From contig JBGATO010000002.1 in assembly GCA_044229145.1 (NCBI GenBank), positions 45,873-109,872 of the forward strand: DNA of 64,000 nucleotides, read 5' to 3'. The DNA is from Candidatus Eiseniibacteriota bacterium (lineage in GTDB: Bacteria; Eisenbacteria; RBG-16-71-46; CAZEPH01). Under the pieces are notes generated by a model. It did not search any database. It worked only from the letters and a program-made list of their open reading frames with translations, and was not told the origin of the DNA. Each line of letters starts with the position of its first letter. Position 1 is the first letter of the stretch. Shown here in pieces: positions 1 through 64,000 of this stretch. The position numbers and the translations under genes are program-made.

Positions 1-679
1 CGGCCGGCGACCGGCGCGCCGCGAACGGCGCCGCGAGACCTTCCGGGTCGACGCTGTAGGCGCGCGCCACGGCCGCCGCGAGCGCCTCGCGCCCTTCGAC
101 CTGCGGCAGGCCGCGCAGCGTCAGCAGGTGGCGGAACAGCACCGCCGATCCGCCGGCCGCCTGCGCGGTGAGCGATTGCGCCGCGCCGCGCTCGGCGCCG
201 CTGAGCAGATACGCCTGCCGCAACGTCACCAACTTCGAGCGCAGCTCGAACTCGCACTGATGGCGCAGGTTGTCGGCCGACACCGTCGCCGCGGCGAGCA
301 CGTCCTCGCCGTCGAGCAACGCGCGGCGCTGCCCGAAGTCGAGGAACTCGAGCGGGAACACATCGCGCGAGTTGGCGATTTGGCGCTGCGTGAGCACGAG
401 CGGCGAAAAGCGCAGGCGCCCGCTGGAGTGCGCCGCGGGATCGCCGAGACGCGCCGCGCAGGTTTCCAGCGTGGCGAACGGCAGATCGCTCAGCACGACG
501 AGCACGTTGACGTCGCTCACCGACGCGTCGAAGCCCGGTTCGAGCACGCTGCCATACAGATACAGCGCGCGGAAGCGGTCGCCGGCGGCGGCGAGGAGCG
601 GCTTGATCCACGCGCGGGTCGCGGTGGCGATGTCATCGGGGGCGCGCAGGGGCGCCGCCGGAAGCGGAAGTTGTGTCAT
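1..679 (-). CDS. nucleotidyltransferase-fold (Pol-beta superfamily) protein, partial (3' end lies before window start)
   Basis: Minus-strand ATG at 679 (cat 677-679). Reverse-complement translation begins MTQLPLPAAPLRAPDDIATATRAWIKPLLAAAGDRFRALYLYGSVLEPGFDASVSDVNVLVVL, which carries the hG[GS]x9-13Dh[DE] nucleotidyltransferase motif (YGS...DVNVLVV). Absent from the ORF track because it runs off the window edge. Confidence 0.55.
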   Translation of the reverse strand, partial: MTQLPLPAAPLRAPDDIATATRAWIKPLLAAAGDRFRALYLYGSVLEPGFDASVSDVNVLVVLSDLPFATLETCAARLGDPAAHSSGRLRFSPLVLTQRQIANSRDVFPLEFLDFGQRRALLDGEDVLAAATVSADNLRHQCEFELRSKLVTLRQAYLLSGAERGAAQSLTAQAAGGSAVLFRHLLTLRGLPQVEGREALAAAVARAYSVDPEGLAAPFAARRSPA

Positions 680-796
680 GGCCGAAAGCCTACGAGTGCC
701 TCCGAGGACTGGCAAGCGAATGCGGACGAACGGTGCCAGTGAACGGACCAGTGGCAGGGATGGTTGCAGGAATCGACGCAGCCGACCGCTTGACGC

Positions 797-2041
797 GTGA
801 CGCCGCGCGCCCCACGCTCCGCGCCGATGACGCCCGCCACCATCCGCGACGCCCGCCTGCTCTACGCCTCCGCCTTCGTGCGCGCCTTCGCCACCGGCAT
901 GCTCGGTGTGTTGATGGGCGTGCAGTTGGCGCGGCAAGGATTCGACGCGTCGCGGATCGGCGTGATCGTCGCGTGCGGCTTGGCCGGCGCGGCGGCGGCC
1001 AGCGTGGTGGCGACTTTCGGCGCAGACCGCCTCGGGCGCCGTCGGCTGCTCATCGCCCTGGCGGTGCTCGGGGCGGCGGGCGCGCTTGGGCTCGCGGCGT
1101 CGTCGGGCATGGCGATGGCGATCGCCGCGGCGACGCTCGGCATGCTCAATGGCATGGGACGTGATCGCGGCGCGGCGCTGATCCTCGAGCAGGCGATCTT
1201 GCCGTCGCTCACCACCGACGCGACCCGGACCATCGCCTTCGCGCGCTACAACATCGCGCAGGACGCGGGGCATGCGCTCGGCGGTCTCGCGGCGGGCATT
1301 CCGGCAGTGTTGGCGGCGCACACGTCGCTGAGCGAGGTGGCGGCGGGGCGCGTGATGACCCTGGCGTATGCGCCGTTGGTCCTCGCCGCGATCCCGCTGT
1401 ACCTCGCGTTGTCTCCGGCCATCGCCGCCGCGCCACGCCCGCCGCGGCGGCGGCTCGATCCGCGCACGCGGTCGCTCCTGTGGCGCATCTCGTCACTGTT
1501 CGCGCTCGACAGCCTGGGCGGCGGCTTCCTCACCACCGCGTTGCTCGGCTACTTCTTCTTCCGCCGCTTCGGCGTCGGCGAGGGCACCATCGCCGTCTTG
1601 TTCTTCGCGGCGCGGGTCATGAACGCGCTGTCGCATCTCGGCGCGGCGTGGCTGGCGCGGCGCATCGGGTTGGTCAACACGATGGTGTTCACGCACATTC
1701 CGTCGTCGCTGTTGCTCGTCACGGTAGGGATGGCGCCGTCGTTCGCGGTGGCGGCGGTGCTGTTCGTGCTGCGCGAAGGACTCGTCGAGATGGATGTGCC
1801 GACGCGGCAGTCGTACGTCATGGCGGTGGTGCCGCCGGAGGATCGCACGCTGGCGTCCGGTGTCACTGGCTTGGTGCGCACGGCGGCGTGGGCGGTGGCG
1901 CCGGGATTCGCCGGCTGGGTGATGCAGCACGTGGCGTTCGCGGTGCCGCTCTACACCGGCGCGGGGATGAAGATCGTGTATGACGTGCTGTTGTGGCGCG
2001 CGTTCCGCGGCGTCAAGCCGCCCGAGGAGACGCGCGCGTGA
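797..2041 (+). CDS. MFS transporter
   Basis: 414-aa ORF with multiple hydrophobic helices and the MFS-like motif GADRLGRRR. GTG at 797; alternative ATG at 827. Confidence 0.8.
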   Translation: MTPRAPRSAPMTPATIRDARLLYASAFVRAFATGMLGVLMGVQLARQGFDASRIGVIVACGLAGAAAASVVATFGADRLGRRRLLIALAVLGAAGALGLAASSGMAMAIAAATLGMLNGMGRDRGAALILEQAILPSLTTDATRTIAFARYNIAQDAGHALGGLAAGIPAVLAAHTSLSEVAAGRVMTLAYAPLVLAAIPLYLALSPAIAAAPRPPRRRLDPRTRSLLWRISSLFALDSLGGGFLTTALLGYFFFRRFGVGEGTIAVLFFAARVMNALSHLGAAWLARRIGLVNTMVFTHIPSSLLLVTVGMAPSFAVAAVLFVLREGLVEMDVPTRQSYVMAVVPPEDRTLASGVTGLVRTAAWAVAPGFAGWVMQHVAFAVPLYTGAGMKIVYDVLLWRAFRGVKPPEETRA

Positions 2042-3135
2042 CGGCGACCGAGCGGCGGCGGCTGCATCTCGGCGGCATCGCGTGCGGGCTCGGCTCGGCG
2101 CTGTCGTTCGGCGCCAGCGCGCCGCTCGCCAAGCTGCTGCTGCCGCACGTCGGGCCGCTGACGATGGCGGCGCTGCTCTACGGCGGCGCGACGGTCGGCC
2201 TGCACCTCACGCAGCTGGTGGCATGGCTGGCGCGCGGCCGCACGCCGCCGGAGAACCCCGACACGCCGTTGCAGCGTCACGACTATCCCGTCCTGCTCGC
2301 GACCATCCTCGCCGGCGGAGTCGCCGGGCCGATCTTCCTCATGCTGGGCCTGCAGCGGGTGAGCGGCGTCACCGGATCGCTGCTGCTCAATCTGGAAGCG
2401 CCGTGCACCATCGGCATCGCGGTGCTGGTGTTCCGCGAGCATCTCGGCGTGCGGGCGCTGGGCGGCGCGCTGGCGATCCTGGCGGGCGCGGTGGCGCTCG
2501 GCGCGCGCAGCGCCGCACCCGGCGATGGCGCGCACACGACGCCGCTCGGCGTCGCCCTGGTGGCCGCCGCCTGCGTATCGTGGGCGATCGACAGCAACCT
2601 GTCGCAGAAGCTCTCGCTGCGCGATCCCTGGCACGTGACGCGGCTCAAGACGCTCGGCGCGGCTCTCGTCTCGACGGCGATCGCAGGGGCGGCGCGCGAG
2701 ACGGCGCCGGAGTGGCGCTACGTGCCGTGGACGCTGGCGCTCGGCTACGTCAGCTACGGGCTCAGCATCATCCTGTACATCCGCGCGCTTCGCGGCATCG
2801 GCGCGGCACGGCAGGGCGCGATCTTCGCCACTGCGCCGTTCGCCGGCGCGCTGCTCGCGGTGCCGGTGCTCGGGGAGCGCGTCGGGCCGTTCGACCTCGC
2901 GGCGGGCGCGGCGATGGCGGCGGGTATCGCGCTGCTCGCCGGCGACCATCACGAGCACGAGCATGCGCACGACGCACTGGAACACGACCACCTCCACGTG
3001 CATGATGCGCACCATCAGCACGCCCACGCGGACGTGCCCGCGGGCGACGAGCCGCACGCGCATCCGCACACACACGTGCCGCTCACCCACGCGCATCCGC
3101 ACGTGAGCGACGTGCACCATCGCCACGATCACTGA
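2038..3135 (+). CDS. DMT/EamA-family transporter with His-rich C-terminal tail
   Basis: GTG at 2038 overlaps the upstream stop (GTGA); GGAGA 8 nt upstream. About 10 TM segments in two EamA-like halves. Last ~65 aa are HEHEHAHDALEHDHLHVHDAHHQHAHADVPAGDEPHAHPHTHVPLTHAHPHVSDVHHRHDH. Confidence 0.8.
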   Translation: MTATERRRLHLGGIACGLGSALSFGASAPLAKLLLPHVGPLTMAALLYGGATVGLHLTQLVAWLARGRTPPENPDTPLQRHDYPVLLATILAGGVAGPIFLMLGLQRVSGVTGSLLLNLEAPCTIGIAVLVFREHLGVRALGGALAILAGAVALGARSAAPGDGAHTTPLGVALVAAACVSWAIDSNLSQKLSLRDPWHVTRLKTLGAALVSTAIAGAARETAPEWRYVPWTLALGYVSYGLSIILYIRALRGIGAARQGAIFATAPFAGALLAVPVLGERVGPFDLAAGAAMAAGIALLAGDHHEHEHAHDALEHDHLHVHDAHHQHAHADVPAGDEPHAHPHTHVPLTHAHPHVSDVHHRHDH

Positions 3136-3161
3136 GCCGCGCCCGAAGGAGACCGTTCGCC

Positions 3162-4082
3162 GTGTCCGATCGTTTCGCCGTGAACCTGCGTCTTGGCCTG
3201 GCCGCGGCCGCCGTCGCGGCGTGCGCGTGCGTGTTCGCCGCGTGCTCATCGACCACCGAGCCGAAGATCAACCCGACGGTGATCGACACCTATCCGGCGT
3301 GGTCGCCGGACGGCCACACCATCGCGTTCACGCGGCGCAGCAGTGAGGTGTGGACGCTCGACGTGGCGAGCGGGGCGACGACCAAGATCGCCGCCGGCGT
3401 GCTGCCCGCGTGGTCGCCCGACGGGACGAAACTGGGCTACGTCAACGCCGGCCGCTACTACACGCGGGTGTGGGCCACCGGCGACACCAGCTCGGTGCAG
3501 ATCAACGGCCGCTTCCCGACGCATGACGCGGACTGGAGCCGGCTCGCCTTCGGTCTCGGCAGCAACATCTCGGGCGACACGCTCAACGGCATCTGGTACA
3601 TCGGCGACGGCGCCACCACGCCGCGGCTCCTGATGCGCGCCAACGACGTCTACCTGCCCGACGTATCGATGCTGGCCTGGGCGCCGAGCGACACCACGAT
3701 CCTCTTCATGTCGCATGTCATCGAAGGCGCGGAGGAGATCTACCAGTTCCACCTGCGCGACTCGTCGGTGGTCCTGCTCACCTCGGGCGCGCTGGTCAAC
3801 CGCGACCCCGCGTGGTCGCCCGACGGCCGCACGATCGCGTGGGCCCGGGCCTACGCCGGCGACACTAACCCCAACTCGGGCATTTGGTTGATGGACAAGG
3901 ACGGCTACCAGCAGCGCTTGCTTACCACCGGCGGGACGAAGGAGACGGTGGCGCTGTCGCCGGCGTGGTCGCCCGACGGAGCGCAGATCGTCTACTCCGG
4001 CTACAACGACGACAGCGACACGTTCACGCTGTGGGTGATCAGCACGGACGGGACGGGGAAGCGTCAGCTCACTCGCCCATAG
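3162..4082 (+). CDS. TolB-like PD40 beta-propeller lipoprotein
   Basis: Lipobox-like signal (AACACVFAACSS). Repeated AWSPDG/PAWSPDG motifs typical of WD40-like (PD40) TolB-type propellers. Confidence 0.75.
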   Translation: MSDRFAVNLRLGLAAAAVAACACVFAACSSTTEPKINPTVIDTYPAWSPDGHTIAFTRRSSEVWTLDVASGATTKIAAGVLPAWSPDGTKLGYVNAGRYYTRVWATGDTSSVQINGRFPTHDADWSRLAFGLGSNISGDTLNGIWYIGDGATTPRLLMRANDVYLPDVSMLAWAPSDTTILFMSHVIEGAEEIYQFHLRDSSVVLLTSGALVNRDPAWSPDGRTIAWARAYAGDTNPNSGIWLMDKDGYQQRLLTTGGTKETVALSPAWSPDGAQIVYSGYNDDSDTFTLWVISTDGTGKRQLTRP

Positions 4083-4205
4083 GGCTCGCTCTGGCTTAGC
4101 CCATTGAGGTAGACTTTAGGCGGCATCTCGTCCGTTCCGGTACTCGCATCGCCGCCCAGCCGGACCTGCCCTCCCGGCCCCCCATGTCCTCACCCGAGGC
4201 CCCTC

Positions 4206-7200
4206 ATGCACCCCTGTGTCCGCCACGGCCTCCGCGCCGCCGCCTTGCTGTGCGCTCTCGCGCTCGCCCCCGTCGCCCACGCCGCCACCTCGGGCGACTA
4301 CCGCACCTACAACTCCGGCGACTGGTCCAACCAGGCCGTCTGGCAGAGGTACGACGGCTCGTCGTGGATCAACGTCTCGACCTCGCCGACCTCCGCCGAC
4401 GGCGCGATCACGATCCGCGACAGCATCACGGTCACCACCTCGGTGACCGTCGATCAAGTGACGGTGAACGCCGGCAGGCAGATCACGATCAAGCTCGGGA
4501 AGACGCTGACGCTCGCCGACGGCGCGGACACCGACCTCACGATCAACGGCACCGTGCTCAACCAGGGCACGCTCGCGCTCACCGGCAGCGCGACCTGGGC
4601 GGTCAACGACGGCGGGACCTACATCCACAACACCGTGTCGGCCGTCGCCACCTCGCTGGACGCGGCGACGCTCGGCGCCGCGAGCACGATCATCTACCGC
4701 GGCTCGGACACGCTCGATCCGCCGTCGAGTCTCGGCGGCCGCACGTACGGCCACTTGCGCTACGAGTCGACGTCCGGCGCGTGGTCGTTCAATCCGACGA
4801 CGGGCCAGCCGATCACCATCCTCGGCGACTTCTTCCTCGGCACCGGCGTGACCATGACCGCCGCGAATACCGGCGTCATGACTTTCGGCGGCAACTACAC
4901 GATCGACGGCACGCTGACCAATAGCGGCGGCACGCAGAAGTACACGTTCACCGGTGCGGCGGCCACCGTCGCGGGCGCGGGCGCGATCACCTTCGAGCAG
5001 TTCAGCGTCCCGGCGGGCGCCGACCTCACGCTGGCGGCGCCGGTGACGCTGGCGTCCGGCTTCACGGCGACGGTCGACGGCACGCTGGAGGCCAACGCGG
5101 CGCTCACGGCGAACAGCACGCCGCAGGTCAACGGGACGCTGCGCCTGAATGGCGGGTCGATCTCGAGCCAGCCGACCTATGGTGCGGCGTCGACGCTGGT
5201 GCTGAACGCGACCGGCGCCGTGGGGAACGAGTGGGGTGACTCCGGCAGCACCGCCGGGCCGGGCGTGCCGCAGAACGTCAGCGTCCTCTCCGGGACCGCG
5301 ACGATGCCGGCCGCCGCGCGCACCTGCCCCGGCACGCTGAGTCTCGACGGCGGGTCGCTCACGCTTGGCGGCGCCGACCTCACCGTGGGGCAATCGCTGG
5401 CCCTCACCAGCGGCGTGCTCGCCACCGGCGGCAACACCGTCATCCTCGCCAGCGGCGGCACGGTGACGCGCGGCACGGGCCAGGTGAACGGACTGCTGCG
5501 GAAGACGGTCCCCACCGGCGCGCCCAGCGTGACCTTCGAGATCGGCGACGGCGCGCGCTACACGCCGGTCAAACTCGACTTCGCCAGCGTGACCACCGCC
5601 GGTCCGGTGACGGCGGGCACCACGACCGGCGACAATCCCCAGCTCGCGACGTCGAAACTCGACGGCGCCAAGTCCGTGAACCGCTGGTGGACGCTCACGC
5701 CCGGCAGCTTCGTGTTCACCACCTGCGATGCCAAGTTCACCTTCGACCCGGCGGATGTGGACGCCGGCGCCACTCCGGCGAACTTCATCGTCGGGCGATA
5801 CGACTCCGCGGCGTGGAGCTACCCGGCTCTCGGCAACCTCACGACGACGAGCACGCAGGCCACCAACCTCACGGCCTTCGGCGATTTTGCCCTCGGGGAG
5901 ACGATCGCGTTCACGATCACCGCCACGGCCGGCGCGAACGGCAGCATCAACCCCAGCGGCGCGGTCAGCGTGACCTACGGCAACAACAAGAATTTCACGA
6001 TAGCGCCCAACCCCTCGTACTACGTGGAAGACGTGCTGGTGGATGGCGTGAGCGTCGGGGCGGTGGACAGCTACAAGTTCTTCGACGTGCGGGCCAACCA
6101 CACCATCGCCGTGTCGTTCGCGCTAGGAACGCTGGCGTATCGCTCGGCGGCATCGGGCAACTGGAACAGCCCGACGACATGGGAGGTGTTTGACGGCGCG
6201 GCGTGGGTCGCGGCCAGCGCGCTTCCCGATCCGTCGCTGGCCGGCCCGATCACCATCCGCAGCCCGCACGTCGTCACCTGCACGGACTCGCAGACGGTCG
6301 ACGAACTCACGGTAGATGCCGGCGCGACCCTCACCGTGAACGAAGGGGAGGCAGTCGCGGTGCAGGACGGCCCGGGGACCGACTTGGTATTGAACGGCAC
6401 CCTCCACAGCATGGGCACATGCTACATGGCCTTCACCTCAAACGGCGAGGTGAACGACGGCGGCAACTACATTATCTATGCGGCATCAAACGGCCAATTA
6501 GCCAACCTAGTACTCTCGGTCCACAGCACCGTTACCTATCGTACGGAAGATGGTGTCGGTCCCTTCCATGGGGACATGACGAGCTACGGAAACCTCGTGA
6601 TTGACGGGACAGGGGTCGTGGGATTTCAGGGTAACTTGGATCTCACCGTCAGAGGAGACTGCCTGATATTGGGGGCCTCGATGCATGTCACGGCAACGGG
6701 GACGCTTCGCTTCGCCGGGGACGTCACATGCCTATCGGGTTACTTCGATCTCGATCAGAACGATGAAGAAGGTCACACCCAGATTTGCGAGTTCACGGGC
6801 GTGGGGAAGACGGTCAGCGGCTCGTTCCCCCAAATGGAGCAGGTCAAGATCCCCACCGGGGCCGACATCACAATCGAGGGCCAGTTTGTCTTCCTTCCGG
6901 GATTCGAGTCCTCCATCGACGGCACTCTGCGCGCCCAAGGGGGGGACATCACCGCAGATGGGACGGTGCGGGTCAAGGGCACCGTGCGGCTCGCGGGCGG
7001 TCCAGGTAAAGTGAAAGGGACTGGATCATTCTCGTACACCGCCGGTGCGACGCTGATTTACGATGGCGATGTCACGATGGACGCCGTCTCGTGGCCCTCT
7101 GCAAATGGCCCTACCAAGGTGACCGTCAGCAGCGGCGCAAAACTCAACATGGGCGCAGCCGCGCGAACGGTGAGCGGGACATTCCGGACGGCGGGGATTG

Positions 7201-8279
7201 TGAAGGGCAACTCGGGTGCGCTCACACTCCCCGGCGTGACGCAGATCGATCCCGGCGGCTCCTTTAACTTCACGCCGACGTACACCACGGGCTCGACACT
7301 TGTGTACAACAGTTCGGCGACCGTCGGCTCCGAGTGGAAGGCTGGCTCGGTCGCCGGCCTCGGCGTACCACAAAACGTCACCATCCAGCCGGGCGTGGGC
7401 GCCGCCGTCTCGCTGCCCGCCACCGATCGCACCTGTCCGGGCACGCTGACGTTGACCAACGGCACGCTGGCGACGGGCAACGTGACGATGATCGCCGCCG
7501 GATCCGTCGTGCGCACCGGTGGCTGGGTGAATGGCCGCTTGCAGAAGCCTGTGGCGGCGGGTGCCGTGTCGCAGGTGTTCGCGATCGGCGACTCGACCCG
7601 CTACGCGCCGGTCCAGGTGAACTACACGTCGGTCTCGGTGGGCGGCACGGTGACCGCGTCGACGACGGCGGGCGATCACCCGAGCATCGCCAGCTCGCCG
7701 CTCAACCCGGCGAAGACGGCGAACCGCGTGTGGACGCTGACCAACGTGGGGACGGTGTTCGACTCGGCGGCGGTGACGGTCACCTTCGACCCGCTCGACG
7801 TGGACGCGGGGGCCGACCCGGCGGTGTTCCTCGTGGGGCGATTCACCGCGCCCTCGACGTGGACCGCGCCGGCCGTCGGCGCACGCACCGCGACGAGCAC
7901 GCAGGCGACGGGGCTCACGGCGTTCGGCGACTTTGCCGTGGGCGAGGCTCCGGCGCCGGTGGCGGTCGGTGACCCGTGGCTGGTGAGCACGGCGATCCCG
8001 GCGGCGACGGCGCTGTTGCCTGCTGCACCGAACCCGGCGCATGGAGTCGCGCACCTGCGCTTCGCCTTGCACGAGCGCGGACCGGTGCGCCTGGCCGTGT
8101 ACGACATCCGCGGGCGTCTCGTGCGCACGCTGCTGCGCGCCGACGCGATCGCCGGCACGCACGGCCTCGTGTGGGACACGCGTGACGCGAGCGGTCACGC
8201 GGTGGGCGCGGGGCTGTACCTGCTGCGGCTCGAGACGGGCGGACGCGCCGTCACCGGCCGCTTGCAGATCGTGCGCTAG
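4206..8279 (+). CDS. giant secreted repeat protein (adhesin-like) with TIGR04183-like C-terminal sorting domain
   Basis: ATG 4206. Signal peptide MHPCVRHGLRAAALLCALALAPVAHAATS. Two homologous ~600-aa halves separated by an InlB-B-repeat-like segment (FTITATAGANGSINPSGAVSVTYGNNKNFTIAPNPSYYVEDVLVDGVSV...HTIAVSF). C terminus NPAHGVAHLRF...VRLAVYDIRGRLVRTLL...GLYLLRLETGGRAVTGRLQIVR resembles a Por-secretion tail. Confidence 0.8.
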   Translation: MHPCVRHGLRAAALLCALALAPVAHAATSGDYRTYNSGDWSNQAVWQRYDGSSWINVSTSPTSADGAITIRDSITVTTSVTVDQVTVNAGRQITIKLGKTLTLADGADTDLTINGTVLNQGTLALTGSATWAVNDGGTYIHNTVSAVATSLDAATLGAASTIIYRGSDTLDPPSSLGGRTYGHLRYESTSGAWSFNPTTGQPITILGDFFLGTGVTMTAANTGVMTFGGNYTIDGTLTNSGGTQKYTFTGAAATVAGAGAITFEQFSVPAGADLTLAAPVTLASGFTATVDGTLEANAALTANSTPQVNGTLRLNGGSISSQPTYGAASTLVLNATGAVGNEWGDSGSTAGPGVPQNVSVLSGTATMPAAARTCPGTLSLDGGSLTLGGADLTVGQSLALTSGVLATGGNTVILASGGTVTRGTGQVNGLLRKTVPTGAPSVTFEIGDGARYTPVKLDFASVTTAGPVTAGTTTGDNPQLATSKLDGAKSVNRWWTLTPGSFVFTTCDAKFTFDPADVDAGATPANFIVGRYDSAAWSYPALGNLTTTSTQATNLTAFGDFALGETIAFTITATAGANGSINPSGAVSVTYGNNKNFTIAPNPSYYVEDVLVDGVSVGAVDSYKFFDVRANHTIAVSFALGTLAYRSAASGNWNSPTTWEVFDGAAWVAASALPDPSLAGPITIRSPHVVTCTDSQTVDELTVDAGATLTVNEGEAVAVQDGPGTDLVLNGTLHSMGTCYMAFTSNGEVNDGGNYIIYAASNGQLANLVLSVHSTVTYRTEDGVGPFHGDMTSYGNLVIDGTGVVGFQGNLDLTVRGDCLILGASMHVTATGTLRFAGDVTCLSGYFDLDQNDEEGHTQICEFTGVGKTVSGSFPQMEQVKIPTGADITIEGQFVFLPGFESSIDGTLRAQGGDITADGTVRVKGTVRLAGGPGKVKGTGSFSYTAGATLIYDGDVTMDAVSWPSANGPTKVTVSSGAKLNMGAAARTVSGTFRTAGIVKGNSGALTLPGVTQIDPGGSFNFTPTYTTGSTLVYNSSATVGSEWKAGSVAGLGVPQNVTIQPGVGAAVSLPATDRTCPGTLTLTNGTLATGNVTMIAAGSVVRTGGWVNGRLQKPVAAGAVSQVFAIGDSTRYAPVQVNYTSVSVGGTVTASTTAGDHPSIASSPLNPAKTANRVWTLTNVGTVFDSAAVTVTFDPLDVDAGADPAVFLVGRFTAPSTWTAPAVGARTATSTQATGLTAFGDFAVGEAPAPVAVGDPWLVSTAIPAATALLPAAPNPAHGVAHLRFALHERGPVRLAVYDIRGRLVRTLLRADAIAGTHGLVWDTRDASGHAVGAGLYLLRLETGGRAVTGRLQIVR
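4296..5900 (+). repeat. internal tandem duplication, copy 1 (within giant secreted protein gene)
   Basis: Residues ~31-565 (YRTYNSGDWSNQAVWQRYDGSSW ... TAFGDFALGE) align along their length with residues ~645-1240. Confidence 0.7.
6138..7926 (+). repeat. internal tandem duplication, copy 2 (within giant secreted protein gene)
   Basis: Residues ~645-1240 (YRSAASGNWNSPTTWEVFDGAAW ... TAFGDFAVGE). Shared blocks include STLV.N..A.VG.EW...GS.AG.GVPQNV and RTCPGTLSL/TLT, TFDP.DVDAGA.PA.F.VGR. Boundaries approximate. Confidence 0.7.
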
Positions 8280-8315
8280 ACCTCCGGCGCGGAGTGGCGG
8301 CTCGTCGCCGGGCCG

Positions 8316-9431
8316 CTACTCTGCCGCCGCGAACCCATACGCCGACGCGTGCTGCAGCGGCGGCAACGCCTCGCGCGGCAACAGCAGCGTCCGCACCGCC
8401 CACAGCTCCGTGAAGATGCGGTATTTCGCCGTCGCGTCCAGGTAATCCACGCCGCTCGACCCGCCGGTGCCCATGCGCCGTCCGATCGTGCGTTCGACCA
8501 TGCGGGCGTGGCGGGTCCGCCACAGCACCATGAGTTCCTCGAGTTCGACGATGGTGTCGATCAGAAGCCGCGGCCAGGCGAGCAGCGGCAGTTCGCGGTA
8601 CGACTCGATGAACAGCAGCCCGGCGCGCGTGCGGCGGACCTGCGGCCGTGCGGCGGCGTCCTCGACGTCTTCGGCGAACAGGAAGCGGCGCGCCGCCTCC
8701 TCGGCGGCGCCGAACTGCGCGGTGAGGTGCGCCGTTTCGTGACCTTGCTTCGGGGCGAAGTCGCGCGACTGCCGCGCGTGCAGCGTGTGCTGCGCGGCGA
8801 GGTACGCCTCGAGGAACGCCACCACGCGTGCGTCGTCGCCGGGATCGTCCGGGTGCGATCCGTCGATCGGCGTGCGGTACAGCCACGCGTGCAGCGTCGC
8901 GCGCAGGCTCGGCTCGGCCTGGGCGCGCTCGATGGCGGCCCACGCCTTGGCACCGCCTGGCGAGGCGGCGGCCAAACGGCGGATTGGCGCCAGCGGATCG
9001 CCGCCGCCTTCGCTGTGCCGCTGCGTGTCCGACAGCCCGAGCAGCAACTCGATCTCGCGCATCTGGTACGACTGGAAGCCCGACGCCGGCACCAACTTGT
9101 CGCGGAAGGCGAGGAAGTCCTGCGGCGTCAGCGTCTCCATGACGCGGAACTGGTCGATCGCCAGCTCGAAGATGGTGCCGACGCGGCGCAGGTGATGCAC
9201 CACCCACGGCACCGTCTCCTCCGGCACCTTCGGCTCGCCCAAGCGGTCGCGCGCCAGCCGCAGCTCGCGCAGCACCAGCTTGAACCACAGCTCGAAGACT
9301 TGATGCACGACGATGAAGTGGAGTTCGTCGGAGAGCAGTGCCGTGTCGTCGTCGTCGAGGCCGTTCTGCAGTGCGAGCAGGCGGTCGAGCGCGAGGTAGT
9401 CCCAGTAGGTCGGTGGGGCGGACGAGGACAT
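8316..9431 (-). CDS. kynA: tryptophan 2,3-dioxygenase
   Basis: Start MSSSAPPTYWDYLALDRLLALQ (cat 9429-9431). TDO-family sequence with conserved YWDYL..L......DE..FI..HQ..ELWFK block, consistent with the bacterial TDO family. Confidence 0.85.
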   Translation of the reverse strand: MSSSAPPTYWDYLALDRLLALQNGLDDDDTALLSDELHFIVVHQVFELWFKLVLRELRLARDRLGEPKVPEETVPWVVHHLRRVGTIFELAIDQFRVMETLTPQDFLAFRDKLVPASGFQSYQMREIELLLGLSDTQRHSEGGGDPLAPIRRLAAASPGGAKAWAAIERAQAEPSLRATLHAWLYRTPIDGSHPDDPGDDARVVAFLEAYLAAQHTLHARQSRDFAPKQGHETAHLTAQFGAAEEAARRFLFAEDVEDAAARPQVRRTRAGLLFIESYRELPLLAWPRLLIDTIVELEELMVLWRTRHARMVERTIGRRMGTGGSSGVDYLDATAKYRIFTELWAVRTLLLPREALPPLQHASAYGFAAAE

Positions 9432-9496
9432 GGCGAGATCTCCGGACGGCGCGGGCGAGGCTTGTCGGCGCGCATTACACCGCGCACACTGCGCCC

Positions 9497-10372
9497 ATGT
9501 CCAGCCTGCCGGCGCTCCGCCCGCGCACCGCGCTCGAATGGAAGCGCTTCTATGCCGCCGAGCGCGCCACGCTCGGCGCCGAGGGGCTGCTGCGGCTCGT
9601 CGACGAGGCGCCGCCTTGCGAGTTGCCGCGTGGCGGCGCATTGGTGTTTCCGCACACGCGGCTCGCGCACAGCGGCGTGGTGACAGCGGCGGCGGCGAAG
9701 GCGGTGATCGCGTCGGGTGTGGGAACGGTGCTGGCGCTCGGCGTGCTGCACGGCGGGCGGGAGTGCGATGCGGAGCGCGTCGCCGCCGCGCGGGCGGGCG
9801 ATGTCGCGGCCCGCGCGGCGTTGCGGCGCGTGCACGGGCCTGGCGCTGACGGGGACGATGGCGTCTGGGCCGAAGAGTTCTCGCTCGCCAATTTCCTGGT
9901 GCTGCTCCGCGCTGCGGCGTGGCGCGCGGGACAGCACCCGCCCCTCGTCGTCACACGCTATCCGTTCCTCACGGGCGACGATCCCGAATCCGTGCCGGGA
10001 TTCGACGAGCTGCGACGCCTGCGCGACGGCGGCGCCGCACTCGTCGCCACGGCCGACGCGATCCACCACGGCGTCGGCTACGGCACGCCGGAGAATGAAC
10101 AGCGGCGCCGCGTGGACGCGGCGACCTTCGCCTGGGCGACCCACCGGCTCTCGACGCACCACGGTCTGATCGCCCGCCGCGACTACGCCGAATTTCAGAT
10201 CGACGCGGCGCGGTTGCGCTCGGACTTCCGCGACAACGGTCCGGTGCTCGGCGCGCTGCTCGGCGGCGCTACGTCGTCCCTGCGCCAGTTGCGACTGGTC
10301 AACTACGCCGACGTCTTCGCCTGTGCCGAGCCCACGTGGGTCGCGGCCGCGCTCGTCGCCTACTCCGTGTAA
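9497..10372 (+). CDS. MEMO1-family (LigB-superfamily) protein
   Basis: ATG 9497, divergent from kynA. Motif FPHTRLAHSGVVTAAAAKAV resembles the MEMO1 PHAGYxYSGxxAAxAY signature. Otherwise no recognisable family. Confidence 0.5.
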   Translation: MSSLPALRPRTALEWKRFYAAERATLGAEGLLRLVDEAPPCELPRGGALVFPHTRLAHSGVVTAAAAKAVIASGVGTVLALGVLHGGRECDAERVAAARAGDVAARAALRRVHGPGADGDDGVWAEEFSLANFLVLLRAAAWRAGQHPPLVVTRYPFLTGDDPESVPGFDELRRLRDGGAALVATADAIHHGVGYGTPENEQRRRVDAATFAWATHRLSTHHGLIARRDYAEFQIDAARLRSDFRDNGPVLGALLGGATSSLRQLRLVNYADVFACAEPTWVAAALVAYSV

Positions 10373-10806
10373 CTGCGCCGCCGGCGCCACTCCATGTACT
10401 TCTCCGGCTCGGCGAGCGCGGTGTAGCCGATCTTCGCGTACAGCGGATGCGCGTCGCGCGTCACCAACACCCAGCGGCGGAAGCCTTGCAACGCTTCGTG
10501 ATCGTGCACCACGCGCATCATCCACTCGGCCAGCCCGCGGCCGCGGAACTCCTCGAGCACGTACACGTCGGCGAGATAGCCGAAGGTCGCGAAGTCGGTG
10601 ATGACGCGGCAAAAGCCGATCTGCCGTTCGCCGTCGCCCTCGGCGACGTAGAGCCCGAACGGCATCGAGTGCGCGATGCCGAGCGCCAGCGTCTCGAACG
10701 GAATCCCCGGCGACCAGTACGACCCGACGAGGTAGTCGTGGATCGCCTGCAGGTCGAGCCGGTCCGGATCGTCGCTCAGCGTGAATGCGTCGCGGGTCCA
10801 CTCCAT
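10360..10806 (-). CDS. GNAT-family N-acetyltransferase
   Basis: Start MEWTRDAFTLSDD (cat 10804-10806). GNAT core LYVAEGDGERQIGFCRV...VYVLEEFRGRGLAEWMM. Confidence 0.75.
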   Translation of the reverse strand: MEWTRDAFTLSDDPDRLDLQAIHDYLVGSYWSPGIPFETLALGIAHSMPFGLYVAEGDGERQIGFCRVITDFATFGYLADVYVLEEFRGRGLAEWMMRVVHDHEALQGFRRWVLVTRDAHPLYAKIGYTALAEPEKYMEWRRRRSYTE

Positions 10807-10808
10807 CG

Positions 10809-11732
10809 TCACGCCTCCCGACGCGTCGGCCGCCGCGCCGACGTCGTGATGAGCACCACCGCCGCGATCACCAGCGCGCTGGCGATCCAATGCCGCGTCG
10901 TCAGTTGCTCGCCGCCGAGCGACCAGCCGAGCAGCACGGCCACCACCGGATTGATGTATGCGTAGGTCGAGGCGCGCGCCGGACTCACGTGCTTGAGCAG
11001 CCAGATGTATGCGGTGAATGCCACCAGCGAGCCGAACACGATGAGATAGGCGAGCGACAACCACGCGCGCGTCGTCACCGTCGCCGGATGGAATGCGGGC
11101 CACTGATGCGTCGCCGCCGCCATCAGCGCGAGGCCGGCGCCGCCGGCGAGCATCTCCATCGCCGTGCCCATCGCCGCCGACTGCGGCAGCGGCGCCTGCC
11201 GCGCATACAGCGAGCCCGACGCCCAGCCCATCGCGCCGATCAAGATCGCCACCGTGCCGACGAGATCGAGCGGTTCGCCCGGCAAGATGCTCGACGGGCC
11301 GATGAGCCACGCCACACCCGCGAGGCCGACGAGCAGCCCGAGGATGGTCCCGCCGTGCGGCCGTTGCTTGGTGATGAACGCCCATTCGAGCACCGTCACG
11401 TAGATCGGCGTGATGCCGATCAGCACCGCCGCGAGGCCGCTCGGAATGCGTGTCTCGGCGAACACCACGCCGCCGTGCGACATGCACAACATGCCGACGC
11501 CGATGAGCGCCGCGCTGCGCCACTCGATGCGCCGCGGCCACGGTGCGCCGGTCGCCTTCGCCCACACCAGCATCGCCCCGCCGGCCATCAGGAACCGCAG
11601 TGCCGCCATCACGAATGGCGGCAGCGATTCGAGCGCGAAGCGGATCGCCAGATAGGTCGATCCCCAAATCACGTACACCGCCGCGAACGCGGCGACGAGC
11701 GGGAGCAACGCGGGACGGGACGAGGTGGGCAT
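10809..11732 (-). CDS. EamA/DMT-family transporter
   Basis: Start MPTSSRPALLPLVAAFAAVYVIWGSTYLAIRF (cat 11730-11732). Ten predicted TM helices in two EamA halves. Confidence 0.8.
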   Translation of the reverse strand: MPTSSRPALLPLVAAFAAVYVIWGSTYLAIRFALESLPPFVMAALRFLMAGGAMLVWAKATGAPWPRRIEWRSAALIGVGMLCMSHGGVVFAETRIPSGLAAVLIGITPIYVTVLEWAFITKQRPHGGTILGLLVGLAGVAWLIGPSSILPGEPLDLVGTVAILIGAMGWASGSLYARQAPLPQSAAMGTAMEMLAGGAGLALMAAATHQWPAFHPATVTTRAWLSLAYLIVFGSLVAFTAYIWLLKHVSPARASTYAYINPVVAVLLGWSLGGEQLTTRHWIASALVIAAVVLITTSARRPTRREA

Positions 11733-11814
11733 CGGGCGAGTGTGCGGAGGCGCGGCGGGGGAGGCGAGGTCCAAAGCGGGAGGGTGACGTCGCGGCGCCA
11801 AAATCGTGTATTGC

Positions 11815-12135
11815 CTACTCTCCGTACATCTCCGTCAGCGTGCGGCGGAGCGCGGACGCCTCGACGGCGGTGAGCCGTCCGATCTTGTCGCGCACACGCT
11901 TCTTGCTCACCGTGCGAATCTGATCGACCGCCACGTCGGCCGGTTGCCCCTCGCATTTGACCAGCACGCGTGACCGCCAGGTCGGCCTCGGTTGCGAGGT
12001 AAGCGGACACACCGTGATGGTGTGCAGGTGCCGATTCAGTTCGTCGAGACTGACGATGACGGCCGGCCGAGTCTTGCCGATCTCCGCGCCGCGCACGGGA
12101 TCGAACTCGACCCACACGATGTCGTAGCGCTTCAT
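11815..12135 (-). CDS. mazF: MazF/PemK-family type II toxin (mRNA interferase)
   Basis: Start MKRYDIVWVEFDPVRGAEIGKTRPAVIVS (cat 12133-12135), the classic PemK/MazF N-terminus. Overlaps the upstream antitoxin gene by 4 nt (ATGA). Confidence 0.8.
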   Translation of the reverse strand: MKRYDIVWVEFDPVRGAEIGKTRPAVIVSLDELNRHLHTITVCPLTSQPRPTWRSRVLVKCEGQPADVAVDQIRTVSKKRVRDKIGRLTAVEASALRRTLTEMYGE

Positions 12136-12455
12136 CGCCGCGGCTTCCGCGGCGACTTGGTTTTGTAGGCGGGAGCCTTTTCCGCGACCTTCGAGACCCA
12201 CGGGGCGGATTCGAGCCCGTCGGCATTCGTCGAATCCCATGCCGCCCAATCCTCGACGGCGGCTGCCATTTCACGCGCCGTATCAGCCCACGAGAGCTTC
12301 TCGGCGGCGTTTCCCGCGGGCCGCAGCAGGATGCCGTCGCTACGCTCCTCCATGATGACACTGTCGCCGATGTGGAAGCGCTTGAGCGTCGCGGCGGGAA
12401 TCCGCACGCCGCGCGAGTTGCCGATCTGGGCGATTTTCAGGCGGATAGCTGGCAT
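12132..12455 (-). CDS. mazE: MazE/AbrB-family antitoxin (SpoVT/AbrB domain)
   Basis: Start MPAIRLKIAQIGNSRGVRIPAATLKRFHIGDSV (cat 12453-12455), a swapped-hairpin AbrB fold. Lies immediately upstream of mazF and is translationally coupled to it. Confidence 0.75.
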   Translation of the reverse strand: MPAIRLKIAQIGNSRGVRIPAATLKRFHIGDSVIMEERSDGILLRPAGNAAEKLSWADTAREMAAAVEDWAAWDSTNADGLESAPWVSKVAEKAPAYKTKSPRKPRR

Positions 12456-12516
12456 GTGCTTACAGTAACTACATCGAAAGTGTGCTGTCAATGAGCGCGG
12501 GGCACGCCCGGGCGCG

Positions 12517-13002
12517 TCATGCGCGGATCTCCACCTCGCCCTCGATCTCGACCGGAATGCGGAACGGCAACTCCGCCATCCCGACCGCGCTGCGCGCATG
12601 CGCGCCAACCTCCGGCCCAAACACTTCGAGGATGAGATCGCTGAACCCGTTGATCACCTTCGGCTGTTCGATGAAACCCGGCGCCGAGTTGACCATGCCG
12701 AAGAAGCGTCCGAATGCCGTGATGCGATCGAGGTCGCCCAGCGCACGCTGCAGGCTGCCGAGGATCGACAGCGCCGTAAGACGCGCCGCGACGTAGCCTT
12801 CATCGACCGTGAGGTCGCTCCCGACCTTCCCGAACGGCGCGGCGAATGAACCGTCCGCCGCTTGCGGTCCGTGTCCGCTGATCAGCGCCCGCGTCCCGAC
12901 GACGCGCACGAACTGGAACGGCAGCACGAAGCCGGGCGGCGGCACCGTTGGCGGCGGCAGGACGAGGCCGAGGCCGGCGAGGCGGTTGGCGATCTGGGAC
13001 AT
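12517..13002 (-). CDS. RidA/YjgF/RutC-family protein
   Basis: Start MSQIANRLAGLGLVLPP (cat 13000-13002). 161 aa with the RidA-like C-terminal block GAHARSAVGMAELPFRIPVEIEGEVEI. Confidence 0.8.
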   Translation of the reverse strand: MSQIANRLAGLGLVLPPPTVPPPGFVLPFQFVRVVGTRALISGHGPQAADGSFAAPFGKVGSDLTVDEGYVAARLTALSILGSLQRALGDLDRITAFGRFFGMVNSAPGFIEQPKVINGFSDLILEVFGPEVGAHARSAVGMAELPFRIPVEIEGEVEIRA

Positions 13003-13030
13003 GGGGATCTCCGGAGAACGTTGAGTGCGG

Positions 13031-14009
13031 CTACTGCGAGCCGCCGCCGAGGAGGCACTCCATGTACACGACGCCCTCCAGCGGATTGTCGTAGTACGGC
13101 GCGATCTCGACGAAGCCGAGCGTGCGGTACAGCGCCTGCGCCGCCTGCATCTGCTGTGGCGAGCGTGTCGAGGCGCATCGCGCGGTAGCCGATCTCGCGC
13201 GCCGCATCGAGCACGGCGAGCGCGAGCGCGCGGCCGAGGCCGGTGCCGCGTGCCGAGGGCGTGACGAACAGCCGCTTCATCTCGCAGATGTCGCCGTCGA
13301 GCGGACGCATCGCGATGCAGCCGACGGCGGTGCCTTCGCCCGTTTCCGCCACGAACAGCCGCCCGCGCGGCGGCGCGTACTTGCCCGGCAGCGCCGCGAG
13401 TTCCGCCGAGAAGCCCTGGAAGCACAGATCGAGCGCCGTGTCCTCTTCGTACGCGCGGAACAGCGCCCGCACGGTGTCGAGATCGGCGTCCAGCGCCGGG
13501 CGAATCACGAATGGCGACGAGGTGCCCTGTCCCACGATCGCACTCCTCCTCTCGAGCAACACGGTGTCGCGCCACACGCCGTGCAGACGCCCGACCCGCT
13601 CTCGCACGCCGACGTCGCGGAAGCCGCAGGCGCGATGCAGCGCGAGGCTCGCCGCGTTGTCGGCCAGCACGCCGGCCTGCAGCGTCCACACGCCCGCCGC
13701 CTCCGACGCGGCGATCAGCGCCTCCAGTAATGCGCGGCCGACGCCCTGTCCGCGCGCCGACGCCGCAACGTACAGCCCGACATCCGCGACACCGCGATAG
13801 CACGCCCGCGACGACACCGGCGACAGCGCCGCCCAGCCGACGACCGCGCCGTCGCGCCGCGCCACCAGCCGTCCGGCCGCCAGCCGCGACGCATCGAATC
13901 GCTCCCACGACGGCACCGCCGTCTCGAACGTCGCCATGCCGGTGGCGATGCCCTCGGCATAGATCGCCGCGATGGCCGGCCAGTCGGCGGCTGTGAAGGT
14001 GTCGATCAT
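13031..14009 (-). CDS. tandem-GNAT N-acetyltransferase, apparent +1 frameshift near 3' end
   Basis: Start [17 protein letters not shown] (cat 14007-14009). Two GNAT cores (..[17 protein letters not shown].. and ..[18 protein letters not shown]..). After ...AMRLDTL the frame yields junk. Shifting by one nt at ~13160 restores the canonical GNAT end [42 protein letters not shown], with stop at 13031. Confidence 0.6.
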
Positions 14010-14539
14010 GCGTGTCTCCGGCGATGCGGCCACGTCGGCCCGGGCGGCGGCGGCACCGCCGCGTCCGGCGCCGCGCGCCGCGCGAGTTCGAGCCGCAACG
14101 AATCGAGCCCGCGCGCCATCGCCCAGCGGTGATTGAAGGCGAACAGCGGCCGCAAGAACGGCGTCAGCGCGCGCAAGAGCGGCTTCTCGGCGCGGATGCG
14201 CCAGTCGTAGACGATGTCGACGTCGTCGCCGCGCTGCGTGAACGTCCACTCGCCGCGCCCGACGAAATCGCCCTCGGCGGCGATGGTGAAGCCATGCGGC
14301 GTGCGCACGTCGACGACGCGGAAGTGCCAGCGCAGCGTGTACGGCAGCCAGCCCTTCGTCCACAGCGCGACCCGGCGGCCGACGCCGCGCGCGTCGCCCG
14401 GCTCGACGACGCGGACGTCGAGGTACACGCTTGGCCACCAGCGCGCGAGGCCGGGCGCGTCGCCGAGGATGTCGCTGACCTCCTGCGCGGTGCCGGGCAC
14501 CGTCCAGCGGGTGACGAAGTGGTAGTCGTTGACGGCCAT
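14006..14539 (-). CDS. SRPBCC-family (polyketide cyclase/START-like) protein
   Basis: Start MAVNDYHFVTRWTVPGTAQEVSDILGD (cat 14537-14539). Typical SRPBCC N-terminus. Overlaps the downstream GNAT start by 4 nt. Confidence 0.7.
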   Translation of the reverse strand: MAVNDYHFVTRWTVPGTAQEVSDILGDAPGLARWWPSVYLDVRVVEPGDARGVGRRVALWTKGWLPYTLRWHFRVVDVRTPHGFTIAAEGDFVGRGEWTFTQRGDDVDIVYDWRIRAEKPLLRALTPFLRPLFAFNHRWAMARGLDSLRLELARRAAPDAAVPPPPGPTWPHRRRHA

Positions 14540-14653
14540 CGCCTCTCTCGTGCGCGGAACTGTCGGGGGGAGGACGTATGCTCCGGGGCCCACGCGGAGA
14601 CTCGGAGATTTCATGGACGGACGTTCGGCACCGGCACGGCGGATCGCAGCGCG

Positions 14654-15784
14654 ATGAGATTCCTGCACACCGCCGATTGGCATCTCGGCCGCATGCTCGC
14701 CGGCTACTCGCTGCTCGATGATCAAGCGCACGTCCTCGACCAGTTCGTCGCGCTGGTGCGCGAGACGCGGCCGGACGCCGTGCTGCTCGCCGGAGACGTC
14801 TACGATCGCGCGGTGCCGCCGGCCGACGCGGTCGCGTTGCTCGACGACACGGTCGCGCGTCTGGCGGCGTGCGGCGTGCCGCTCGTCGCGATCGCCGGGA
14901 ATCACGATAGCCCCGAGCGTCTCGGCTTCGGCAGCCGCCTTTTCGCGGGCGGCGGGGTCCACATCGCGGGGCCACTGGGGGCCACGCCGTTGCGCGTGCC
15001 GCTGGCGGACGCGCACGGGCCGCTGCACATCGTCGCGCTGCCGTACGCGGAGCCGGCGGTGGTGCGCGAGGTGCTCGGCCGCGACGACCTCGACTCGCAC
15101 GACGCGGCGATGGGCGCACTGTGCGACGTGGTGCGCGCGGCGACGCCGGCCGGCACGCGGGTGGTGCTCGTCGCGCACGCGTTCGTGGCGGGCGGCGAGG
15201 AGAGCGCGTCGGAGCGCGCGCTGAGCGTCGGTGGCAGCGGCGTCGTGGCGCCGGAGCGCTTCGACGGCTTCGCGTACGTGGCGCTTGGGCACTTGCATCG
15301 CCCGCAGTTGGCGGGCGGGCCGCGCGTGCGCTACAGCGGGTCGCTGCTCAAGTACTCGGCGAGCGAGGCGCTGCAGCGCAAGTCGGTGTCGCTCGTCGAG
15401 GTCGACGCGGCGGGCGCGGCGCAGGTCGAGGAGATCACGCTGGCGCCGCGGCGCGATTTGCGCGTGGTGACAGGCGAACTCGACACGCTGCTGCGCGAGC
15501 CGCCGAGTGACGACTACATCCACGTGCGCCTGCTCGACCGCGAGCCGCCGCACCAGCCGGCGGAGCGGTTGCGCGCGGTGTTTCCGTCTCTGCTCGGCGT
15601 CGAGTTCGCCGGTGTCGACGCGCCCGGCTCGCTGGATGTCACCGCGATCGAACGCACGCGCCGCCGCAGCGACCTCGAGGTGTTCGACGACTTCGTCCGC
15701 GCGATGACCGGCGAGGCGATGTCCGACGCGGAGCGCGAGGCGTTCGCGGCCGCCGTCGGCACGCGTGCGGAGGACGACGCGTGA
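14654..15784 (+). CDS. sbcD: exonuclease SbcCD, nuclease subunit D
   Basis: ATG 14654. MRFLHTADWHLGRML...LLAGDVYDR...IAGNHDSP...GHLHRP: the Mre11/SbcD calcineurin-like phosphoesterase motifs I-V. Confidence 0.9.
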   Translation: MRFLHTADWHLGRMLAGYSLLDDQAHVLDQFVALVRETRPDAVLLAGDVYDRAVPPADAVALLDDTVARLAACGVPLVAIAGNHDSPERLGFGSRLFAGGGVHIAGPLGATPLRVPLADAHGPLHIVALPYAEPAVVREVLGRDDLDSHDAAMGALCDVVRAATPAGTRVVLVAHAFVAGGEESASERALSVGGSGVVAPERFDGFAYVALGHLHRPQLAGGPRVRYSGSLLKYSASEALQRKSVSLVEVDAAGAAQVEEITLAPRRDLRVVTGELDTLLREPPSDDYIHVRLLDREPPHQPAERLRAVFPSLLGVEFAGVDAPGSLDVTAIERTRRRSDLEVFDDFVRAMTGEAMSDAEREAFAAAVGTRAEDDA

Positions 15785-18700
15785 AGCCGCTGCGGCTACG
15801 TCTCCGCGCCTTTGGCGCCTTCGCCGGCGAGTGCGACCTCGACTTCCGCACCCTCGGCGCGCGCACCTTCTTCCTCATCCACGGGCCCACGGGCGCGGGG
15901 AAGTCGACCATCCTCGACGCGCTCTGCTTCGCCCTGTACGGCGAAAGCTCCGGCGACGAGCGCAGCGGCGCGCAACTGCGCTCCGATTACGCCGCGCCCG
16001 AGACGCCGACCGACGTCACGCTCGACTTCGCCGTCGGACGCGAGATCTACCGTGTCCAGCGCGCGCCTGAATACGAACGGGCGAAGAAGCGCGGCGAGGG
16101 CACCACGACCGTGAAGGCGTCGGCGACGTTGTGGCGCCGCACTGGCTGCGCGCGCGACGAGGACGAGGGCCGCGTGCTGGCCGCCAAGCCGAGCGACGCG
16201 ACGAAGGAAATCGAGCGCTTGCTCGGCTTCCGCGCCGAGGAGTTCCGCCACGTCGTCGTGTTGCCGCAGGGCCGCTTCCGCGAGGTGCTGACGTCGTCGA
16301 CGGACGATCGCAAGGCGATCTTCGAGAAGCTGTTCCGCACCGCGCGGTTCGCGTCGGTGCAGAAGACGCTCGACACGCGGGCGAAGGAGGCGCGGCGCGC
16401 GCTCGACGACGCGCTGACGGCGGTGCAGGCGCTACTCGATCGCGCCGGCGTCGCGGACGATGCCGGACTCGCCGCGCAGGTGGGCGAGCTGGCCGCGGCG
16501 GAAACGGCGGCGGCGGCGGCGTTGCAGACGGCGGCCGCGGCCGAGGCGCATGCGCGTGCGACGTTGCAGGCGGCGCAGGAGGTCGACGCGAAGTTCGTCG
16601 AGGCGGCGAACGCCGATGCGGCGCTGACCGCGTTGGAAGCGGAGCAGGCGACGCATGTCGCGCGTGCCGCGCGGCTGGAGGCCGCCGGGCGCGCGACGCA
16701 CGTGGACGCCGCGGCGCAGGCGGCGGTGACGGCGGGCGAGGAGGTTGCCCGCGCGCAGACCCGCGCGGATCAGGCCGGCGTGGCCGCGTCGGAGGCAACT
16801 GCGCGCGCGGCGCAGGCGAGCGAGGCGCGGGCGACGCGGAGGCGCGCGTGCCGGAGCAGGCCGCCGCGCGCCGAGGAGGCGTGGGCTCGACGCGCTCGCC
16901 GTGCATGCGAGTGCGTGGGACAGAGGCGCGTGGGAGCATGGCGGAGGCGGCGCGGACGGCGCTCGACGCTGCGGGGCGCGCGACGGCCGCGGGTGCGGCG
17001 GAAGCGTGCGACGCCGCGCGCCTCGGCGCGGCGAACGCCGCCGTCGCCGCGACGCCTGCGCGCCGAGGCCGCGAAGGCAGAGGCCGCGCGCCGCGCCGCC
17101 TCCGACGCGGCGGCGCTCTGCACGACGGCACAACAGGCCGCCGACCTCGCTCGCACGCTGGCGACAGAGCGCGATGTCGTCGAGAGCGACCAGGGCGCCG
17201 TCGCCCGCGCGCAGGAGATGGCTGCCGCCGCCCACGAGCAGGTCGCCGCGTGCAGCTGCGTGGCTCGCAGATCAGGCGGCGCTGCTCGCCGCGCGCCTCG
17301 TCGACGGCGAGCCGTGCGCCGTCTGCGGCGCCCGCACCCGGCGCCGGCGCGCGTCGACGGTGGCGGCGTCTCGTCCGGTGACCTCACCACCGCGCGCGAC
17401 GCCGCGCGTACCGCCGATGCCGCGGTGGCCACTGCGCTCGAAGCGCTCGGACGCTCGCAGGCTGCCGTCGCACGCTCCGAGGAGAAACTCGCCGGCCTGC
17501 TCCGCGCACTGCCCGCTTTCGAGGGCGACGTCGACGCGCATGTGCCGGCTGGCGCGCCGTCGCCGAGGACGCGGCGGCGAGCCGCCGCGGCCGAGGAGGC
17601 GGCGAGCCGGCTCCCCGCATTGCAGGCCGCCGCGGACGCGGCATCCGCCGCCTTGCGACCGCCAGCACCGCCGCCGACACCGCGCGCGGCGACGTGCAGC
17701 GCCTCGAAGGCGCGGCGGCGGCGGCCGCCGCTGCCCTTGCCCGCGCCGAGGCCGCGCTCCCGCCGGGTGGCGCTCGGCGCGACGGCGCCCTCGAGGCCGC
17801 GCGCACCGCGCACCAGGCGACGATCGAGGCCATCGATGCCGCGCCCACGCAGAGCCGCGCCGACGATCGACCGCCGCCCAGGCCGCCGTGGCGGCGGCCG
17901 CCGCCACGGCCGCACGCGAGCACCTCGCCGAGCGCACGACCGCCGCCACCGCCGCCGAATCCGCCTTCCTCGCCGCATGCACAGCGCATGGATTCGCCGA
18001 CGCCACCGCCTACCGCGCCGCGCGACTCGACGCCGCGGAACACGCCGCCCTGCGCGCTGCCCACGACGCGCACGAGCAAGCGCTCGCCGCCGCCCGCGAC
18101 CGCCGCGACCGCGCCGCCGCCGCGCTCGACGGTCTCGCACGCCCTGACCTCGCCGCCGCGCGCGACGCGGACGCCGCCGCCACCGCGCAGCGCACCGCCG
18201 CCGCCACCGCGCACGGCACGGCGCGCGAACGCCACGCCGCCGCCGTCGCCACGCGCGCGAGATCGCCACGCGCCGCGCCGCGCGCCGAGGATGAAGCGCG
18301 CTACCGCACGCTGCAGCGCCTCGCCGACCTCGCCTCCGGCAAGTCGACGCCGCGCCGCATCGACTTCCACACCTACGTGCAACTCGCGTATCTCGCCGAC
18401 GTGCTCGCCGCCGCCAGCCGCCGTTTGCTGGCGATGACAGGCGGCCGCTTCCGCCTCGTCACCCACGAGGCGGCACTCGACAAGCGCGCGAAGGAAGGTC
18501 TCGACATCGACGTGTTCGACGCGAACACCGGCGCCGTGCGCTCGGCCCGCACGCTCTCGGGCGGCGAAGGCTTCATGGCGGCGCTCAGTCTGGCGCTCGG
18601 CCTCGCCGACGTCGTGCAGCGCACCACCGGCGGCATCCACCTCGACACCATCTTCGTCGACGAAGGATTCGGCAGCCTCGATCAAGAATCGCTGGACGCC

Positions 18701-18846
18701 GCGATGCGTGCCCTGGTGGACTTGCAGGAAGGCGGCCGCATGGTCGGCGTGATCTCGCACGTCACCGAAATGCTGCAGCAGATCCCAACGCGCCTCGAGG
18801 TCCGCGGCGGCCGCGGCGGCAGCAGCGCGCGGTTCGTCATCGGATG
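15781..18846 (+). pseudogene. sbcC: exonuclease SbcCD ATPase subunit C; reading frame disrupted (pseudogene or sequencing indels)
   Basis: GTG 15781 overlaps the sbcD stop. N-terminal Walker A FLIHGPTGAGKST in frame 1 is intact to ~16850. The zinc hook LVDGEPCAVCGA (~17310) is only in frame 2. HPAPARVDGG...ALEALGRSQAAVARSEEKLAGLL is back in frame 1. QRLEGAAAAAAAALARAEAAL is in frame 0. From ~17870, signature and Walker B/D-loop (TLSGGEGFMAALSLALGLADV...IFVDEGFGSLD) are in frame 2 to the stop at 18846. Total length (~1022 codons) is as expected for SbcC. Confidence 0.7.
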
Positions 18847-20166
18847 AGGAGAATCCCCGTGAAGCGTCTCGCCCTCGCGGCCGCGCTGTCGTGCGTGCCG
18901 CTCGTCTCCCATGCCGCGCTCGCCCCGGCCGAACGTCGCCTCGCGCAGGCAGTCACGAAGCGCGAGCCGGCCGCGCAGGCGTTCCTCCACCGCGTCGTCG
19001 ACATCAACAGCGGCACGATGAACTTCGACGGCGTGCGCGAGGTCGCGAAGGCATTCGCGCCGGAGTTCGAGAAGCTCGGATTCACGACACGCTGGGTCGA
19101 CGGCGCGGGGTGGCATCGCGCCGGACATCTCATCGCCACCCGCGCCGCCGCGAAGCGTGGCGCGCCACAGGTGCTGCTGATCGGCCACCTCGACACCGTC
19201 TTCGAGAAGGACAGCCCGTTCCAACGCATGACGCCGCTCACCGACTCGACCGCTACCGGCCCGGGCCTCAGCGACATGAAGGGCGGCGACGTCGTCGTGC
19301 TCCTCGCGCTCCAGGCGATGCGCGACGCCGGCGTGCTCGACCGCATGACCGTCACCGTCTTCCTCTGCGGCGACGAGGAAAAGCGCGGCGAGCCGGAAGA
19401 CCTCGCGCGCGGCGATCTCCTCGCCGCGGCACGCGACGCCGACATCGCGCTCGGCTTCGAGGACGGCGACGGCGACCCCGGCCACGCGGTCATCGCGCGG
19501 CGCGGGTCGATGGGGTGGACGCTACGCGTGCACGGGACACCGTCGCACTCGTCGCAAATCTTCCGCGCCGACATCGGCATGGGCGCGGTGTACGAGGCCG
19601 CGCGTCTGCTCACCGCGTTTCGCGACTCGCTCGGTGGCGATCCGCTGCTCACCTTCAACGCCGGCCTCATCCTCGGCGGAACGACGGTCACCCACGACCC
19701 GCAGACGAGCAGCGGCACCGCGTTCGGCAAGACCAACGTCGTCCCCGAGAGCACCATCGTGAAGGGCGACCTGCGCGCGATCAGCCCGGAACGCTTCGAT
19801 GAGGCGCGGGCGACGATGACACGGATCGTCGCCGCGTCGTCGCCGCACACCAGCGCCACCATCGTCTTCGGCGACCGCTATCCGCCGCTCGCGCCGACGC
19901 CCGGCAACGATGCGCTGCGCGCGCTCTACAGCGCGGCGAGCCGCGATCTCGGCTACGGGGAGGTCACCGCGATGGATCCGTCACGCGCCGGCGCCGCCGA
20001 CATCTCGTACACGGCGGGTTTGGTCGGAGGCGCCATCGACGGCATCGGCATGCGCGGCGATCAAGAACACACGGTCGGCGAATGGGCGAACCTGCGCTGG
20101 CTGCCGCGCCAAGCGCAACGCTTGGCCGTGACGCTGACACGCTGGGCCGCGGGGCGCGGCCGCTAG
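18844..20166 (+). CDS. M20-family metallopeptidase (carboxypeptidase G2-like), secreted
   Basis: ATG 18844 (alternative GTG 18859). Signal peptide. M20 motifs HLDTV, DMKGG, CGDEE. Confidence 0.85.
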   Translation: MRRIPVKRLALAAALSCVPLVSHAALAPAERRLAQAVTKREPAAQAFLHRVVDINSGTMNFDGVREVAKAFAPEFEKLGFTTRWVDGAGWHRAGHLIATRAAAKRGAPQVLLIGHLDTVFEKDSPFQRMTPLTDSTATGPGLSDMKGGDVVVLLALQAMRDAGVLDRMTVTVFLCGDEEKRGEPEDLARGDLLAAARDADIALGFEDGDGDPGHAVIARRGSMGWTLRVHGTPSHSSQIFRADIGMGAVYEAARLLTAFRDSLGGDPLLTFNAGLILGGTTVTHDPQTSSGTAFGKTNVVPESTIVKGDLRAISPERFDEARATMTRIVAASSPHTSATIVFGDRYPPLAPTPGNDALRALYSAASRDLGYGEVTAMDPSRAGAADISYTAGLVGGAIDGIGMRGDQEHTVGEWANLRWLPRQAQRLAVTLTRWAAGRGR

Positions 20167-20877
20167 CTAGCGCGCGACCGGCACCTGCGGTCCGCGCCGC
20201 AACACATCGTCGCGCAAAGCCAGCAATGCGTCGTGGACGTCGCCCGGCATCGGCCCGGCGTGGCCTGCGCCATCGGTGCGCGTGACGGTGAGCTGGCTGC
20301 CGGTGTCGACGAGACGCCGCGTGCCGTCCACCCGCGCCAAACTCTGCGTGCGACCGTCCAACGCGCTGAGAGCCGTCTCGTCCGCCGCCGCGCGGATCGA
20401 CGCCGTGCCGCTCGTCACGTCCACCGCCGTCACCGGCGTGTCGACGTGAAAGCGCGAGCCGCTGAAGCCCGGCCCGCACGCGATCCGCAGCTCGCCCGCG
20501 CTCAACACCGTGCCGCACGCGCGGCCGACCCACTTGCCCGGCCCACGCGGCAAGTCGAACGACGTGCCCGACGTCGCCTCCACCACCGCGCTGCCGTCCG
20601 GCAGCGACATCCGCAACAGGCCGCCGTCGAGCACGGTGAGCGTGTCGCCCTCGTGCGCCGCCGATGGCGCGGCGAGCAGCGCCGAATCCGCCACGGCGTG
20701 GCCATTGACCGCGACGTGCGATGCCGCCTCGATGCGCCACCCCGGGCCGCCATTCGACGTCGTCACGAAGAGCAGGAACATCACCGCCAGCCCGAGCCCG
20801 GCCGCGGCGAACCAAAACGCGCGCTTGCCGATCTCCTCGGGTGTCGGGGTGGGAGAGGTGGTCGAGTCGTCAGACAT
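20167..20877 (-). CDS. FecR-domain-like membrane protein (putative anti-sigma/sensor type)
   Basis: Start MSDDSTTSPTPTPEEIGKRAFWFAAAGLGLAVMFLLFV (cat 20875-20877). One TM helix followed by a beta-rich FecR-like domain. Confidence 0.5.
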   Translation of the reverse strand: MSDDSTTSPTPTPEEIGKRAFWFAAAGLGLAVMFLLFVTTSNGGPGWRIEAASHVAVNGHAVADSALLAAPSAAHEGDTLTVLDGGLLRMSLPDGSAVVEATSGTSFDLPRGPGKWVGRACGTVLSAGELRIACGPGFSGSRFHVDTPVTAVDVTSGTASIRAAADETALSALDGRTQSLARVDGTRRLVDTGSQLTVTRTDGAGHAGPMPGDVHDALLALRDDVLRRGPQVPVAR

Positions 20878-21009
20878 GCGGCGGAGTGTAGGGGGCGCGA
20901 TGGCGCGGGGCAAGGCAACCGGACGGGACCTACGCCACCGGCCCCGCCACCGTCCTCCCGCCATACACCGCCCGCGCGGGGCGATGGGGCGTCGTGGATG
21001 CCGGGGGTG

Positions 21010-21435
21010 CTAGTGCAGCGGATGCGCCTCCAACGCGTCGATCGCCTTGTCGAATTGTTCGGGCCGCACGTAGATCAAGTACCCGTAGTGGCCGTTGCCG
21101 TCGGCGCAGCCGGAGGTCGCGTAGACGTTCACGCCGACGTGCGCGAGACGCTCGTGGACTTTGGCGAGCGCGCCGAGTTCGTCGTCGCCCTGGACCAGGA
21201 TCGCGCCGTGCGGGCCGAGCAGCGTGAAGCGCGCGCGTTCGGCGGCGCGGGTCAGCGTGTGCGGGTCGTCGGGGAAGAGGGTGAGCTGCGTGGTGTCCGG
21301 GCCCACCGGCACCGAGCTCACCGCCAGCAAGTTCACGCCGAGGGACGCGAGCTGCGAGAGCAGCTTGTAGGATTCGCCGGGCAGGTCTTGCACCGTCGTG
21401 TAGTAGTAGTCGATGCGCCGAATCTTGAACGCCAT
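21010..21435 (-). CDS. hypothetical protein (two ACT-like beta-alpha-beta-beta-alpha-beta units)
   Basis: Start MAFKIRRIDYYYTTVQDL (cat 21433-21435). 141 aa with real-frame composition. ACT-like architecture is inferred only. Confidence 0.45.
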   Translation of the reverse strand: MAFKIRRIDYYYTTVQDLPGESYKLLSQLASLGVNLLAVSSVPVGPDTTQLTLFPDDPHTLTRAAERARFTLLGPHGAILVQGDDELGALAKVHERLAHVGVNVYATSGCADGNGHYGYLIYVRPEQFDKAIDALEAHPLH

Positions 21436-21578
21436 GACCTTGCCTCCCCTGGCTCGCGACCGCAAACGTGCACGCTCCGGCACCGCGCCGGAGCCCGAGA
21501 CGCCGAGAGCATGGCCGACGCGCCCGGGCTCCGCAGTGGTGCTATCGTCGCACATGGACGGCTACGGACGGGCGGGCG

Positions 21579-22472
21579 TTACGACTTTCGCGAGGGCTTC
21601 GGTGGCACGCTCTGGAGGAACATCCACAGCGCCGCGAGTTCGTCGTCGGTCATTTGCCCGAAGTTCGGCCACGGCATGTAGCGGCTCAGCACCTTGCCCT
21701 CCGGCGTTTGGCCGGTGCGCAGCGTGTGGACGAACTGCTCCTGTGTCCAGTGGGCGAGGTTGCCGCCCTCACCGCGTGTCAGGTTGGGCGCCGGCGGCGC
21801 GCCGGGCTCGCCGGTGGAGCCGCCGGCGAGGTCCTTCTGGTGGCAGCCGATGCACGAGTTCGCCAGGTAGCTGCCGTAGGCGGCGGTGACGCCGATCGCC
21901 GGCGCGGGCGGATACGGCGCGGCATGGTCGATCTGATCGGCGGGGATGAAGCCGGACGGCTGCAGGGTGGCCAGGAGCCAGCCCAAGGGCCGCAACGTGC
22001 AGCCGGGGCTCGGCTTGTCGCTGGCCGGCAGGCTGCGGGCGTAGGCAATCAGCGCGCCGACATCGGAGTCGCTCAGGTGCCAGTAGAGGTCGGCGGGCAT
22101 GACGAACAGCGCGCGCCCGCTTGGCGTCACGCCGTGGCGGATGGCGCGATTCCAGTCGGCGGGCGAGAAGTCCTTGGTCAGACCGCCGCGCGTGATGTTC
22201 GGCGCGTGGACGCGGCCCACCGGGCCGGCTTCGAAGATCGTCGTTCCAGCCAAGTCCGCGCCGTGACATCCCTGGCAGTCGAAGATCACGGCCAAGTGCT
22301 TGCCGCGGGCGATCGCGGCGGAGTCGCTCGGCACGGTCACCGAGACAGCGGGCACGACGTGGGTGCGCGTGCGCAAGTACTGCACGCGGACTCCCATCAC
22401 GGCGAACGCGAGGACGACGAGGGCGAGCAGTGCCACGACGGCACGCACCAGCCAACGGACGAAGGTTCGCAT
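21579..22472 (-). CDS. diheme c-type cytochrome, membrane-anchored
   Basis: Start MRTFVRWLVRAVVALLALVVLAF (cat 22470-22472). Two CxxCH motifs (CQGCHG, CIGCHQ). Confidence 0.8.
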   Translation of the reverse strand: MRTFVRWLVRAVVALLALVVLAFAVMGVRVQYLRTRTHVVPAVSVTVPSDSAAIARGKHLAVIFDCQGCHGADLAGTTIFEAGPVGRVHAPNITRGGLTKDFSPADWNRAIRHGVTPSGRALFVMPADLYWHLSDSDVGALIAYARSLPASDKPSPGCTLRPLGWLLATLQPSGFIPADQIDHAAPYPPAPAIGVTAAYGSYLANSCIGCHQKDLAGGSTGEPGAPPAPNLTRGEGGNLAHWTQEQFVHTLRTGQTPEGKVLSRYMPWPNFGQMTDDELAALWMFLQSVPPKPSRKS

Positions 22473-22634
22473 GGGGGCGACCTCCTGTGCTCTTCGGGTC
22501 GACGAGACCCCGGCGGGGCCGACGGTGGGGAGTTCGCCTAAAGTAGCCCATCCGTGCGCTCCCGCAAGTCCCTTTCTCGGCTGAATCCTTCGCGCCCCTG
22601 TGTGTCTCGCACGCCGTGAAAGGGGGATCCACAG

Positions 22635-22844
22635 ATGACGTTCGGACGCAACGAAGGCGCGGTGGACCGTGTGGTGCGCGCGGTGGTGGGAGCAGCGCTG
22701 GTGGGCTCGGCGGTGGTGGGGCCGCATTGGAAGTGGGGCTGGATCGGCGTCATCTTGCTGGTCACCGCCGCGCTCGGCATGTGCCCGCTGTACTCGATCT
22801 TCGGCATCTCGACCTGCCCGGCCAAGCCGGCGCGCAAGGCCTGA
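22635..22844 (+). CDS. DUF2892 (YgaP-like) small inner-membrane protein
   Basis: ATG 22635 with AAGGGGGA RBS. 69 aa ending GMCPLYSIFGISTC, the DUF2892 signature. Confidence 0.7.
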   Translation: MTFGRNEGAVDRVVRAVVGAALVGSAVVGPHWKWGWIGVILLVTAALGMCPLYSIFGISTCPAKPARKA

Positions 22845-22932
22845 CGCCGGACGCGCCTCGCGAGGGCGCGCCATGCAGAACGCCCCGGGCGACGGCATCC
22901 CGCCCGGGGCGTTCGCGTGTGGGGGGCGATGA

Positions 22933-23352
22933 TCAGCGGGCCGGTTGCGCGGTCCGGGCGACCAAGGCGTCGAGGGCGCGGGTGAGGCCGGCGGCCACCT
23001 CGTCGGCGAGCGGCTGCAGGCGCAAGTCGCCCGCCGCGGCGAGCGTCCGGCGCGGGTCGATCGCGGTGACCACGGTCTGTCCGTCGTCGGCTTCGTAGAC
23101 GGTGACGTTGCACGGCATCATGAGCCCGACGTCGAGGGTCGCCGACAGCGCCTTGTAGGCGAACGGCGGATTGCACGCGCCGAGGATGCGGTAGCGGCGG
23201 AAGTCGACGTCGAGTTTCTTCTTGAGCGTCGCCGTCACGTCGATTTCGGTCAGGATGCCGAACCCTTCGGCCTGGAGGGCCTCGGGGACCAGCGTGAGGG
23301 CATCGTCGAAGCTCACCGGGACGGTGCGCTGGATGCCGAAGGATTCACTCAT
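22933..23352 (-). CDS. DUF302-domain protein
   Basis: Start MSESFGIQRTVPVSFDDALTLVPEALQAEGFGILTEIDV (cat 23350-23352). DUF302 fold signature. Confidence 0.75.
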   Translation of the reverse strand: MSESFGIQRTVPVSFDDALTLVPEALQAEGFGILTEIDVTATLKKKLDVDFRRYRILGACNPPFAYKALSATLDVGLMMPCNVTVYEADDGQTVVTAIDPRRTLAAAGDLRLQPLADEVAAGLTRALDALVARTAQPAR

Positions 23353-23658
23353 CGGGTCTCCTCGGATGTCGGGGGTGTTGGATCGGCGTGTCCGCGCGCC
23401 CGGCGCGGTTCAGGCACCGCTCAGGTGCCGACGCCCATCGCCGGCAACAGCCAGCGGCTGATCACCAGCCACGCACCGATGGCCAGCAGGACTTGCAGCA
23501 GATCGTGTGGCATGTGCCCTCCGTGTTCACAGGTGTCCGAACGTGGGAGTCCGGACCCGCGCGCGAAGATTCACGGCGGCCGGCGGGCGGCGGCCGTGCG
23601 GACGGGATGCGGCGCGGGCGGGTTCTCGGCTACACTGCGCGCCTCACCAGGAGATGCC

Positions 23659-24462
23659 ATGTCCGATCTACTCCACTCGATGTCGCTGCGTGGCCGCCAC
23701 GCGCTGGTCTGCGGGGCGAGCGCCGGCATCGGCCGCGCCACCGCGATCGCCCTCGCGAGCCTCGGCTGCCGCGTGACGCCGCTGGCCCGCCGCGCGGATC
23801 GCCTCGATGCGCTGCTGCACGAGCTGCACGCGGCCGGATCGCCTGACTCGACGCGCTTCGTGGTCGCCGACCTCAACGATCGTGTCGCCGCGCGCGTCGC
23901 CGTCGAGGCGCTGCTCGGCGAAGTCGGGCCGGTGCACCTGCTGCTCAACAACAGCGGCGGCCCGGCGGCCGGTCCCGTGCTCGAGGCCGACGAGCGCGCC
24001 TTCCTCGACGCCTTCGGGCGCCACGTGCTGGCGGCGCACATGTTGACGCGGCTCGTGCTGCCCGGCATGCGCGAGGCGGGCTTCGGGCGCATCGTCAACG
24101 TCATCTCGACGTCGGTGCGCGAGCCGATCCCGAACCTCGGCGTCAGCAACACGATTCGCGGCGCGATGGCGTCGTGGGCGAAGAGCGTGTCGCGCGAGTT
24201 GCCGCCCGGCGTCACCATCAACAACATCCTGCCGGGTTACACCGCCACCGAGCGGCTCGGCGAACTCGCGGCGACGCTGTCCGCGAAAACCGGTCGCACC
24301 GAAGCACAAGTCGAACACGATTGGGTGGCGGCGGTGCCGGAGGGCCGGCTCGGCCAGCCGCAGGAGACCGCGGCGGCGATCGCGTTCTTGATGTCGCCGG
24401 CGGCGTCGTACATCCGCGGGGTGAGTCTCGCCGTCGACGGCGGGCGCTTGCAGTCGATCTGA
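23659..24462 (+). CDS. SDR-family oxidoreductase
   Basis: ATG 23659 with AGGAGA RBS. Glycine-rich NAD(P)-binding motif ALVCGASAGIGRA. Confidence 0.85.
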   Translation: MSDLLHSMSLRGRHALVCGASAGIGRATAIALASLGCRVTPLARRADRLDALLHELHAAGSPDSTRFVVADLNDRVAARVAVEALLGEVGPVHLLLNNSGGPAAGPVLEADERAFLDAFGRHVLAAHMLTRLVLPGMREAGFGRIVNVISTSVREPIPNLGVSNTIRGAMASWAKSVSRELPPGVTINNILPGYTATERLGELAATLSAKTGRTEAQVEHDWVAAVPEGRLGQPQETAAAIAFLMSPAASYIRGVSLAVDGGRLQSI

Positions 24463-24475
24463 GGTCGGAGCCGCG

Positions 24476-25693
24476 ATGAAATTCGACGTCTTCTTCTCCA
24501 TCAGTCAAACGCCGGTGCGGGGCGAACTGCCGAGTGAAGCGCAGATGTTCCGCAACTTCTTCCACGAGGTGGAAGCGGCGGATGCGCTCGGGTATGACAC
24601 GGCGTGGATCGCCGAGTCGCATCTCAGTTCCGAGGTGCAGAAGCAGCACGCGAAGCCGGTCATTCCCCACTGGCAGGGCGAGGTCGGACTCAACTGCGAT
24701 TTCCTGCAGCTCGCGTCGCACATCTTCCGCCGCACGCGCCGCATCGAGGCGGGCTCGGCGGTGATGAACATCCTCGTCAATGGCGGGCCGGTGGCGGCCG
24801 CGGAGCGGATTGCCGCGTTCGCGGCGCTACATGGCCTGGACGACGCCGAACGGCGCCGCATCCACGTCGGCTTCAGTCAGGGCCGCTTCGAGTTCATGAA
24901 CCGCGCGTCGGGCATCGTGCCGCGCAGCGCGCTCGAAGAGGCGGCGTGGCCGGCGTTGCGCCAAGCGATCTTCGCCGAGGCGAGCGAGATCTTCGTGCGG
25001 CTGTTGCGCGGCGACACGCTCTGCGGCGACGACATCGCCGCGCCGGTGCTGACCCGCGCGCACTTCAAGACCGACGCCGAATGGGCGCGCGTGCAAGACG
25101 CGGCGAACGCGCCGGCCGCGACATCCATCGCGATGCCGCGCCGCTTCGTGTTCGACGTGTTGCAGATCGTGCCGCGCGCGTGGCGTCGCGAGTTGGTGCA
25201 GCTGGTCGTGGGGTCGCATGATCCCGCGCTCCAGGAAGCGGTCAACGCGTGGGCGCCGGTGCAAGTGTTCAACCTGTCGATTACGCAACCAGCGGTGATC
25301 GAGGAGACGCATCGCCGCATGACGGCGGCCTATCATCGCGACGGCGGGCCGTGGAAGCGCGAATACATGCCGCGCACGGTGATGGTGTTCCTCAACGAAC
25401 AACCGGGACTGTCGCCCGAGCAGCGCCGGGCGCGCGCGCGCGAGGAAGCCGAAGCGGCGCTCGGCGCCTACTGGACCGCGCTCGAAGGCACGCTCGATCC
25501 GGCGAAGACGCAGAATGCCGCCGACAACTCACTGGTCGGCAACGCGGCCGATGTCGCGCAGCAAATTCGCGAACGCTTCCACCCGGACGACCGCCTGATG
25601 CTCTGGTTCGATTTCTTCAATCACGACGCCGCGCGCGTCGTCGCCGACATGGAGGCGTTCATGACGCAGGTCGCGCCGCAGGTGAACGCGTGA
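24476..25693 (+). CDS. LLM-class (luciferase-like) flavin-dependent oxidoreductase
   Basis: ATG 24476. 405 aa TIM-barrel LLM family (MKFDVFFSISQTP...GYDTAWIAESH...). Confidence 0.85.
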   Translation: MKFDVFFSISQTPVRGELPSEAQMFRNFFHEVEAADALGYDTAWIAESHLSSEVQKQHAKPVIPHWQGEVGLNCDFLQLASHIFRRTRRIEAGSAVMNILVNGGPVAAAERIAAFAALHGLDDAERRRIHVGFSQGRFEFMNRASGIVPRSALEEAAWPALRQAIFAEASEIFVRLLRGDTLCGDDIAAPVLTRAHFKTDAEWARVQDAANAPAATSIAMPRRFVFDVLQIVPRAWRRELVQLVVGSHDPALQEAVNAWAPVQVFNLSITQPAVIEETHRRMTAAYHRDGGPWKREYMPRTVMVFLNEQPGLSPEQRRARAREEAEAALGAYWTALEGTLDPAKTQNAADNSLVGNAADVAQQIRERFHPDDRLMLWFDFFNHDAARVVADMEAFMTQVAPQVNA

Positions 25694-26856
25694 GCGCGCC
25701 GCGCACGCCGGGCCTCGCGTTGCGCAGCGCCGTCTATCCGCGTTCGCCGCTCGGCGAACACGATGCGCGCATTCCCACCGGCCGCGATGTCGAGTGGGAG
25801 CCGCTCGTCGACTACCGCCGCCACGGCGTCAGCGAGACCACGATCCACGGCGCCGTCGCGTGGGCGCACGGTGACGAGATGATCCACTCGTTCGGCGGCA
25901 ACGTGTTGTGCTACGGCCGCTCGATGATGAAGCCGCTCACGATGAAGGTGTTCACCGACGTGCTCGGGCCGGTGCTGTCACCGAAACAGCGCGCCATCAG
26001 CGTCGCCTCGCACAACGGCACCGCGGAACACGTCGAAGCCGCGCAGTCGATTCTGCGCGAGGACGAGTGGGGCTTGATGCAGGCGCCGCTCGACGTGCCG
26101 CTGGTGCAGTTCGGCCGTCAAGTGCGCCGCCCGCGCCGCTGGTATCACACGTGCTCCGGCGAACACGCGGCGATTCTGCTCGGCTGCCGCCTGAAGGGCT
26201 GGAGCCGTGCCGGCTACACGCTGCCGCACCATCCGTTCTTTCAGGCGTATCTCGATGTCCTGCGGCGCTACCTCGGCCCCGACTGGTCGCCGCTGCGCGT
26301 GGCGCGCGATGGCTGCGGCCTGCCGACGGTGTCGAACACGGTGAGCGAGCTTGCGTTGCTGTTCGCCGGTGTTGCCGCGCGCCGCGACGAGGACTGGATC
26401 TGGGACGCGATGGTGTCGTTCCCGGACTTGGTCGGCGGCTTCAATCGACTCGACTCGACGATCCTCAAAGCCTGCGGCGGCCGCGTCATCGCGAAGGAAG
26501 GCGCCGACGGCTTGCTCGGTCTCGCGGTCGAACACGAAGACTTCCCGCGCGGCCTCGGCATCGTGATCAAGATCGCGCACGGCTGGGATCCGCGCGCCAC
26601 CTGGTACGTCGCGCGCGCGGTGCTCGGGGTGCTCGGGTTCGAGTTGCGCAATCCGTACCCGCTGCATCGCCAGAAGGCGTTCCTGGTGCCGGGCGTCGTG
26701 CCGGAGTCGCTGCTCGCGCGGCTCGAGCAGATTCCGACCTGGGATGAATGGGATCCCGACCGCGACCGCTGGTATTACGAGTGGGAGCAGTACGACGACG
26801 GCTTCGCGTTGTGGAGTGGCGAAGGCGCATCCGGCGGCGACGGGAGGACGCCATGA
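25690..26856 (+). CDS. asparaginase-II-family (PF06089-like) amidohydrolase
   Basis: GTG 25690 overlaps the LLM stop (GTGA). Motifs SHNGTAEHV and CSGEHAAILLGC match the L-asparaginase II family. Confidence 0.75.
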   Translation: MSAPRTPGLALRSAVYPRSPLGEHDARIPTGRDVEWEPLVDYRRHGVSETTIHGAVAWAHGDEMIHSFGGNVLCYGRSMMKPLTMKVFTDVLGPVLSPKQRAISVASHNGTAEHVEAAQSILREDEWGLMQAPLDVPLVQFGRQVRRPRRWYHTCSGEHAAILLGCRLKGWSRAGYTLPHHPFFQAYLDVLRRYLGPDWSPLRVARDGCGLPTVSNTVSELALLFAGVAARRDEDWIWDAMVSFPDLVGGFNRLDSTILKACGGRVIAKEGADGLLGLAVEHEDFPRGLGIVIKIAHGWDPRATWYVARAVLGVLGFELRNPYPLHRQKAFLVPGVVPESLLARLEQIPTWDEWDPDRDRWYYEWEQYDDGFALWSGEGASGGDGRTP

Positions 26857-28298
26857 CCGCGACGACGCTGACGCATCACATCGGCGGCACGCGTCGCGCA
26901 CCGGCCTCCGGTGCCTACATCGACGACATCGGCCCGGCCACCGGCGAAGTCATCGCGCGCGTGCCACGCGGCGATGAGGTCGATGTCGACGCCGCGGTGG
27001 GCGCCGCACACGACGCGCTGCGCGGCGCGTGGGGCCGCGCGACGCGCCACGAGCGCGCCGACCTCTGCGACGCCATCGCCGACGCGATCGAAGCGCGGCT
27101 CGACGAACTCGCCGAACTCGAGTCGCGCGACACCGGCAAGCCGGTCGCACTGGCGCGCAGCCTCGACGTGCCGCGCGCGGTCGCCAACTTCCGCTTCTTC
27201 GCGGGCGCGGTGCGGCACGATGCCACCGGCGCGCACGAGATGGACGGCGCGCTCAACTACACGTTGCGTCGCCCGCTCGGCGTGGTCGGCTTGATCACGC
27301 CGTGGAATCTGCCGCTCTACTTGTTGTCGTGGAAGGTGGCGCCGGCGCTGGCATGCGGCAACGCCGTGGTGGCGAAGCCGAGCGAGCTGACGCCGCTGAC
27401 CGCGAGCGCGCTCGCCGACATCGTGCAGGAGGTCGGCGCGCCGGCCGGTGCGTTCAACTTGGTGCACGGCCTCGGTGGCGAAGCGGGCCAGGCGCTGGTC
27501 GAGCACCCGCGCGTCGCGGCGATCAGCTTCACCGGCGGCACCGCGACCGGCGCACACGTCGCGCGCACCGCGGCGCCGCAGTTCAAGAAGCTCTCGCTCG
27601 AACTCGGCGGCAAGAACCCGACGATCGTGTTCGCCGATTGCGATTTCGACGCGACCGTCGAAGGCACTGTCCGTGCGGGATTCCTCAATCAAGGCCAAGT
27701 GTGTCTGTGTGGCTCGCGCATCCTGGTCGAACGACCACTCTACGACCGATACGTCGAAGCGTTGATCGCGCGCGTCGGCGCAATGCGCATCGGCGATCCC
27801 TCGGATCCCGCCACCGAACTCGGCGCGCTGGTGAGCGCGGCGCACCGCGAGAAGGTGGAATCGTACATCGCGCTCGCGAAGGCGGAAGGCGGCACCGTGC
27901 ATGGCGGCGAGCGTCCGTCGTTGCCCGCGCCGTTCGACCGCGGCGCGTTCGTGCGCCCGGCCGTCGTCACCGGACTTGCACCCGAGTGCCGCACCGCGCA
28001 GGAGGAGATCTTCGGCCCGGTGGTCACCGTGCATCCGTTCGACACCGAGGACGAAGCGATCGCGATCGCCAACGGCGTGCGCTACGGTCTCGCCGCCAAC
28101 GTGTGGACGAACGATCTCCGCCGTGCGCATCGCGTCAGTGCGGCACTCGAGACCGGCATGGTGTGGGTCAACACGTGGCTGTTGCGCGATCTGCGCGTGC
28201 CGTTCGGCGGCGTGAAGGACAGCGGCGTCGGCCGCGAAGGCGGCGTGCACTCGCTCGAGTTCTTCACCGAGTCGCGCAACGTCTGCATCAAGTTGTAA
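26853..28298 (+). CDS. NAD(P)-dependent aldehyde dehydrogenase
   Basis: ATG 26853 overlaps the upstream stop (ATGA). ALDH motifs: catalytic Cys in GQVCLCGSRI, GG motif HGLGGEAG, ELGGKNP. Confidence 0.9.
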   Translation: MTATTLTHHIGGTRRAPASGAYIDDIGPATGEVIARVPRGDEVDVDAAVGAAHDALRGAWGRATRHERADLCDAIADAIEARLDELAELESRDTGKPVALARSLDVPRAVANFRFFAGAVRHDATGAHEMDGALNYTLRRPLGVVGLITPWNLPLYLLSWKVAPALACGNAVVAKPSELTPLTASALADIVQEVGAPAGAFNLVHGLGGEAGQALVEHPRVAAISFTGGTATGAHVARTAAPQFKKLSLELGGKNPTIVFADCDFDATVEGTVRAGFLNQGQVCLCGSRILVERPLYDRYVEALIARVGAMRIGDPSDPATELGALVSAAHREKVESYIALAKAEGGTVHGGERPSLPAPFDRGAFVRPAVVTGLAPECRTAQEEIFGPVVTVHPFDTEDEAIAIANGVRYGLAANVWTNDLRRAHRVSAALETGMVWVNTWLLRDLRVPFGGVKDSGVGREGGVHSLEFFTESRNVCIKL

Positions 28299-28301
28299 CC
28301 G

Positions 28302-29858
28302 CTAGCGTGCGACGCGGACGAGGCGCGTCGTGGCGCTGACCGCACTGTCGGTGCCGAGTCGCGCGAAGTAGATCCCCGCCGCCAGGCGGGTGTCGGTCCA
28401 GCGAACGATCCAGGGCGTCGCGGCATCGCGATGCTGCCACCGGCGGACGAGCCGGCCCCGCGCGTCGAGGATCGACAGCACGGCGTCGCGTGCCGGCGAG
28501 GCGATGCGGAATTCCCAGCCGTTCGCGAGCTGCCGGGTCTGCACCACGGGCGGCGCTTCGGTGGGCGCGGAGACATCGGCGGGACCCGCGTAGCGAATGC
28601 GCCGCAGTTCTCCGCTCGGATTGAGGAAGTCGGTGAACAAGAGCAGGTAGTAGATCGCGCCATCGGGCCCAACGTCCACCGACGATAGCAGCCACGGCAA
28701 GTTGGTCACCTTCGCCCAGTTCACCGAATCGGGCTGCCCAGGCTCGCGCGCCACGGTGCCCCACGTGCCGTCGCCGCGATCGCCCAGCATCCGCATCCAC
28801 CGTTGGAATCCGTCGGCGCACACGTAACGGCCTTCGTACGACGCCGGCATCGGGAAGCGCTGGCCGCTGCGTCCGCGGATCACGCCGCCACCGAGCACGG
28901 CGGAGCCAGTCGGCGGATTGTGTGCGTAGACGTAGACGGGAAAGGTGAAGCCCATCGCGGTGTCCGGCTGCACGCACGATTGGCCGTACTGCGTGCGCTG
29001 GAAGCCTTCGAAGTACTCCCATCCGAGATTCAGCCCGCCGCCGGTCACGCGGTCGATCTCCTCCCACGATTGATCGCCGACGTCGGCGATGAACAGTGCG
29101 CCGGTGGCATCGTCCACGTCGAGGCTGAACGGATTGCGCACGCCGAGCAGCCACACCAGACGCGTCCACTCGTTCGCACTTGCGACGAACGGATTCGTCG
29201 CCGGTGTGATCACCGACTTCGCCGGCGGGCCGCCCGGCCCATCGGGCAAACCGCTGACATCGAGACGCAGGATCTTGCCGCGCGGATCCGCCAGTGAGGG
29301 CGACGTGCACTCCAATGCGTCATTGCCCGAGCAGACGTAGAGCATGCCGTCGGTGCCGAAGCGCAGACCGCCGCCGTTGTGGACCGCGTACATGTCCGGC
29401 ATGTCGGCGAGCACGAGGTAACGCGATGCCGGATCGGCCGTCATCACGCCGTTCCCGCTGAAGGCGACATCGCCCTGTAGCGTATAGCGCGCCAGGCGCA
29501 TCGTCTGCGCGCCGGAGAACGTGTAGTAGACGTAGAGATACGGCGCGGCGGGGAAGCGCGGGTCGACGGCGACGCCGAGGAGTCCCTGCTCCCAATCGCC
29601 GTAGCGCACGCTGTCGAGTGTCGCCACTGGCGCGGCGACGAGCGTGTCGCGCACGATCTCTCGCACCTTTCCGCTCGCCGTCTCGGTGATCAGCAGGCGG
29701 CCGTCGGGCAGGAATGCCATGCCCGCAGGGCGGTTCATGCCGCCCCGGGCGAGTGTCTCGTCGAGGAAGCCGGTGGGCAGCAGCACGGTCTGCGCGCGCG
29801 CGGACACCGCAGTGCAGACGAGGACGCAGACGAGGACGACGAGACGTGGGACGCGCAT
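28302..29858 (-). CDS. PQQ/GSDH-like (soluble quinoprotein sugar dehydrogenase family) beta-propeller with C-terminal sorting domain
   Basis: Start MRVPRLVVLVCVLVCTAVSARAQ (cat 29856-29858). Propeller blocks (GLLGVAVDP, LRFGTDGMLYV). C terminus ILDARGRLVRRW...AAGIYFARLGTDSAVSATTRLVRVAR is TIGR04183-like. Confidence 0.8.
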   Translation of the reverse strand: MRVPRLVVLVCVLVCTAVSARAQTVLLPTGFLDETLARGGMNRPAGMAFLPDGRLLITETASGKVREIVRDTLVAAPVATLDSVRYGDWEQGLLGVAVDPRFPAAPYLYVYYTFSGAQTMRLARYTLQGDVAFSGNGVMTADPASRYLVLADMPDMYAVHNGGGLRFGTDGMLYVCSGNDALECTSPSLADPRGKILRLDVSGLPDGPGGPPAKSVITPATNPFVASANEWTRLVWLLGVRNPFSLDVDDATGALFIADVGDQSWEEIDRVTGGGLNLGWEYFEGFQRTQYGQSCVQPDTAMGFTFPVYVYAHNPPTGSAVLGGGVIRGRSGQRFPMPASYEGRYVCADGFQRWMRMLGDRGDGTWGTVAREPGQPDSVNWAKVTNLPWLLSSVDVGPDGAIYYLLLFTDFLNPSGELRRIRYAGPADVSAPTEAPPVVQTRQLANGWEFRIASPARDAVLSILDARGRLVRRWQHRDAATPWIVRWTDTRLAAGIYFARLGTDSAVSATTRLVRVAR

Positions 29859-29953
29859 CGGGAACCCCGGGCAGTGAGGAGGCGGCAGGCGGCGGGAGAG
29901 TCCAAGCGTAGACGACCGCGCCGCGCCGGGGAAGCGGGGAGTGCGTCCGGCGC

Positions 29954-31672
29954 CTAGCGCTCCGGTCGCGCGCCGGACGCTGCGATCGACTCTTCGCCGC
30001 GTGCCACCGCCTCGGCGAGCGTCCCGACGACGTTGTCGAGTCCGATGTCGACGAGCAGCCCCGCCTTCTCCAACGCGAACATGGGTTGCGCGTGGACGCC
30101 GGCGAGCACCAGCAGGGTGCGGTCGCGCCGGCACTGGCGCAACAGTTCGACGATCGCGTGCAGGCCCGAGGCGTCGATCGCCAACACGTCGCGCACCAGA
30201 AGGATCAGCACCTTCGGCTTCTTCTCGATGGCGCGCAGCGCATCGTTGAACTGGCTGACCGCCCCGAAGAACAGCGCACCATGCACCTCGAACACTTCGA
30301 CGCCGCGCGGGATGCGCATGCCGGCGCGGCCGTCGCCCGCGCCCTCGTGCAGCAGACCGGTGACGACACTCGACTGCGAGAGCGTCGCCATCCGCATCAT
30401 GAACAGCAGCGCGGCGAGGACCATGCCGACGCCGAGCGCGGTGGTGAGGTCGACGACGATCGTCAGGGTGAACGTGGCGAGCAGCACACCGACGTCGCTG
30501 CGCGGGCCGCGGAACATGCGCAGGAAACTCCGCCACTCGCTCATGTTGTACGCGACGACGAGCAGGATGCCGCTGAGCGCGGCGATCGGCACGTGGCCGG
30601 CGAGCGGTCCGGCGGCGAGCAGGATGACCAGCAGCACGACCGCGTGGACCATCCCCGCGATCGGCGATGTCGCGCCGTTCTTGATATTCGTCGCGGTGCG
30701 CGCGATGGCGCCGGTCGCCGGAATGCCGCCGAAAACCGGCGACGCGATATTGGCGATGCCTTGCGCGACGAGCTCCGCGTTGGAGCGGTGACGTCCGCCG
30801 GTCATGCCATCCGCGACGACCGCCGACAACAGCGATTCGATGGCCGCGAGCAGCGCGATGGTGAAGGCGACCGGTGCGAGCTGGCGCAGCATCGTCCACG
30901 GCACGTGTGGCAAGCTCGGCGTCGGGAGCGTCGATGGGACGCCGCCGAAGCGCTGCGCGATGGTCTCGGCCGGCACGTGGAAGAGCGCGGTGACGAGCGT
31001 GGCGGCGACCACGGCGACGAGCGGACCCGGGACCCGCCGCGACACGCGCGGCCACAGCACCGTGATGAGGAGCGCGCCGGCCGCGACGGCGCACGACGCC
31101 GGCGTCCACGAGCCGAGGGCCCGCGCGTCCGCCGCGAGCTGCCCGAGCACGTCGGCGCCTGCGGCCGCCGGATGCACCCCGAGGAAATCCTTCACCTGCC
31201 CGCCGGCGATGATGACGGCGATTCCCGCCGTGAAGCCGACGGTCAGCGGGTAGGGCACGAACTTGATGACATCGCCCATCCGCGCGATCCCCATGACCAC
31301 GAGGATGACGCCGGCCATGAGCGTCGCGACCGCGAGTCCCGCGTACCCGAACTGGTGCACCGTCGCGGCCACCGTGACGATGAAGGCACCGGTCGGTCCG
31401 CCGATTTGCACCGTGCTCCCGCCGAGCGCGGAGATCAGGAAGCCGGCGACGATCGCCGTGAACAAGCCCTGCTCGGGCTTGACCCCCGAGGCGATGGCGA
31501 AGGCGATGGCGAGCGGCAATGCCACGACACCGACCGTGAGACCCGCCTGGATGTCGCGCACCGCGCGGCCGGCCGAATAGCCGCGCAGCGTGGTGGCGAG
31601 CATCGGGCGCTCGACGTCCCACCAATGGCGGGAGTCTGCTGTGCGCGAAGCGCGGACCGAGGGACCGGACAT
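29954..31672 (-). CDS. SulP-family anion permease with C-terminal STAS domain
   Basis: Start MSGPSVRAS (cat 31670-31672). SulP TM core plus STAS (FEVHGALFFGAVSQF...LVRDVLAIDASGL). Confidence 0.9.
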   Translation of the reverse strand: MSGPSVRASRTADSRHWWDVERPMLATTLRGYSAGRAVRDIQAGLTVGVVALPLAIAFAIASGVKPEQGLFTAIVAGFLISALGGSTVQIGGPTGAFIVTVAATVHQFGYAGLAVATLMAGVILVVMGIARMGDVIKFVPYPLTVGFTAGIAVIIAGGQVKDFLGVHPAAAGADVLGQLAADARALGSWTPASCAVAAGALLITVLWPRVSRRVPGPLVAVVAATLVTALFHVPAETIAQRFGGVPSTLPTPSLPHVPWTMLRQLAPVAFTIALLAAIESLLSAVVADGMTGGRHRSNAELVAQGIANIASPVFGGIPATGAIARTATNIKNGATSPIAGMVHAVVLLVILLAAGPLAGHVPIAALSGILLVVAYNMSEWRSFLRMFRGPRSDVGVLLATFTLTIVVDLTTALGVGMVLAALLFMMRMATLSQSSVVTGLLHEGAGDGRAGMRIPRGVEVFEVHGALFFGAVSQFNDALRAIEKKPKVLILLVRDVLAIDASGLHAIVELLRQCRRDRTLLVLAGVHAQPMFALEKAGLLVDIGLDNVVGTLAEAVARGEESIAASGARPER

Positions 31673-31981
31673 GTCGCCTCCACTCCTACACCTGGAGAGC
31701 GGCGACCGCAAGCACGGGGAGGTGCGCCATTCATCCGTCTGCGCGATACGCGTCACGGTCGCACGGTGCGGCCCACTCGCATCAATGCTCGCTTGTGCAT
31801 GGCGCTGCCGTTTGCCGTGCGGTGCCGTGGCCGGCAACGATGCACGGGTAGCGAGTGGTTGCATCCTCCCTGGCTTCTCCGCACAATTGTCCTCGTCGCC
31901 GCCAACGACTGCCCGCCTGGTGCGACAGAGTTCGCGTCCCTGCTCCCCCAGCCCCTCTCTCATTCCGGAGGATGCGATTCC

Positions 31982-34780
31982 ATGCGCTCGACGTCCTGCG
32001 CACCGCGTCTCGTGACGTGGTGCCTCCCTCTGCTTGCCCTCGTCCCCCTCGCCTCCGCGAGCGGGGCTACACGCACCGGTTCCGTCCCTCGTGCCGCAAT
32101 CTCGCGCGATCCCGACAATCGCCTGGCGGCCAGCCGCGTGTGGCGCGGTTTTCCAGGCGCCACGGTGGCCGCCGGCGACATCGCCGCGTCTGCCACCGAC
32201 GGGTCGATGTCGACCGCCGTCACGATGCCGGCCGGCGAAGCGCTCGAATTCCAGTTCATCGGCGCCCCCCGCTGGCTCAGCGAGATCACGGTGCAGACGG
32301 ATGCGCCCCTGTGGCGGGTGGACGTGCGCGGACTCGACGGCCAGTGGACGACGTTCGGCGCTGGCTCCTCGCACGGTGTCGAGCAGCCGGTGACGTTGAC
32401 GGGCGAGGCGGTGCAGGCAGTCGGAGTGCGCTTCGTGCCCGCCGCCGCAGCACCGTCGGCTCCGGCCGTGCGGCTGGCGGAGATCGCCGCGCACTTCCGG
32501 TATCACGATCCCGATGACGCCGGCCGTGCCGCAGCGGGTAACACCTATCACTCAGATTGGGTGAATCACTATTCCGGCGACACCAACGACCTGAGCAAAT
32601 GCGACGACGACTCGCGTGATCTGCGCGACGCCCTGCAGAACCACAGTTGGACGACGTGGGAACACACCGAGACGAACGCGCACGAAGCGCACTTCAAGTC
32701 GACCATCATCGGGACAGGCGACAACAACGATCACGCGGACAACGCGGATCTTGCGTACTTCTCCGGCCATGGCTCGAGCGGCACCGTCGATCCGGTGTAT
32801 ACCGGGACCGCGTTGGGCTCGATGCTGTTCGACGACGAAACACACGATGACGCCACGCTGGTGCCGAGCGACATGGACGATTCGTGGGGCAACGGCGAGA
32901 TGGAGTGGCTGATCTCCACGTCCTGCCGCACCCTGCGCGGCGAAGGGCGCCCGTACTGGAAGTGGGGCATGGAAGGCGTGCATCTGCTCTGCGGCTCGGA
33001 ATCGTCGATCGCCGACCAGTCGTATGGAGACGTTCTCGGCGACGAGTTGATCGACAACGGCATCTTCGACAGCCCGATCACCGTGAAGCAGGCGTGGTTC
33101 GACGCGATGGAGGAGTGGAACGGCGGGCACGACGTGGCGGTCGTGCAGGGCGAAACATCGGTGATGGGCACCGATTTCATCTGGGGCGAAGGGTCCGTTT
33201 CCGCAGATCCTGTCGTCGACAACACCTCATTCGTCTGGCTCTACGATGTGGGAGCCACTGCGCCGTCGCGCGGCCAGCTCCCGGCGGTGCCGCGCCTGCA
33301 CGATCCCGTGCGAATCCGCGCGGCCGGCCGTGCCGCCTGGACGGTGCGTCTCGAACGTGCCGAACTCGAGCGCCCAGCGGCGGCGCAGATGCCGGTGTGG
33401 AACGTGGTGCCGCGCATGGTCGATTCGGTGTACGTGCGCAACCTGTCCAACCAGGTGTGCGGCGTGTACGGCCAGCTGTGCGCCACCGACATCGGGATCG
33501 GCGCGCCGAATGAATACACCAGTGTCCAGGGGCCCTACCAACTGCGCGTGCGCACCGAGACCGGCGGCCTCTCGCTGACCGACGTGTCGAATTGGATGTC
33601 GGTGCGGGCGATTCCGCCGCAGCTGCTCACCGGACAGGCGGCGCTCACTCAGGCGGATCAAATCCTCACGCAGTTGAATTTCAGGCCGGCGGATGCGACC
33701 GCCACAGGGGTGTCCTACCTCTGGCAGCGCGGCGAGAGCGCCACCGGACCCGGCTCGCTGGCGGCCGGGGACACCAGCTTTGCGATCGCCACGAAGGTGA
33801 CGTTTACGCGGCGGGTCGGCAGCGGCGAAGGCTATCCGGTCTTCGGCCCGGGCGCCTCGATCTCCGTCACCATGGGGCACAATGGGGCGCTTCAGCGGAT
33901 CTTCGGCCGCGGGTGGCGGCAACTGTCGCAGGGTGCCCAGGCGACGATTCTCCCGCTCAGCACACTGCTGCCGTCGCTCTCGGCGCTCGGCAACGGCGCC
34001 TTGCTCGACCCGGTGCGGCAGCCGATCGACAGCCTGGTGATCACCAATTGGGAGCTCGGCTACTTCGAACCGGGATGCCGGGAAGCGGTGAACTCGTTGC
34101 GCCCCACGTACCGGCTGCACTGCATCTGCTACGAAGGCACGACCACGTTCGCCGCGGACTTCTCGATGTACGCGGACGCGCTGCCGCTCAACGCGACCAT
34201 TCTCACGCCCGTGGAGGACTTCACGATTCCGCCGGGCGGCAGTGTCTGCTTCAACGGATCGGCCAACGGCGGCACTTCGCCGTACAGCGCGGAGTGGGTG
34301 CACGACGACGGCGAGATCTTCAGTGGCTGGATGTGGTGCCGCACGCTCGGCATGCCGGCCGACCCGCACTCGAACCAGGACAGCGTCCGCACCATGACGC
34401 TCCGGGTCACCGACAGCCGCGGCGCGGTCGCGGAGGCGAAAGTCCACGTCCGTCTGGCGACGGTGACTGCGGCGGATCTCGGCACGGGCGCCCAGGCCGG
34501 CGACGGCTTCCAATCCGTGCCGTCCGTGCTGCGGGATGGCGCCACGCTCGGCTTCCGGGTGCCGGACGGCGGCGGACGCGGGCCGGTTTCGCTGCGTCTC
34601 GTCGACCCTTCGGGGCGCATCGTGCGGACTCTCTTCGAGGGACACCCGGGCGACGGCGCGACGACTGTCCGCTGGAGCCGGTCGGACGCGACGGGAGGGA
34701 AGCTCGCGGCGGGCGTGTACTGGCTCATTCTCGACGCGCCCGCGCTCCACCAATCGCGGCGCATCATCGTCGTCGACTAA
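31982..34780 (+). CDS. secreted 932-aa protein with putative clan-CD-like peptidase module and C-terminal sorting domain
   Basis: ATG 31982 with GGAGGA RBS. Signal peptide MRSTSCAPRLVTWCLPLLALVPLASASG. His-Gly ... Cys dyad candidates (ADLAYFSGHGSSG ... WLISTSCRTLRGE). C terminus VSLRLVDPSGRIVRTLF...AAGVYWLILDAPALHQSRRIIVVD is TIGR04183-like. Confidence 0.75.
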   Translation: MRSTSCAPRLVTWCLPLLALVPLASASGATRTGSVPRAAISRDPDNRLAASRVWRGFPGATVAAGDIAASATDGSMSTAVTMPAGEALEFQFIGAPRWLSEITVQTDAPLWRVDVRGLDGQWTTFGAGSSHGVEQPVTLTGEAVQAVGVRFVPAAAAPSAPAVRLAEIAAHFRYHDPDDAGRAAAGNTYHSDWVNHYSGDTNDLSKCDDDSRDLRDALQNHSWTTWEHTETNAHEAHFKSTIIGTGDNNDHADNADLAYFSGHGSSGTVDPVYTGTALGSMLFDDETHDDATLVPSDMDDSWGNGEMEWLISTSCRTLRGEGRPYWKWGMEGVHLLCGSESSIADQSYGDVLGDELIDNGIFDSPITVKQAWFDAMEEWNGGHDVAVVQGETSVMGTDFIWGEGSVSADPVVDNTSFVWLYDVGATAPSRGQLPAVPRLHDPVRIRAAGRAAWTVRLERAELERPAAAQMPVWNVVPRMVDSVYVRNLSNQVCGVYGQLCATDIGIGAPNEYTSVQGPYQLRVRTETGGLSLTDVSNWMSVRAIPPQLLTGQAALTQADQILTQLNFRPADATATGVSYLWQRGESATGPGSLAAGDTSFAIATKVTFTRRVGSGEGYPVFGPGASISVTMGHNGALQRIFGRGWRQLSQGAQATILPLSTLLPSLSALGNGALLDPVRQPIDSLVITNWELGYFEPGCREAVNSLRPTYRLHCICYEGTTTFAADFSMYADALPLNATILTPVEDFTIPPGGSVCFNGSANGGTSPYSAEWVHDDGEIFSGWMWCRTLGMPADPHSNQDSVRTMTLRVTDSRGAVAEAKVHVRLATVTAADLGTGAQAGDGFQSVPSVLRDGATLGFRVPDGGGRGPVSLRLVDPSGRIVRTLFEGHPGDGATTVRWSRSDATGGKLAAGVYWLILDAPALHQSRRIIVVD

Positions 34781-34889
34781 GCGGGACGAGATTTACGGCG
34801 GCCCCGCCAGGCTCGGCGCCTGGCGGGGCTGTCTGCTACACTGCCGCGCGATTCGTCCCCGTCTTCGTCGATCCAGGAGAGTCGCCCGC

Positions 34890-35801
34890 ATGTCCGGCCC
34901 CGGTCGCATCGTCGGTGGCGCCATCGCGCCGCATCCGCCGCACCTCGTGTACGCCGAGAACCCACCGCAAAACGAGCCGCGCGCCGAGTGCGGGTGGGAG
35001 ACGCTGCGGTGGGGCTACGAGCGGCTGCGCGCCAACCTCGCCCGCAAGGACTACGATGTCCTGATCGTGCACTCCCCGCACTGGCGCACCGTCGTTGGTC
35101 ATCACTTTCTCGGCGTGCCGCACTTCAGCGGCTTGAGCGTCGATCCAATCTTTCCGAACTTGTTCCGCTATCACTTCGAACTCGACGTCGATGTCGCACT
35201 CGCCGAGGCGATCCACGACGAAGCGCGCGACGCCGGCCTGGTCACGAAGATGATGCGCAATCCGCACTTCCGCATCGACTACGGCACCATCGCCTCGTGC
35301 CACCTGACGAATCCGGCGTGGGACAAGCCGATCGTCGGCATCTCATCGAACGCGGCATTCTTCTATTACTCGAACGAGGTCGGGCAAGAGCAAATGCTGG
35401 CACTCGGCGAGGCGACGCGCCGCGCGGTGGAGAAGTCGGGCAAGCGCGCGATCGTGCTCGCGAGCAATTCGCTCAGTCACCGCCACTTCACGAGCGAGCC
35501 GCCGATTCCGGAGGACATGTCGCACGAGCACATCTACCACCACGGCCAATACCTGTGGGACATGCACGTGCTCGACTTGCTGCGCCGCGGCCGCGCGCGC
35601 GAGTTCCTCGACGAGATGCCGGACTTCACCGATCAAGCCGAGAGCGAGACCAAGGCGGGCTCGACGAGCTGGCTGATCGCGGCGCTCGGGTATCCCGAGT
35701 ATCCGGCGGAGGTGCACGGCTACGGCACGGTGATCGGCACCGGCAACGCGATCGTCGAGTGGGACCCCGAACGCGCCGCGGTCGCGGGAGGTGCGCGATG
35801 A
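34890..35801 (+). CDS. LigB-type (class III) extradiol ring-cleavage dioxygenase, catalytic beta subunit (AmnB-like)
   Basis: ATG 34890. N-terminal GGAIAPHPPHLV and LIVHSPHW retain the metal-ligand/catalytic histidines of the LigB/AmnB family. Confidence 0.8.
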   Translation: MSGPGRIVGGAIAPHPPHLVYAENPPQNEPRAECGWETLRWGYERLRANLARKDYDVLIVHSPHWRTVVGHHFLGVPHFSGLSVDPIFPNLFRYHFELDVDVALAEAIHDEARDAGLVTKMMRNPHFRIDYGTIASCHLTNPAWDKPIVGISSNAAFFYYSNEVGQEQMLALGEATRRAVEKSGKRAIVLASNSLSHRHFTSEPPIPEDMSHEHIYHHGQYLWDMHVLDLLRRGRAREFLDEMPDFTDQAESETKAGSTSWLIAALGYPEYPAEVHGYGTVIGTGNAIVEWDPERAAVAGGAR

Positions 35802-37186
35802 GCCGCGAGGGAACCATCGTCGCCGGCTACATCGTGCCGGGCATGCCGCATCCGCTGCTGGTGCCGGAGCGCAACGCCGGATGGGCATCGCTGCGCGCGA
35901 GCTACGAACGTGTCGCGGCGGAGATCGCGCGTCACGACGCCGACCTGCTCATTCTCTACAGCACGCAGTGGATCTCGATCATCGGTCACCAAGTGCAGGC
36001 CGATCCCGAACCGGTGTGGCATCACGTCGACCCCGAGTGGCACGAGCTCGGCGACATGCCGTATCGCTTCCGCATCGACGCGCCGTTTGGCGCCGCGCTC
36101 GAATCGGCGGCACACGCGCGCGGACTCGCGGCGCGCACCGTCGCCTACCACGGTTTCCCGATCGACACCGGCACCGTCGTCGCGCTCACACTGCTCAATC
36201 CGGGCAATCGCCTGCCGGCAAGCGTCGTGTCGTGCAACATGTATGCGGATCGCGCCGAGACGCTCATCTGGGGCAAGGCGGCACGCGACGCCGTGCGCGC
36301 GTGCGGCAAGCGCGCGGTGGCCATCGCGGTGACCGCATTGTCGAACCGCATGTTCACGCATGACATCGATCCGGCTGAGGATCGCATCAGTTCGCTCAAG
36401 GACGACGAGTGGAATCGCAAACTCCTCGAATTGCTCGGCGAAGGGCGGCTCGAGGACGTGTCGCAGTTGGCGCGCGAGTTCAGCGCGCAGGCCAACGGCG
36501 ATCAGAGGCTGAAGGCCCTGTGGTGGCTCGCCGCGCTCATGGGACAGCACAACGACTACGTCGGCGTGGTGCATGACTATCAGGCCGTGTGGGGAACCGG
36601 CGCGGCCATCGTCGGCCTGACGCCGACCGATACCCCGGCGGCGCGCCTCGAGTTCGACGAGGAAGATGTCGACGTCTTCGCGGGCGAGCGCAATGTGCTC
36701 GGCGCGCCCGGCGCACAGCCGCCGCGTGTCGCGTCGCCGTCGCGCGACGCGGCGGTCGCCGTCGCGGAGCCGCCCACCGCAATTCACTCGGAGCACGCAC
36801 CGGCGCCGGTCGGCCCGTATCCGCATGCGCGGCGCGTCGGCGAGTTGCTCTTCGTCAGTGGCATGGGGCCGCGCGACCCGAAGACCAACGAGATCCCGGG
36901 CGGGCCGGTGCGTGGCGCCGACGGACAGCCGCGCGACTACGACATCGAGGCACAAACGCGCGCGACGATCGAGAACGTCAAGCGTGTCCTCGAGGATGCC
37001 GGCGCGTCGCTGCGCGACGTGTTCGACGTGACAGTGTTCCTGATCGACATGGATCGCGATTTCGCGACGTTCAATCGGGTGTACGGCGAATATTTCGCCG
37101 ACATCGCGCCGACGCGCACGACGCTCGCGGTGCGTGCATTGCCGACGCCGATCGCGGTGGAACTCAAGGTCATCGCCCAGGGGTGA
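35798..37186 (+). CDS. fusion: LigB-type dioxygenase alpha (non-catalytic, AmnA-like) subunit + RidA/YjgF deaminase-like domain
   Basis: ATG 35798 overlaps the upstream stop (ATGA). N-terminal ~290 aa is LigB-like but has STQW in place of SPHW. The C-terminal ~125 aa (HAPAPVGPYPHARRVGELLFVSGMGPRDP...TVFLIDMDRDFATFNRVYGEYF...PTRTTLAVRALPTPIAVELKVIAQG) is a complete RidA fold. Confidence 0.75.
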   Translation: MSREGTIVAGYIVPGMPHPLLVPERNAGWASLRASYERVAAEIARHDADLLILYSTQWISIIGHQVQADPEPVWHHVDPEWHELGDMPYRFRIDAPFGAALESAAHARGLAARTVAYHGFPIDTGTVVALTLLNPGNRLPASVVSCNMYADRAETLIWGKAARDAVRACGKRAVAIAVTALSNRMFTHDIDPAEDRISSLKDDEWNRKLLELLGEGRLEDVSQLAREFSAQANGDQRLKALWWLAALMGQHNDYVGVVHDYQAVWGTGAAIVGLTPTDTPAARLEFDEEDVDVFAGERNVLGAPGAQPPRVASPSRDAAVAVAEPPTAIHSEHAPAPVGPYPHARRVGELLFVSGMGPRDPKTNEIPGGPVRGADGQPRDYDIEAQTRATIENVKRVLEDAGASLRDVFDVTVFLIDMDRDFATFNRVYGEYFADIAPTRTTLAVRALPTPIAVELKVIAQG

Positions 37187-37776
37187 ACGCCCCGCTGGTC
37201 ACCGACGGTGCCGGCGCGCTCCTGCCGTGGGCGCGCAGCCTGTGGGTGTACGCCGGCGTGCTGTTCGCGGACGCGCTCTCGCTGCCGGTGGGCTCGACAC
37301 TCTACGTGGCGGCGATGGGCACGGTGCACTCGCCGCTGGTCGTCGCGTTGGTCGGCGCATCGGCGACGACGGCCGGCTCGCTGGCGCAGTATGGGATCGT
37401 GCGGTGGATCATGCGGGCGGGTGTCACGCGGCGGGGCGCGGTAGCCCGTGTGCGTGCGCGCATCGAGCATGCGGTGGCCCATGCACGCGATGCGACGGCG
37501 GCGGCGCTGTTCGTCGTCTATGCGACGCCGCTCAGCGCGGGGCCCCTGCGGTTGATCGCCGCGGTGAGCGGCTTCTCGCTGTGGCGCTTCACGGCCGCCA
37601 TCTGGTTGGGCTGCCTGCCCTACTATTTCGTGCTCGCCACCCTCGGGCGGGCGATTCACTTTCCGTGGTGGATGTTGGCCGCGGGCATCGGCATCGTGCT
37701 GGGATTGGGGATCGTGCACGCGGTGCAGATGTGGCGCGCCGCGTCCCCCGAGGGCGGCGCGGCGCGCGACGACTAG
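37183..37776 (+). CDS. DedA/VTT-domain-like membrane protein (start uncertain)
   Basis: GTG 37183 overlaps the upstream stop. Hydrophobic 197 aa (LSLPVGSTLYVAAMG...). Family assignment tentative. Confidence 0.5.
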   Translation: MNAPLVTDGAGALLPWARSLWVYAGVLFADALSLPVGSTLYVAAMGTVHSPLVVALVGASATTAGSLAQYGIVRWIMRAGVTRRGAVARVRARIEHAVAHARDATAAALFVVYATPLSAGPLRLIAAVSGFSLWRFTAAIWLGCLPYYFVLATLGRAIHFPWWMLAAGIGIVLGLGIVHAVQMWRAASPEGGAARDD

Positions 37777-37780
37777 CGGA

Positions 37781-40291
37781 TTACGGTTCGAGCAATCCCG
37801 GCGCATCGAGCGGCAGCATCATCACGCACGGCGCGCCCGCGGAGCCCAGGAGGCGCACGTAGAATTCGCGGTCGCGCGCCGCCATCGCCGGCAACCACGC
37901 GCTCGCGTTCGCGGCCAGCGGCGACACCTTGAAAGCGTCCGGGTTGATGGCGCCGCGCTGCGGACCTTGGACGACCTCCACCTCGCGGCTCCGCGAGAGA
38001 CCGGCGAGATCCCGCGCGGCTTCCATCGCCTCCCACAGCCCGCCGAGTGAGTCCACCAGGCCGATGCGGCGCCCGGCGACGCCGCTGAAGAAGTGGCCTT
38101 GGCCGATCGTATCGACGGCATCCGGCGTCATGTGCCGGCCACGCGCCACGGCGCCGACGAATTCGCCGTACATGGTGCGGAACTGCGTCTCGATGATGCC
38201 ACGTTCGTCGCCGGTGAGCTGCCGCTGCGGCAGGGTCGCGCCGACGAGCGGAAACGTCACGCCGCGCGACATGTCGGCGTGGGCGCCATGCTGGACTCCG
38301 TCGTACGTGAGTCCCAGCTTGGCGGACGCCTTCTTGTCCCAGAACCAGCCGCCGATGACGCCGATCGACCCGGTGATGGTGACCGGTGTCGCCAAAATGC
38401 GCGTGGCGTCCATCGAAATCCAATAGCCGCCGGAACCGGCGAGCGCGCCCTGCGACACGACCACCGGCTTGCGTGGTGTCAGCGCGCGAATCTCACGTGC
38501 CACGAGGTCGCTCGGCAGGGGATCGCCGCCCGGCGAATCGACGCACAGGACGACCGCCTTCACCGTGCGATCCTCCGCCGCCGCGTGCAGCGCGCGGCTC
38601 AGCGCGCGGCCGCGGATTCCGGTGTCCATGTCGCACGGGCCGATGGCGTAGAGCAACGCGATGCGGTCGCGCGCGCCCCATTCGTCCGACGCGAATGCGT
38701 CAGAGCCTCCGAGAGGGGCGAGCGGTGAGGCGGCGCCGCGCACACGCGCGGTCACGCGCCGGGCATCCGCGCGCGCGTCCGCGTACGAGCCTGTCGTGTC
38801 GGCCAATCCCGCGGCCACGGCGGCGTGGCCGCGCGCGTAGACCTGTCGATCCACGAACCCATCGAATGCGGCGCGCGAAAGGCCACGCGACGCGCAGATC
38901 GCGTCTGCCATCGCCGCGTATGCGTCGTCGACGAAGTTCTGGCGCTGCGTGCTGTCGGCCGGCGACATCGTGGTGCGCGAAAAACTCTCCATCGCCGACT
39001 TGTAGGTGAAGAAGCGCCACTCGTCGAAGCCGATGCCCATCTTGGCGATGGCATCGTGATAGAAGGTGCGGCCCATCGCCAGGCCTTCCAGCATCACGCT
39101 CCCCTGCGGATCGAGCCACAGGCGATCGGCGCTCGCGGCCACGAGATAGGTGGTGAAGTCGAGATCGTCCGCGTACACGGTGACCGTCTTTCCGCGCGCC
39201 TGCAGACGGCGCAGCTGCTCGTGCAGTTGCCACGCTTGCGCGCCCGGGATCGACGCGCGCGACAGCTTCACCACGACGCCGTGTACGCTGGGGTCGTCGG
39301 CCATCCGCGCGAGGCGCGACAGCACGCCGAAGAACGCCGTCCGGTCGTCGAACAGCCGGAAGCGCTGGTAGGTCATGACGCGCCCGAGGTCGATCTCGAC
39401 GATGCGGCGCGCGCGCGGCGCGAGCTGTTCGGTCAATGCGCGTCCGCGCGTCCCGAGTTCGACCGAGTAGCCGTCCTGGAGGTGGTTGCCATCGGTGTCG
39501 TACTGCGAGCGAATGGTGCCACGGACACCGCGGAGGAGGTCGGCGGCCACCGCGACGCTGAATCCGCCAGTTCCGCGCGCCTTGCCGGCGATGCTGAGGC
39601 CGGGGAGCGGGCGCAACTCGGCGCCGTAGCCCAACTGCGCATCCTTCCAGCGGTCCCCGCGCTCGCGGCTGACATCACCGAAGAGGGTCAGCCGCGGGCC
39701 GAACGGCCGCACGCCGAGGTCGCCCTGGAATGTGTGTCCGCGCTGATTCAGATCCCACGTCTGCGCCAGGCCGACGGAGACGTAGCGATTCGGCCGCATG
39801 ACCGTGCCGAGCGTGAATCGCTCGTGGCGCAGCGCCGCGATGTTGTGGCCTTCACTCCACCCATAGCCGAAGCCGAGCGCTCCCGCCCGTCCGCCGAAAC
39901 CGAGGCCGAGCGAGTAGTCGGTCAACGTCTGCTCGGCCACCCCGGATCCGCCGGTCACGAACGCGCGCCGCGTGAACCCGAGCCCGCCGGTGGACACCAC
40001 GAACGTCGACGCGCGCTGCGGGATGCCGCCGGCGCCCAGCGAATCTCCCGCGAAGAACAATCCGCCGTGGCCCTGCACCGCCCACACGGCGGGATTGAAC
40101 AGTCCGCCCGCGATGCTGCGTGTGGTGCCGGGCGTGTCGAGCAGGAACTGCGATTCGCGGGGATAGTCGGGAAGGGAACCGGTTTGCGCGAGAGCGCTTC
40201 GGGCAATGGTGATCGCCAGAAACGCGGTCACCGCTCGCAGGGTGGGGAGCGCCGCGGCGAGTCGAGTCGCGCGCGTGCCGTGTCCGGACAT
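37781..40291 (-). CDS. sppA: signal peptide peptidase SppA (protease IV, two S49 domains) with ~300-aa Gly-rich N-terminal extension
   Basis: Start MSGHGTRATRLAAALPTLRAVTAFLAITIARSALAQ (cat 40289-40291). Two ClpP/S49-like domains (..VVKLSRASIPGAQ.., ..VVVSQGALAGSGGYWIS..). Confidence 0.85.
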   Translation of the reverse strand: MSGHGTRATRLAAALPTLRAVTAFLAITIARSALAQTGSLPDYPRESQFLLDTPGTTRSIAGGLFNPAVWAVQGHGGLFFAGDSLGAGGIPQRASTFVVSTGGLGFTRRAFVTGGSGVAEQTLTDYSLGLGFGGRAGALGFGYGWSEGHNIAALRHERFTLGTVMRPNRYVSVGLAQTWDLNQRGHTFQGDLGVRPFGPRLTLFGDVSRERGDRWKDAQLGYGAELRPLPGLSIAGKARGTGGFSVAVAADLLRGVRGTIRSQYDTDGNHLQDGYSVELGTRGRALTEQLAPRARRIVEIDLGRVMTYQRFRLFDDRTAFFGVLSRLARMADDPSVHGVVVKLSRASIPGAQAWQLHEQLRRLQARGKTVTVYADDLDFTTYLVAASADRLWLDPQGSVMLEGLAMGRTFYHDAIAKMGIGFDEWRFFTYKSAMESFSRTTMSPADSTQRQNFVDDAYAAMADAICASRGLSRAAFDGFVDRQVYARGHAAVAAGLADTTGSYADARADARRVTARVRGAASPLAPLGGSDAFASDEWGARDRIALLYAIGPCDMDTGIRGRALSRALHAAAEDRTVKAVVLCVDSPGGDPLPSDLVAREIRALTPRKPVVVSQGALAGSGGYWISMDATRILATPVTITGSIGVIGGWFWDKKASAKLGLTYDGVQHGAHADMSRGVTFPLVGATLPQRQLTGDERGIIETQFRTMYGEFVGAVARGRHMTPDAVDTIGQGHFFSGVAGRRIGLVDSLGGLWEAMEAARDLAGLSRSREVEVVQGPQRGAINPDAFKVSPLAANASAWLPAMAARDREFYVRLLGSAGAPCVMMLPLDAPGLLEP

Positions 40292-40439
40292 GTGACACCT
40301 CCTGTCGCGTGGGAGCACGGCGCGTCGGCCCAGGGGGCGGCGACGAATCGCGCAACGTGCTGTCGAATCGAACACTTGGTCCGCGCGAGGCGCGGAACCG
40401 GCAGGGCCCATGGCGGCGGGCCGCGATCCGAAAACGCAA

Positions 40440-40467
40440 GGCCGGTGCCACGCGTGCGGCACCGGCC
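40440..40467 (-). terminator. rho-independent terminator candidate downstream of sdhB
   Basis: Perfect 10-bp stem (GGCCGGTGCC / GGCACCGGCC) with 8-nt loop. On the minus strand it is followed by TTGCGTTTTCGG, 30 nt past the sdhB stop. Confidence 0.5.
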
Positions 40468-40497
40468 TGTCGAGACGACGACGAATCGAACGCCACA

Positions 40498-41274
40498 CTA
40501 CACCTGCATCGGCTCCTTCTTGCCGCCGCCGGTCAGCGCGCGCCAGATCATCTTGATCGGATCATAGTAGCGGTCCGCGACGCGCTCCTTCAGAGGGATG
40601 ATGGCGTTGTCGGTGATGGTGATGCTTTCGGGGCACACCTCCGTGCAGCACTTGGTGATGTTGCACAGCCCGATCCCGCCCTCGTGACGCAGGAACGGCA
40701 CGCGATCGGCGCCGTCCATCGGGTGCATTTCGAGCGCCGCGTTGCGCACGAAGAAGCGCGGCCCGGCAAACTGCTCCTTCTTCTCGTGCGACCGCAACAC
40801 GTGGCAGACGTCCTGGCACAGGAAGCACTCGATGCACTTGCGGAACTCCTGCACGCGATCGATCTCGTGCTGGTAGTAGATCCAGTTCGCGTCGGCGCGC
40901 GGGGTGAAGCCGGTGATCTGGCGATTCACCTCGTAGTTCCACGAGACGTCGGTCACCAAGTCCTTGATCACCGGGAAGGTCTTGAGCGGCATGACCGTGA
41001 TCGTCTCGCCTTCGGCGAAGTGATCCATGCGCGTCTTGCACATGAGCGACGGCTTGCCGTTGACCTCGGCGCTGCACGAGCCGCACTTGGCGGCCTTGCA
41101 GTTCCACCGCACCGCGAGATCCGGTGCGGCGTTGGCCTGGATCCAGTGGATCGCGTCGAGCACCACCATGCCGGGCTCGATGGGGACGGTGAAGTCCTGC
41201 GTCTGCCCGCCGTTCTGGTCGCCGCGAAAGACCTTGAGCAGCGCATTGCGGGTTCCGCTTCCGTGTCCGCTCAC
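40498..41274 (-). CDS. sdhB: succinate dehydrogenase/fumarate reductase iron-sulfur subunit
   Basis: GTG 41274 overlaps the sdhA stop. 2Fe-2S, 4Fe-4S and 3Fe-4S cysteine clusters (CKAAKCGSC, CIECFLCQDVC, CTEVCP). Confidence 0.95.
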   Translation of the reverse strand: MSGHGSGTRNALLKVFRGDQNGGQTQDFTVPIEPGMVVLDAIHWIQANAAPDLAVRWNCKAAKCGSCSAEVNGKPSLMCKTRMDHFAEGETITVMPLKTFPVIKDLVTDVSWNYEVNRQITGFTPRADANWIYYQHEIDRVQEFRKCIECFLCQDVCHVLRSHEKKEQFAGPRFFVRNAALEMHPMDGADRVPFLRHEGGIGLCNITKCCTEVCPESITITDNAIIPLKERVADRYYDPIKMIWRALTGGGKKEPMQV

Positions 41275-43094
41275 TTCGCGGCCTCCTTCTTCGGCGCGTC
41301 GAACAACGCCTTGAGCTCCGCCGGCATCACCGGCAGCGGCGTCGCCTCCACCGACATCGCGCCGTCCTTCAGCTTGGTGCAGTGGTTGACCGAGCCGAAC
41401 GCCTCGCTCTTGTCGGGGAAGTCGAGACGCGCATGGCCGCCGCGCGATTCCTTGCGCAGGATCGCCGAGCGCACGATGGCCTCCGACACCAGCAGCATGT
41501 TCTGCAGGTCGCGCGACAGGTGCCAGCCGGGGTTGTAGACGCGCGAGCCGGCGACGCTCACCTTGTCGGCGCGCGCGCGCAGCGCCAGGATGGCGTCGAG
41601 GCCCTTCTGCATCTCCGACTCCTCGCGGAAGATGCCGACGTGGTCGTTCATCGCCTGCTGCAGTGCCTTGTGCACCGCGTACGGCGACTCGCCGCCGCTG
41701 CGCGCGAACGGTGCAAGCATCAGCGACTGTTGTTCGCCGATCTCGCTCTCGCTGATCGCCAGGTTCTTCGGCGCCGACTTGGCATAGAGCGCGGCGTGCT
41801 CGCCGGCCCGCCGGCCGAACACCAGCAAGTCGCTCAGCGAGTTGCCGCCGAGGCGGTTCGCGCCGTGCATGCCGGCGGCCGCTTCACCGGCCGCGAACAG
41901 GCCGGGCACGGTGGCCGCGGTGGTGTCGGCTTCGACGCGCACGCCGCCCATGATGTAGTGCGTGGTCGGCCCGACTTCCATCGGCTGCTGCGTGATGTCG
42001 ACGTCGGCGAGTTCCTTGAACTGGTCGTACATCGACGGCAACTTCTTGCGCACGCGCTCCGCCGGCAGGTACGAGATGTCGAGGAACGCGCCGCCGTGCG
42101 GGCTGCCGCGTCCATCCTTCACCTCGGTGTAGATGGCGCGCGCCACGTTGTCACGCGTCGACAGCTCCGGCGGCCGCCGCGCGTCGGTCTGCTTGCGCTC
42201 GAACGACGCCTCGAGCCACGCGCGTGCTTCGTCCTCGTTCTCGGCGTACTCGTGCCGGCGCTCCTCCGGCAGGTACTTCCACATGAAGCGCTCGTTCTTG
42301 CTGTTGCGCAGGATGCCGCCCTCGCCGCGCACGCCTTCGGTCACCAGCAAGCCCATGACGCCGGGCGGCCACACCATGCCGGTCGGGTGGAACTGGATGA
42401 ACTCCATGTCGATGAGTTCGGCGCCGGCGCGGTAGGCGAGCGACTGCCCGTCGCCCGTGTACTCCCACGAGTTCGACGTGATCTTGTACGACTTGCCGAT
42501 GCCGCCGGTGGCCAGCACGACGGCCGGCGCGCGGAACAGCACGAACTCGCCGGTCTGCCGCTTGTAGCCGAACGCGCCGGCGATCTTGCCGCCGCTCTGG
42601 AACAGATGGACGATCGTCGTCTCCATGTAGACCTGGAGACCTTGGTGCACGCCGCGGTCCTGCAGCGTGCGGATCATCTCGAGGCCGGTGCGGTCGCCGA
42701 CGTGGGCGAGGCGCTTCCACTTGTGGCCGCCGAACGCGCGCTGCAGGATCTTGCCGTCCGTCGTGCGGTCGAACGCGGCGCCCCACTGCTCGAGTTCCTT
42801 GACGCGGGCCGGCGCTTCCTGCGCGTGGAGTTGCGCCATGCGCCAGTTGTTGAGGAAGCCGCCGCCCTTCATGGTGTCCTGGAAGTGCGTTTCCCAGCCA
42901 TCCTGCGGGTCGACGTGGCCGAGCGCGGCGGCGATGCCGCCTTCCGCCATCACGGTGTGCGCCTTGCCGAGCAGCGACTTGCAGACGAGTCCCACCGAGA
43001 CGCCATGGTTCGAGGCCTGGATCGCCGCGCTGAGGCCGGCGCCGCCGGCGCCGATGACGAGAACGTCGTGTTCGTAGGTCGTGTACTTTTCCAT
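41271..43094 (-). CDS. sdhA: succinate dehydrogenase/fumarate reductase flavoprotein subunit
   Basis: Start MEKYTTYEHDVLVIGAGGAGLSAA (cat 43092-43094). FAD-binding GxGxxG, covalent-FAD His region, catalytic HPTG...RGEGG. Confidence 0.95.
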   Translation of the reverse strand: MEKYTTYEHDVLVIGAGGAGLSAAIQASNHGVSVGLVCKSLLGKAHTVMAEGGIAAALGHVDPQDGWETHFQDTMKGGGFLNNWRMAQLHAQEAPARVKELEQWGAAFDRTTDGKILQRAFGGHKWKRLAHVGDRTGLEMIRTLQDRGVHQGLQVYMETTIVHLFQSGGKIAGAFGYKRQTGEFVLFRAPAVVLATGGIGKSYKITSNSWEYTGDGQSLAYRAGAELIDMEFIQFHPTGMVWPPGVMGLLVTEGVRGEGGILRNSKNERFMWKYLPEERRHEYAENEDEARAWLEASFERKQTDARRPPELSTRDNVARAIYTEVKDGRGSPHGGAFLDISYLPAERVRKKLPSMYDQFKELADVDITQQPMEVGPTTHYIMGGVRVEADTTAATVPGLFAAGEAAAGMHGANRLGGNSLSDLLVFGRRAGEHAALYAKSAPKNLAISESEIGEQQSLMLAPFARSGGESPYAVHKALQQAMNDHVGIFREESEMQKGLDAILALRARADKVSVAGSRVYNPGWHLSRDLQNMLLVSEAIVRSAILRKESRGGHARLDFPDKSEAFGSVNHCTKLKDGAMSVEATPLPVMPAELKALFDAPKKEAAK

Positions 43095-43873
43095 CAGCGC
43101 CCCGGGAAGTTGAGGATGCCCGCCGCGCACATGCGGATGTAGGCATCGGCGATGACGACGGTGTAGAGGCTCGCCCAGAAGTACTGCATGTGGCGGCCGT
43201 TGAGCGCGCTCACCAGGCTCCACGCCTTGTAGCGGACCTCGCCGCCCTTCGCACACGAGAAGCAGTCGACGTTGCCGCCGATCATGTGGCGGAAGGCGTG
43301 ACACGAAGTGGCGTAGAGCGTGAGCAGCGCGGTGTCGAGGATGAGCAGCAAGTTTCCGAGACCGACGCGCACGTGGCCGTCGTACCAGAACGATCGCACC
43401 ACGTGGAACCAGTGGATGGCGATCAACGCGAGCGCGAGGTAGAGGAAGTAGCGGTGCAGATTCTGCAGCCAGAACGGGAAGCTCTTTTCGCCGCCGTAGC
43501 CTGCGAGATGCGGCGCGGTGCCCACCGCGCAGGCGGCCGGCGAGCCGAACACCGAGCGGTAGTAGACGCGGCGCATGTAATAGCAGGTGGCGCGGAAGAG
43601 GATCGGCACCGCGAGCGTCAGCGCGGTCAGCAGGCCGGTCATCGCGATGCCCGGCAACTCGGCGTGGATCGGCGAGCGCAGCGATTCGAACTGCACACCG
43701 TCCGGATGGCTGCCGGACCAGCCGGCGTATCCCATCGCGACGAGTAACGCGACGAGTTGGAACAGAGGCGATTGCCACCACGCGTCTGTGCGTTCGGTGG
43801 CGCCGAAGGGCTGACCGCACCCCGCGCCGCGATAGGCTTCGGGCGTGGCGGTCAAAGTACGTGCAGGAGGCAT
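43094..43873 (-). CDS. sdhC: succinate dehydrogenase cytochrome b subunit (type-B, Bacillus-like single large subunit)
   Basis: Start MPPARTLTATPEAY (cat 43871-43873). Five TM helices with conserved heme-ligand histidines. ATGA overlap with sdhA. Confidence 0.8.
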   Translation of the reverse strand: MPPARTLTATPEAYRGAGCGQPFGATERTDAWWQSPLFQLVALLVAMGYAGWSGSHPDGVQFESLRSPIHAELPGIAMTGLLTALTLAVPILFRATCYYMRRVYYRSVFGSPAACAVGTAPHLAGYGGEKSFPFWLQNLHRYFLYLALALIAIHWFHVVRSFWYDGHVRVGLGNLLLILDTALLTLYATSCHAFRHMIGGNVDCFSCAKGGEVRYKAWSLVSALNGRHMQYFWASLYTVVIADAYIRMCAAGILNFPGR

Positions 43874-44224
43874 CGTCCGTCTTCCGTCGTGGGACCATGT
43901 GCGATGATGCGAGCGCATCATCCGGCGGGGAGCCGTGCGCATGGCGAACGCGATGCAAAACCGAGAGGCGCGGGCAGCATGCGGCCGACATCCCCAGAAT
44001 TGCGGCACCTTAGCACAGGGCACCACCCCCGGAAACCCGCGCCGGGGTCGCCATCGGGTCCATCGCCCGGGAGATGTCGGGCATCGCGGAACCTGAATCC
44101 CCTCCGCGGCCTCTGTGATCTCGTGCAAAGCCGGCGTGCGCGCCGGCGTACCACCTCTGGCTGATCTGGATCGTCCACGCGGTCCCCGGCTGGAGCGCCG
44201 TCCCCGTCTGCCGGGGGGCTTCCC

Positions 44225-46126
44225 ATGCCCAACAGGATCCTGCCACGTCCCCGCGCCTTGCGCGCCGGGGGCGGCTTCCTGCTTCGCCGCGCCGCGCCGG
44301 CCGTTCTCGCGCTGGTGCTGGCCGCCGCCATGACGCTTCCCGTCCTCCAGGTGCTCCACGCTCACCGCGTCAACGGCGCGGACGGTTTCCCGCTCGACGA
44401 CGCCTGGATCCACCTGACCTACGCCCGGCAGTTGCACGACGGCCTCGGGTTCGTCTATTCGCCCGGGGACGCACCGACCGCCGGCTCGACCTCGCCGCTC
44501 TACACCTGCGTGCTCGCGTTGCTCTTCGGCCTGACACCGGATGAGAAGCGCCTCAGCTACGGCCTCGACATCGTCTGCCAGGCGATCTTCGTCGGGGCGC
44601 TCGCGCTGTGGGCACGCGCACGCTTACGAAGCATCTGGTGGACGATCGCGGTGGTGGCCCTCGTCGCCTTCGATGCCCGCATCCTGATCTTGTCGACCTC
44701 GGGGATGGAGACATCGCTCTTCCTCGCGCTGGTGGCGGTGGCGTTCGCGAGCGCGGCGTCCGGGCGATGGTGGGGGAGCGGCGCGGCGGTGGCGGCGGCG
44801 ATCTGGACGCGGCCAGAGGGAATCCTGCTGGCAGCCGTGGTGGCAATCAGCGCAGCGGCGGGCGGGGCGGGGCGTGTCCGGCGCGTCGTCGGTGTGGCGA
44901 TGCCGGCGGCCGTCGCGGCGTGCGGCTACCTGGCGTTCAACCACGCGCTCGCCGGAGAGTGGCTCCCCGGGACCTTTGCCGCCAAGCGCGCGGCGATCTA
45001 TCCGCCCATTCCACCGCAGACGTTCCTGCTGCACGACGTCCTGCCGTTTCTCGCGGATCACGGCTGGGTGGCGCTGATGCCGGCGCTGATCGCCGGGCTC
45101 GTCTGGGCGGTGGGGGCGCTGCGGTGGCATCGCCTGCCGCCGTGCGCGGCGGAGGCGCTCTGGGTGATCGGCGTGCTCGCGGCGTACGCGCTGCTCTTGC
45201 CGACCGGCCATCGTTTCGACCGCTATCTCGTCCCGGTGTTGCCAGCCGCGGCGATCGTCGCGATGGTGGCGTTGCAGCGGGTGGCGGAGGCCATCACTGC
45301 AGCGCGAGGGCGCGGCTGGCTGCAGCATGCCGCGCCGGTCGTCCCGCTGGTGTTCGTGGGCGCGGGGGCGCTCCACGCGAGCGCGCCGCCCGACGCGTCG
45401 CGTGCGTTCGCGACGTGGTGCCAGTATCACGCGGTGCGGCACGAACGCGCGGGGCGCTGGCTTGCCGCGCACACGCCGCCCGATGCGGTGATTGCCACCC
45501 ACGACGTCGGGGCGATCGCCTTCTACTCGCATCGGCGCATCGTCGACATCGCCGGGCTGGTCACGCCCGAGGTCGTCCCGCATGTGCGGCAGCCTGACTT
45601 CACCGCATACCTCGCGGGATTGTTCGCGCGGCGCCACGTGACGCACCTCGCGATGCTGCGCGAGTGGATGCAAGTGACGAACGTCGCGCCGGCGTTCGTC
45701 GCCGATCCGCGTCCGGAAATCCTCGAGATCTTTCCGTGGCGCGCGGGCGTCACGCATTTGGTGAGCCGCGAAGCGACCAGCGACGCGCTGACCGCGCAAG
45801 GTCTGCTCCGTGCCGGACGCATCGCCGACGCTGCGACAGTCGCCCAGATTGCGGTGGCACGCGACTCATTGAACGCGGACGGCTGGATCGCGTGGGGGTA
45901 TGCGCTCGGTGCGACGCGCCGGCCGGATCTCGCGGCCGACTGCTTCGCGCGCGCCCTCCGCCTGCGGCCCGGTGACCGGCTCGCGCGCGTCGGACTGGCG
46001 CGGCTGGCGATCGATGCAGAGCGATACGAGGTTGCGCAAGCGTTGGTGGATTCCCTGCACGACGAACTGCCTGACGATCCGGACGTGAACGCGCTCGCCG
46101 AGCGCATTCCGCTCGCGCCCCGCTAG
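44225..46126 (+). CDS. GT39/GT83-like (PMT/ArnT-type) membrane glycosyltransferase with C-terminal TPR repeats
   Basis: ATG 44225. About 11 TM helices with an early DD/loop region (GFPLDDAWIHLTYARQL). C-terminal ~100 aa TPR-like. Confidence 0.7.
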   Translation: MPNRILPRPRALRAGGGFLLRRAAPAVLALVLAAAMTLPVLQVLHAHRVNGADGFPLDDAWIHLTYARQLHDGLGFVYSPGDAPTAGSTSPLYTCVLALLFGLTPDEKRLSYGLDIVCQAIFVGALALWARARLRSIWWTIAVVALVAFDARILILSTSGMETSLFLALVAVAFASAASGRWWGSGAAVAAAIWTRPEGILLAAVVAISAAAGGAGRVRRVVGVAMPAAVAACGYLAFNHALAGEWLPGTFAAKRAAIYPPIPPQTFLLHDVLPFLADHGWVALMPALIAGLVWAVGALRWHRLPPCAAEALWVIGVLAAYALLLPTGHRFDRYLVPVLPAAAIVAMVALQRVAEAITAARGRGWLQHAAPVVPLVFVGAGALHASAPPDASRAFATWCQYHAVRHERAGRWLAAHTPPDAVIATHDVGAIAFYSHRRIVDIAGLVTPEVVPHVRQPDFTAYLAGLFARRHVTHLAMLREWMQVTNVAPAFVADPRPEILEIFPWRAGVTHLVSREATSDALTAQGLLRAGRIADAATVAQIAVARDSLNADGWIAWGYALGATRRPDLAADCFARALRLRPGDRLARVGLARLAIDAERYEVAQALVDSLHDELPDDPDVNALAERIPLAPR

Positions 46127-46136
46127 CGACGGCGGA

Positions 46137-46997
46137 CTACGGCACGCGCGCCGCGACCAATACCGCCGTCACCGCCAGGCGCACCGCGCCGCTCGCATCC
46201 GTTCCCTGTGCGAGCAATACGCGCGCGTCCGCTTCCACCGCGCGCTGCACCGCGTCGGGTTCCTCGCGCAGTGAGTGCCCGAGCGGTGTGCCCTCCATCG
46301 TCATGCGCCAGTAGTCGTCCACTGACGGCGCGGTGAAGAAGCCCGGGTGGAGCGTCTCGCGTGTGTCGGTGCATCCGGCCGCCTCGAGGAGAGCGGCCAA
46401 CTCGCCCGGTCCGCCGAGCTCGTAGGGCGTCGGCAGGTAGCCGGTCTCGTCCGGCTCGGCGTGCGCGAGCATCGGTCCGACCACGGCGTGGAGGCCAGGG
46501 TTCCGTTCCGCCACCGACCACACAGTGAGGCCGATGCGTCCGCCGGGCTTCACCACGCGCACCAATTCGCGTGCTGCGGCCTCCGGGTCGGTGATGATCT
46601 GGAAGCCGAAGCGGGAGAGCGCGACATCGAAAGTGGCGTCGGCGAAGCTGAGGGCCTCGGCGTCCTCGACGAGGAAGCGGGCGCGCCCGAGGCCGCGTTC
46701 GGCGGCACGGCGCGCGGCGATGGCGATCATCGCGGGCGACAAGTCGACGCCGGTCACGGAACCGCGACACGTGGTGGCGCGCTCCATGCTCTCGGCGATG
46801 TGGAGCGCCGGTTCGCCGGGTCCGGTGGCGAGATCGAGGACGTGATCGTCGAGCGAGACGTCGCAAAACGCCAGCAAGGCGTGGCCGAACGGGGCGAGTT
46901 GTCGCGCGAATCCGGTTTCGTAGAACGGAGCGGCTTCGTCCCATGTGTCGCGCGTGTAGTTCTTGTAATAGTCGTCGCTGTAGGTCCAGCCGCCCAT
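46137..46997 (-). CDS. class I SAM-dependent methyltransferase
   Basis: Start MGGWTYSDDYYKNYTR (cat 46995-46997). Motif I VLDLATGPGEPAL, post-I acidic residue, motif III VKPGGRIGL. Confidence 0.85.
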   Translation of the reverse strand: MGGWTYSDDYYKNYTRDTWDEAAPFYETGFARQLAPFGHALLAFCDVSLDDHVLDLATGPGEPALHIAESMERATTCRGSVTGVDLSPAMIAIAARRAAERGLGRARFLVEDAEALSFADATFDVALSRFGFQIITDPEAAARELVRVVKPGGRIGLTVWSVAERNPGLHAVVGPMLAHAEPDETGYLPTPYELGGPGELAALLEAAGCTDTRETLHPGFFTAPSVDDYWRMTMEGTPLGHSLREEPDAVQRAVEADARVLLAQGTDASGAVRLAVTAVLVAARVP

Positions 46998-47013
46998 GGA
47001 TCCCTCCTGCGCG

Positions 47014-48513
47014 TTACTCGGTGAGCAGAATGGTGCCCGTGGCGCGGGCGCCCTGTGACTCGACGTCGAGCCGGTACACGCCGTGCGGCAGGCGCCGCCC
47101 GGTGGAATCGTGCCCATCCCAACTCACGGTGCGTTCGCCGCGTGCGCCGTCGACGTGCCACCGCCGCACCACGCGTCCCCGCACGTCGCTGAGCAGCAGG
47201 CGCGTGGCGCCGGCGTCGGCTTGCGCCCAGCACAGCCGCGCCCGGCTCGACGTCGTCCCGCGCACCTGCAGGGACGATTCCGACGCCGGCGGAGGCGCCA
47301 CGGCCGTGACGGTCGGCTCGAGTCGCCACACCGCGTTGCTGGTGAGATCGACGATGTGCAGGATGCCGTCGGGATCGAGATCGAAATCGGTCACCGCGCC
47401 GAATCCCTGGCCCCAGGTCAGTGAGGCAACCTCGCTCGTGTTGTTGTCCGCGACGCGATCGGCGAGCAGCGGATCGCTCAGCACGAACGAATCGCGCGAC
47501 GCCGCCATCGGGAACAGGTACAGCCTGCCGAAGTTGTTGTCGCCGACGATGCACTGATCTTGCAGCGCCGGACCGTAGTGCGGCGTGTGCAGGAAGAGGA
47601 TCGCGCACGGCGTCACCACCTGCGCCCACGAGAACTCCGGATCGCTGTACGCGGCGCCGGGCGCCATCCAGAGATCCGCGACGCCCTTCGGCGAGCGCGC
47701 GTCGGGCCCGACGATCTGTTCCCAGCCGCCGTTCATGCCCGGCGTGATGCGATTGATCTCGTCGTAACTGGTGGGCCCCGGCTCGGTGTTCCACAGTGTG
47801 CCGGTGAGCGGATCGAAGGTCATGCCGAAGCAGTTGCGCAGGCCGTACGAGTACACCAGCTCCATGCGTGTCACGCCGGCGAACGGATTGTCGGCGGGCG
47901 CGCTGCCATCGTCGTTCATGCGCATGACGACGCCGGTGGTGTCCGGCGCCGGTCCGGCCGGATAGTTCTGCAACTTGCCGTTGCGATTGAGTTCGCCGAT
48001 CACCGCGTAGAGTTTGCCATCGGGACCGAACTGCAGGATACCGCCGTCGTGATTCGGGCCCGGCGTGACCTCGAGCCGCTGGATGATGGTCGGCGTCGTG
48101 AGCGCGCTGCCCGTCCACGTATAGCGCACGATGCGATTGTCGAGCGCCTGCGTCGAGTTGCTGGTGTCGTTGAGCGTCGAGCTCTGCGTGAAGTAGACGT
48201 AGACCCACGGCGTCGCCGGGAACTGCGGGTGCAAGGCGATGCCGAGCAGGCCGCGCTCGCTCGCCGAGTTGACGGCGACATCGAGCACCGGCGCCGGCTG
48301 CAAGACGCCGCCGATGACGCGCTGCACGCGGCCGGTGGTCTTCTCGCACACCAAGAAATCGCCGCGATCGAGGAACACCATGGTGGTCGGCGAGTTGAGG
48401 CCAGTGACCACCGCGGTGACCTTGAGCGTGGTGTCCGCCATCGTCGGCGCCGCCAGGGCAGGCCGCGCGCAGGCGACGACGAGCAGCGTGAGGGCACGAC
48501 CGAGCATTCGCAT
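47014..48513 (-). CDS. PQQ/GSDH-like beta-propeller with C-terminal sorting domain (paralog of 28302-29858)
   Basis: Start MRMLGRALTLLVVACARPALA (alternative ATGs 48525, 48507). Propeller blocks (GLLGIALHP, LQFGPDGKLY). C terminus LLSDVRGRVVRRWHV...HGVYRLDVESQGARATGTILLTE. Confidence 0.8.
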   Translation of the reverse strand: MRMLGRALTLLVVACARPALAAPTMADTTLKVTAVVTGLNSPTTMVFLDRGDFLVCEKTTGRVQRVIGGVLQPAPVLDVAVNSASERGLLGIALHPQFPATPWVYVYFTQSSTLNDTSNSTQALDNRIVRYTWTGSALTTPTIIQRLEVTPGPNHDGGILQFGPDGKLYAVIGELNRNGKLQNYPAGPAPDTTGVVMRMNDDGSAPADNPFAGVTRMELVYSYGLRNCFGMTFDPLTGTLWNTEPGPTSYDEINRITPGMNGGWEQIVGPDARSPKGVADLWMAPGAAYSDPEFSWAQVVTPCAILFLHTPHYGPALQDQCIVGDNNFGRLYLFPMAASRDSFVLSDPLLADRVADNNTSEVASLTWGQGFGAVTDFDLDPDGILHIVDLTSNAVWRLEPTVTAVAPPPASESSLQVRGTTSSRARLCWAQADAGATRLLLSDVRGRVVRRWHVDGARGERTVSWDGHDSTGRRLPHGVYRLDVESQGARATGTILLTE

Positions 48514-48721
48514 GGGAGGGCGCATCCTTTCCGAGAGGGTGTGCTGAGTGTGCCACAGGCCGCGGGCGCACACTAGTCGCGGGCCAGCCGATGGCCGGAC
48601 GCTCAGGAAAACCCCGCAGGCGTGGCGTCGTTCCGCTCGACCGGCGGCGGGTCATCGCCGATACTCCGGCCGCGCCGCCGCGCAGGCAACTTCCGGCTCC
48701 CACTCACCTTGCGAGGATGTC

Positions 48722-50686
48722 ATGGCCCGCACGTCGTCCCGTCGTCCCGCCGTCCACGGTCTCGACGACCTGCTGCACGAGAATCGCGTCTTCAAGCCGT
48801 CCGCCGCCTTCCGCCGCGCCGCGCACGCGAATGACGCCGCGATCTACGACCGCGCGGCCCGCAATCCCGAGCGGTTTTGGGCCGGCTGGGCGAAGCAGCT
48901 CGTGTGGACGAAGCCGTGGACGACCGTGTGTCAGTGGAAGCCGCCGCACGCGCGCTGGTTCGTCGGTGGGCATCTCAATGCGAGCGTCAACTGCCTCGAT
49001 CGCCATCTGTCGACCGCGACGCGCAACAAGGCGGCGATCCTGTGGGAAGGCGAGCCCGGCGAGGAGCGCACGCTGACCTACGCGCAGCTGCATCGCGAGG
49101 TCTGCAAGTTCGCCAACGTGCTCAAGTCGCTTGGGGTGAAGAAGGGCGATCGCGTGACGCTCTACATGCCGATGGTGCCCGAGTTGCCGGTGGCGATGCT
49201 GGCGTGCGCGCGCATCGGCGCGCCGCACAGCGTGGTGTTCGGCGGCTTCTCGCACGAGTCGTTGCGCGATCGCATCAACGATGCGCAATCAGCCGTGGTG
49301 GTGACCGCGGACGGCGGATTCCGGCGCGGCAGCGAAGTGCCGCTCAAGCGCATCGTCGACGAGGCGGTCCGCGAGACCCCGTGCGTGCGGCACGTCGTCG
49401 TCGTCAAGCGCGGCGCGTTCGTGGTGCACATGCAGGAAGGCCGCGATCACTGGTGGCATCGCCTGATGCAGGATGCCGCGGCGGAGTGCGCGCCGGCGGC
49501 GATGTCCTCCACCGATCCGCTGTTCATGCTCTACACGTCGGGCACCACCGGCAAGCCGAAGGGCATCGTGCATGGCACCGGCGGGTACCTCACCGGTGTC
49601 TACGCGACGACGAAATGGGTGTTCGATCTCAAACCGGAAGACGTCTACTGGTGCACCGCCGATATCGGCTGGATCACCGGCCATTCGTACGTCGTCTACG
49701 GCCCGCTGATGAACGGCGCCACGGTGCTGATGTACGAAGGCGCGCCGGACTGGCCGGACCGCGGCCGCTTCTGGGAACTGATCGCCAAATACGGCGTGAC
49801 GATCTTCTACACCGCGCCGACCGCGATCCGCGCCTTCATGCGGTGGGGCGAGGAATGGCCGCGCCGTCATGCGTTGTCATCGCTGCGATTGCTCGGAAGC
49901 GTCGGCGAGCCGATCAACCCCGAAGCGTGGATGTGGTATCACGACGTCATCGGCGGCAAGCGCTGTCCGGTGGTCGACACCTGGTGGCAGACCGAAACCG
50001 GCCACATCATGATCGCGCCGTTGCCGGGTCTCACGCCCACCAAGCCAGGCTCGGCGACGCGTCCGTTCCCCGGCATCCACGCCGAAGTGTTGAGCGACGA
50101 AGGCACGCGTCTCGCGCATGGCGGCGGTTACCTCGCGATCACCAAGCCGTGGCCCGGCATGCTGCAGACGATCCACGGCGACGACAAGCGCTACGTGCAG
50201 ACGTACTGGTCGCGCTGGAACAAGGCGACGTACTTCCCCGGCGACGGCGTGAAGAAGGACAAGCAGGGGAACTTCTGGCTGCTCGGCCGCGTCGACGATG
50301 TGCTCAACGTCGCCGGTCACCGCATCGGCACCATGGAAGTCGAGAGCGCGCTCGTCGATCACCACGCGGTGGCAGAGGCCGCGGCGGTGGGGAAGTCGCA
50401 CGACCTCAAGGGACAGGCGCTGGCGGTGTTCGTCACGGTGAAAGAGGGCGTGGCGACGGGCCCGGCGCTCGCCGATGCGTTGAAGGCGCACGTCGCCAAG
50501 AAGATCGGCGCGCTGGCGCGTCCCGACGACGTGCTGTTCACCGCGGAGCTGCCGAAGACGCGCAGCGGGAAGATCATGCGCCGGCTGCTCAAGGACATTG
50601 CCGAGGGCCGCGCGCTCGGCGACACCACGACGCTTGCCGACCCCAACGTGGTGGCAGAACTCAAGCGGCATTACGAGGAAGACTAG
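48722..50686 (+). CDS. acs: acetyl-CoA synthetase
   Basis: ATG 48722. AMP-binding signature [11 protein letters not shown]. Acs-family motifs throughout, conserved C-terminal [11 protein letters not shown]. Confidence 0.95.
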
Positions 50687-50707
50687 CCGCGCCGCGAAAG
50701 ACAAAAC

Positions 50708-50742
50708 GGGCCGGAGCGCCGTGTGGCACTCCGGCCCGTTCG
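50708..50742. terminator. bidirectional terminator candidate between convergent acs and secretin genes
   Basis: ACGGGCCGGAG-cgccgtgtggca-CTCCGGCCCGT is an 11-bp perfect stem. On the minus strand it is followed by TTTTGTCTTTCG. Confidence 0.45.
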
Positions 50743-50756
50743 CGAGTCGCGCGGTT

Positions 50757-51815
50757 CTACTTCTGGTCGCCCTGCATCGATCCATCCACCGTCGCCGCCA
50801 TGTCGACGACGTGCGGCGTCAACACGAGATACGTCTTCCACGACGAATGCGACTTCGAACGGTGACTGAACAGGAATGGCAGGATGTGCCCGAGGCCGGG
50901 CACGCTGACCTCGCTCTTGCTGTCGCTGGTGCGATCGAATCCGCCGAGGAGCACCGGCTGGCCATCACGCGTGACGACCTCGTTCTCGATCATCTGGCCG
51001 ACCTTGCTGAGGCCCCCGCCCTGGAGCGAGCTGAGAGCGCACATCTCCGCGCGAACCGCGAGCCGGAGCGTGCCGCCCGCACCGAGTGACGGCAGCACGC
51101 TCAGCGTGACACCGGCGTCGAGCGAGTCGGTCTGGAACAACGAATTGTACGAGGCGAAGCGCGCCAAATAGACGACACGCGCACCGTCGAGAATCGTCGC
51201 GCGGCGGTTGTTGAGCGTGACCACGCGCGGCACCGTGCGGGTGTGCGCCCAGCCTTTGGATTCCGCGAGGCGGATCGACGCGCCCCATCCCAGATCGGCA
51301 TCGAACCCAAGCAGCTTACGCGTCGTCGTTTGCTTCGGTGTCTTGTTGGATCCGGTGGATGCGTCCCACTGCGACCGAGTGAAGTAGTCGGCTTGCGATG
51401 TGACCGACCCAAGGGACGTGTTCCACAGGAGACCGCCGGCGCGCGCCTTGTCCTCGTCGATCTGCACGATCTGCGCATCGAGCACGATCTGGTGCGGCGC
51501 GACATCGGCGGCACGCGCGAGGTCCTGGATGGCTTGCACGTCGGCCGCGTCGCCCTGGACGACGAGCAGATTCGCGGTGTCCTGCACGAGGACGCGCACA
51601 TCGTGGCCGGGGGCCATCGAGGCGACGAAGCCAGTGCCGTCGGTGCGGGCGCCGAGGAACTGCAACAGCTCGCGTGGAGGCACGTACGACGGAGTGATCG
51701 ACGCCACGGTCGCACCGGCCACGCTGGCCAGGGCAATCGCGACGAGTACACCGGCGCTTCCCACCACACGCCGAGCCGCGCGTGCGGTGTGGAACCTGCG
51801 AAGGTCAAGAATCAT
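50757..51815 (-). CDS. secretin-family outer-membrane channel protein (short, 352 aa)
   Basis: ATG 51815. Signal/anchor. C-terminal secretin domain (VTLSVLPSLGAGGTLRLAV...VVTRDGQPVLLGGF...VPGLGHILPFLFSHRSKSHSSWKTYLVLTPHVVD). Confidence 0.8.
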   Translation of the reverse strand: MILDLRRFHTARAARRVVGSAGVLVAIALASVAGATVASITPSYVPPRELLQFLGARTDGTGFVASMAPGHDVRVLVQDTANLLVVQGDAADVQAIQDLARAADVAPHQIVLDAQIVQIDEDKARAGGLLWNTSLGSVTSQADYFTRSQWDASTGSNKTPKQTTTRKLLGFDADLGWGASIRLAESKGWAHTRTVPRVVTLNNRRATILDGARVVYLARFASYNSLFQTDSLDAGVTLSVLPSLGAGGTLRLAVRAEMCALSSLQGGGLSKVGQMIENEVVTRDGQPVLLGGFDRTSDSKSEVSVPGLGHILPFLFSHRSKSHSSWKTYLVLTPHVVDMAATVDGSMQGDQK

Positions 51816-51942
51816 CTGAGCAACTCTCCTGTGAGGACGTCACGGAAGTGCGCCTGCTGCGGGCCGAGAACCGACGGCGCGAGGGATGGTGCCGACTGTC
51901 AACACAGTCTAGGACGCTTCGTAGTTCCTGCAAATTGATAAG

Positions 51943-51963
51943 TGTCACATGCGCCATGTGGCG
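51943..51963. promoter_or_regulatory. near-palindromic operator candidate in secretin/ABC divergent intergenic region
   Basis: GTGTCACATG-cgc-CATGTGgC (8/9 inverted repeat) inside an unusually AT-richer intergenic stretch. TTGATA hexamer just upstream at 51935-51940. Confidence 0.25.
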
Positions 51964-52020
51964 TATGGAAACGGTTACGGCGATTTGCCCCCGCGCGGGC
52001 GGGCGGGTATCCTGCGCGGC

Positions 52021-53058
52021 ATGACCATGACGAACGATTCGGCCGCCGCCGTGCACGTGCGCGGCCTGACGCGGAGTTTCCAAAGCGGCAAGCGCGGCGC
52101 GCGCCGAGAGACGCAAGCGTTGCGCGGCATCGACCTGACGATCCCGCGCGGCCACTTGTACGGCGTGCTCGGCCCCAATGGCGCCGGCAAGACGACGCTG
52201 ATGAAAATCCTCACGACCTTGCTGGCGCCGACCAGCGGCGAGGTGCATGTCGCCGGCTTCGATGCGGTGCGGCAGGCGCGTGACGTGCGCCGCCGCATCG
52301 GACTGGTGTCTGGTGGCGACAACGCGGGCTACGGCATCCTCACCGTGCGCGAGACGCTGTGGATGTTCTCCCAGTTCTATGGCGTGCCGACGCGTGTGGC
52401 CCGCGAACGCGGCGAAGTGTTGCTCGACGCGCTCGGCCTGCGCGAGAAAGCCGACGAGCGCGTCAATCGCCTATCGACCGGTTACAAGCAGCGTCTCAAC
52501 TTCGCGCGCGGCTTCATCAGCGAGCCCGAGATCGTCTTCTTGGACGAACCGACGCTGGGGCTCGACGTTGCATCCGCACGTCAGATTCGTCAGTTCTTGC
52601 GCGGCTGGATGGCAGCCCATGCGGATCGCACCATCGTTCTCACCACGCACTACATGGCCGAGGCCGACGAACTGTGCGAGACGATCTCGATCATCGACCA
52701 CGGGCGCATTCTCGAAACCGATTCGCCGCTCGGGCTCCGCACGCGCGTGCATGCGCAGCGCACGGTGACGCTCGAGTGCGACGCGGCCGACGACGTGCAC
52801 GCCGTGCTCGCGTCGACGCCCGGCCTCGACGTGCAACGCGTCTCGGCGCCGAATGAGCGCGGCACGGTGACCGCGCAGCTCGCGGTGCGCGAGAACGCCG
52901 CCGTCGGCGCGGTGCTCGAACGCCTGACGCACGCCGGCCGCACCGTGCACAACGTCACCACGCGCGATCCGTCGCTCGAAGACGTCTTCGTGGCGATCGT
53001 CGGCCGCGAGATGGACGCCGAGGGCAACGTGGTGGGCGACGAGGACGACGCGCGATGA
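52021..53058 (+). CDS. ABC transporter ATP-binding protein
   Basis: ATG 52021. Walker A GPNGAGKTT, signature LSTGYKQRL, Walker B IVFLDEPT. Confidence 0.9.
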   Translation: MTMTNDSAAAVHVRGLTRSFQSGKRGARRETQALRGIDLTIPRGHLYGVLGPNGAGKTTLMKILTTLLAPTSGEVHVAGFDAVRQARDVRRRIGLVSGGDNAGYGILTVRETLWMFSQFYGVPTRVARERGEVLLDALGLREKADERVNRLSTGYKQRLNFARGFISEPEIVFLDEPTLGLDVASARQIRQFLRGWMAAHADRTIVLTTHYMAEADELCETISIIDHGRILETDSPLGLRTRVHAQRTVTLECDAADDVHAVLASTPGLDVQRVSAPNERGTVTAQLAVRENAAVGAVLERLTHAGRTVHNVTTRDPSLEDVFVAIVGREMDAEGNVVGDEDDAR

Positions 53059-53876
53059 ACTGGGAACCGTTCGTCACCAACTGGCGCGCCGCATGGGCGC
53101 GCGCCTACGTCCGCACCTTCGCCGCCTCGCGCGAGCCGTCGTGGCTGATCGGCGAAGTGCTGTTCCCGGTCATCGGCATGTTCGCGTACGTCTACATCTA
53201 CCGCGCGCTCGGCGCGCCGCGCGCCTATGAATCGTTCGCGGTCATCGGCGGCGTGATGATGGCGTATTGGGTCGCGGTGTTGTGGTCGATGGGCGCGCAG
53301 TTCCACTGGGAAAAGCAGGGCGGGCAACTCGAACTCTACATGGTGGCGCCCTGCTCGCGCATGGCGATCCTCACCGGCATGGCGATCGGCGGGCTCGCGA
53401 TGACCTCGGTGCGCGCGGTGGCGTCCGGCGTCATCGGTCTGTGGGTGTTCCACGTGCCGTTCCATCCCGCGCAGCCGCTCGCGCTGGCCGCGGTGTTTCT
53501 GCTCGCGCTGTGCAGTCTCTACGCGCTCGGCATGTGCCTCGCCTCGCTGTTCCTTCTGTATGGGCGCGAGATTTGGCAGCTGTCGCATGCGTTGCAGGAG
53601 CCGGTGTTTCTCGCCAGCGGGATGTATTTCCCGCTCAAGGCGCTCGGCCCGTGGGCGGTCGCCGGCGTATCGGCGTTGCCGCTGGCGCTCGGGCTCGACG
53701 CCATGCGCCAACTGCTCTTCGCGCCGGAGATCGCGCAGGGTCTCTTCCCGCTCCGCACCGAAATCGCGGCGCTCGCGGTGTCGTGCGTCGTCTTCCTGAT
53801 CGCGGCGACGTGGCTGATGGCGGCGATGGAACGCATCGCCAAGCGCAACGGCACGCTCGTGCTGCGGCACCAATAG
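53055..53876 (+). CDS. ABC-2-type transporter permease
   Basis: ATG 53055 overlaps the ATPase stop. Six TM helices. Confidence 0.75.
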   Translation: MNWEPFVTNWRAAWARAYVRTFAASREPSWLIGEVLFPVIGMFAYVYIYRALGAPRAYESFAVIGGVMMAYWVAVLWSMGAQFHWEKQGGQLELYMVAPCSRMAILTGMAIGGLAMTSVRAVASGVIGLWVFHVPFHPAQPLALAAVFLLALCSLYALGMCLASLFLLYGREIWQLSHALQEPVFLASGMYFPLKALGPWAVAGVSALPLALGLDAMRQLLFAPEIAQGLFPLRTEIAALAVSCVVFLIAATWLMAAMERIAKRNGTLVLRHQ

Positions 53877-53884
53877 GAGACGCG

Positions 53885-54739
53885 ATGGCCCGCTCGCTCC
53901 ATCATCGCTGGCGCACCTTCCGCGCCGCCGCGTGGCTCGGCTACCAGATCGAGGCGAACTGGACGCGCCCCGACATCTTTCTGGTCTTCGCGCTCGCCAA
54001 GCCGCTCGCCACCGCGCTCATCCTGCTCGTGATGTACCGCGTGGTATCGGGCGGCCAGGCGTCCGACGCGCGTTTCGTCGCGCTGTACGTCGGCAACGCG
54101 TTCTTCATCTTCGTGCCGCTGCTCTTGGTCGGCCTCTCGTGGGCGGTGTTCGAGGACCGCGAGCAGTATCAGATGCTGAAGTATGTGGTGACATCACCCG
54201 CTGGATTGCTGACCTACCTGCTCGGCCGCGCGGTGACCAAGGCGACGATGGCACTGGCCTCGGCCGCCGTCGTACTGGGCTTCGGCGCGATGGTGCTCCA
54301 CATGCAGTTCGTGTGGACACTGCCGCATCTCGTGGCGCTGGTGGCGAGTCTCGCGTGCGGCATCGTCGCGGTGGTCGGCATCGGCATGATGCTGACCGGT
54401 GCGTCGCTGGTGTTCGCGCGCCAGGCGATGACGATCAACGAAGGGGCGGCAGGCGTGCTGTATCTGTTCTGCGGCGCCGTCTTCCCGATCGACCTCTTGC
54501 CGCTGCCGCTGCGGGCGATCGGCCTGTCGTTGCCCCTGACCTATTGGCTGGAGGCGTGCCGGCGTGCGCTCGTCGGCCATTCGCCGTCGGGGATGCTGCA
54601 TGCGTGGAGCAACGGCCAACTCGCGCTCGCGCTTGCCGGCACGACGGCGGTGTGGCTCGCGGCCGGCGTCGCGCTCTACTCGGCGCTCTTGCGCGCCGCG
54701 CAGCGCGACGGCAAGTTGGACCAAACGACGGCGTGGTGA
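53885..54739 (+). CDS. ABC-2-type transporter permease (second)
   Basis: ATG 53885. Six TM helices. Paralogous to the preceding permease. Confidence 0.7.
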   Translation: MARSLHHRWRTFRAAAWLGYQIEANWTRPDIFLVFALAKPLATALILLVMYRVVSGGQASDARFVALYVGNAFFIFVPLLLVGLSWAVFEDREQYQMLKYVVTSPAGLLTYLLGRAVTKATMALASAAVVLGFGAMVLHMQFVWTLPHLVALVASLACGIVAVVGIGMMLTGASLVFARQAMTINEGAAGVLYLFCGAVFPIDLLPLPLRAIGLSLPLTYWLEACRRALVGHSPSGMLHAWSNGQLALALAGTTAVWLAAGVALYSALLRAAQRDGKLDQTTAW

Positions 54740-54782
54740 GCGCCGGAACGCCCACCACGCACGTATCATCGCACCTGGGTGC

Positions 54783-55217
54783 CTAGACGTCCGACGTGCA
54801 GAACCCGCAGCGCGTCGCCTTCACCGGAATCGCCGAACAACAGCGCGGACAGTCCTTCGTCGGCGGCGCCGGCGGCGCAGGTTCCGGCGCCGGCATCAAC
54901 CGATTCACCTGCTTGACGACGAAGAAGATCACCAGCGCGATCAGCAAGAAGTCGATGATGGTGTTGATGAAGACGCCGTACTTGATGAGCGGCGCGCCCG
55001 CCTTCTGCGCCGCGTCGAGCGACTCGTACGCCGTTCCCGACAAGTTGATGTAGAGGTTCTTGAAGTCGACCTTGCCGAGCACGAGGCCGATCGGCGGCAT
55101 CAGCACGTCGTCCGTGAGCGAGGACACGATCTTGCCAAACGCGCCGCCGATGATGACACCGATGGCGAGGTCCAGCACGTTGCCCCGCATGATGAACGCC
55201 TTGAATTCCTTCATCAT
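54783..55217 (-). CDS. mscL: large-conductance mechanosensitive channel with C-terminal Cys4 tail
   Basis: Start [34 protein letters not shown] (cat 55215-55217). Canonical MscL TM1/TM2. Tail [26 protein letters not shown]. Confidence 0.85.
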
Positions 55218-55261
55218 GATGTGGATCTCCGGGACCGTTGGGAGTGCGTGGGGAGAGGACG

Positions 55262-55828
55262 TTACAGCGTGCGGCGCATGATGGGCCGCGAGGGTGAGCG
55301 GCGCAACACCTCCGTGAAACCTGCCGCGAGAAATGTCCCCGGCAGTCCCGTCCATACGAAGGCGTCGGGCGAGGCGCCGCCGGAGGTGTCCACCGGATAG
55401 CCCTCGAGCACGCGGGCGCCGTGTTCGCGGGCGAGGCGTGCAGCGGCCTTCAGCAGGCGCACCGACACGCCGCGCCGCCGGTACGGCTTGGCCACGAAGA
55501 AGCACACGACCGACCACACTGGCGTGTCATCGACCGGTTTCAAGACGCGCGACGTCTCGAGCCGCGTCATCTCGTCGCGCGGTCCGAGCGCGCACCAGGC
55601 AATCGGCGTGTTGCCGTCGTAGGCGAGGATGCCGGGCGGCGGATCGCGGCGCACCCGGGCCCGGAACGCCTTCTTGTTCGCGGCGCCCTTGCAGGCGCCG
55701 AATTCCTTGGCGCGCAGCCGCGGCCACATGCACCAGCAGCCGCCGCACGCGCCGCGTTCTCCGAACAGCGCCTCGATGTCGTCCCAGCGATCCGCGGTCG
55801 CCGGCGCAAAGGTCACGCGTGCTGCCAT
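55262..55828 (-). CDS. GNAT-family N-acetyltransferase with N-terminal CGGCWC motif
   Basis: Start [22 protein letters not shown] (cat 55826-55828). Motif [10 protein letters not shown]. Acetyl-CoA-binding block [18 protein letters not shown]. Confidence 0.75.
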
Positions 55829-56089
55829 CTAGCCTCCACTCAACGCGGCGATCAGATGCACCTCGTCGCGTTCCTCCACCGCCTCGTCGATCGTCTGCGC
55901 GACGTCGCTGTTGCGGAAGATCCGGATGTGCGGCCGGATGCGATCCTGCTCGTCGATGACGCGAAAGCGAATGCCGGGATACCGCGCGTCGAGATCGCGC
56001 AGCACTGCGTCGAGCGTCGCGCCGCGGCCCGGCACCCGCGCCACGCCGCCCGTGTAGCTCTGGAGCGGCGTCGGGATGTGCACCGTCAT
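55829..56089 (-). CDS. MoaD/ThiS-family small sulfur-carrier/ubiquitin-like protein
   Basis: Start MTVHIPTPLQSYTGG (cat 56087-56089). 86 aa beta-grasp fold ending ...HLIAALSGG (C-terminal Gly-Gly). Confidence 0.65.
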   Translation of the reverse strand: MTVHIPTPLQSYTGGVARVPGRGATLDAVLRDLDARYPGIRFRVIDEQDRIRPHIRIFRNSDVAQTIDEAVEERDEVHLIAALSGG

Positions 56090-57246
56090 CCGCGCTCCGC
56101 CATCGTCACGCTGAGGATTTGCGGCAGGTGCGCGGCGATGCGCGTCCACGATTCGCCTTCGCTGCGCGACATCCACACCTCACCGGTCGTCGTGCCGAAG
56201 TAGAGGCCGACGTTCGGCTCGCTATCGCGCGTCATCGCTTGGCGCAACACCGTCCAGTACGCGTGCTCGGTGGGGAAGCCGGCGTCTTGGCGCTGCCAGG
56301 TCTTGCCACCATTCTGCGTGCGGTACACCGCCGGCTTGCCGCCGGGCGAGGTGCGCGGCCACACGCTGGTGCCGTCCATCGGCAACACCCACGCGGTGTC
56401 GGCATCGCGCGGATGGATGACGATGGGGAAGCCGATGTCGCCGACCTTCTTCGGCATCTTCGCGCCGATGCGCGTCCACTCGCGACCCGGCCGGTCGAGA
56501 CGGTAGATGCCACAGTGATTCTGGTGGTAGAGCCGATCGGGGTTGCTGGGCGCGAACTGCACGCAGTGCGGATCGTGGCCGAACTCGGACTGCGGATCGG
56601 GCAGGAAGTACGCTTCGACGCCACGGTTGAGCGGCGTCCAGTCGGCGCCGCCGTCCACCGTCTCGAAGATGCCGCCGCTCGACAGCCCCATGTACATGTG
56701 CCGCGCATCGCGCGGGTCGATCAGGATCGAGTGCGTGATCGGGCCGACAGGCGTGTTGGCGTCCTTCGTCCATGCGTCGTGCATCGGGTGCTCGTCGAAG
56801 CCGCGGACGATCGCCCAGCGCGCGCCGCCATCGTCGCTGCGGAACAGGCCGTGCGGCGAGGTGCCGGCCCACCACACGCCAGGTTGCGTGGCGTGGCCCG
56901 GCGTCAGCCAAAACGTACACTCGACGGCGCGGCGCGGGGTGCCGCCGCGCGCCTTCGGAAACGCCGGTGGCTGCTCGGCTTCCTTCCACGCGCGGCCCCA
57001 GTTCGTGGAACGGAACACCGTCGGGCCGAGGTGCCCGGTGCGCGCCGCCATCATCAGCGTCTTGCCATCGCGCGGATCGAGCACCAGGTGGTTGATCTGA
57101 CTCCCGAGGAAATGCGGTCCGTCGATCGACCACCGCCGCCGCGCGCGATCCGACGACAGAAAGAACGCGCCCTTGCGGGTGCCAACCAACAGGGTGAAGC
57201 GGGGCGAGGCGGCACGCGGGCGCGCCGGACGAGAACTCGAGGCCAT
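56086..57246 (-). CDS. BNR/Asp-box repeat beta-propeller protein (sialidase/Ycf48-like)
   Basis: ATG 57246. Four SxDxGxTW-type motifs (SDDGGARW, TVDGGADW, TQNGGKTW, SRSEGESW). Overlaps the MoaD-like start by 4 nt. Confidence 0.75.
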   Translation of the reverse strand: MASSSRPARPRAASPRFTLLVGTRKGAFFLSSDRARRRWSIDGPHFLGSQINHLVLDPRDGKTLMMAARTGHLGPTVFRSTNWGRAWKEAEQPPAFPKARGGTPRRAVECTFWLTPGHATQPGVWWAGTSPHGLFRSDDGGARWAIVRGFDEHPMHDAWTKDANTPVGPITHSILIDPRDARHMYMGLSSGGIFETVDGGADWTPLNRGVEAYFLPDPQSEFGHDPHCVQFAPSNPDRLYHQNHCGIYRLDRPGREWTRIGAKMPKKVGDIGFPIVIHPRDADTAWVLPMDGTSVWPRTSPGGKPAVYRTQNGGKTWQRQDAGFPTEHAYWTVLRQAMTRDSEPNVGLYFGTTTGEVWMSRSEGESWTRIAAHLPQILSVTMAERG

Positions 57247-57355
57247 GGGACCATCTCCTTCGACGGGGGGCGGGAGGGGTCGACCATAGCACCAGCGCGG
57301 CAGGGCGTCACCGCCCCGCCGCGCCGGAGAGTGCCGAGACCGCGCCGGAGCGCGG

Positions 57356-58162
57356 CTATCTGCTGTTGTCGCCGTCCAGCAACGAGCCCAAGCCGCCGAG
57401 AATCGAGCCTTCCTCGCGCCCGCGCCCGCGGGTCTGCGGCGCCGCCGCGTAGATGCGGCCCGCGAGACGCGACAGCGGCAGCGACTGCAGCCAGATCTTG
57501 CCCGGGCCGCGCAACGTGGCGAAAAACAACCCTTCGCCGCCGAACAGCGCCGACTTGATGCCGCTCACCGTCTGGATGTCGTAGTCCACCGTCGGCTGGA
57601 ACCCGACGATGCAGCCGGTGTCGACGCGGATCACCTCGCCCGGCGCCAGCATGCGCTCGTGGACCGAGCCGCCGGCGTGCATGAACGCCCAGCCGTCGCC
57701 GGTGAGGCGCTGCATGATGAATCCTTCGCCGCCGAACAAGCCGACGCCGAGGCGGCGCTGGAACTCGATGCCGAGCGACACGCCCTTCGCCGCGCACAGG
57801 AACGAGTCCTTCTGCGCGATGACGGTGCCGCCGACTTCCGACAACTTCACCGGCACGATGTGGCCCGGGTACGGCGCGCCGAACGCCACGCGTTGTTTGC
57901 CGCCGGCCTGATTGCCGAACACCGTCATGAACAGCGACTCGCCGGTGAGCAACCGCTTGCCGGCGCCGAGCAGCGCATTCATGAAGCCGCCGCCCTGCTG
58001 CTGGCTGCCGTCGCCGAAGATCGTCTCCATGACGATGCCGCCGTCCATGTACATCATACCGCCGGCTTCGGCGATCACCGCTTCGCCCGGATCGAGTTCG
58101 ATTTCGACGTACTGCATGTCGTCGCCATAGATCCGGTAATCGACTTCGTGCATTTGCGACAT
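57356..58162 (-). CDS. TIGR00266/AIM24-family protein
   Basis: ATG 58162. [39 protein letters not shown] matches the TIGR00266 N-terminus. Confidence 0.75.
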
Positions 58163-58417
58163 GGTGTGTCAGTCTCCGAGTGCAAGTGGGGCGCCGACGC
58201 GGCGGCGCTTGCGCGTTGGGATTTGCGCGGAATGCTGCCTGAGAACGTTGCTCTTGGCTAGCCGGTTGCAGCGGGGCGTGGCGGGGTGGGCGGCGCGTCC
58301 CGCACATCCCGCCCCGCCGCCCCCGCCGGACCGTCGCAGCAACCGTTCGTCGCCGGATTCCGGCCGTCCGTCGATGGCCCCGCGCAGCCCCGGCGCGAAT
58401 CGCCGATACTGACGCCC

Positions 58418-59641
58418 ATGGCAACGTCCTCCGTCATTTCGCCGGCCGAGCGCTGGCTCAGGTGGCTCCTGCGGGTGTCGCTCACGACGCTCGTCATGGG
58501 GATCCCGTTCGGGCTGTTCTTCGGACTCTTCCAGCATCGGCCGTACTGGCAAGGCGCGCTGATCTGCTACGGCATCTCGGTGGCGATCGGGCTCAGCGTG
58601 TCGATCTTCGTGCAGCTGGCCGAGGAGCTGTATTGCCGGCTCTTCCCGCACGGCCAAAACGCCCGCGGCCGCCAGCTCGTGGTGCAGATGGCGATGTTCG
58701 GCGTCACCGGCGTGGTCGGCAGCCAGGTGCCGATGGTGCTGCTGTCCACATTCGGCCACATCGAGATGTACGGCAGCTGGCGCGGTCTGTGGATCAACGT
58801 CGGCTACAGCCTGGTGTTCACGACGCTCTTCATGGGCATTGCCTATGCGCGCGTGTTCTACGTCCGCATGCGCGAACGCGAAGCGGCGGAACTCGCCGCC
58901 CGTGCCGAACTCGCCACCGCGCGGCTCGCGGCGCTCCGCGCGCAAGTACACCCGCACTTCCTCTTCAACACGCTGAACACGATCGCAGCGCTCATCCCGC
59001 AGGAGCCGGCGGTGGCCGAAGAGGTGACCACGCGGCTTGCCGAAGTGTTCCGCTTCGTGCTCCAAGCCGGCGATCGCGATTGGGTGACGCTGTCCGAAGA
59101 GATCGAGTTCGTGCGCGCCTATCTCGACATCGAGATGGTGCGACTCGGCGATCGCGTGCGCGTCGAGGAAGCGTGGGATGCGGCCTCCCTGACCGTGCCG
59201 GTGCCCACGCTCCTGCTCCAGCCGTTGGTCGAGAACGCGGTGCGCCACGGTATCGGGCCGCGCGCCGAGGGCGGCCGCATCCGGCTCGCCTCCCGTCTCG
59301 ACGGCGAGGTCCTCGTCCTGACGGTGGACGACGATGGGGTCGGCTTCGACCCGGTGGGGCGTCGCGGGCGCGCGGCCAGCGGGTTCGGCTTGCGCTCGGC
59401 GGAGGATCGGATCCGGGCGCTGGGGGCGCCCGCGGAGCTCACCATCGACAGCGCACCGCACGCTGGGACGCGCATCGCGCTGCGCTTGCCGCGCGATCCG
59501 CAGCCGCTGCAGGCGGCCCCGCCGGCTCCTCCGGCCCGTCGCCCCGACAACCCACTCGGCGCGCCGCTGCGCGCGCCGTTCGCGCCCGAGGGGCCACGCC
59601 CGCCGCTCAGCGGCCACTCACCATTCGCAGAAGGAGATTGA
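58418..59641 (+). CDS. LytS/YehU-type sensor histidine kinase (5-6 TM sensor + His_kinase + HATPase_c)
   Basis: ATG 58418. H-box VHPHFLFNTLNTIAAL. N, G1 and G2 boxes (LLLQPLVENAVRHGI, DDDGVGFD, GFGLRS). Confidence 0.85.
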   Translation: MATSSVISPAERWLRWLLRVSLTTLVMGIPFGLFFGLFQHRPYWQGALICYGISVAIGLSVSIFVQLAEELYCRLFPHGQNARGRQLVVQMAMFGVTGVVGSQVPMVLLSTFGHIEMYGSWRGLWINVGYSLVFTTLFMGIAYARVFYVRMREREAAELAARAELATARLAALRAQVHPHFLFNTLNTIAALIPQEPAVAEEVTTRLAEVFRFVLQAGDRDWVTLSEEIEFVRAYLDIEMVRLGDRVRVEEAWDAASLTVPVPTLLLQPLVENAVRHGIGPRAEGGRIRLASRLDGEVLVLTVDDDGVGFDPVGRRGRAASGFGLRSAEDRIRALGAPAELTIDSAPHAGTRIALRLPRDPQPLQAAPPAPPARRPDNPLGAPLRAPFAPEGPRPPLSGHSPFAEGD

Positions 59642-59643
59642 CG

Positions 59644-60465
59644 ATGCGACGACTTCTCATGCACGGCGTGTTTGCCGCCTTCCTAGCGGTACCCAGCATT
59701 GCCGCGGCAGTCGACCCCGACGTGTCCGGCGCCGTCGTGCAAGCGCGGCGCGACATCCAAGCCGCGGTCGACATCGGCTCGGCAGACGAGCTGCTCGGCG
59801 TCCGCGCCACGCTGCTCGCCCTCAGCGACGCCGAGCAGGCGAGCACACCGGTGCAATACACGCTCGCGTATCTCGACTGGCGCGTCGTGCCACTCTGGCT
59901 GCGCGAGCACGAGGGCGACAAGGAGACGGCCTTGCGCTACGTCGAGGAGGGACTCGCCGCTGCGCGCGCCGTGCAAAAGGCGGAGCCGAAGAACGCGGAG
60001 GCGTTCGCCCTCGAGTCGTCGCTGCTCGGCCTCAAGATGATGGGTGCCGGCGCCGACGTGATGACGCTCGGGCCGCTCTCGATGCAGGCGATGATGAAGG
60101 CGGCGAAACTGGCGCCGGCGAACCCGCGCGTGCTGTTCTTGCAGGGACTCAGTTTGCTCTACACGCCGGCGCAGTTCGGCGGGGGCGCTGCGCCGGCGAT
60201 CGCCGTCCTGCGCGATGCTGCGCGTGCTGCGGCGGCGGACGCGCCCGCGGATTCGCTCGCCCCCGCGTGGGGGCACGACGACGCCGCGGTGTGGCTCGCC
60301 CAGGCATGCATGCAGAGCGGTCAGGGGGCCGACGCGCGCGCCGCGTTGCGCGATGCGCTCGCCGCGAATCCGCGCAACGGCATGGCGCTCGCCTTGCAGC
60401 GGCAATGGGCGGCCGCCCCCGCCGATTCGGCCAGCGGCAACACTCCGGCGAAGGCAGGGAAGTGA
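59644..60465 (+). CDS. secreted alpha-helical (TPR-like) hypothetical protein
   Basis: ATG 59644, 2 nt after the kinase stop. Signal peptide MRRLLMHGVFAAFLAVPSIAAA. Ala-rich helical repeats. Confidence 0.55.
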   Translation: MRRLLMHGVFAAFLAVPSIAAAVDPDVSGAVVQARRDIQAAVDIGSADELLGVRATLLALSDAEQASTPVQYTLAYLDWRVVPLWLREHEGDKETALRYVEEGLAAARAVQKAEPKNAEAFALESSLLGLKMMGAGADVMTLGPLSMQAMMKAAKLAPANPRVLFLQGLSLLYTPAQFGGGAAPAIAVLRDAARAAAADAPADSLAPAWGHDDAAVWLAQACMQSGQGADARAALRDALAANPRNGMALALQRQWAAAPADSASGNTPAKAGK

Positions 60466-62738
60466 TGCGTGTGATCCGTCGGCTCGCGCTGGTGTGTATC
60501 GCGGCCGGCATCGTCGTCGCGACTGCGCACGCGGCGGCGGCGCCGCCATCCGGTCCGGCGCTGCACGGCATCGTCGTCGATCAGAAGGGCGACCCGCTCG
60601 AGGCGGTCACGGTCAGCGTGCCGCAGGTGCGGCGCGGAGCGATCACCCGCAAGGATGGCACCTTTCGCATCGCCGTGCCCGGTCCGGGCGCGTACAGCCT
60701 GCGCGTCAGTCAAGTCGGCCTCACGACCGTCACGATGCAAGCCACGGTGCCGGCGAGCGGCGAGCCGCCGCTGCTGCGCGTGGTGTTGAAGGAAGCGCCC
60801 ATCCCGGTGGCCGAAGTGTCGGTGCGCGCGTCCTCGTTCGGGGCGGAGGGCAAGCGACAGGGCGCGACGTTGCGCCGCATGGACATCATGACGACGCCGG
60901 GTGCCGCCGCCGATCTGATGCACAGCCTCCACACGCTGCCCGGCGTGCACGCGCCGAACGAAGGCGCCGCACTCTACGTGCGCGGTGGCGCGCCGCTCGA
61001 AACCGTCGTGCGTCTCGACGGCGGCGATGTCGGCCATCCCTACAAATACGAGACGGCGAGCGGCGGCTTGTTCGGCGTCATCGACCCGTCGCTGGTGTCC
61101 TCGGCCTACTTCTCGAGTGGGGCGTTCGCCCCGAAGTACGGCAACGCGCTGTCCGGCGTGCTCGACATCGAGAGCACGAGCGACGTGCGGCAGACGTCGT
61201 TCAACCTCGGCGCCAACCTGGTCGGCGGTGGCGGCACCGTCGGCGTGCCGCTGTCCGGCGAACGCGCCGGCCTGCTGCTGACCGCGCACTACACCGATGT
61301 CACGTTGCTCGATCGCCTCTATGGCGCCTCGAGCGACTTCACGCAATATCCGCGTTCGTACGATGGCGGCGCGAAGATCCTCGTCCATCCGACCGCGACG
61401 CAATCGATCTCGCTGTTCGGCGCCGCGTCGCACGACCGCACCGGCGTGCACCTGCGCTTCCCGAGCTATCGCGGCGAATTCACCAATGGCGCCACAGTGC
61501 AGGTGTGGAACGCCGGCTACACCAACGTGGTCTCGAAGGCGTTGGCGGTGCGCGTCAACGCCGCCGACACCCACTTCGACGACACCTGGGCGTTCTCGGA
61601 CTTCCGCTACACCACGACGTCGAATCAATACACCGCGCGGGCAGACGTGGTGTGGCAGGTGCGCAGCGGGTCGGAGGTGAACGCCGGACTCGACGGCGAG
61701 CGCGAGAGCGAAACCTATGCCGGCACCGTGCCGCACGACTCCACCGACTACGCGCCCGGCGCGCCGACCCGCGCCATCGCGCAGGACGGCGTGCGCGAGC
61801 GGTTCGGCGCCTACGCCGACGAGAAACTTCGCGTCTGGCGCACCGTGTTCGCGAATGTCGGCGCGCGTGTCGACCGCTACGGCAGCGTGCGGCTGCGCGC
61901 CACCGATGGCACACGCACCACCGGCAGCACCGAATGGACCGTCGATCCGCGCGTCGCGCTCTCGTGGAAGCCGCGCCGTGCGTGGACGCTGCGGGCCTCG
62001 ACCGGCGACTTCCACCAGAACGCGCCGCTGCGCTACACCGACGCGCGCTTCGGCAATCCGGCGCTCGGACCGCTCGCCGCGCGGCATTTCGTCGGCGCGA
62101 TCGAATATGCGACCGTAGACCGCACGCTGCGCGCCGAGGTGTACGACAAGGACTACCGCCACCTGGTGCTCAACGATCCGCTCACCCACTATTCGACCGA
62201 CGGCGACGGCTACGCGCGCGGCATCGACCTGTTCGCCGAAGGCCGCTGGCCGCGGCTCCGCGCCTGGGCGTCGTACGGCTATCTCGCGTCGCAGCGCCGG
62301 GAATTCCAGGCGACCGCCCGCGTCACCTCGCCCTATGCGCCGACGCATGACCTCAGCGCGGTGGCGACGTATCATCTCAACGGCGGCTGGGACATCGGCG
62401 CGCGGGCGCGCGTCGCCTCCGGCGCGCCGTACACGCCGATCGTCGGCGCGGTGAAGGATTCGACGCGCGACGTGTGGCATCCGGTCGAAGGCGAACTCTT
62501 TTCGGCACGCTACCCCGCGTACGGCCGGCTCGACGTGCGCCTGATGAAATACGTCGAGGCACCGAAGTTCCTCGGTCTGCCGCAGTCATGGCTGGTGATC
62601 TACGTGGAAGGTCTGAACGTGCTCGACATCAAGAACGTCCTCGAATACCAGTACACGCCCGACTACAGCGCGCATCAGGCGGTGTTGTCGTACTTCAGCC
62701 GCCGCGCGTTCGTGGCCGGCGCCTCGATCGGCTGGTGA
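60465..62738 (+). CDS. TonB-dependent receptor-like outer-membrane protein with N-terminal carboxypeptidase-regulatory-like domain
   Basis: ATG 60465 overlaps the upstream stop by 1 nt. Signal peptide. CarbopepD_reg-like domain (HGIVVDQKGDPLEAVTVSV...TRKDGTFRI). Plug-like region. C-terminal beta-barrel ending aromatic (ASIGW). Confidence 0.8.
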   Translation: MRVIRRLALVCIAAGIVVATAHAAAAPPSGPALHGIVVDQKGDPLEAVTVSVPQVRRGAITRKDGTFRIAVPGPGAYSLRVSQVGLTTVTMQATVPASGEPPLLRVVLKEAPIPVAEVSVRASSFGAEGKRQGATLRRMDIMTTPGAAADLMHSLHTLPGVHAPNEGAALYVRGGAPLETVVRLDGGDVGHPYKYETASGGLFGVIDPSLVSSAYFSSGAFAPKYGNALSGVLDIESTSDVRQTSFNLGANLVGGGGTVGVPLSGERAGLLLTAHYTDVTLLDRLYGASSDFTQYPRSYDGGAKILVHPTATQSISLFGAASHDRTGVHLRFPSYRGEFTNGATVQVWNAGYTNVVSKALAVRVNAADTHFDDTWAFSDFRYTTTSNQYTARADVVWQVRSGSEVNAGLDGERESETYAGTVPHDSTDYAPGAPTRAIAQDGVRERFGAYADEKLRVWRTVFANVGARVDRYGSVRLRATDGTRTTGSTEWTVDPRVALSWKPRRAWTLRASTGDFHQNAPLRYTDARFGNPALGPLAARHFVGAIEYATVDRTLRAEVYDKDYRHLVLNDPLTHYSTDGDGYARGIDLFAEGRWPRLRAWASYGYLASQRREFQATARVTSPYAPTHDLSAVATYHLNGGWDIGARARVASGAPYTPIVGAVKDSTRDVWHPVEGELFSARYPAYGRLDVRLMKYVEAPKFLGLPQSWLVIYVEGLNVLDIKNVLEYQYTPDYSAHQAVLSYFSRRAFVAGASIGW

Positions 62739-63589
62739 TGCGCGTCGTTCTGGTCGAGGACGAGCGGCCGGCGCGCATGCGTCTGCGTCGACTGCTCGCC
62801 GCACATGCCGATGTCGAGATCGCTGGCGAATCGGCGACCGCGGCGGATGCGCGCCTGCTGATTGCGCGTGAGCACCCCGACGTCGTCTTCCTCGACGTGC
62901 AACTGCCCGGCGAGTCGGGTTTCGAGTTGCTGGCGACGCTGCCCGCACCGCGTCCGCTGGTCATCTTCACCACCGCGTTCGAAGCGTACGCGGTGCGTGC
63001 GTTCGAGGAGTCGGCGCTCGATTACCTGATGAAGCCGTTTCGCCCCGAGCGGCTGGGGGCCGCACTCGACCGCGCCCGCGGCGATCTCGCGCGGCGCGGG
63101 ATGCCGGGTGGTGAGGCGGCGTTGGCAGAGCGACTCGAACGATTGCTTGCGCGTCTCGAATCCGGTGGCGATCCGCGCGAGGGCGTGACGGCGCGCGGCG
63201 CACCGCTCGACACCGCCGCACGCGAGCCTGGCCTCGGCGCTCGCGGCCTCCACTACGTCGACCGCCTCACCGCCCGCGTCGGCGAACGCGTCGACGTCAT
63301 TCCCGTGCGCGAGATCCTCTACTTCCGCGCGGAGGACAAATACGTCGCCGCGTACACGAAGTCGGGCAGTCACCTGCTGACCTCGACGCTCGACCAACTC
63401 GAAGCCGACCTCGATCCCGCCCACTTCGCCCGCACCCACCGCTCTGTCCTGGTCAATCTCGACGACGTCACCTCGATCGAACCGGCCTTCGCCGGCACGT
63501 TTACGCTCCGTCTGCGATCGCTGCCGTCCGTCGGTTTGCCGGTGTCGCGTCAACGCGCCCGTGCGCTGAGGCAGCGCCTCGGCTTTTAG
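62738..63589 (+). CDS. LytR/AlgR-family response regulator (REC + LytTR DNA-binding domain)
   Basis: ATG 62738 overlaps the upstream stop by 1 nt. REC motifs MRVVLVEDE...FLDVQLPG...YLMKP. LytTR C-terminus (EILYFRAEDKYVAAYTKSGSHLLTSTLDQLEADL...FARTHRSVLVNLD). Confidence 0.9.
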   Translation: MRVVLVEDERPARMRLRRLLAAHADVEIAGESATAADARLLIAREHPDVVFLDVQLPGESGFELLATLPAPRPLVIFTTAFEAYAVRAFEESALDYLMKPFRPERLGAALDRARGDLARRGMPGGEAALAERLERLLARLESGGDPREGVTARGAPLDTAAREPGLGARGLHYVDRLTARVGERVDVIPVREILYFRAEDKYVAAYTKSGSHLLTSTLDQLEADLDPAHFARTHRSVLVNLDDVTSIEPAFAGTFTLRLRSLPSVGLPVSRQRARALRQRLGF

Positions 63590-63709
63590 CGCGTCGCGCG
63601 AGCGTCCCGCGCAGCCCGCCCCCGCCGTCCCCGCCCGCAATCAGGTGCCCACGCGTGACTCCGCCTCGGGTAGACTGCGCGCTCCACGGCACCCGCACAG
63701 GAGACAGCG

Positions 63710-64000
63710 TTGCTTCCGTTCTCATCCGCCCCCGCGAAGTTTGGATCGCCCGATGACGTGTTGCGTCAGGTGTTTGGCTATGCGGAGTTCCGGCCGGGAC
63801 AGCAGGCGATCATCGACTCGGTGCTCGCGGGGCGCGACTGCATCGGCGTGATGCCGACCGGCGCGGGGAAGTCGCTGACGTTCCAGGTGCCCGCAAAGAT
63901 CCTCGGCGGGACCGTGCTGGTGATTTCGCCGCTCATCTCACTGATGAAGGATCAGGTGGACGCGCTGGTGCGGTTCGGGTTCAAGGCGACCGCGTTGAAC
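63710..64000 (+). CDS. recQ: ATP-dependent DNA helicase RecQ (N-terminal fragment, continues past window end)
   Basis: TTG 63710 preceded by CAGGAGACA. VLRQVFGYAEFRPGQQAIIDSVLAGRDCIGVMPTGAGKSLTFQVPA is the RecQ helicase motif 0/I region. Confidence 0.8.
   Translation, partial: MLPFSSAPAKFGSPDDVLRQVFGYAEFRPGQQAIIDSVLAGRDCIGVMPTGAGKSLTFQVPAKILGGTVLVISPLISLMKDQVDALVRFGFKATALN

Follow-up and report, generated by a model that had tools for sequence, protein, structure and literature searches.

The original prediction placed a pair of LigB-type dioxygenase genes at positions 34890 to 37186 of a 64-kb window (the whole stretch of DNA that we analyzed), and these coordinates proved exact. Gene 1 (34890-35801, forward strand), with a Shine-Dalgarno-like AGGAGA upstream of its ATG, is amnB/cnbCb-like; its predicted 303-amino-acid (aa) product is the catalytic β subunit of 2-aminophenol 1,6-dioxygenase. 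Gene 2 (35798-37186, forward strand) encodes a 462-aa protein in three parts: an AmnA/CnbCa-like, putatively noncatalytic α domain (aa 1-282; 35798-36643), a tether (aa 283-324; 36644-36769), and a RidA domain of predicted AmnD/AmnE/NbaF type (aa 325-462 plus the stop codon; 36770-37186). The two genes overlap by ATGA, and gene 2 in turn overlaps by GTGA with gene 3 (37183-37776, forward strand), a translationally coupled gene for a DedA/VTT-domain membrane protein (PF09335 at 1.2e-12 in Pfam). Both overlaps had been noted before, but gene 3 is not a member of the system: we rejected it as a functional partner, as just 2 of 74 loci have such a gene 3′ of the fusion. A promoter/terminator scan around the gene 1-gene 2 pair gave no signal exceeding shuffle expectation.

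Gene 1 matches LigB (PF02900) at 1.5e-23 in Pfam, and its best structural matches in the PDB are 3vsg_B (CnbCb; 5e-120), 8ihg_A (3e-117), and 7txy_B (8e-110). Residues 5 to 298 align with residues 3 to 296 of 3vsg_B without a gap. We take the 2-His-1-carboxylate Fe(II) site and catalytic His of CnbCb to be H13, H62, E251, and H195; gene 1 residues H15, H64, E253, and H197 fall on these identical residues of 3vsg_B and are invariant across 72 β subunits from related loci. The APHPPH (13-18) and SPHW (62-65) motifs, cited earlier as iron-ligand signatures, are both kept in gene 1. Judged by its sequence, gene 1 encodes an AmnB/CnbCb-type catalytic β subunit whose aligned iron-site residues are intact.

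Residues 23 to 274 of gene 2 also match LigB (1.4e-12), and the α domain resembles 7txy_A (2e-55) and 3vsg_A (5e-47); pLDDT in its AlphaFold2 model is mostly >80. The positions aligned to β H15, H64, E253, and H197 are G15, Q57, D235, and N183, respectively, so that G15 and Q57 replace both iron His residues, D235 replaces the Glu, and N183 replaces the catalytic His. Loss of the iron ligands had been predicted from the STQW motif at residues 55 to 58. We therefore assign the N-terminal part of gene 2 as an AmnA-type α subunit in which two of the three iron-site residues are no longer present. The same arrangement of β-then-α LigB-fold paralogues, the first with and the second without an iron site, is found in the AmnBA/CnbCaCb enzymes of Pseudomonas sp. 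AP-3, Comamonas CNB-1, and the Micromonospora ARO microcompartment (8IHG, 3VSG, and 7TXY). Unlike those α subunits, which are stand-alone proteins of ∼270 to 280 aa, the one encoded here is 462 aa because a conserved acidic tether and a RidA domain have been appended; nothing in 7txy_A (279 aa), 3vsg_A (271 aa), or 8ihg_B (272 aa) corresponds to residues 283 to 462.

AlphaFold2 modeled gene 2 as two confident domains (1-282 and 325-462) separated by a 42-residue disordered segment (283-324; pLDDT <50 throughout), which makes the earlier description of a ∼45-aa linker accurate. The tether consists of a conserved acidic motif, LEFDEEDVDVFAGERNVL, in which E285, D287, E288, E289, G296, R298, V300, and L301 are each at least 90% conserved, followed by a variable spacer rich in Ala, Pro, and Ser (24 to 84 aa in 30 homologues; median, 43.5 aa). 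The conserved acidic motif might serve to recruit the dehydrogenase AMSDH (see below).

The component domains belong to well-known enzymes; the α-RidA fusion defines a coherent and highly conserved family, whose members, found in at least 120 clusters and in the genomes of at least 80 species, are 55 to 72% identical. At least 120 protein clusters are listed, all with both LigB and RidA domains, and the single uninterrupted ORF matches them with 98 to 100% end-to-end coverage in NCBI, JGI, ENA, and Logan assemblies. Among the best 80 of 578 genome matches, all 80 loci carry the full-length fusion. Carriers include Planctomycetota, Acidobacteriota, Myxococcota, Krumholzibacteriota, and archaea of the Thermoplasmatota. 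One conceivable artifact is the joining of separate amnA and ridA genes through a frameshift introduced during sequencing or assembly, and an SbcC-like gene elsewhere in the window (15781-18847) does look split by an indel; recurrence of the full-length fusion in hundreds of independent homologues, with genome loci from many phyla among them, excludes such an artifact, the conserved motif within the tether speaks against it as well, and we regard its probability as negligible. The fusion is genuine, and uncultured bacteria and archaea carry it widely. Its annotation labels differ by source ("alpha subunit," "imine deaminase," and "Rid family hydrolase"). Our search of the accessible literature found no publication on a LigB-RidA fusion or on a kynurenine-to-2-aminophenol route, and a survey of the Rid family does not mention a LigB fusion (PMC4433059). 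The earlier statement that this architecture is not commonly described thus holds for the literature but not for metagenomes, where it is common.

The C-terminal module of gene 2 had been called a full RidA/YjgF fold; residues 332 to 460 match Ribonuc_L-PSP/RidA (PF01042) at 3.1e-27 (95.4 bits versus a gathering score of 27.3), and both this match and the confident domain in the AlphaFold2 model bear out that call, as the Pfam boundaries of the two domains do for the fusion as a whole. The NCBIfam model for Rid family detoxifying hydrolases (TIGR00004) gives 105.0 bits, its cutoff being 106.25. In E. coli RidA, Arg105 is the catalytic residue, with Glu120 and Tyr17 conserved; their equivalents here are R440 (in TRTT), E455 (in VELKV), and Y341 (in GPYPHA), of which R440 and E455 are invariant across 30 fused homologues. 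Specificity cannot be assigned from sequence score alone, because the generic RidA protein 2dyy (5e-28; 101 bits) and the 2-aminomuconate deaminase AmnE (6izh; 8e-27; 97 bits) score equally. In the alignments, 127 residues of the RidA domain align to 124 of 6izh with loop gaps of just 1 or 2 residues, whereas 2dyy and 1x25, another generic RidA, show a 12-residue gap opposite the Lp2 loop. This insertion of ∼12 residues, together with ARTT and LPxP motifs, is common to the RidA domain and AmnE and is missing from 2dyy and 1x25. AmnE is described as the only solved RidA protein with the Lp2 loop, located between β3 and α1 (PMC6742747).

Genomic context connects this RidA clade to 2-aminomuconate metabolism. 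The closest relatives of the RidA domain (50 to 62% identity) are either fused to ALDH or ACMSD-ALDH proteins or, in locus L085, encoded by a stand-alone RidA gene whose neighbor, an AMSDH gene, overlaps it with its 3′ end. Like gene 2, the ALDH-RidA (P0245 and P0123) and ACMSD-ALDH-RidA (P0239 and P0256) fusions, represented by database sequences only, covalently join a RidA domain of this clade (50 to 57% identity) to a neighboring enzyme of the 2-aminomuconate branch; they differ in that RidA is joined to the dehydrogenase, alone or together with the decarboxylase, instead of to the dioxygenase, and in having a short linker with no acidic motif. We conclude that the RidA domain is of the 2-aminomuconate deaminase (AmnD/AmnE/NbaF) type, with a predicted activity of converting 2-aminomuconate to 4-oxalocrotonate. 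It shares with these deaminases (AmnD is named AmnE in PMC6742747; 6IZH) the RidA fold, the Arg and Glu, the long Lp2 loop, and genomic coupling to AMSDH; it differs from AmnE, a free 142-aa protein, in being carried on a dioxygenase α subunit. An AmnE-like hexamer is not supported, because the stabilizing residue, AmnE Arg56, is not conserved: the corresponding position, 379, is mostly Leu in homologues.

A less specific role for the RidA domain, as a generic imine/enamine scavenger or mainly as a trimeric or hexameric oligomerization scaffold for dioxygenase units, strikes us as very improbable. All generic catalytic residues are present and a generic archaeal RidA scores as high as AmnE, as such a role would allow, and RidA proteins are obligate trimers (PMC6742747), which means that the fusion must impose some higher-order assembly. 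Against it stand the shared AmnE-type loop, the repeated fusion or adjacency of the clade to AMSDH, and the fact that the domain is very highly conserved in different phyla.

The β and α/RidA genes usually form the 3′ end of a conserved, undescribed operon, whose usual order is [tryptophan 2,3-dioxygenase (TDO)]-SDR-luciferase-like monooxygenase (LLM)-asparaginase_II-like-AMSDH-β-α/RidA-kynurenine formamidase. Gene families at the loci were defined by seed-based assignment and clustering of the remainder, because alternative-frame ORFs, which occur in high-GC DNA, confounded single-linkage clustering of the full ORF set. Across 79 loci, synteny with the fusion was found for β (68 of 73), formamidase (58 of 74), ALDH (52 of 63, upstream and on the same strand), asparaginase_II-like (42 of 58), and LLM (38 of 57) genes; AMSDH lies directly 5′ of β in most relatives. 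Of 54 loci, 26 have the SDR gene upstream; in others, it follows the formamidase gene. None of the unassigned gene families recurs in more than 7 of 84 loci.

In the window, this operon is split: a 6.5-kb insert separates the AMSDH block from the β-α/RidA pair. The block, all on the forward strand, begins with an SDR (23659-24462; adh_short_C2 and adh_short at ∼1e-34) that is 54% identical to the SDR of locus L002 and whose database matches are generic only, giving no indication of its specificity. Next is a divergent luciferase-like flavin monooxygenase (24476-25693; PF00296 at 2.4e-9) without a sequence match in the PDB; Foldseek matches of its AlphaFold2 model (pLDDT 89) include RslO1, luciferases, RutA, type II BVMO, and F420 enzymes, and since all are 13 to 18% identical and span such different classes, its reaction type cannot be assigned beyond the fold. 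An Asparaginase_II (PF06089)-like amidohydrolase gene (25690-26856) overlaps its neighbors by GTGA and ATGA; it shares 73% identity with the L002 member of PF06089, matches the R. etli-type asparaginase 8cly at 6e-16, and keeps the SxxK, ASHNG, CSGxHA, and DGCxxPT motifs. The last gene (26853-28298) had been proposed as a candidate 2-aminomuconate semialdehyde dehydrogenase (AMSDH; AmnC/NbaE type), and its PDB matches agree: the top hits (7bzv at 3e-156, 4u3w, and 4i1w) are all AMSDH and exceed other ALDH classes by ∼80 to 100 bits. In L002, the ALDH encoded directly before the β gene is 69% identical to it.

Taken together, these features make it probable that β and α form a two-subunit, LigB-type Fe(II) extradiol 2-aminophenol dioxygenase with a tethered RidA-family 2-aminomuconate deaminase, AMSDH acting between the two. 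The β/α enzyme, with β catalytic and α structural, would open 2-aminophenol to 2-aminomuconate-6-semialdehyde; separately encoded AMSDH would oxidize this to 2-aminomuconate, whose enamine/imine the tethered RidA domain would hydrolyze to yield 4-oxalocrotonate and ammonium. In 7TXY, α is peripheral and heterodimers pair via their β subunits (PMC10470539). In solved homologues, α occupies the outer positions of an α-β-β-α tetramer, which would leave its C terminus available for the deaminase. Through the fusion, stoichiometry would be fixed at 1:1, and the first enzyme would be kept close to the third.

The proposal in the original prediction that the fusion channels the unstable ring-cleavage product is partly right, but direct hand-over is not favored, because a dehydrogenase step separates the dioxygenase from the deaminase. 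If hand-over were direct, the tethered RidA domain would deaminate 2-aminomuconate semialdehyde before this compound cyclizes to picolinate, and the resulting 2-hydroxymuconate semialdehyde would next be oxidized by ALDH. AMSDH-type enzymes accept 2-hydroxymuconate semialdehyde, and either order of steps yields 4-oxalocrotonate. RidA is, moreover, physically fused to the dioxygenase rather than to ALDH; the 2-amino-1-carboxylate end presumably bound by a RidA Arg is present in the semialdehyde too; and the top NCBIfam match of the window's ALDH is the hydroxymuconic semialdehyde dehydrogenase model (TIGR03216; 633 versus a cutoff of 693). We nevertheless consider this order unlikely. The clade is fused C-terminally to AMSDH or ACMSD-AMSDH, in pathway order, or encoded as a free protein right after AMSDH, which points to action after the dehydrogenase, and the closest characterized homologue, 6IZH, is a 2-aminomuconate deaminase.

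What supplies the 2-aminophenol? The genes at the start and end of the operon suggest tryptophan. A kynurenine-formamidase-type gene lies directly 3′ of the fusion in 58 of 74 loci; its product is KynB-like (4cog at 1e-45; TIGR03035 at 190 to 202 bits, cutoff 223), and both it and TDO score below NCBIfam equivalog cutoffs. TDO is operon-linked in ∼13 of 48 loci. The window contains a TDO gene (8316-9431, reverse strand; PF03301 at 1.4e-57) that is 62 to 66% identical to TDO genes at the operon 5′ end in L011, L021, and L067; it is unlinked here, 25 kb away and on the other strand, and no formamidase gene was found within the window. The likeliest source of 2-aminophenol is thus tryptophan or kynurenine, since the operon encodes TDO, formamidase, LLM, an asparaginase_II-like hydrolase, and SDR; we slightly favor the view that 2-aminophenol is the product the operon makes from a compound derived from tryptophan.

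A specific Baeyer-Villiger/asparaginase mechanism for kynurenine, which would make the fused pair the terminal module of a widespread but undescribed tryptophan pathway, is more tentative. TDO and formamidase would produce kynurenine, and the divergent LLM would carry out a Baeyer-Villiger-type oxygenation of its aryl ketone. The product would be an o-aminophenyl aspartate ester or, after an O-to-N rearrangement, N4-(2-hydroxyphenyl)asparagine, and the asparaginase_II-like hydrolase would split it into aspartate and 2-aminophenol. AmnB/AmnA-RidA and AMSDH would then take 2-aminophenol to 4-oxalocrotonate, and SDR may reduce the latter toward 2-oxoadipate. Two pathways offer analogies to parts of this chemistry. 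In the 4-hydroxyacetophenone pathway, a Baeyer-Villiger monooxygenase and an esterase lead to hydroquinone; the Rut pyrimidine pathway employs the LLM RutA, an amidohydrolase, the RidA-type RutC, and a reductase. The analogy lies in a flavin peroxide acting on a carbonyl, followed by a hydrolase and a RidA-type enamine step, and the fusion operon likewise combines LLM, hydrolase, RidA, and reductase; however, the sequence relationship is at the superfamily level only, the LLM being so distant from any solved LLM.

The bacterial kynurenine pathway of Burkholderia and Cupriavidus proceeds via KynA, KynB, KMO, KynU, HAAO, ACMSD, AMSDH, and deaminase, passing through 2-aminomuconate. The operon described here resembles it in starting with TDO and formamidase and ending with AMSDH and a RidA-type deaminase, but KMO, kynureninase, cupin HAAO, and ACMSD are missing: none recurs in the window or the 84 loci. 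In place of these middle enzymes are LLM, the asparaginase_II-like hydrolase, SDR, and a LigB-type aminophenol dioxygenase. Operon-linked TDO and formamidase would also fit a variant of the classical pathway, in which the dioxygenase cleaves a different tryptophan-derived o-aminophenol; 3-hydroxyanthranilate and 3-hydroxykynurenine are both o-aminophenols. This seems improbable given the missing enzymes. Furthermore, β matches bona fide 2-aminophenol and 2-amino-5-chlorophenol dioxygenases over its full length, and AMSDH requires a decarboxylated semialdehyde, which only cleavage of 2-aminophenol gives directly. The fusion loci also differ from the xenobiotic amn/cnb clusters: 4-oxalocrotonate decarboxylase, hydratase, and aldolase do not recur in the window or the 84 loci, and the hosts are uncultured archaea and nonproteobacterial phyla.

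The 2-aminophenol pathway has been studied so far mainly as a route for degradation of nitrobenzene and chloronitrobenzene. Here, operon neighbors tie 2-aminophenol cleavage to TDO and kynurenine formamidase via three uncharacterized enzymes. The fusion is a concrete system in which to study tethered, nonconsecutive pathway enzymes, as well as symmetry mismatch between a dimer of heterodimers and a trimer. If the proposed tryptophan route is correct, it would introduce a flavoenzyme reaction that is new and extend class-3 asparaginase homologues to a new class of substrates, and KMO, kynureninase, HAAO, and ACMSD would be replaced in many uncultured bacteria and in Marine Group II-type archaea. 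The "xenobiotic" enzymes of 2-aminophenol meta-cleavage would then gain a natural physiological origin, and abundant uncultured lineages would possess a new branch of tryptophan catabolism.

Genes 1, 2, and 3 are translationally coupled on the + strand, at the coordinates originally predicted, in a window of ∼70% G+C. Gene 1 (34890-35801; 303 aa) matches Pfam LigB. Gene 2 (35798-37186; 462 aa) overlaps it at ATGA, is preceded by a GGGAGG Shine-Dalgarno sequence, and carries a LigB domain (residues 23-274) followed by a Ribonuc_L-PSP/RidA domain (residues 332-460; 95 bits). Gene 3 (37183-37776) overlaps gene 2 at GTGA and encodes a Pfam VTT/DedA domain. Gene 1 aligns without gaps to solved β subunits of 2-aminophenol/2-amino-5-chlorophenol 1,6-dioxygenases (3vsg_B, 5e-120; 8ihg_A, 3e-117; 7txy_B, 8e-110). 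Its residues H15, H64, E253, and H197, which are invariant across 72 orthologous β subunits, align with identical residues in the solved β subunit CnbCb, where they serve as the catalytic base and the iron ligands. In gene 2, residues 6-277 align with solved α subunits (7txy_A, 2e-55; 3vsg_A, 5e-47) and have G15, Q57, D235, and N183 at those four positions; D235 is invariant in the fused family, and G15 and Q57 are nearly so. Thus, as judged from these alignments, genes 1 and 2 are a standard pair, a catalytic β with a structural α. Every motif that the original prediction quoted for the two genes was found, and its description of a LigB β/α pair whose α is fused to RidA was confirmed by Pfam, PDB alignments, and AlphaFold2.

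The AlphaFold2 model of gene 2, built from a 30-sequence alignment, has confident domains at residues 1-282 and 325-462, joined by a tether (residues 283-324) with pLDDT below 50. The first part of this otherwise disordered tether is an acidic motif, LEFDEEDV(D/E)V(F/Y)xG(D/E)RNVL (window 36644-36700; aa 284-301), with eight positions ≥90% conserved; the second is a variable spacer of 24 to 84 residues rich in Ala, Pro, Ser, and Gly. The motif, absent from the unfused AmnA proteins and ALDH-RidA fusions compared, may be a docking peptide. R440 and E455, the catalytic Arg and Glu of RidA, are present and do not vary among fused homologs. By score the RidA domain is equally near a generic archaeal RidA (2dyy, 101 bits) and the 2-aminomuconate deaminase AmnE (6IZH, 97 bits); its ∼12-residue loop insertion and its ARTT and LPxP motifs are shared with 6IZH only. 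This insertion is the Lp2 loop, reported in the AmnE structure paper to be unique among family members with solved structures (PMC6742747). In 7TXY, β subunits join the heterodimers and α is left outside (PMC10470539), so a C-terminal appendage on α is sterically plausible; a trimerizing RidA would impose higher-order assembly on the dioxygenase.

The fusion recurs in other genomes, a point that the original prediction had left to be checked. At least 120 protein clusters carry both Pfam domains; the best 120, drawn from NCBI, JGI, ENA, and Logan assemblies, show 61 to 72% identity, with 96 to 100% coverage in all but one. When GTDB was scanned at one genome per species, 578 stretches matched, and every one of the best 80 is a full-length fusion (55 to 72% identity). 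By MAG label, the bacterial hosts are Planctomycetota, Krumholzibacteriota, Latescibacterota, Acidobacteria (Thermoanaerobaculia and Holophagaceae), Myxococcota/Bdellovibrionales, and Proteobacteria, and the archaeal hosts are Thermoplasmatota, including Poseidoniaceae. Full-length fusions across assemblies and phyla rule out a frameshift or assembly artifact that joined two genes. At 50% clustering nearly the whole family falls into a single cluster, with a few divergent members outside it; AmnA-type proteins without the fusion are 31 to 44% identical. Members of the family are annotated differently from source to source, as an “alpha subunit,” a “reactive intermediate/imine deaminase,” or a “Rid family hydrolase.” The fusion is real and widespread but has gone unstudied; it varies a known two-enzyme set, in which 2-aminophenol dioxygenase is paired with 2-aminomuconate deaminase. 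As a separate observation, three database proteins of 680 to 1030 aa (P0154, P0161, and P0164) combine BPD_transp_2, a branched-chain-amino-acid-type ABC permease domain, with an AmnA-like LigB domain; one of them adds an α/β-hydrolase domain.

We assigned the ORFs of 79 nonredundant loci to seed families, limiting counts to loci with enough flank. In relatives, a block of genes on one strand ends, at its 3′ side, with the β-α/RidA pair. The β subunit lies directly upstream of the fusion in 68 of 73 loci, and a PF04199 cyclase-type formamidase lies directly downstream in 58 of 74 (55 on the same strand). Also upstream are an ALDH (52/63), an asparaginase_II-like protein (AspII; 42/58), a luciferase-like flavin monooxygenase (LLM; 38/57), and an SDR (26/54), which in other loci follows the formamidase; tryptophan 2,3-dioxygenase (TDO) occupies the 5′ end in about 13 of 48. 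Among solved structures the formamidase resembles kynurenine formamidases (4cog, 1e-45), and the sole equivalog model that it matched is arylformamidase, at a score just below cutoff. Further gene families in the relatives' loci never recur in more than seven, and none corresponding to kynureninase, KMO, HAAO, ACMSD, or 4-oxalocrotonate decarboxylase, hydratase, or aldolase recurs there. Six loci from archaeal MAGs (Thermoplasmatota, Poseidoniaceae; L028, L041, L050, L075, L080, and L084) have the same order, LLM-AspII-ALDH-β-α/RidA, mostly with the formamidase downstream, and their proteins are 56 to 64% identical to bacterial ones; this implies that the whole operon was transferred between domains.

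In the window, the conserved block is intact from SDR (23659-24462) through LLM (24476-25693), AspII (25690-26856, +), and ALDH (26853-28298), with overlapping start and stop codons among the last three. A 6.5-kb insert (28299-34889) with three genes parts the ALDH from β: an unknown ORF (28288-29310, −), a SulP/STAS sulfate permease (within 29954-32551, −), and a secreted DUF6345 protein with a signal-peptide-like N terminus (31982-34780, +). Other inserts occur at or near this junction in L001/L009 and L005. TDO (8316-9431) lies on the strand opposite the operon and is 62 to 66% identical to operon-linked TDOs. No formamidase is found within the window; the DedA gene occupies its position, as in only one other locus.

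Elsewhere in the window, an SbcC-like gene (15781-18847, +), just downstream of SbcD (14012-15784), is divided over two overlapping frames, 15781-18147 with the AAA_23 N terminus and 16745-18847 with the SbcC Walker B region, which suggests a frameshift or indel. Large proteins at 4206-8279 (+) and 47014-48573 (−), the latter also with a glucose/sorbosone dehydrogenase domain, end in FlgD_ig-type domains that resemble a tag, common to both, for secretion or sorting. A gene for a toxin of the MazF/PemK type (PF02452, 7e-27) lies at 11815-12249 (−).

The window's ALDH, a candidate in the original prediction, is 2-aminomuconate-6-semialdehyde dehydrogenase (AMSDH): its top seven PDB matches are all AMSDH (3e-156 to 2e-149), ∼80 to 100 bits above other classes. 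The RidA domain's nearest kin outside the fusion family (50 to 62% identity, same long loop) take three forms: the C-terminal domain of ALDH-RidA proteins (P0245 and P0123, the latter with three tandem RidA repeats); triple fusions in the order ACMS-decarboxylase (ACMSD), ALDH, RidA (P0239 and P0256); and a free 144-aa RidA gene (L085) that overlaps the stop codon of an ALDH gene, the C terminus of that ALDH being nearly identical to the one in the window. Enzymes of the 2-aminomuconate branch have thus been fused repeatedly and independently (P0239, P0256, P0245, and P0123). These Rosetta-stone links with AMSDH argue that RidA acts downstream of that enzyme, in agreement with the canonical order from 2-aminophenol through 2-aminomuconate semialdehyde and 2-aminomuconate to 4-oxalocrotonate; the fusion would then join steps 1 and 3. 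The original interpretation is partly supported; its idea that the ring-cleavage product is channeled directly to the tethered RidA is less likely, since this RidA clade is tied to the post-AMSDH step.

By gene content, the operon would supply the first steps of the kynurenine pathway, from tryptophan to kynurenine, together with the lower pathway of 2-aminophenol, with three uncharacterized enzymes between them. LLM is very divergent: its sequence has no PDB match, and its AlphaFold2 model (pLDDT 89) matches LLM folds, including luciferases, RutA, and type II Baeyer-Villiger monooxygenase, at only 13 to 18% identity. AspII shares its Ser-Lys and Cys motifs with the class-3 asparaginase of Rhizobium etli, and likewise SxxK, ASHNG, DGCxxPT, and KxGAxG, but has CSGEHA where the latter has CSGKHA, with a Lys that coordinates zinc; the substitution may point to a different metal site or substrate. 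LLM could act as a Baeyer-Villiger oxygenase on the aryl ketone of either kynurenine or N-formylkynurenine, and hydrolysis of the β-aspartyl aryl ester or anilide would yield aspartate and 2-aminophenol. This chemistry is economical, and we propose it tentatively, from gene content only. A literature search, with most subscription-journal papers outside its reach, found neither the fusion nor a tryptophan-to-2-aminophenol route. The conserved operon plausibly defines such a new route, and the main value of the fusion is as a marker of that operon.
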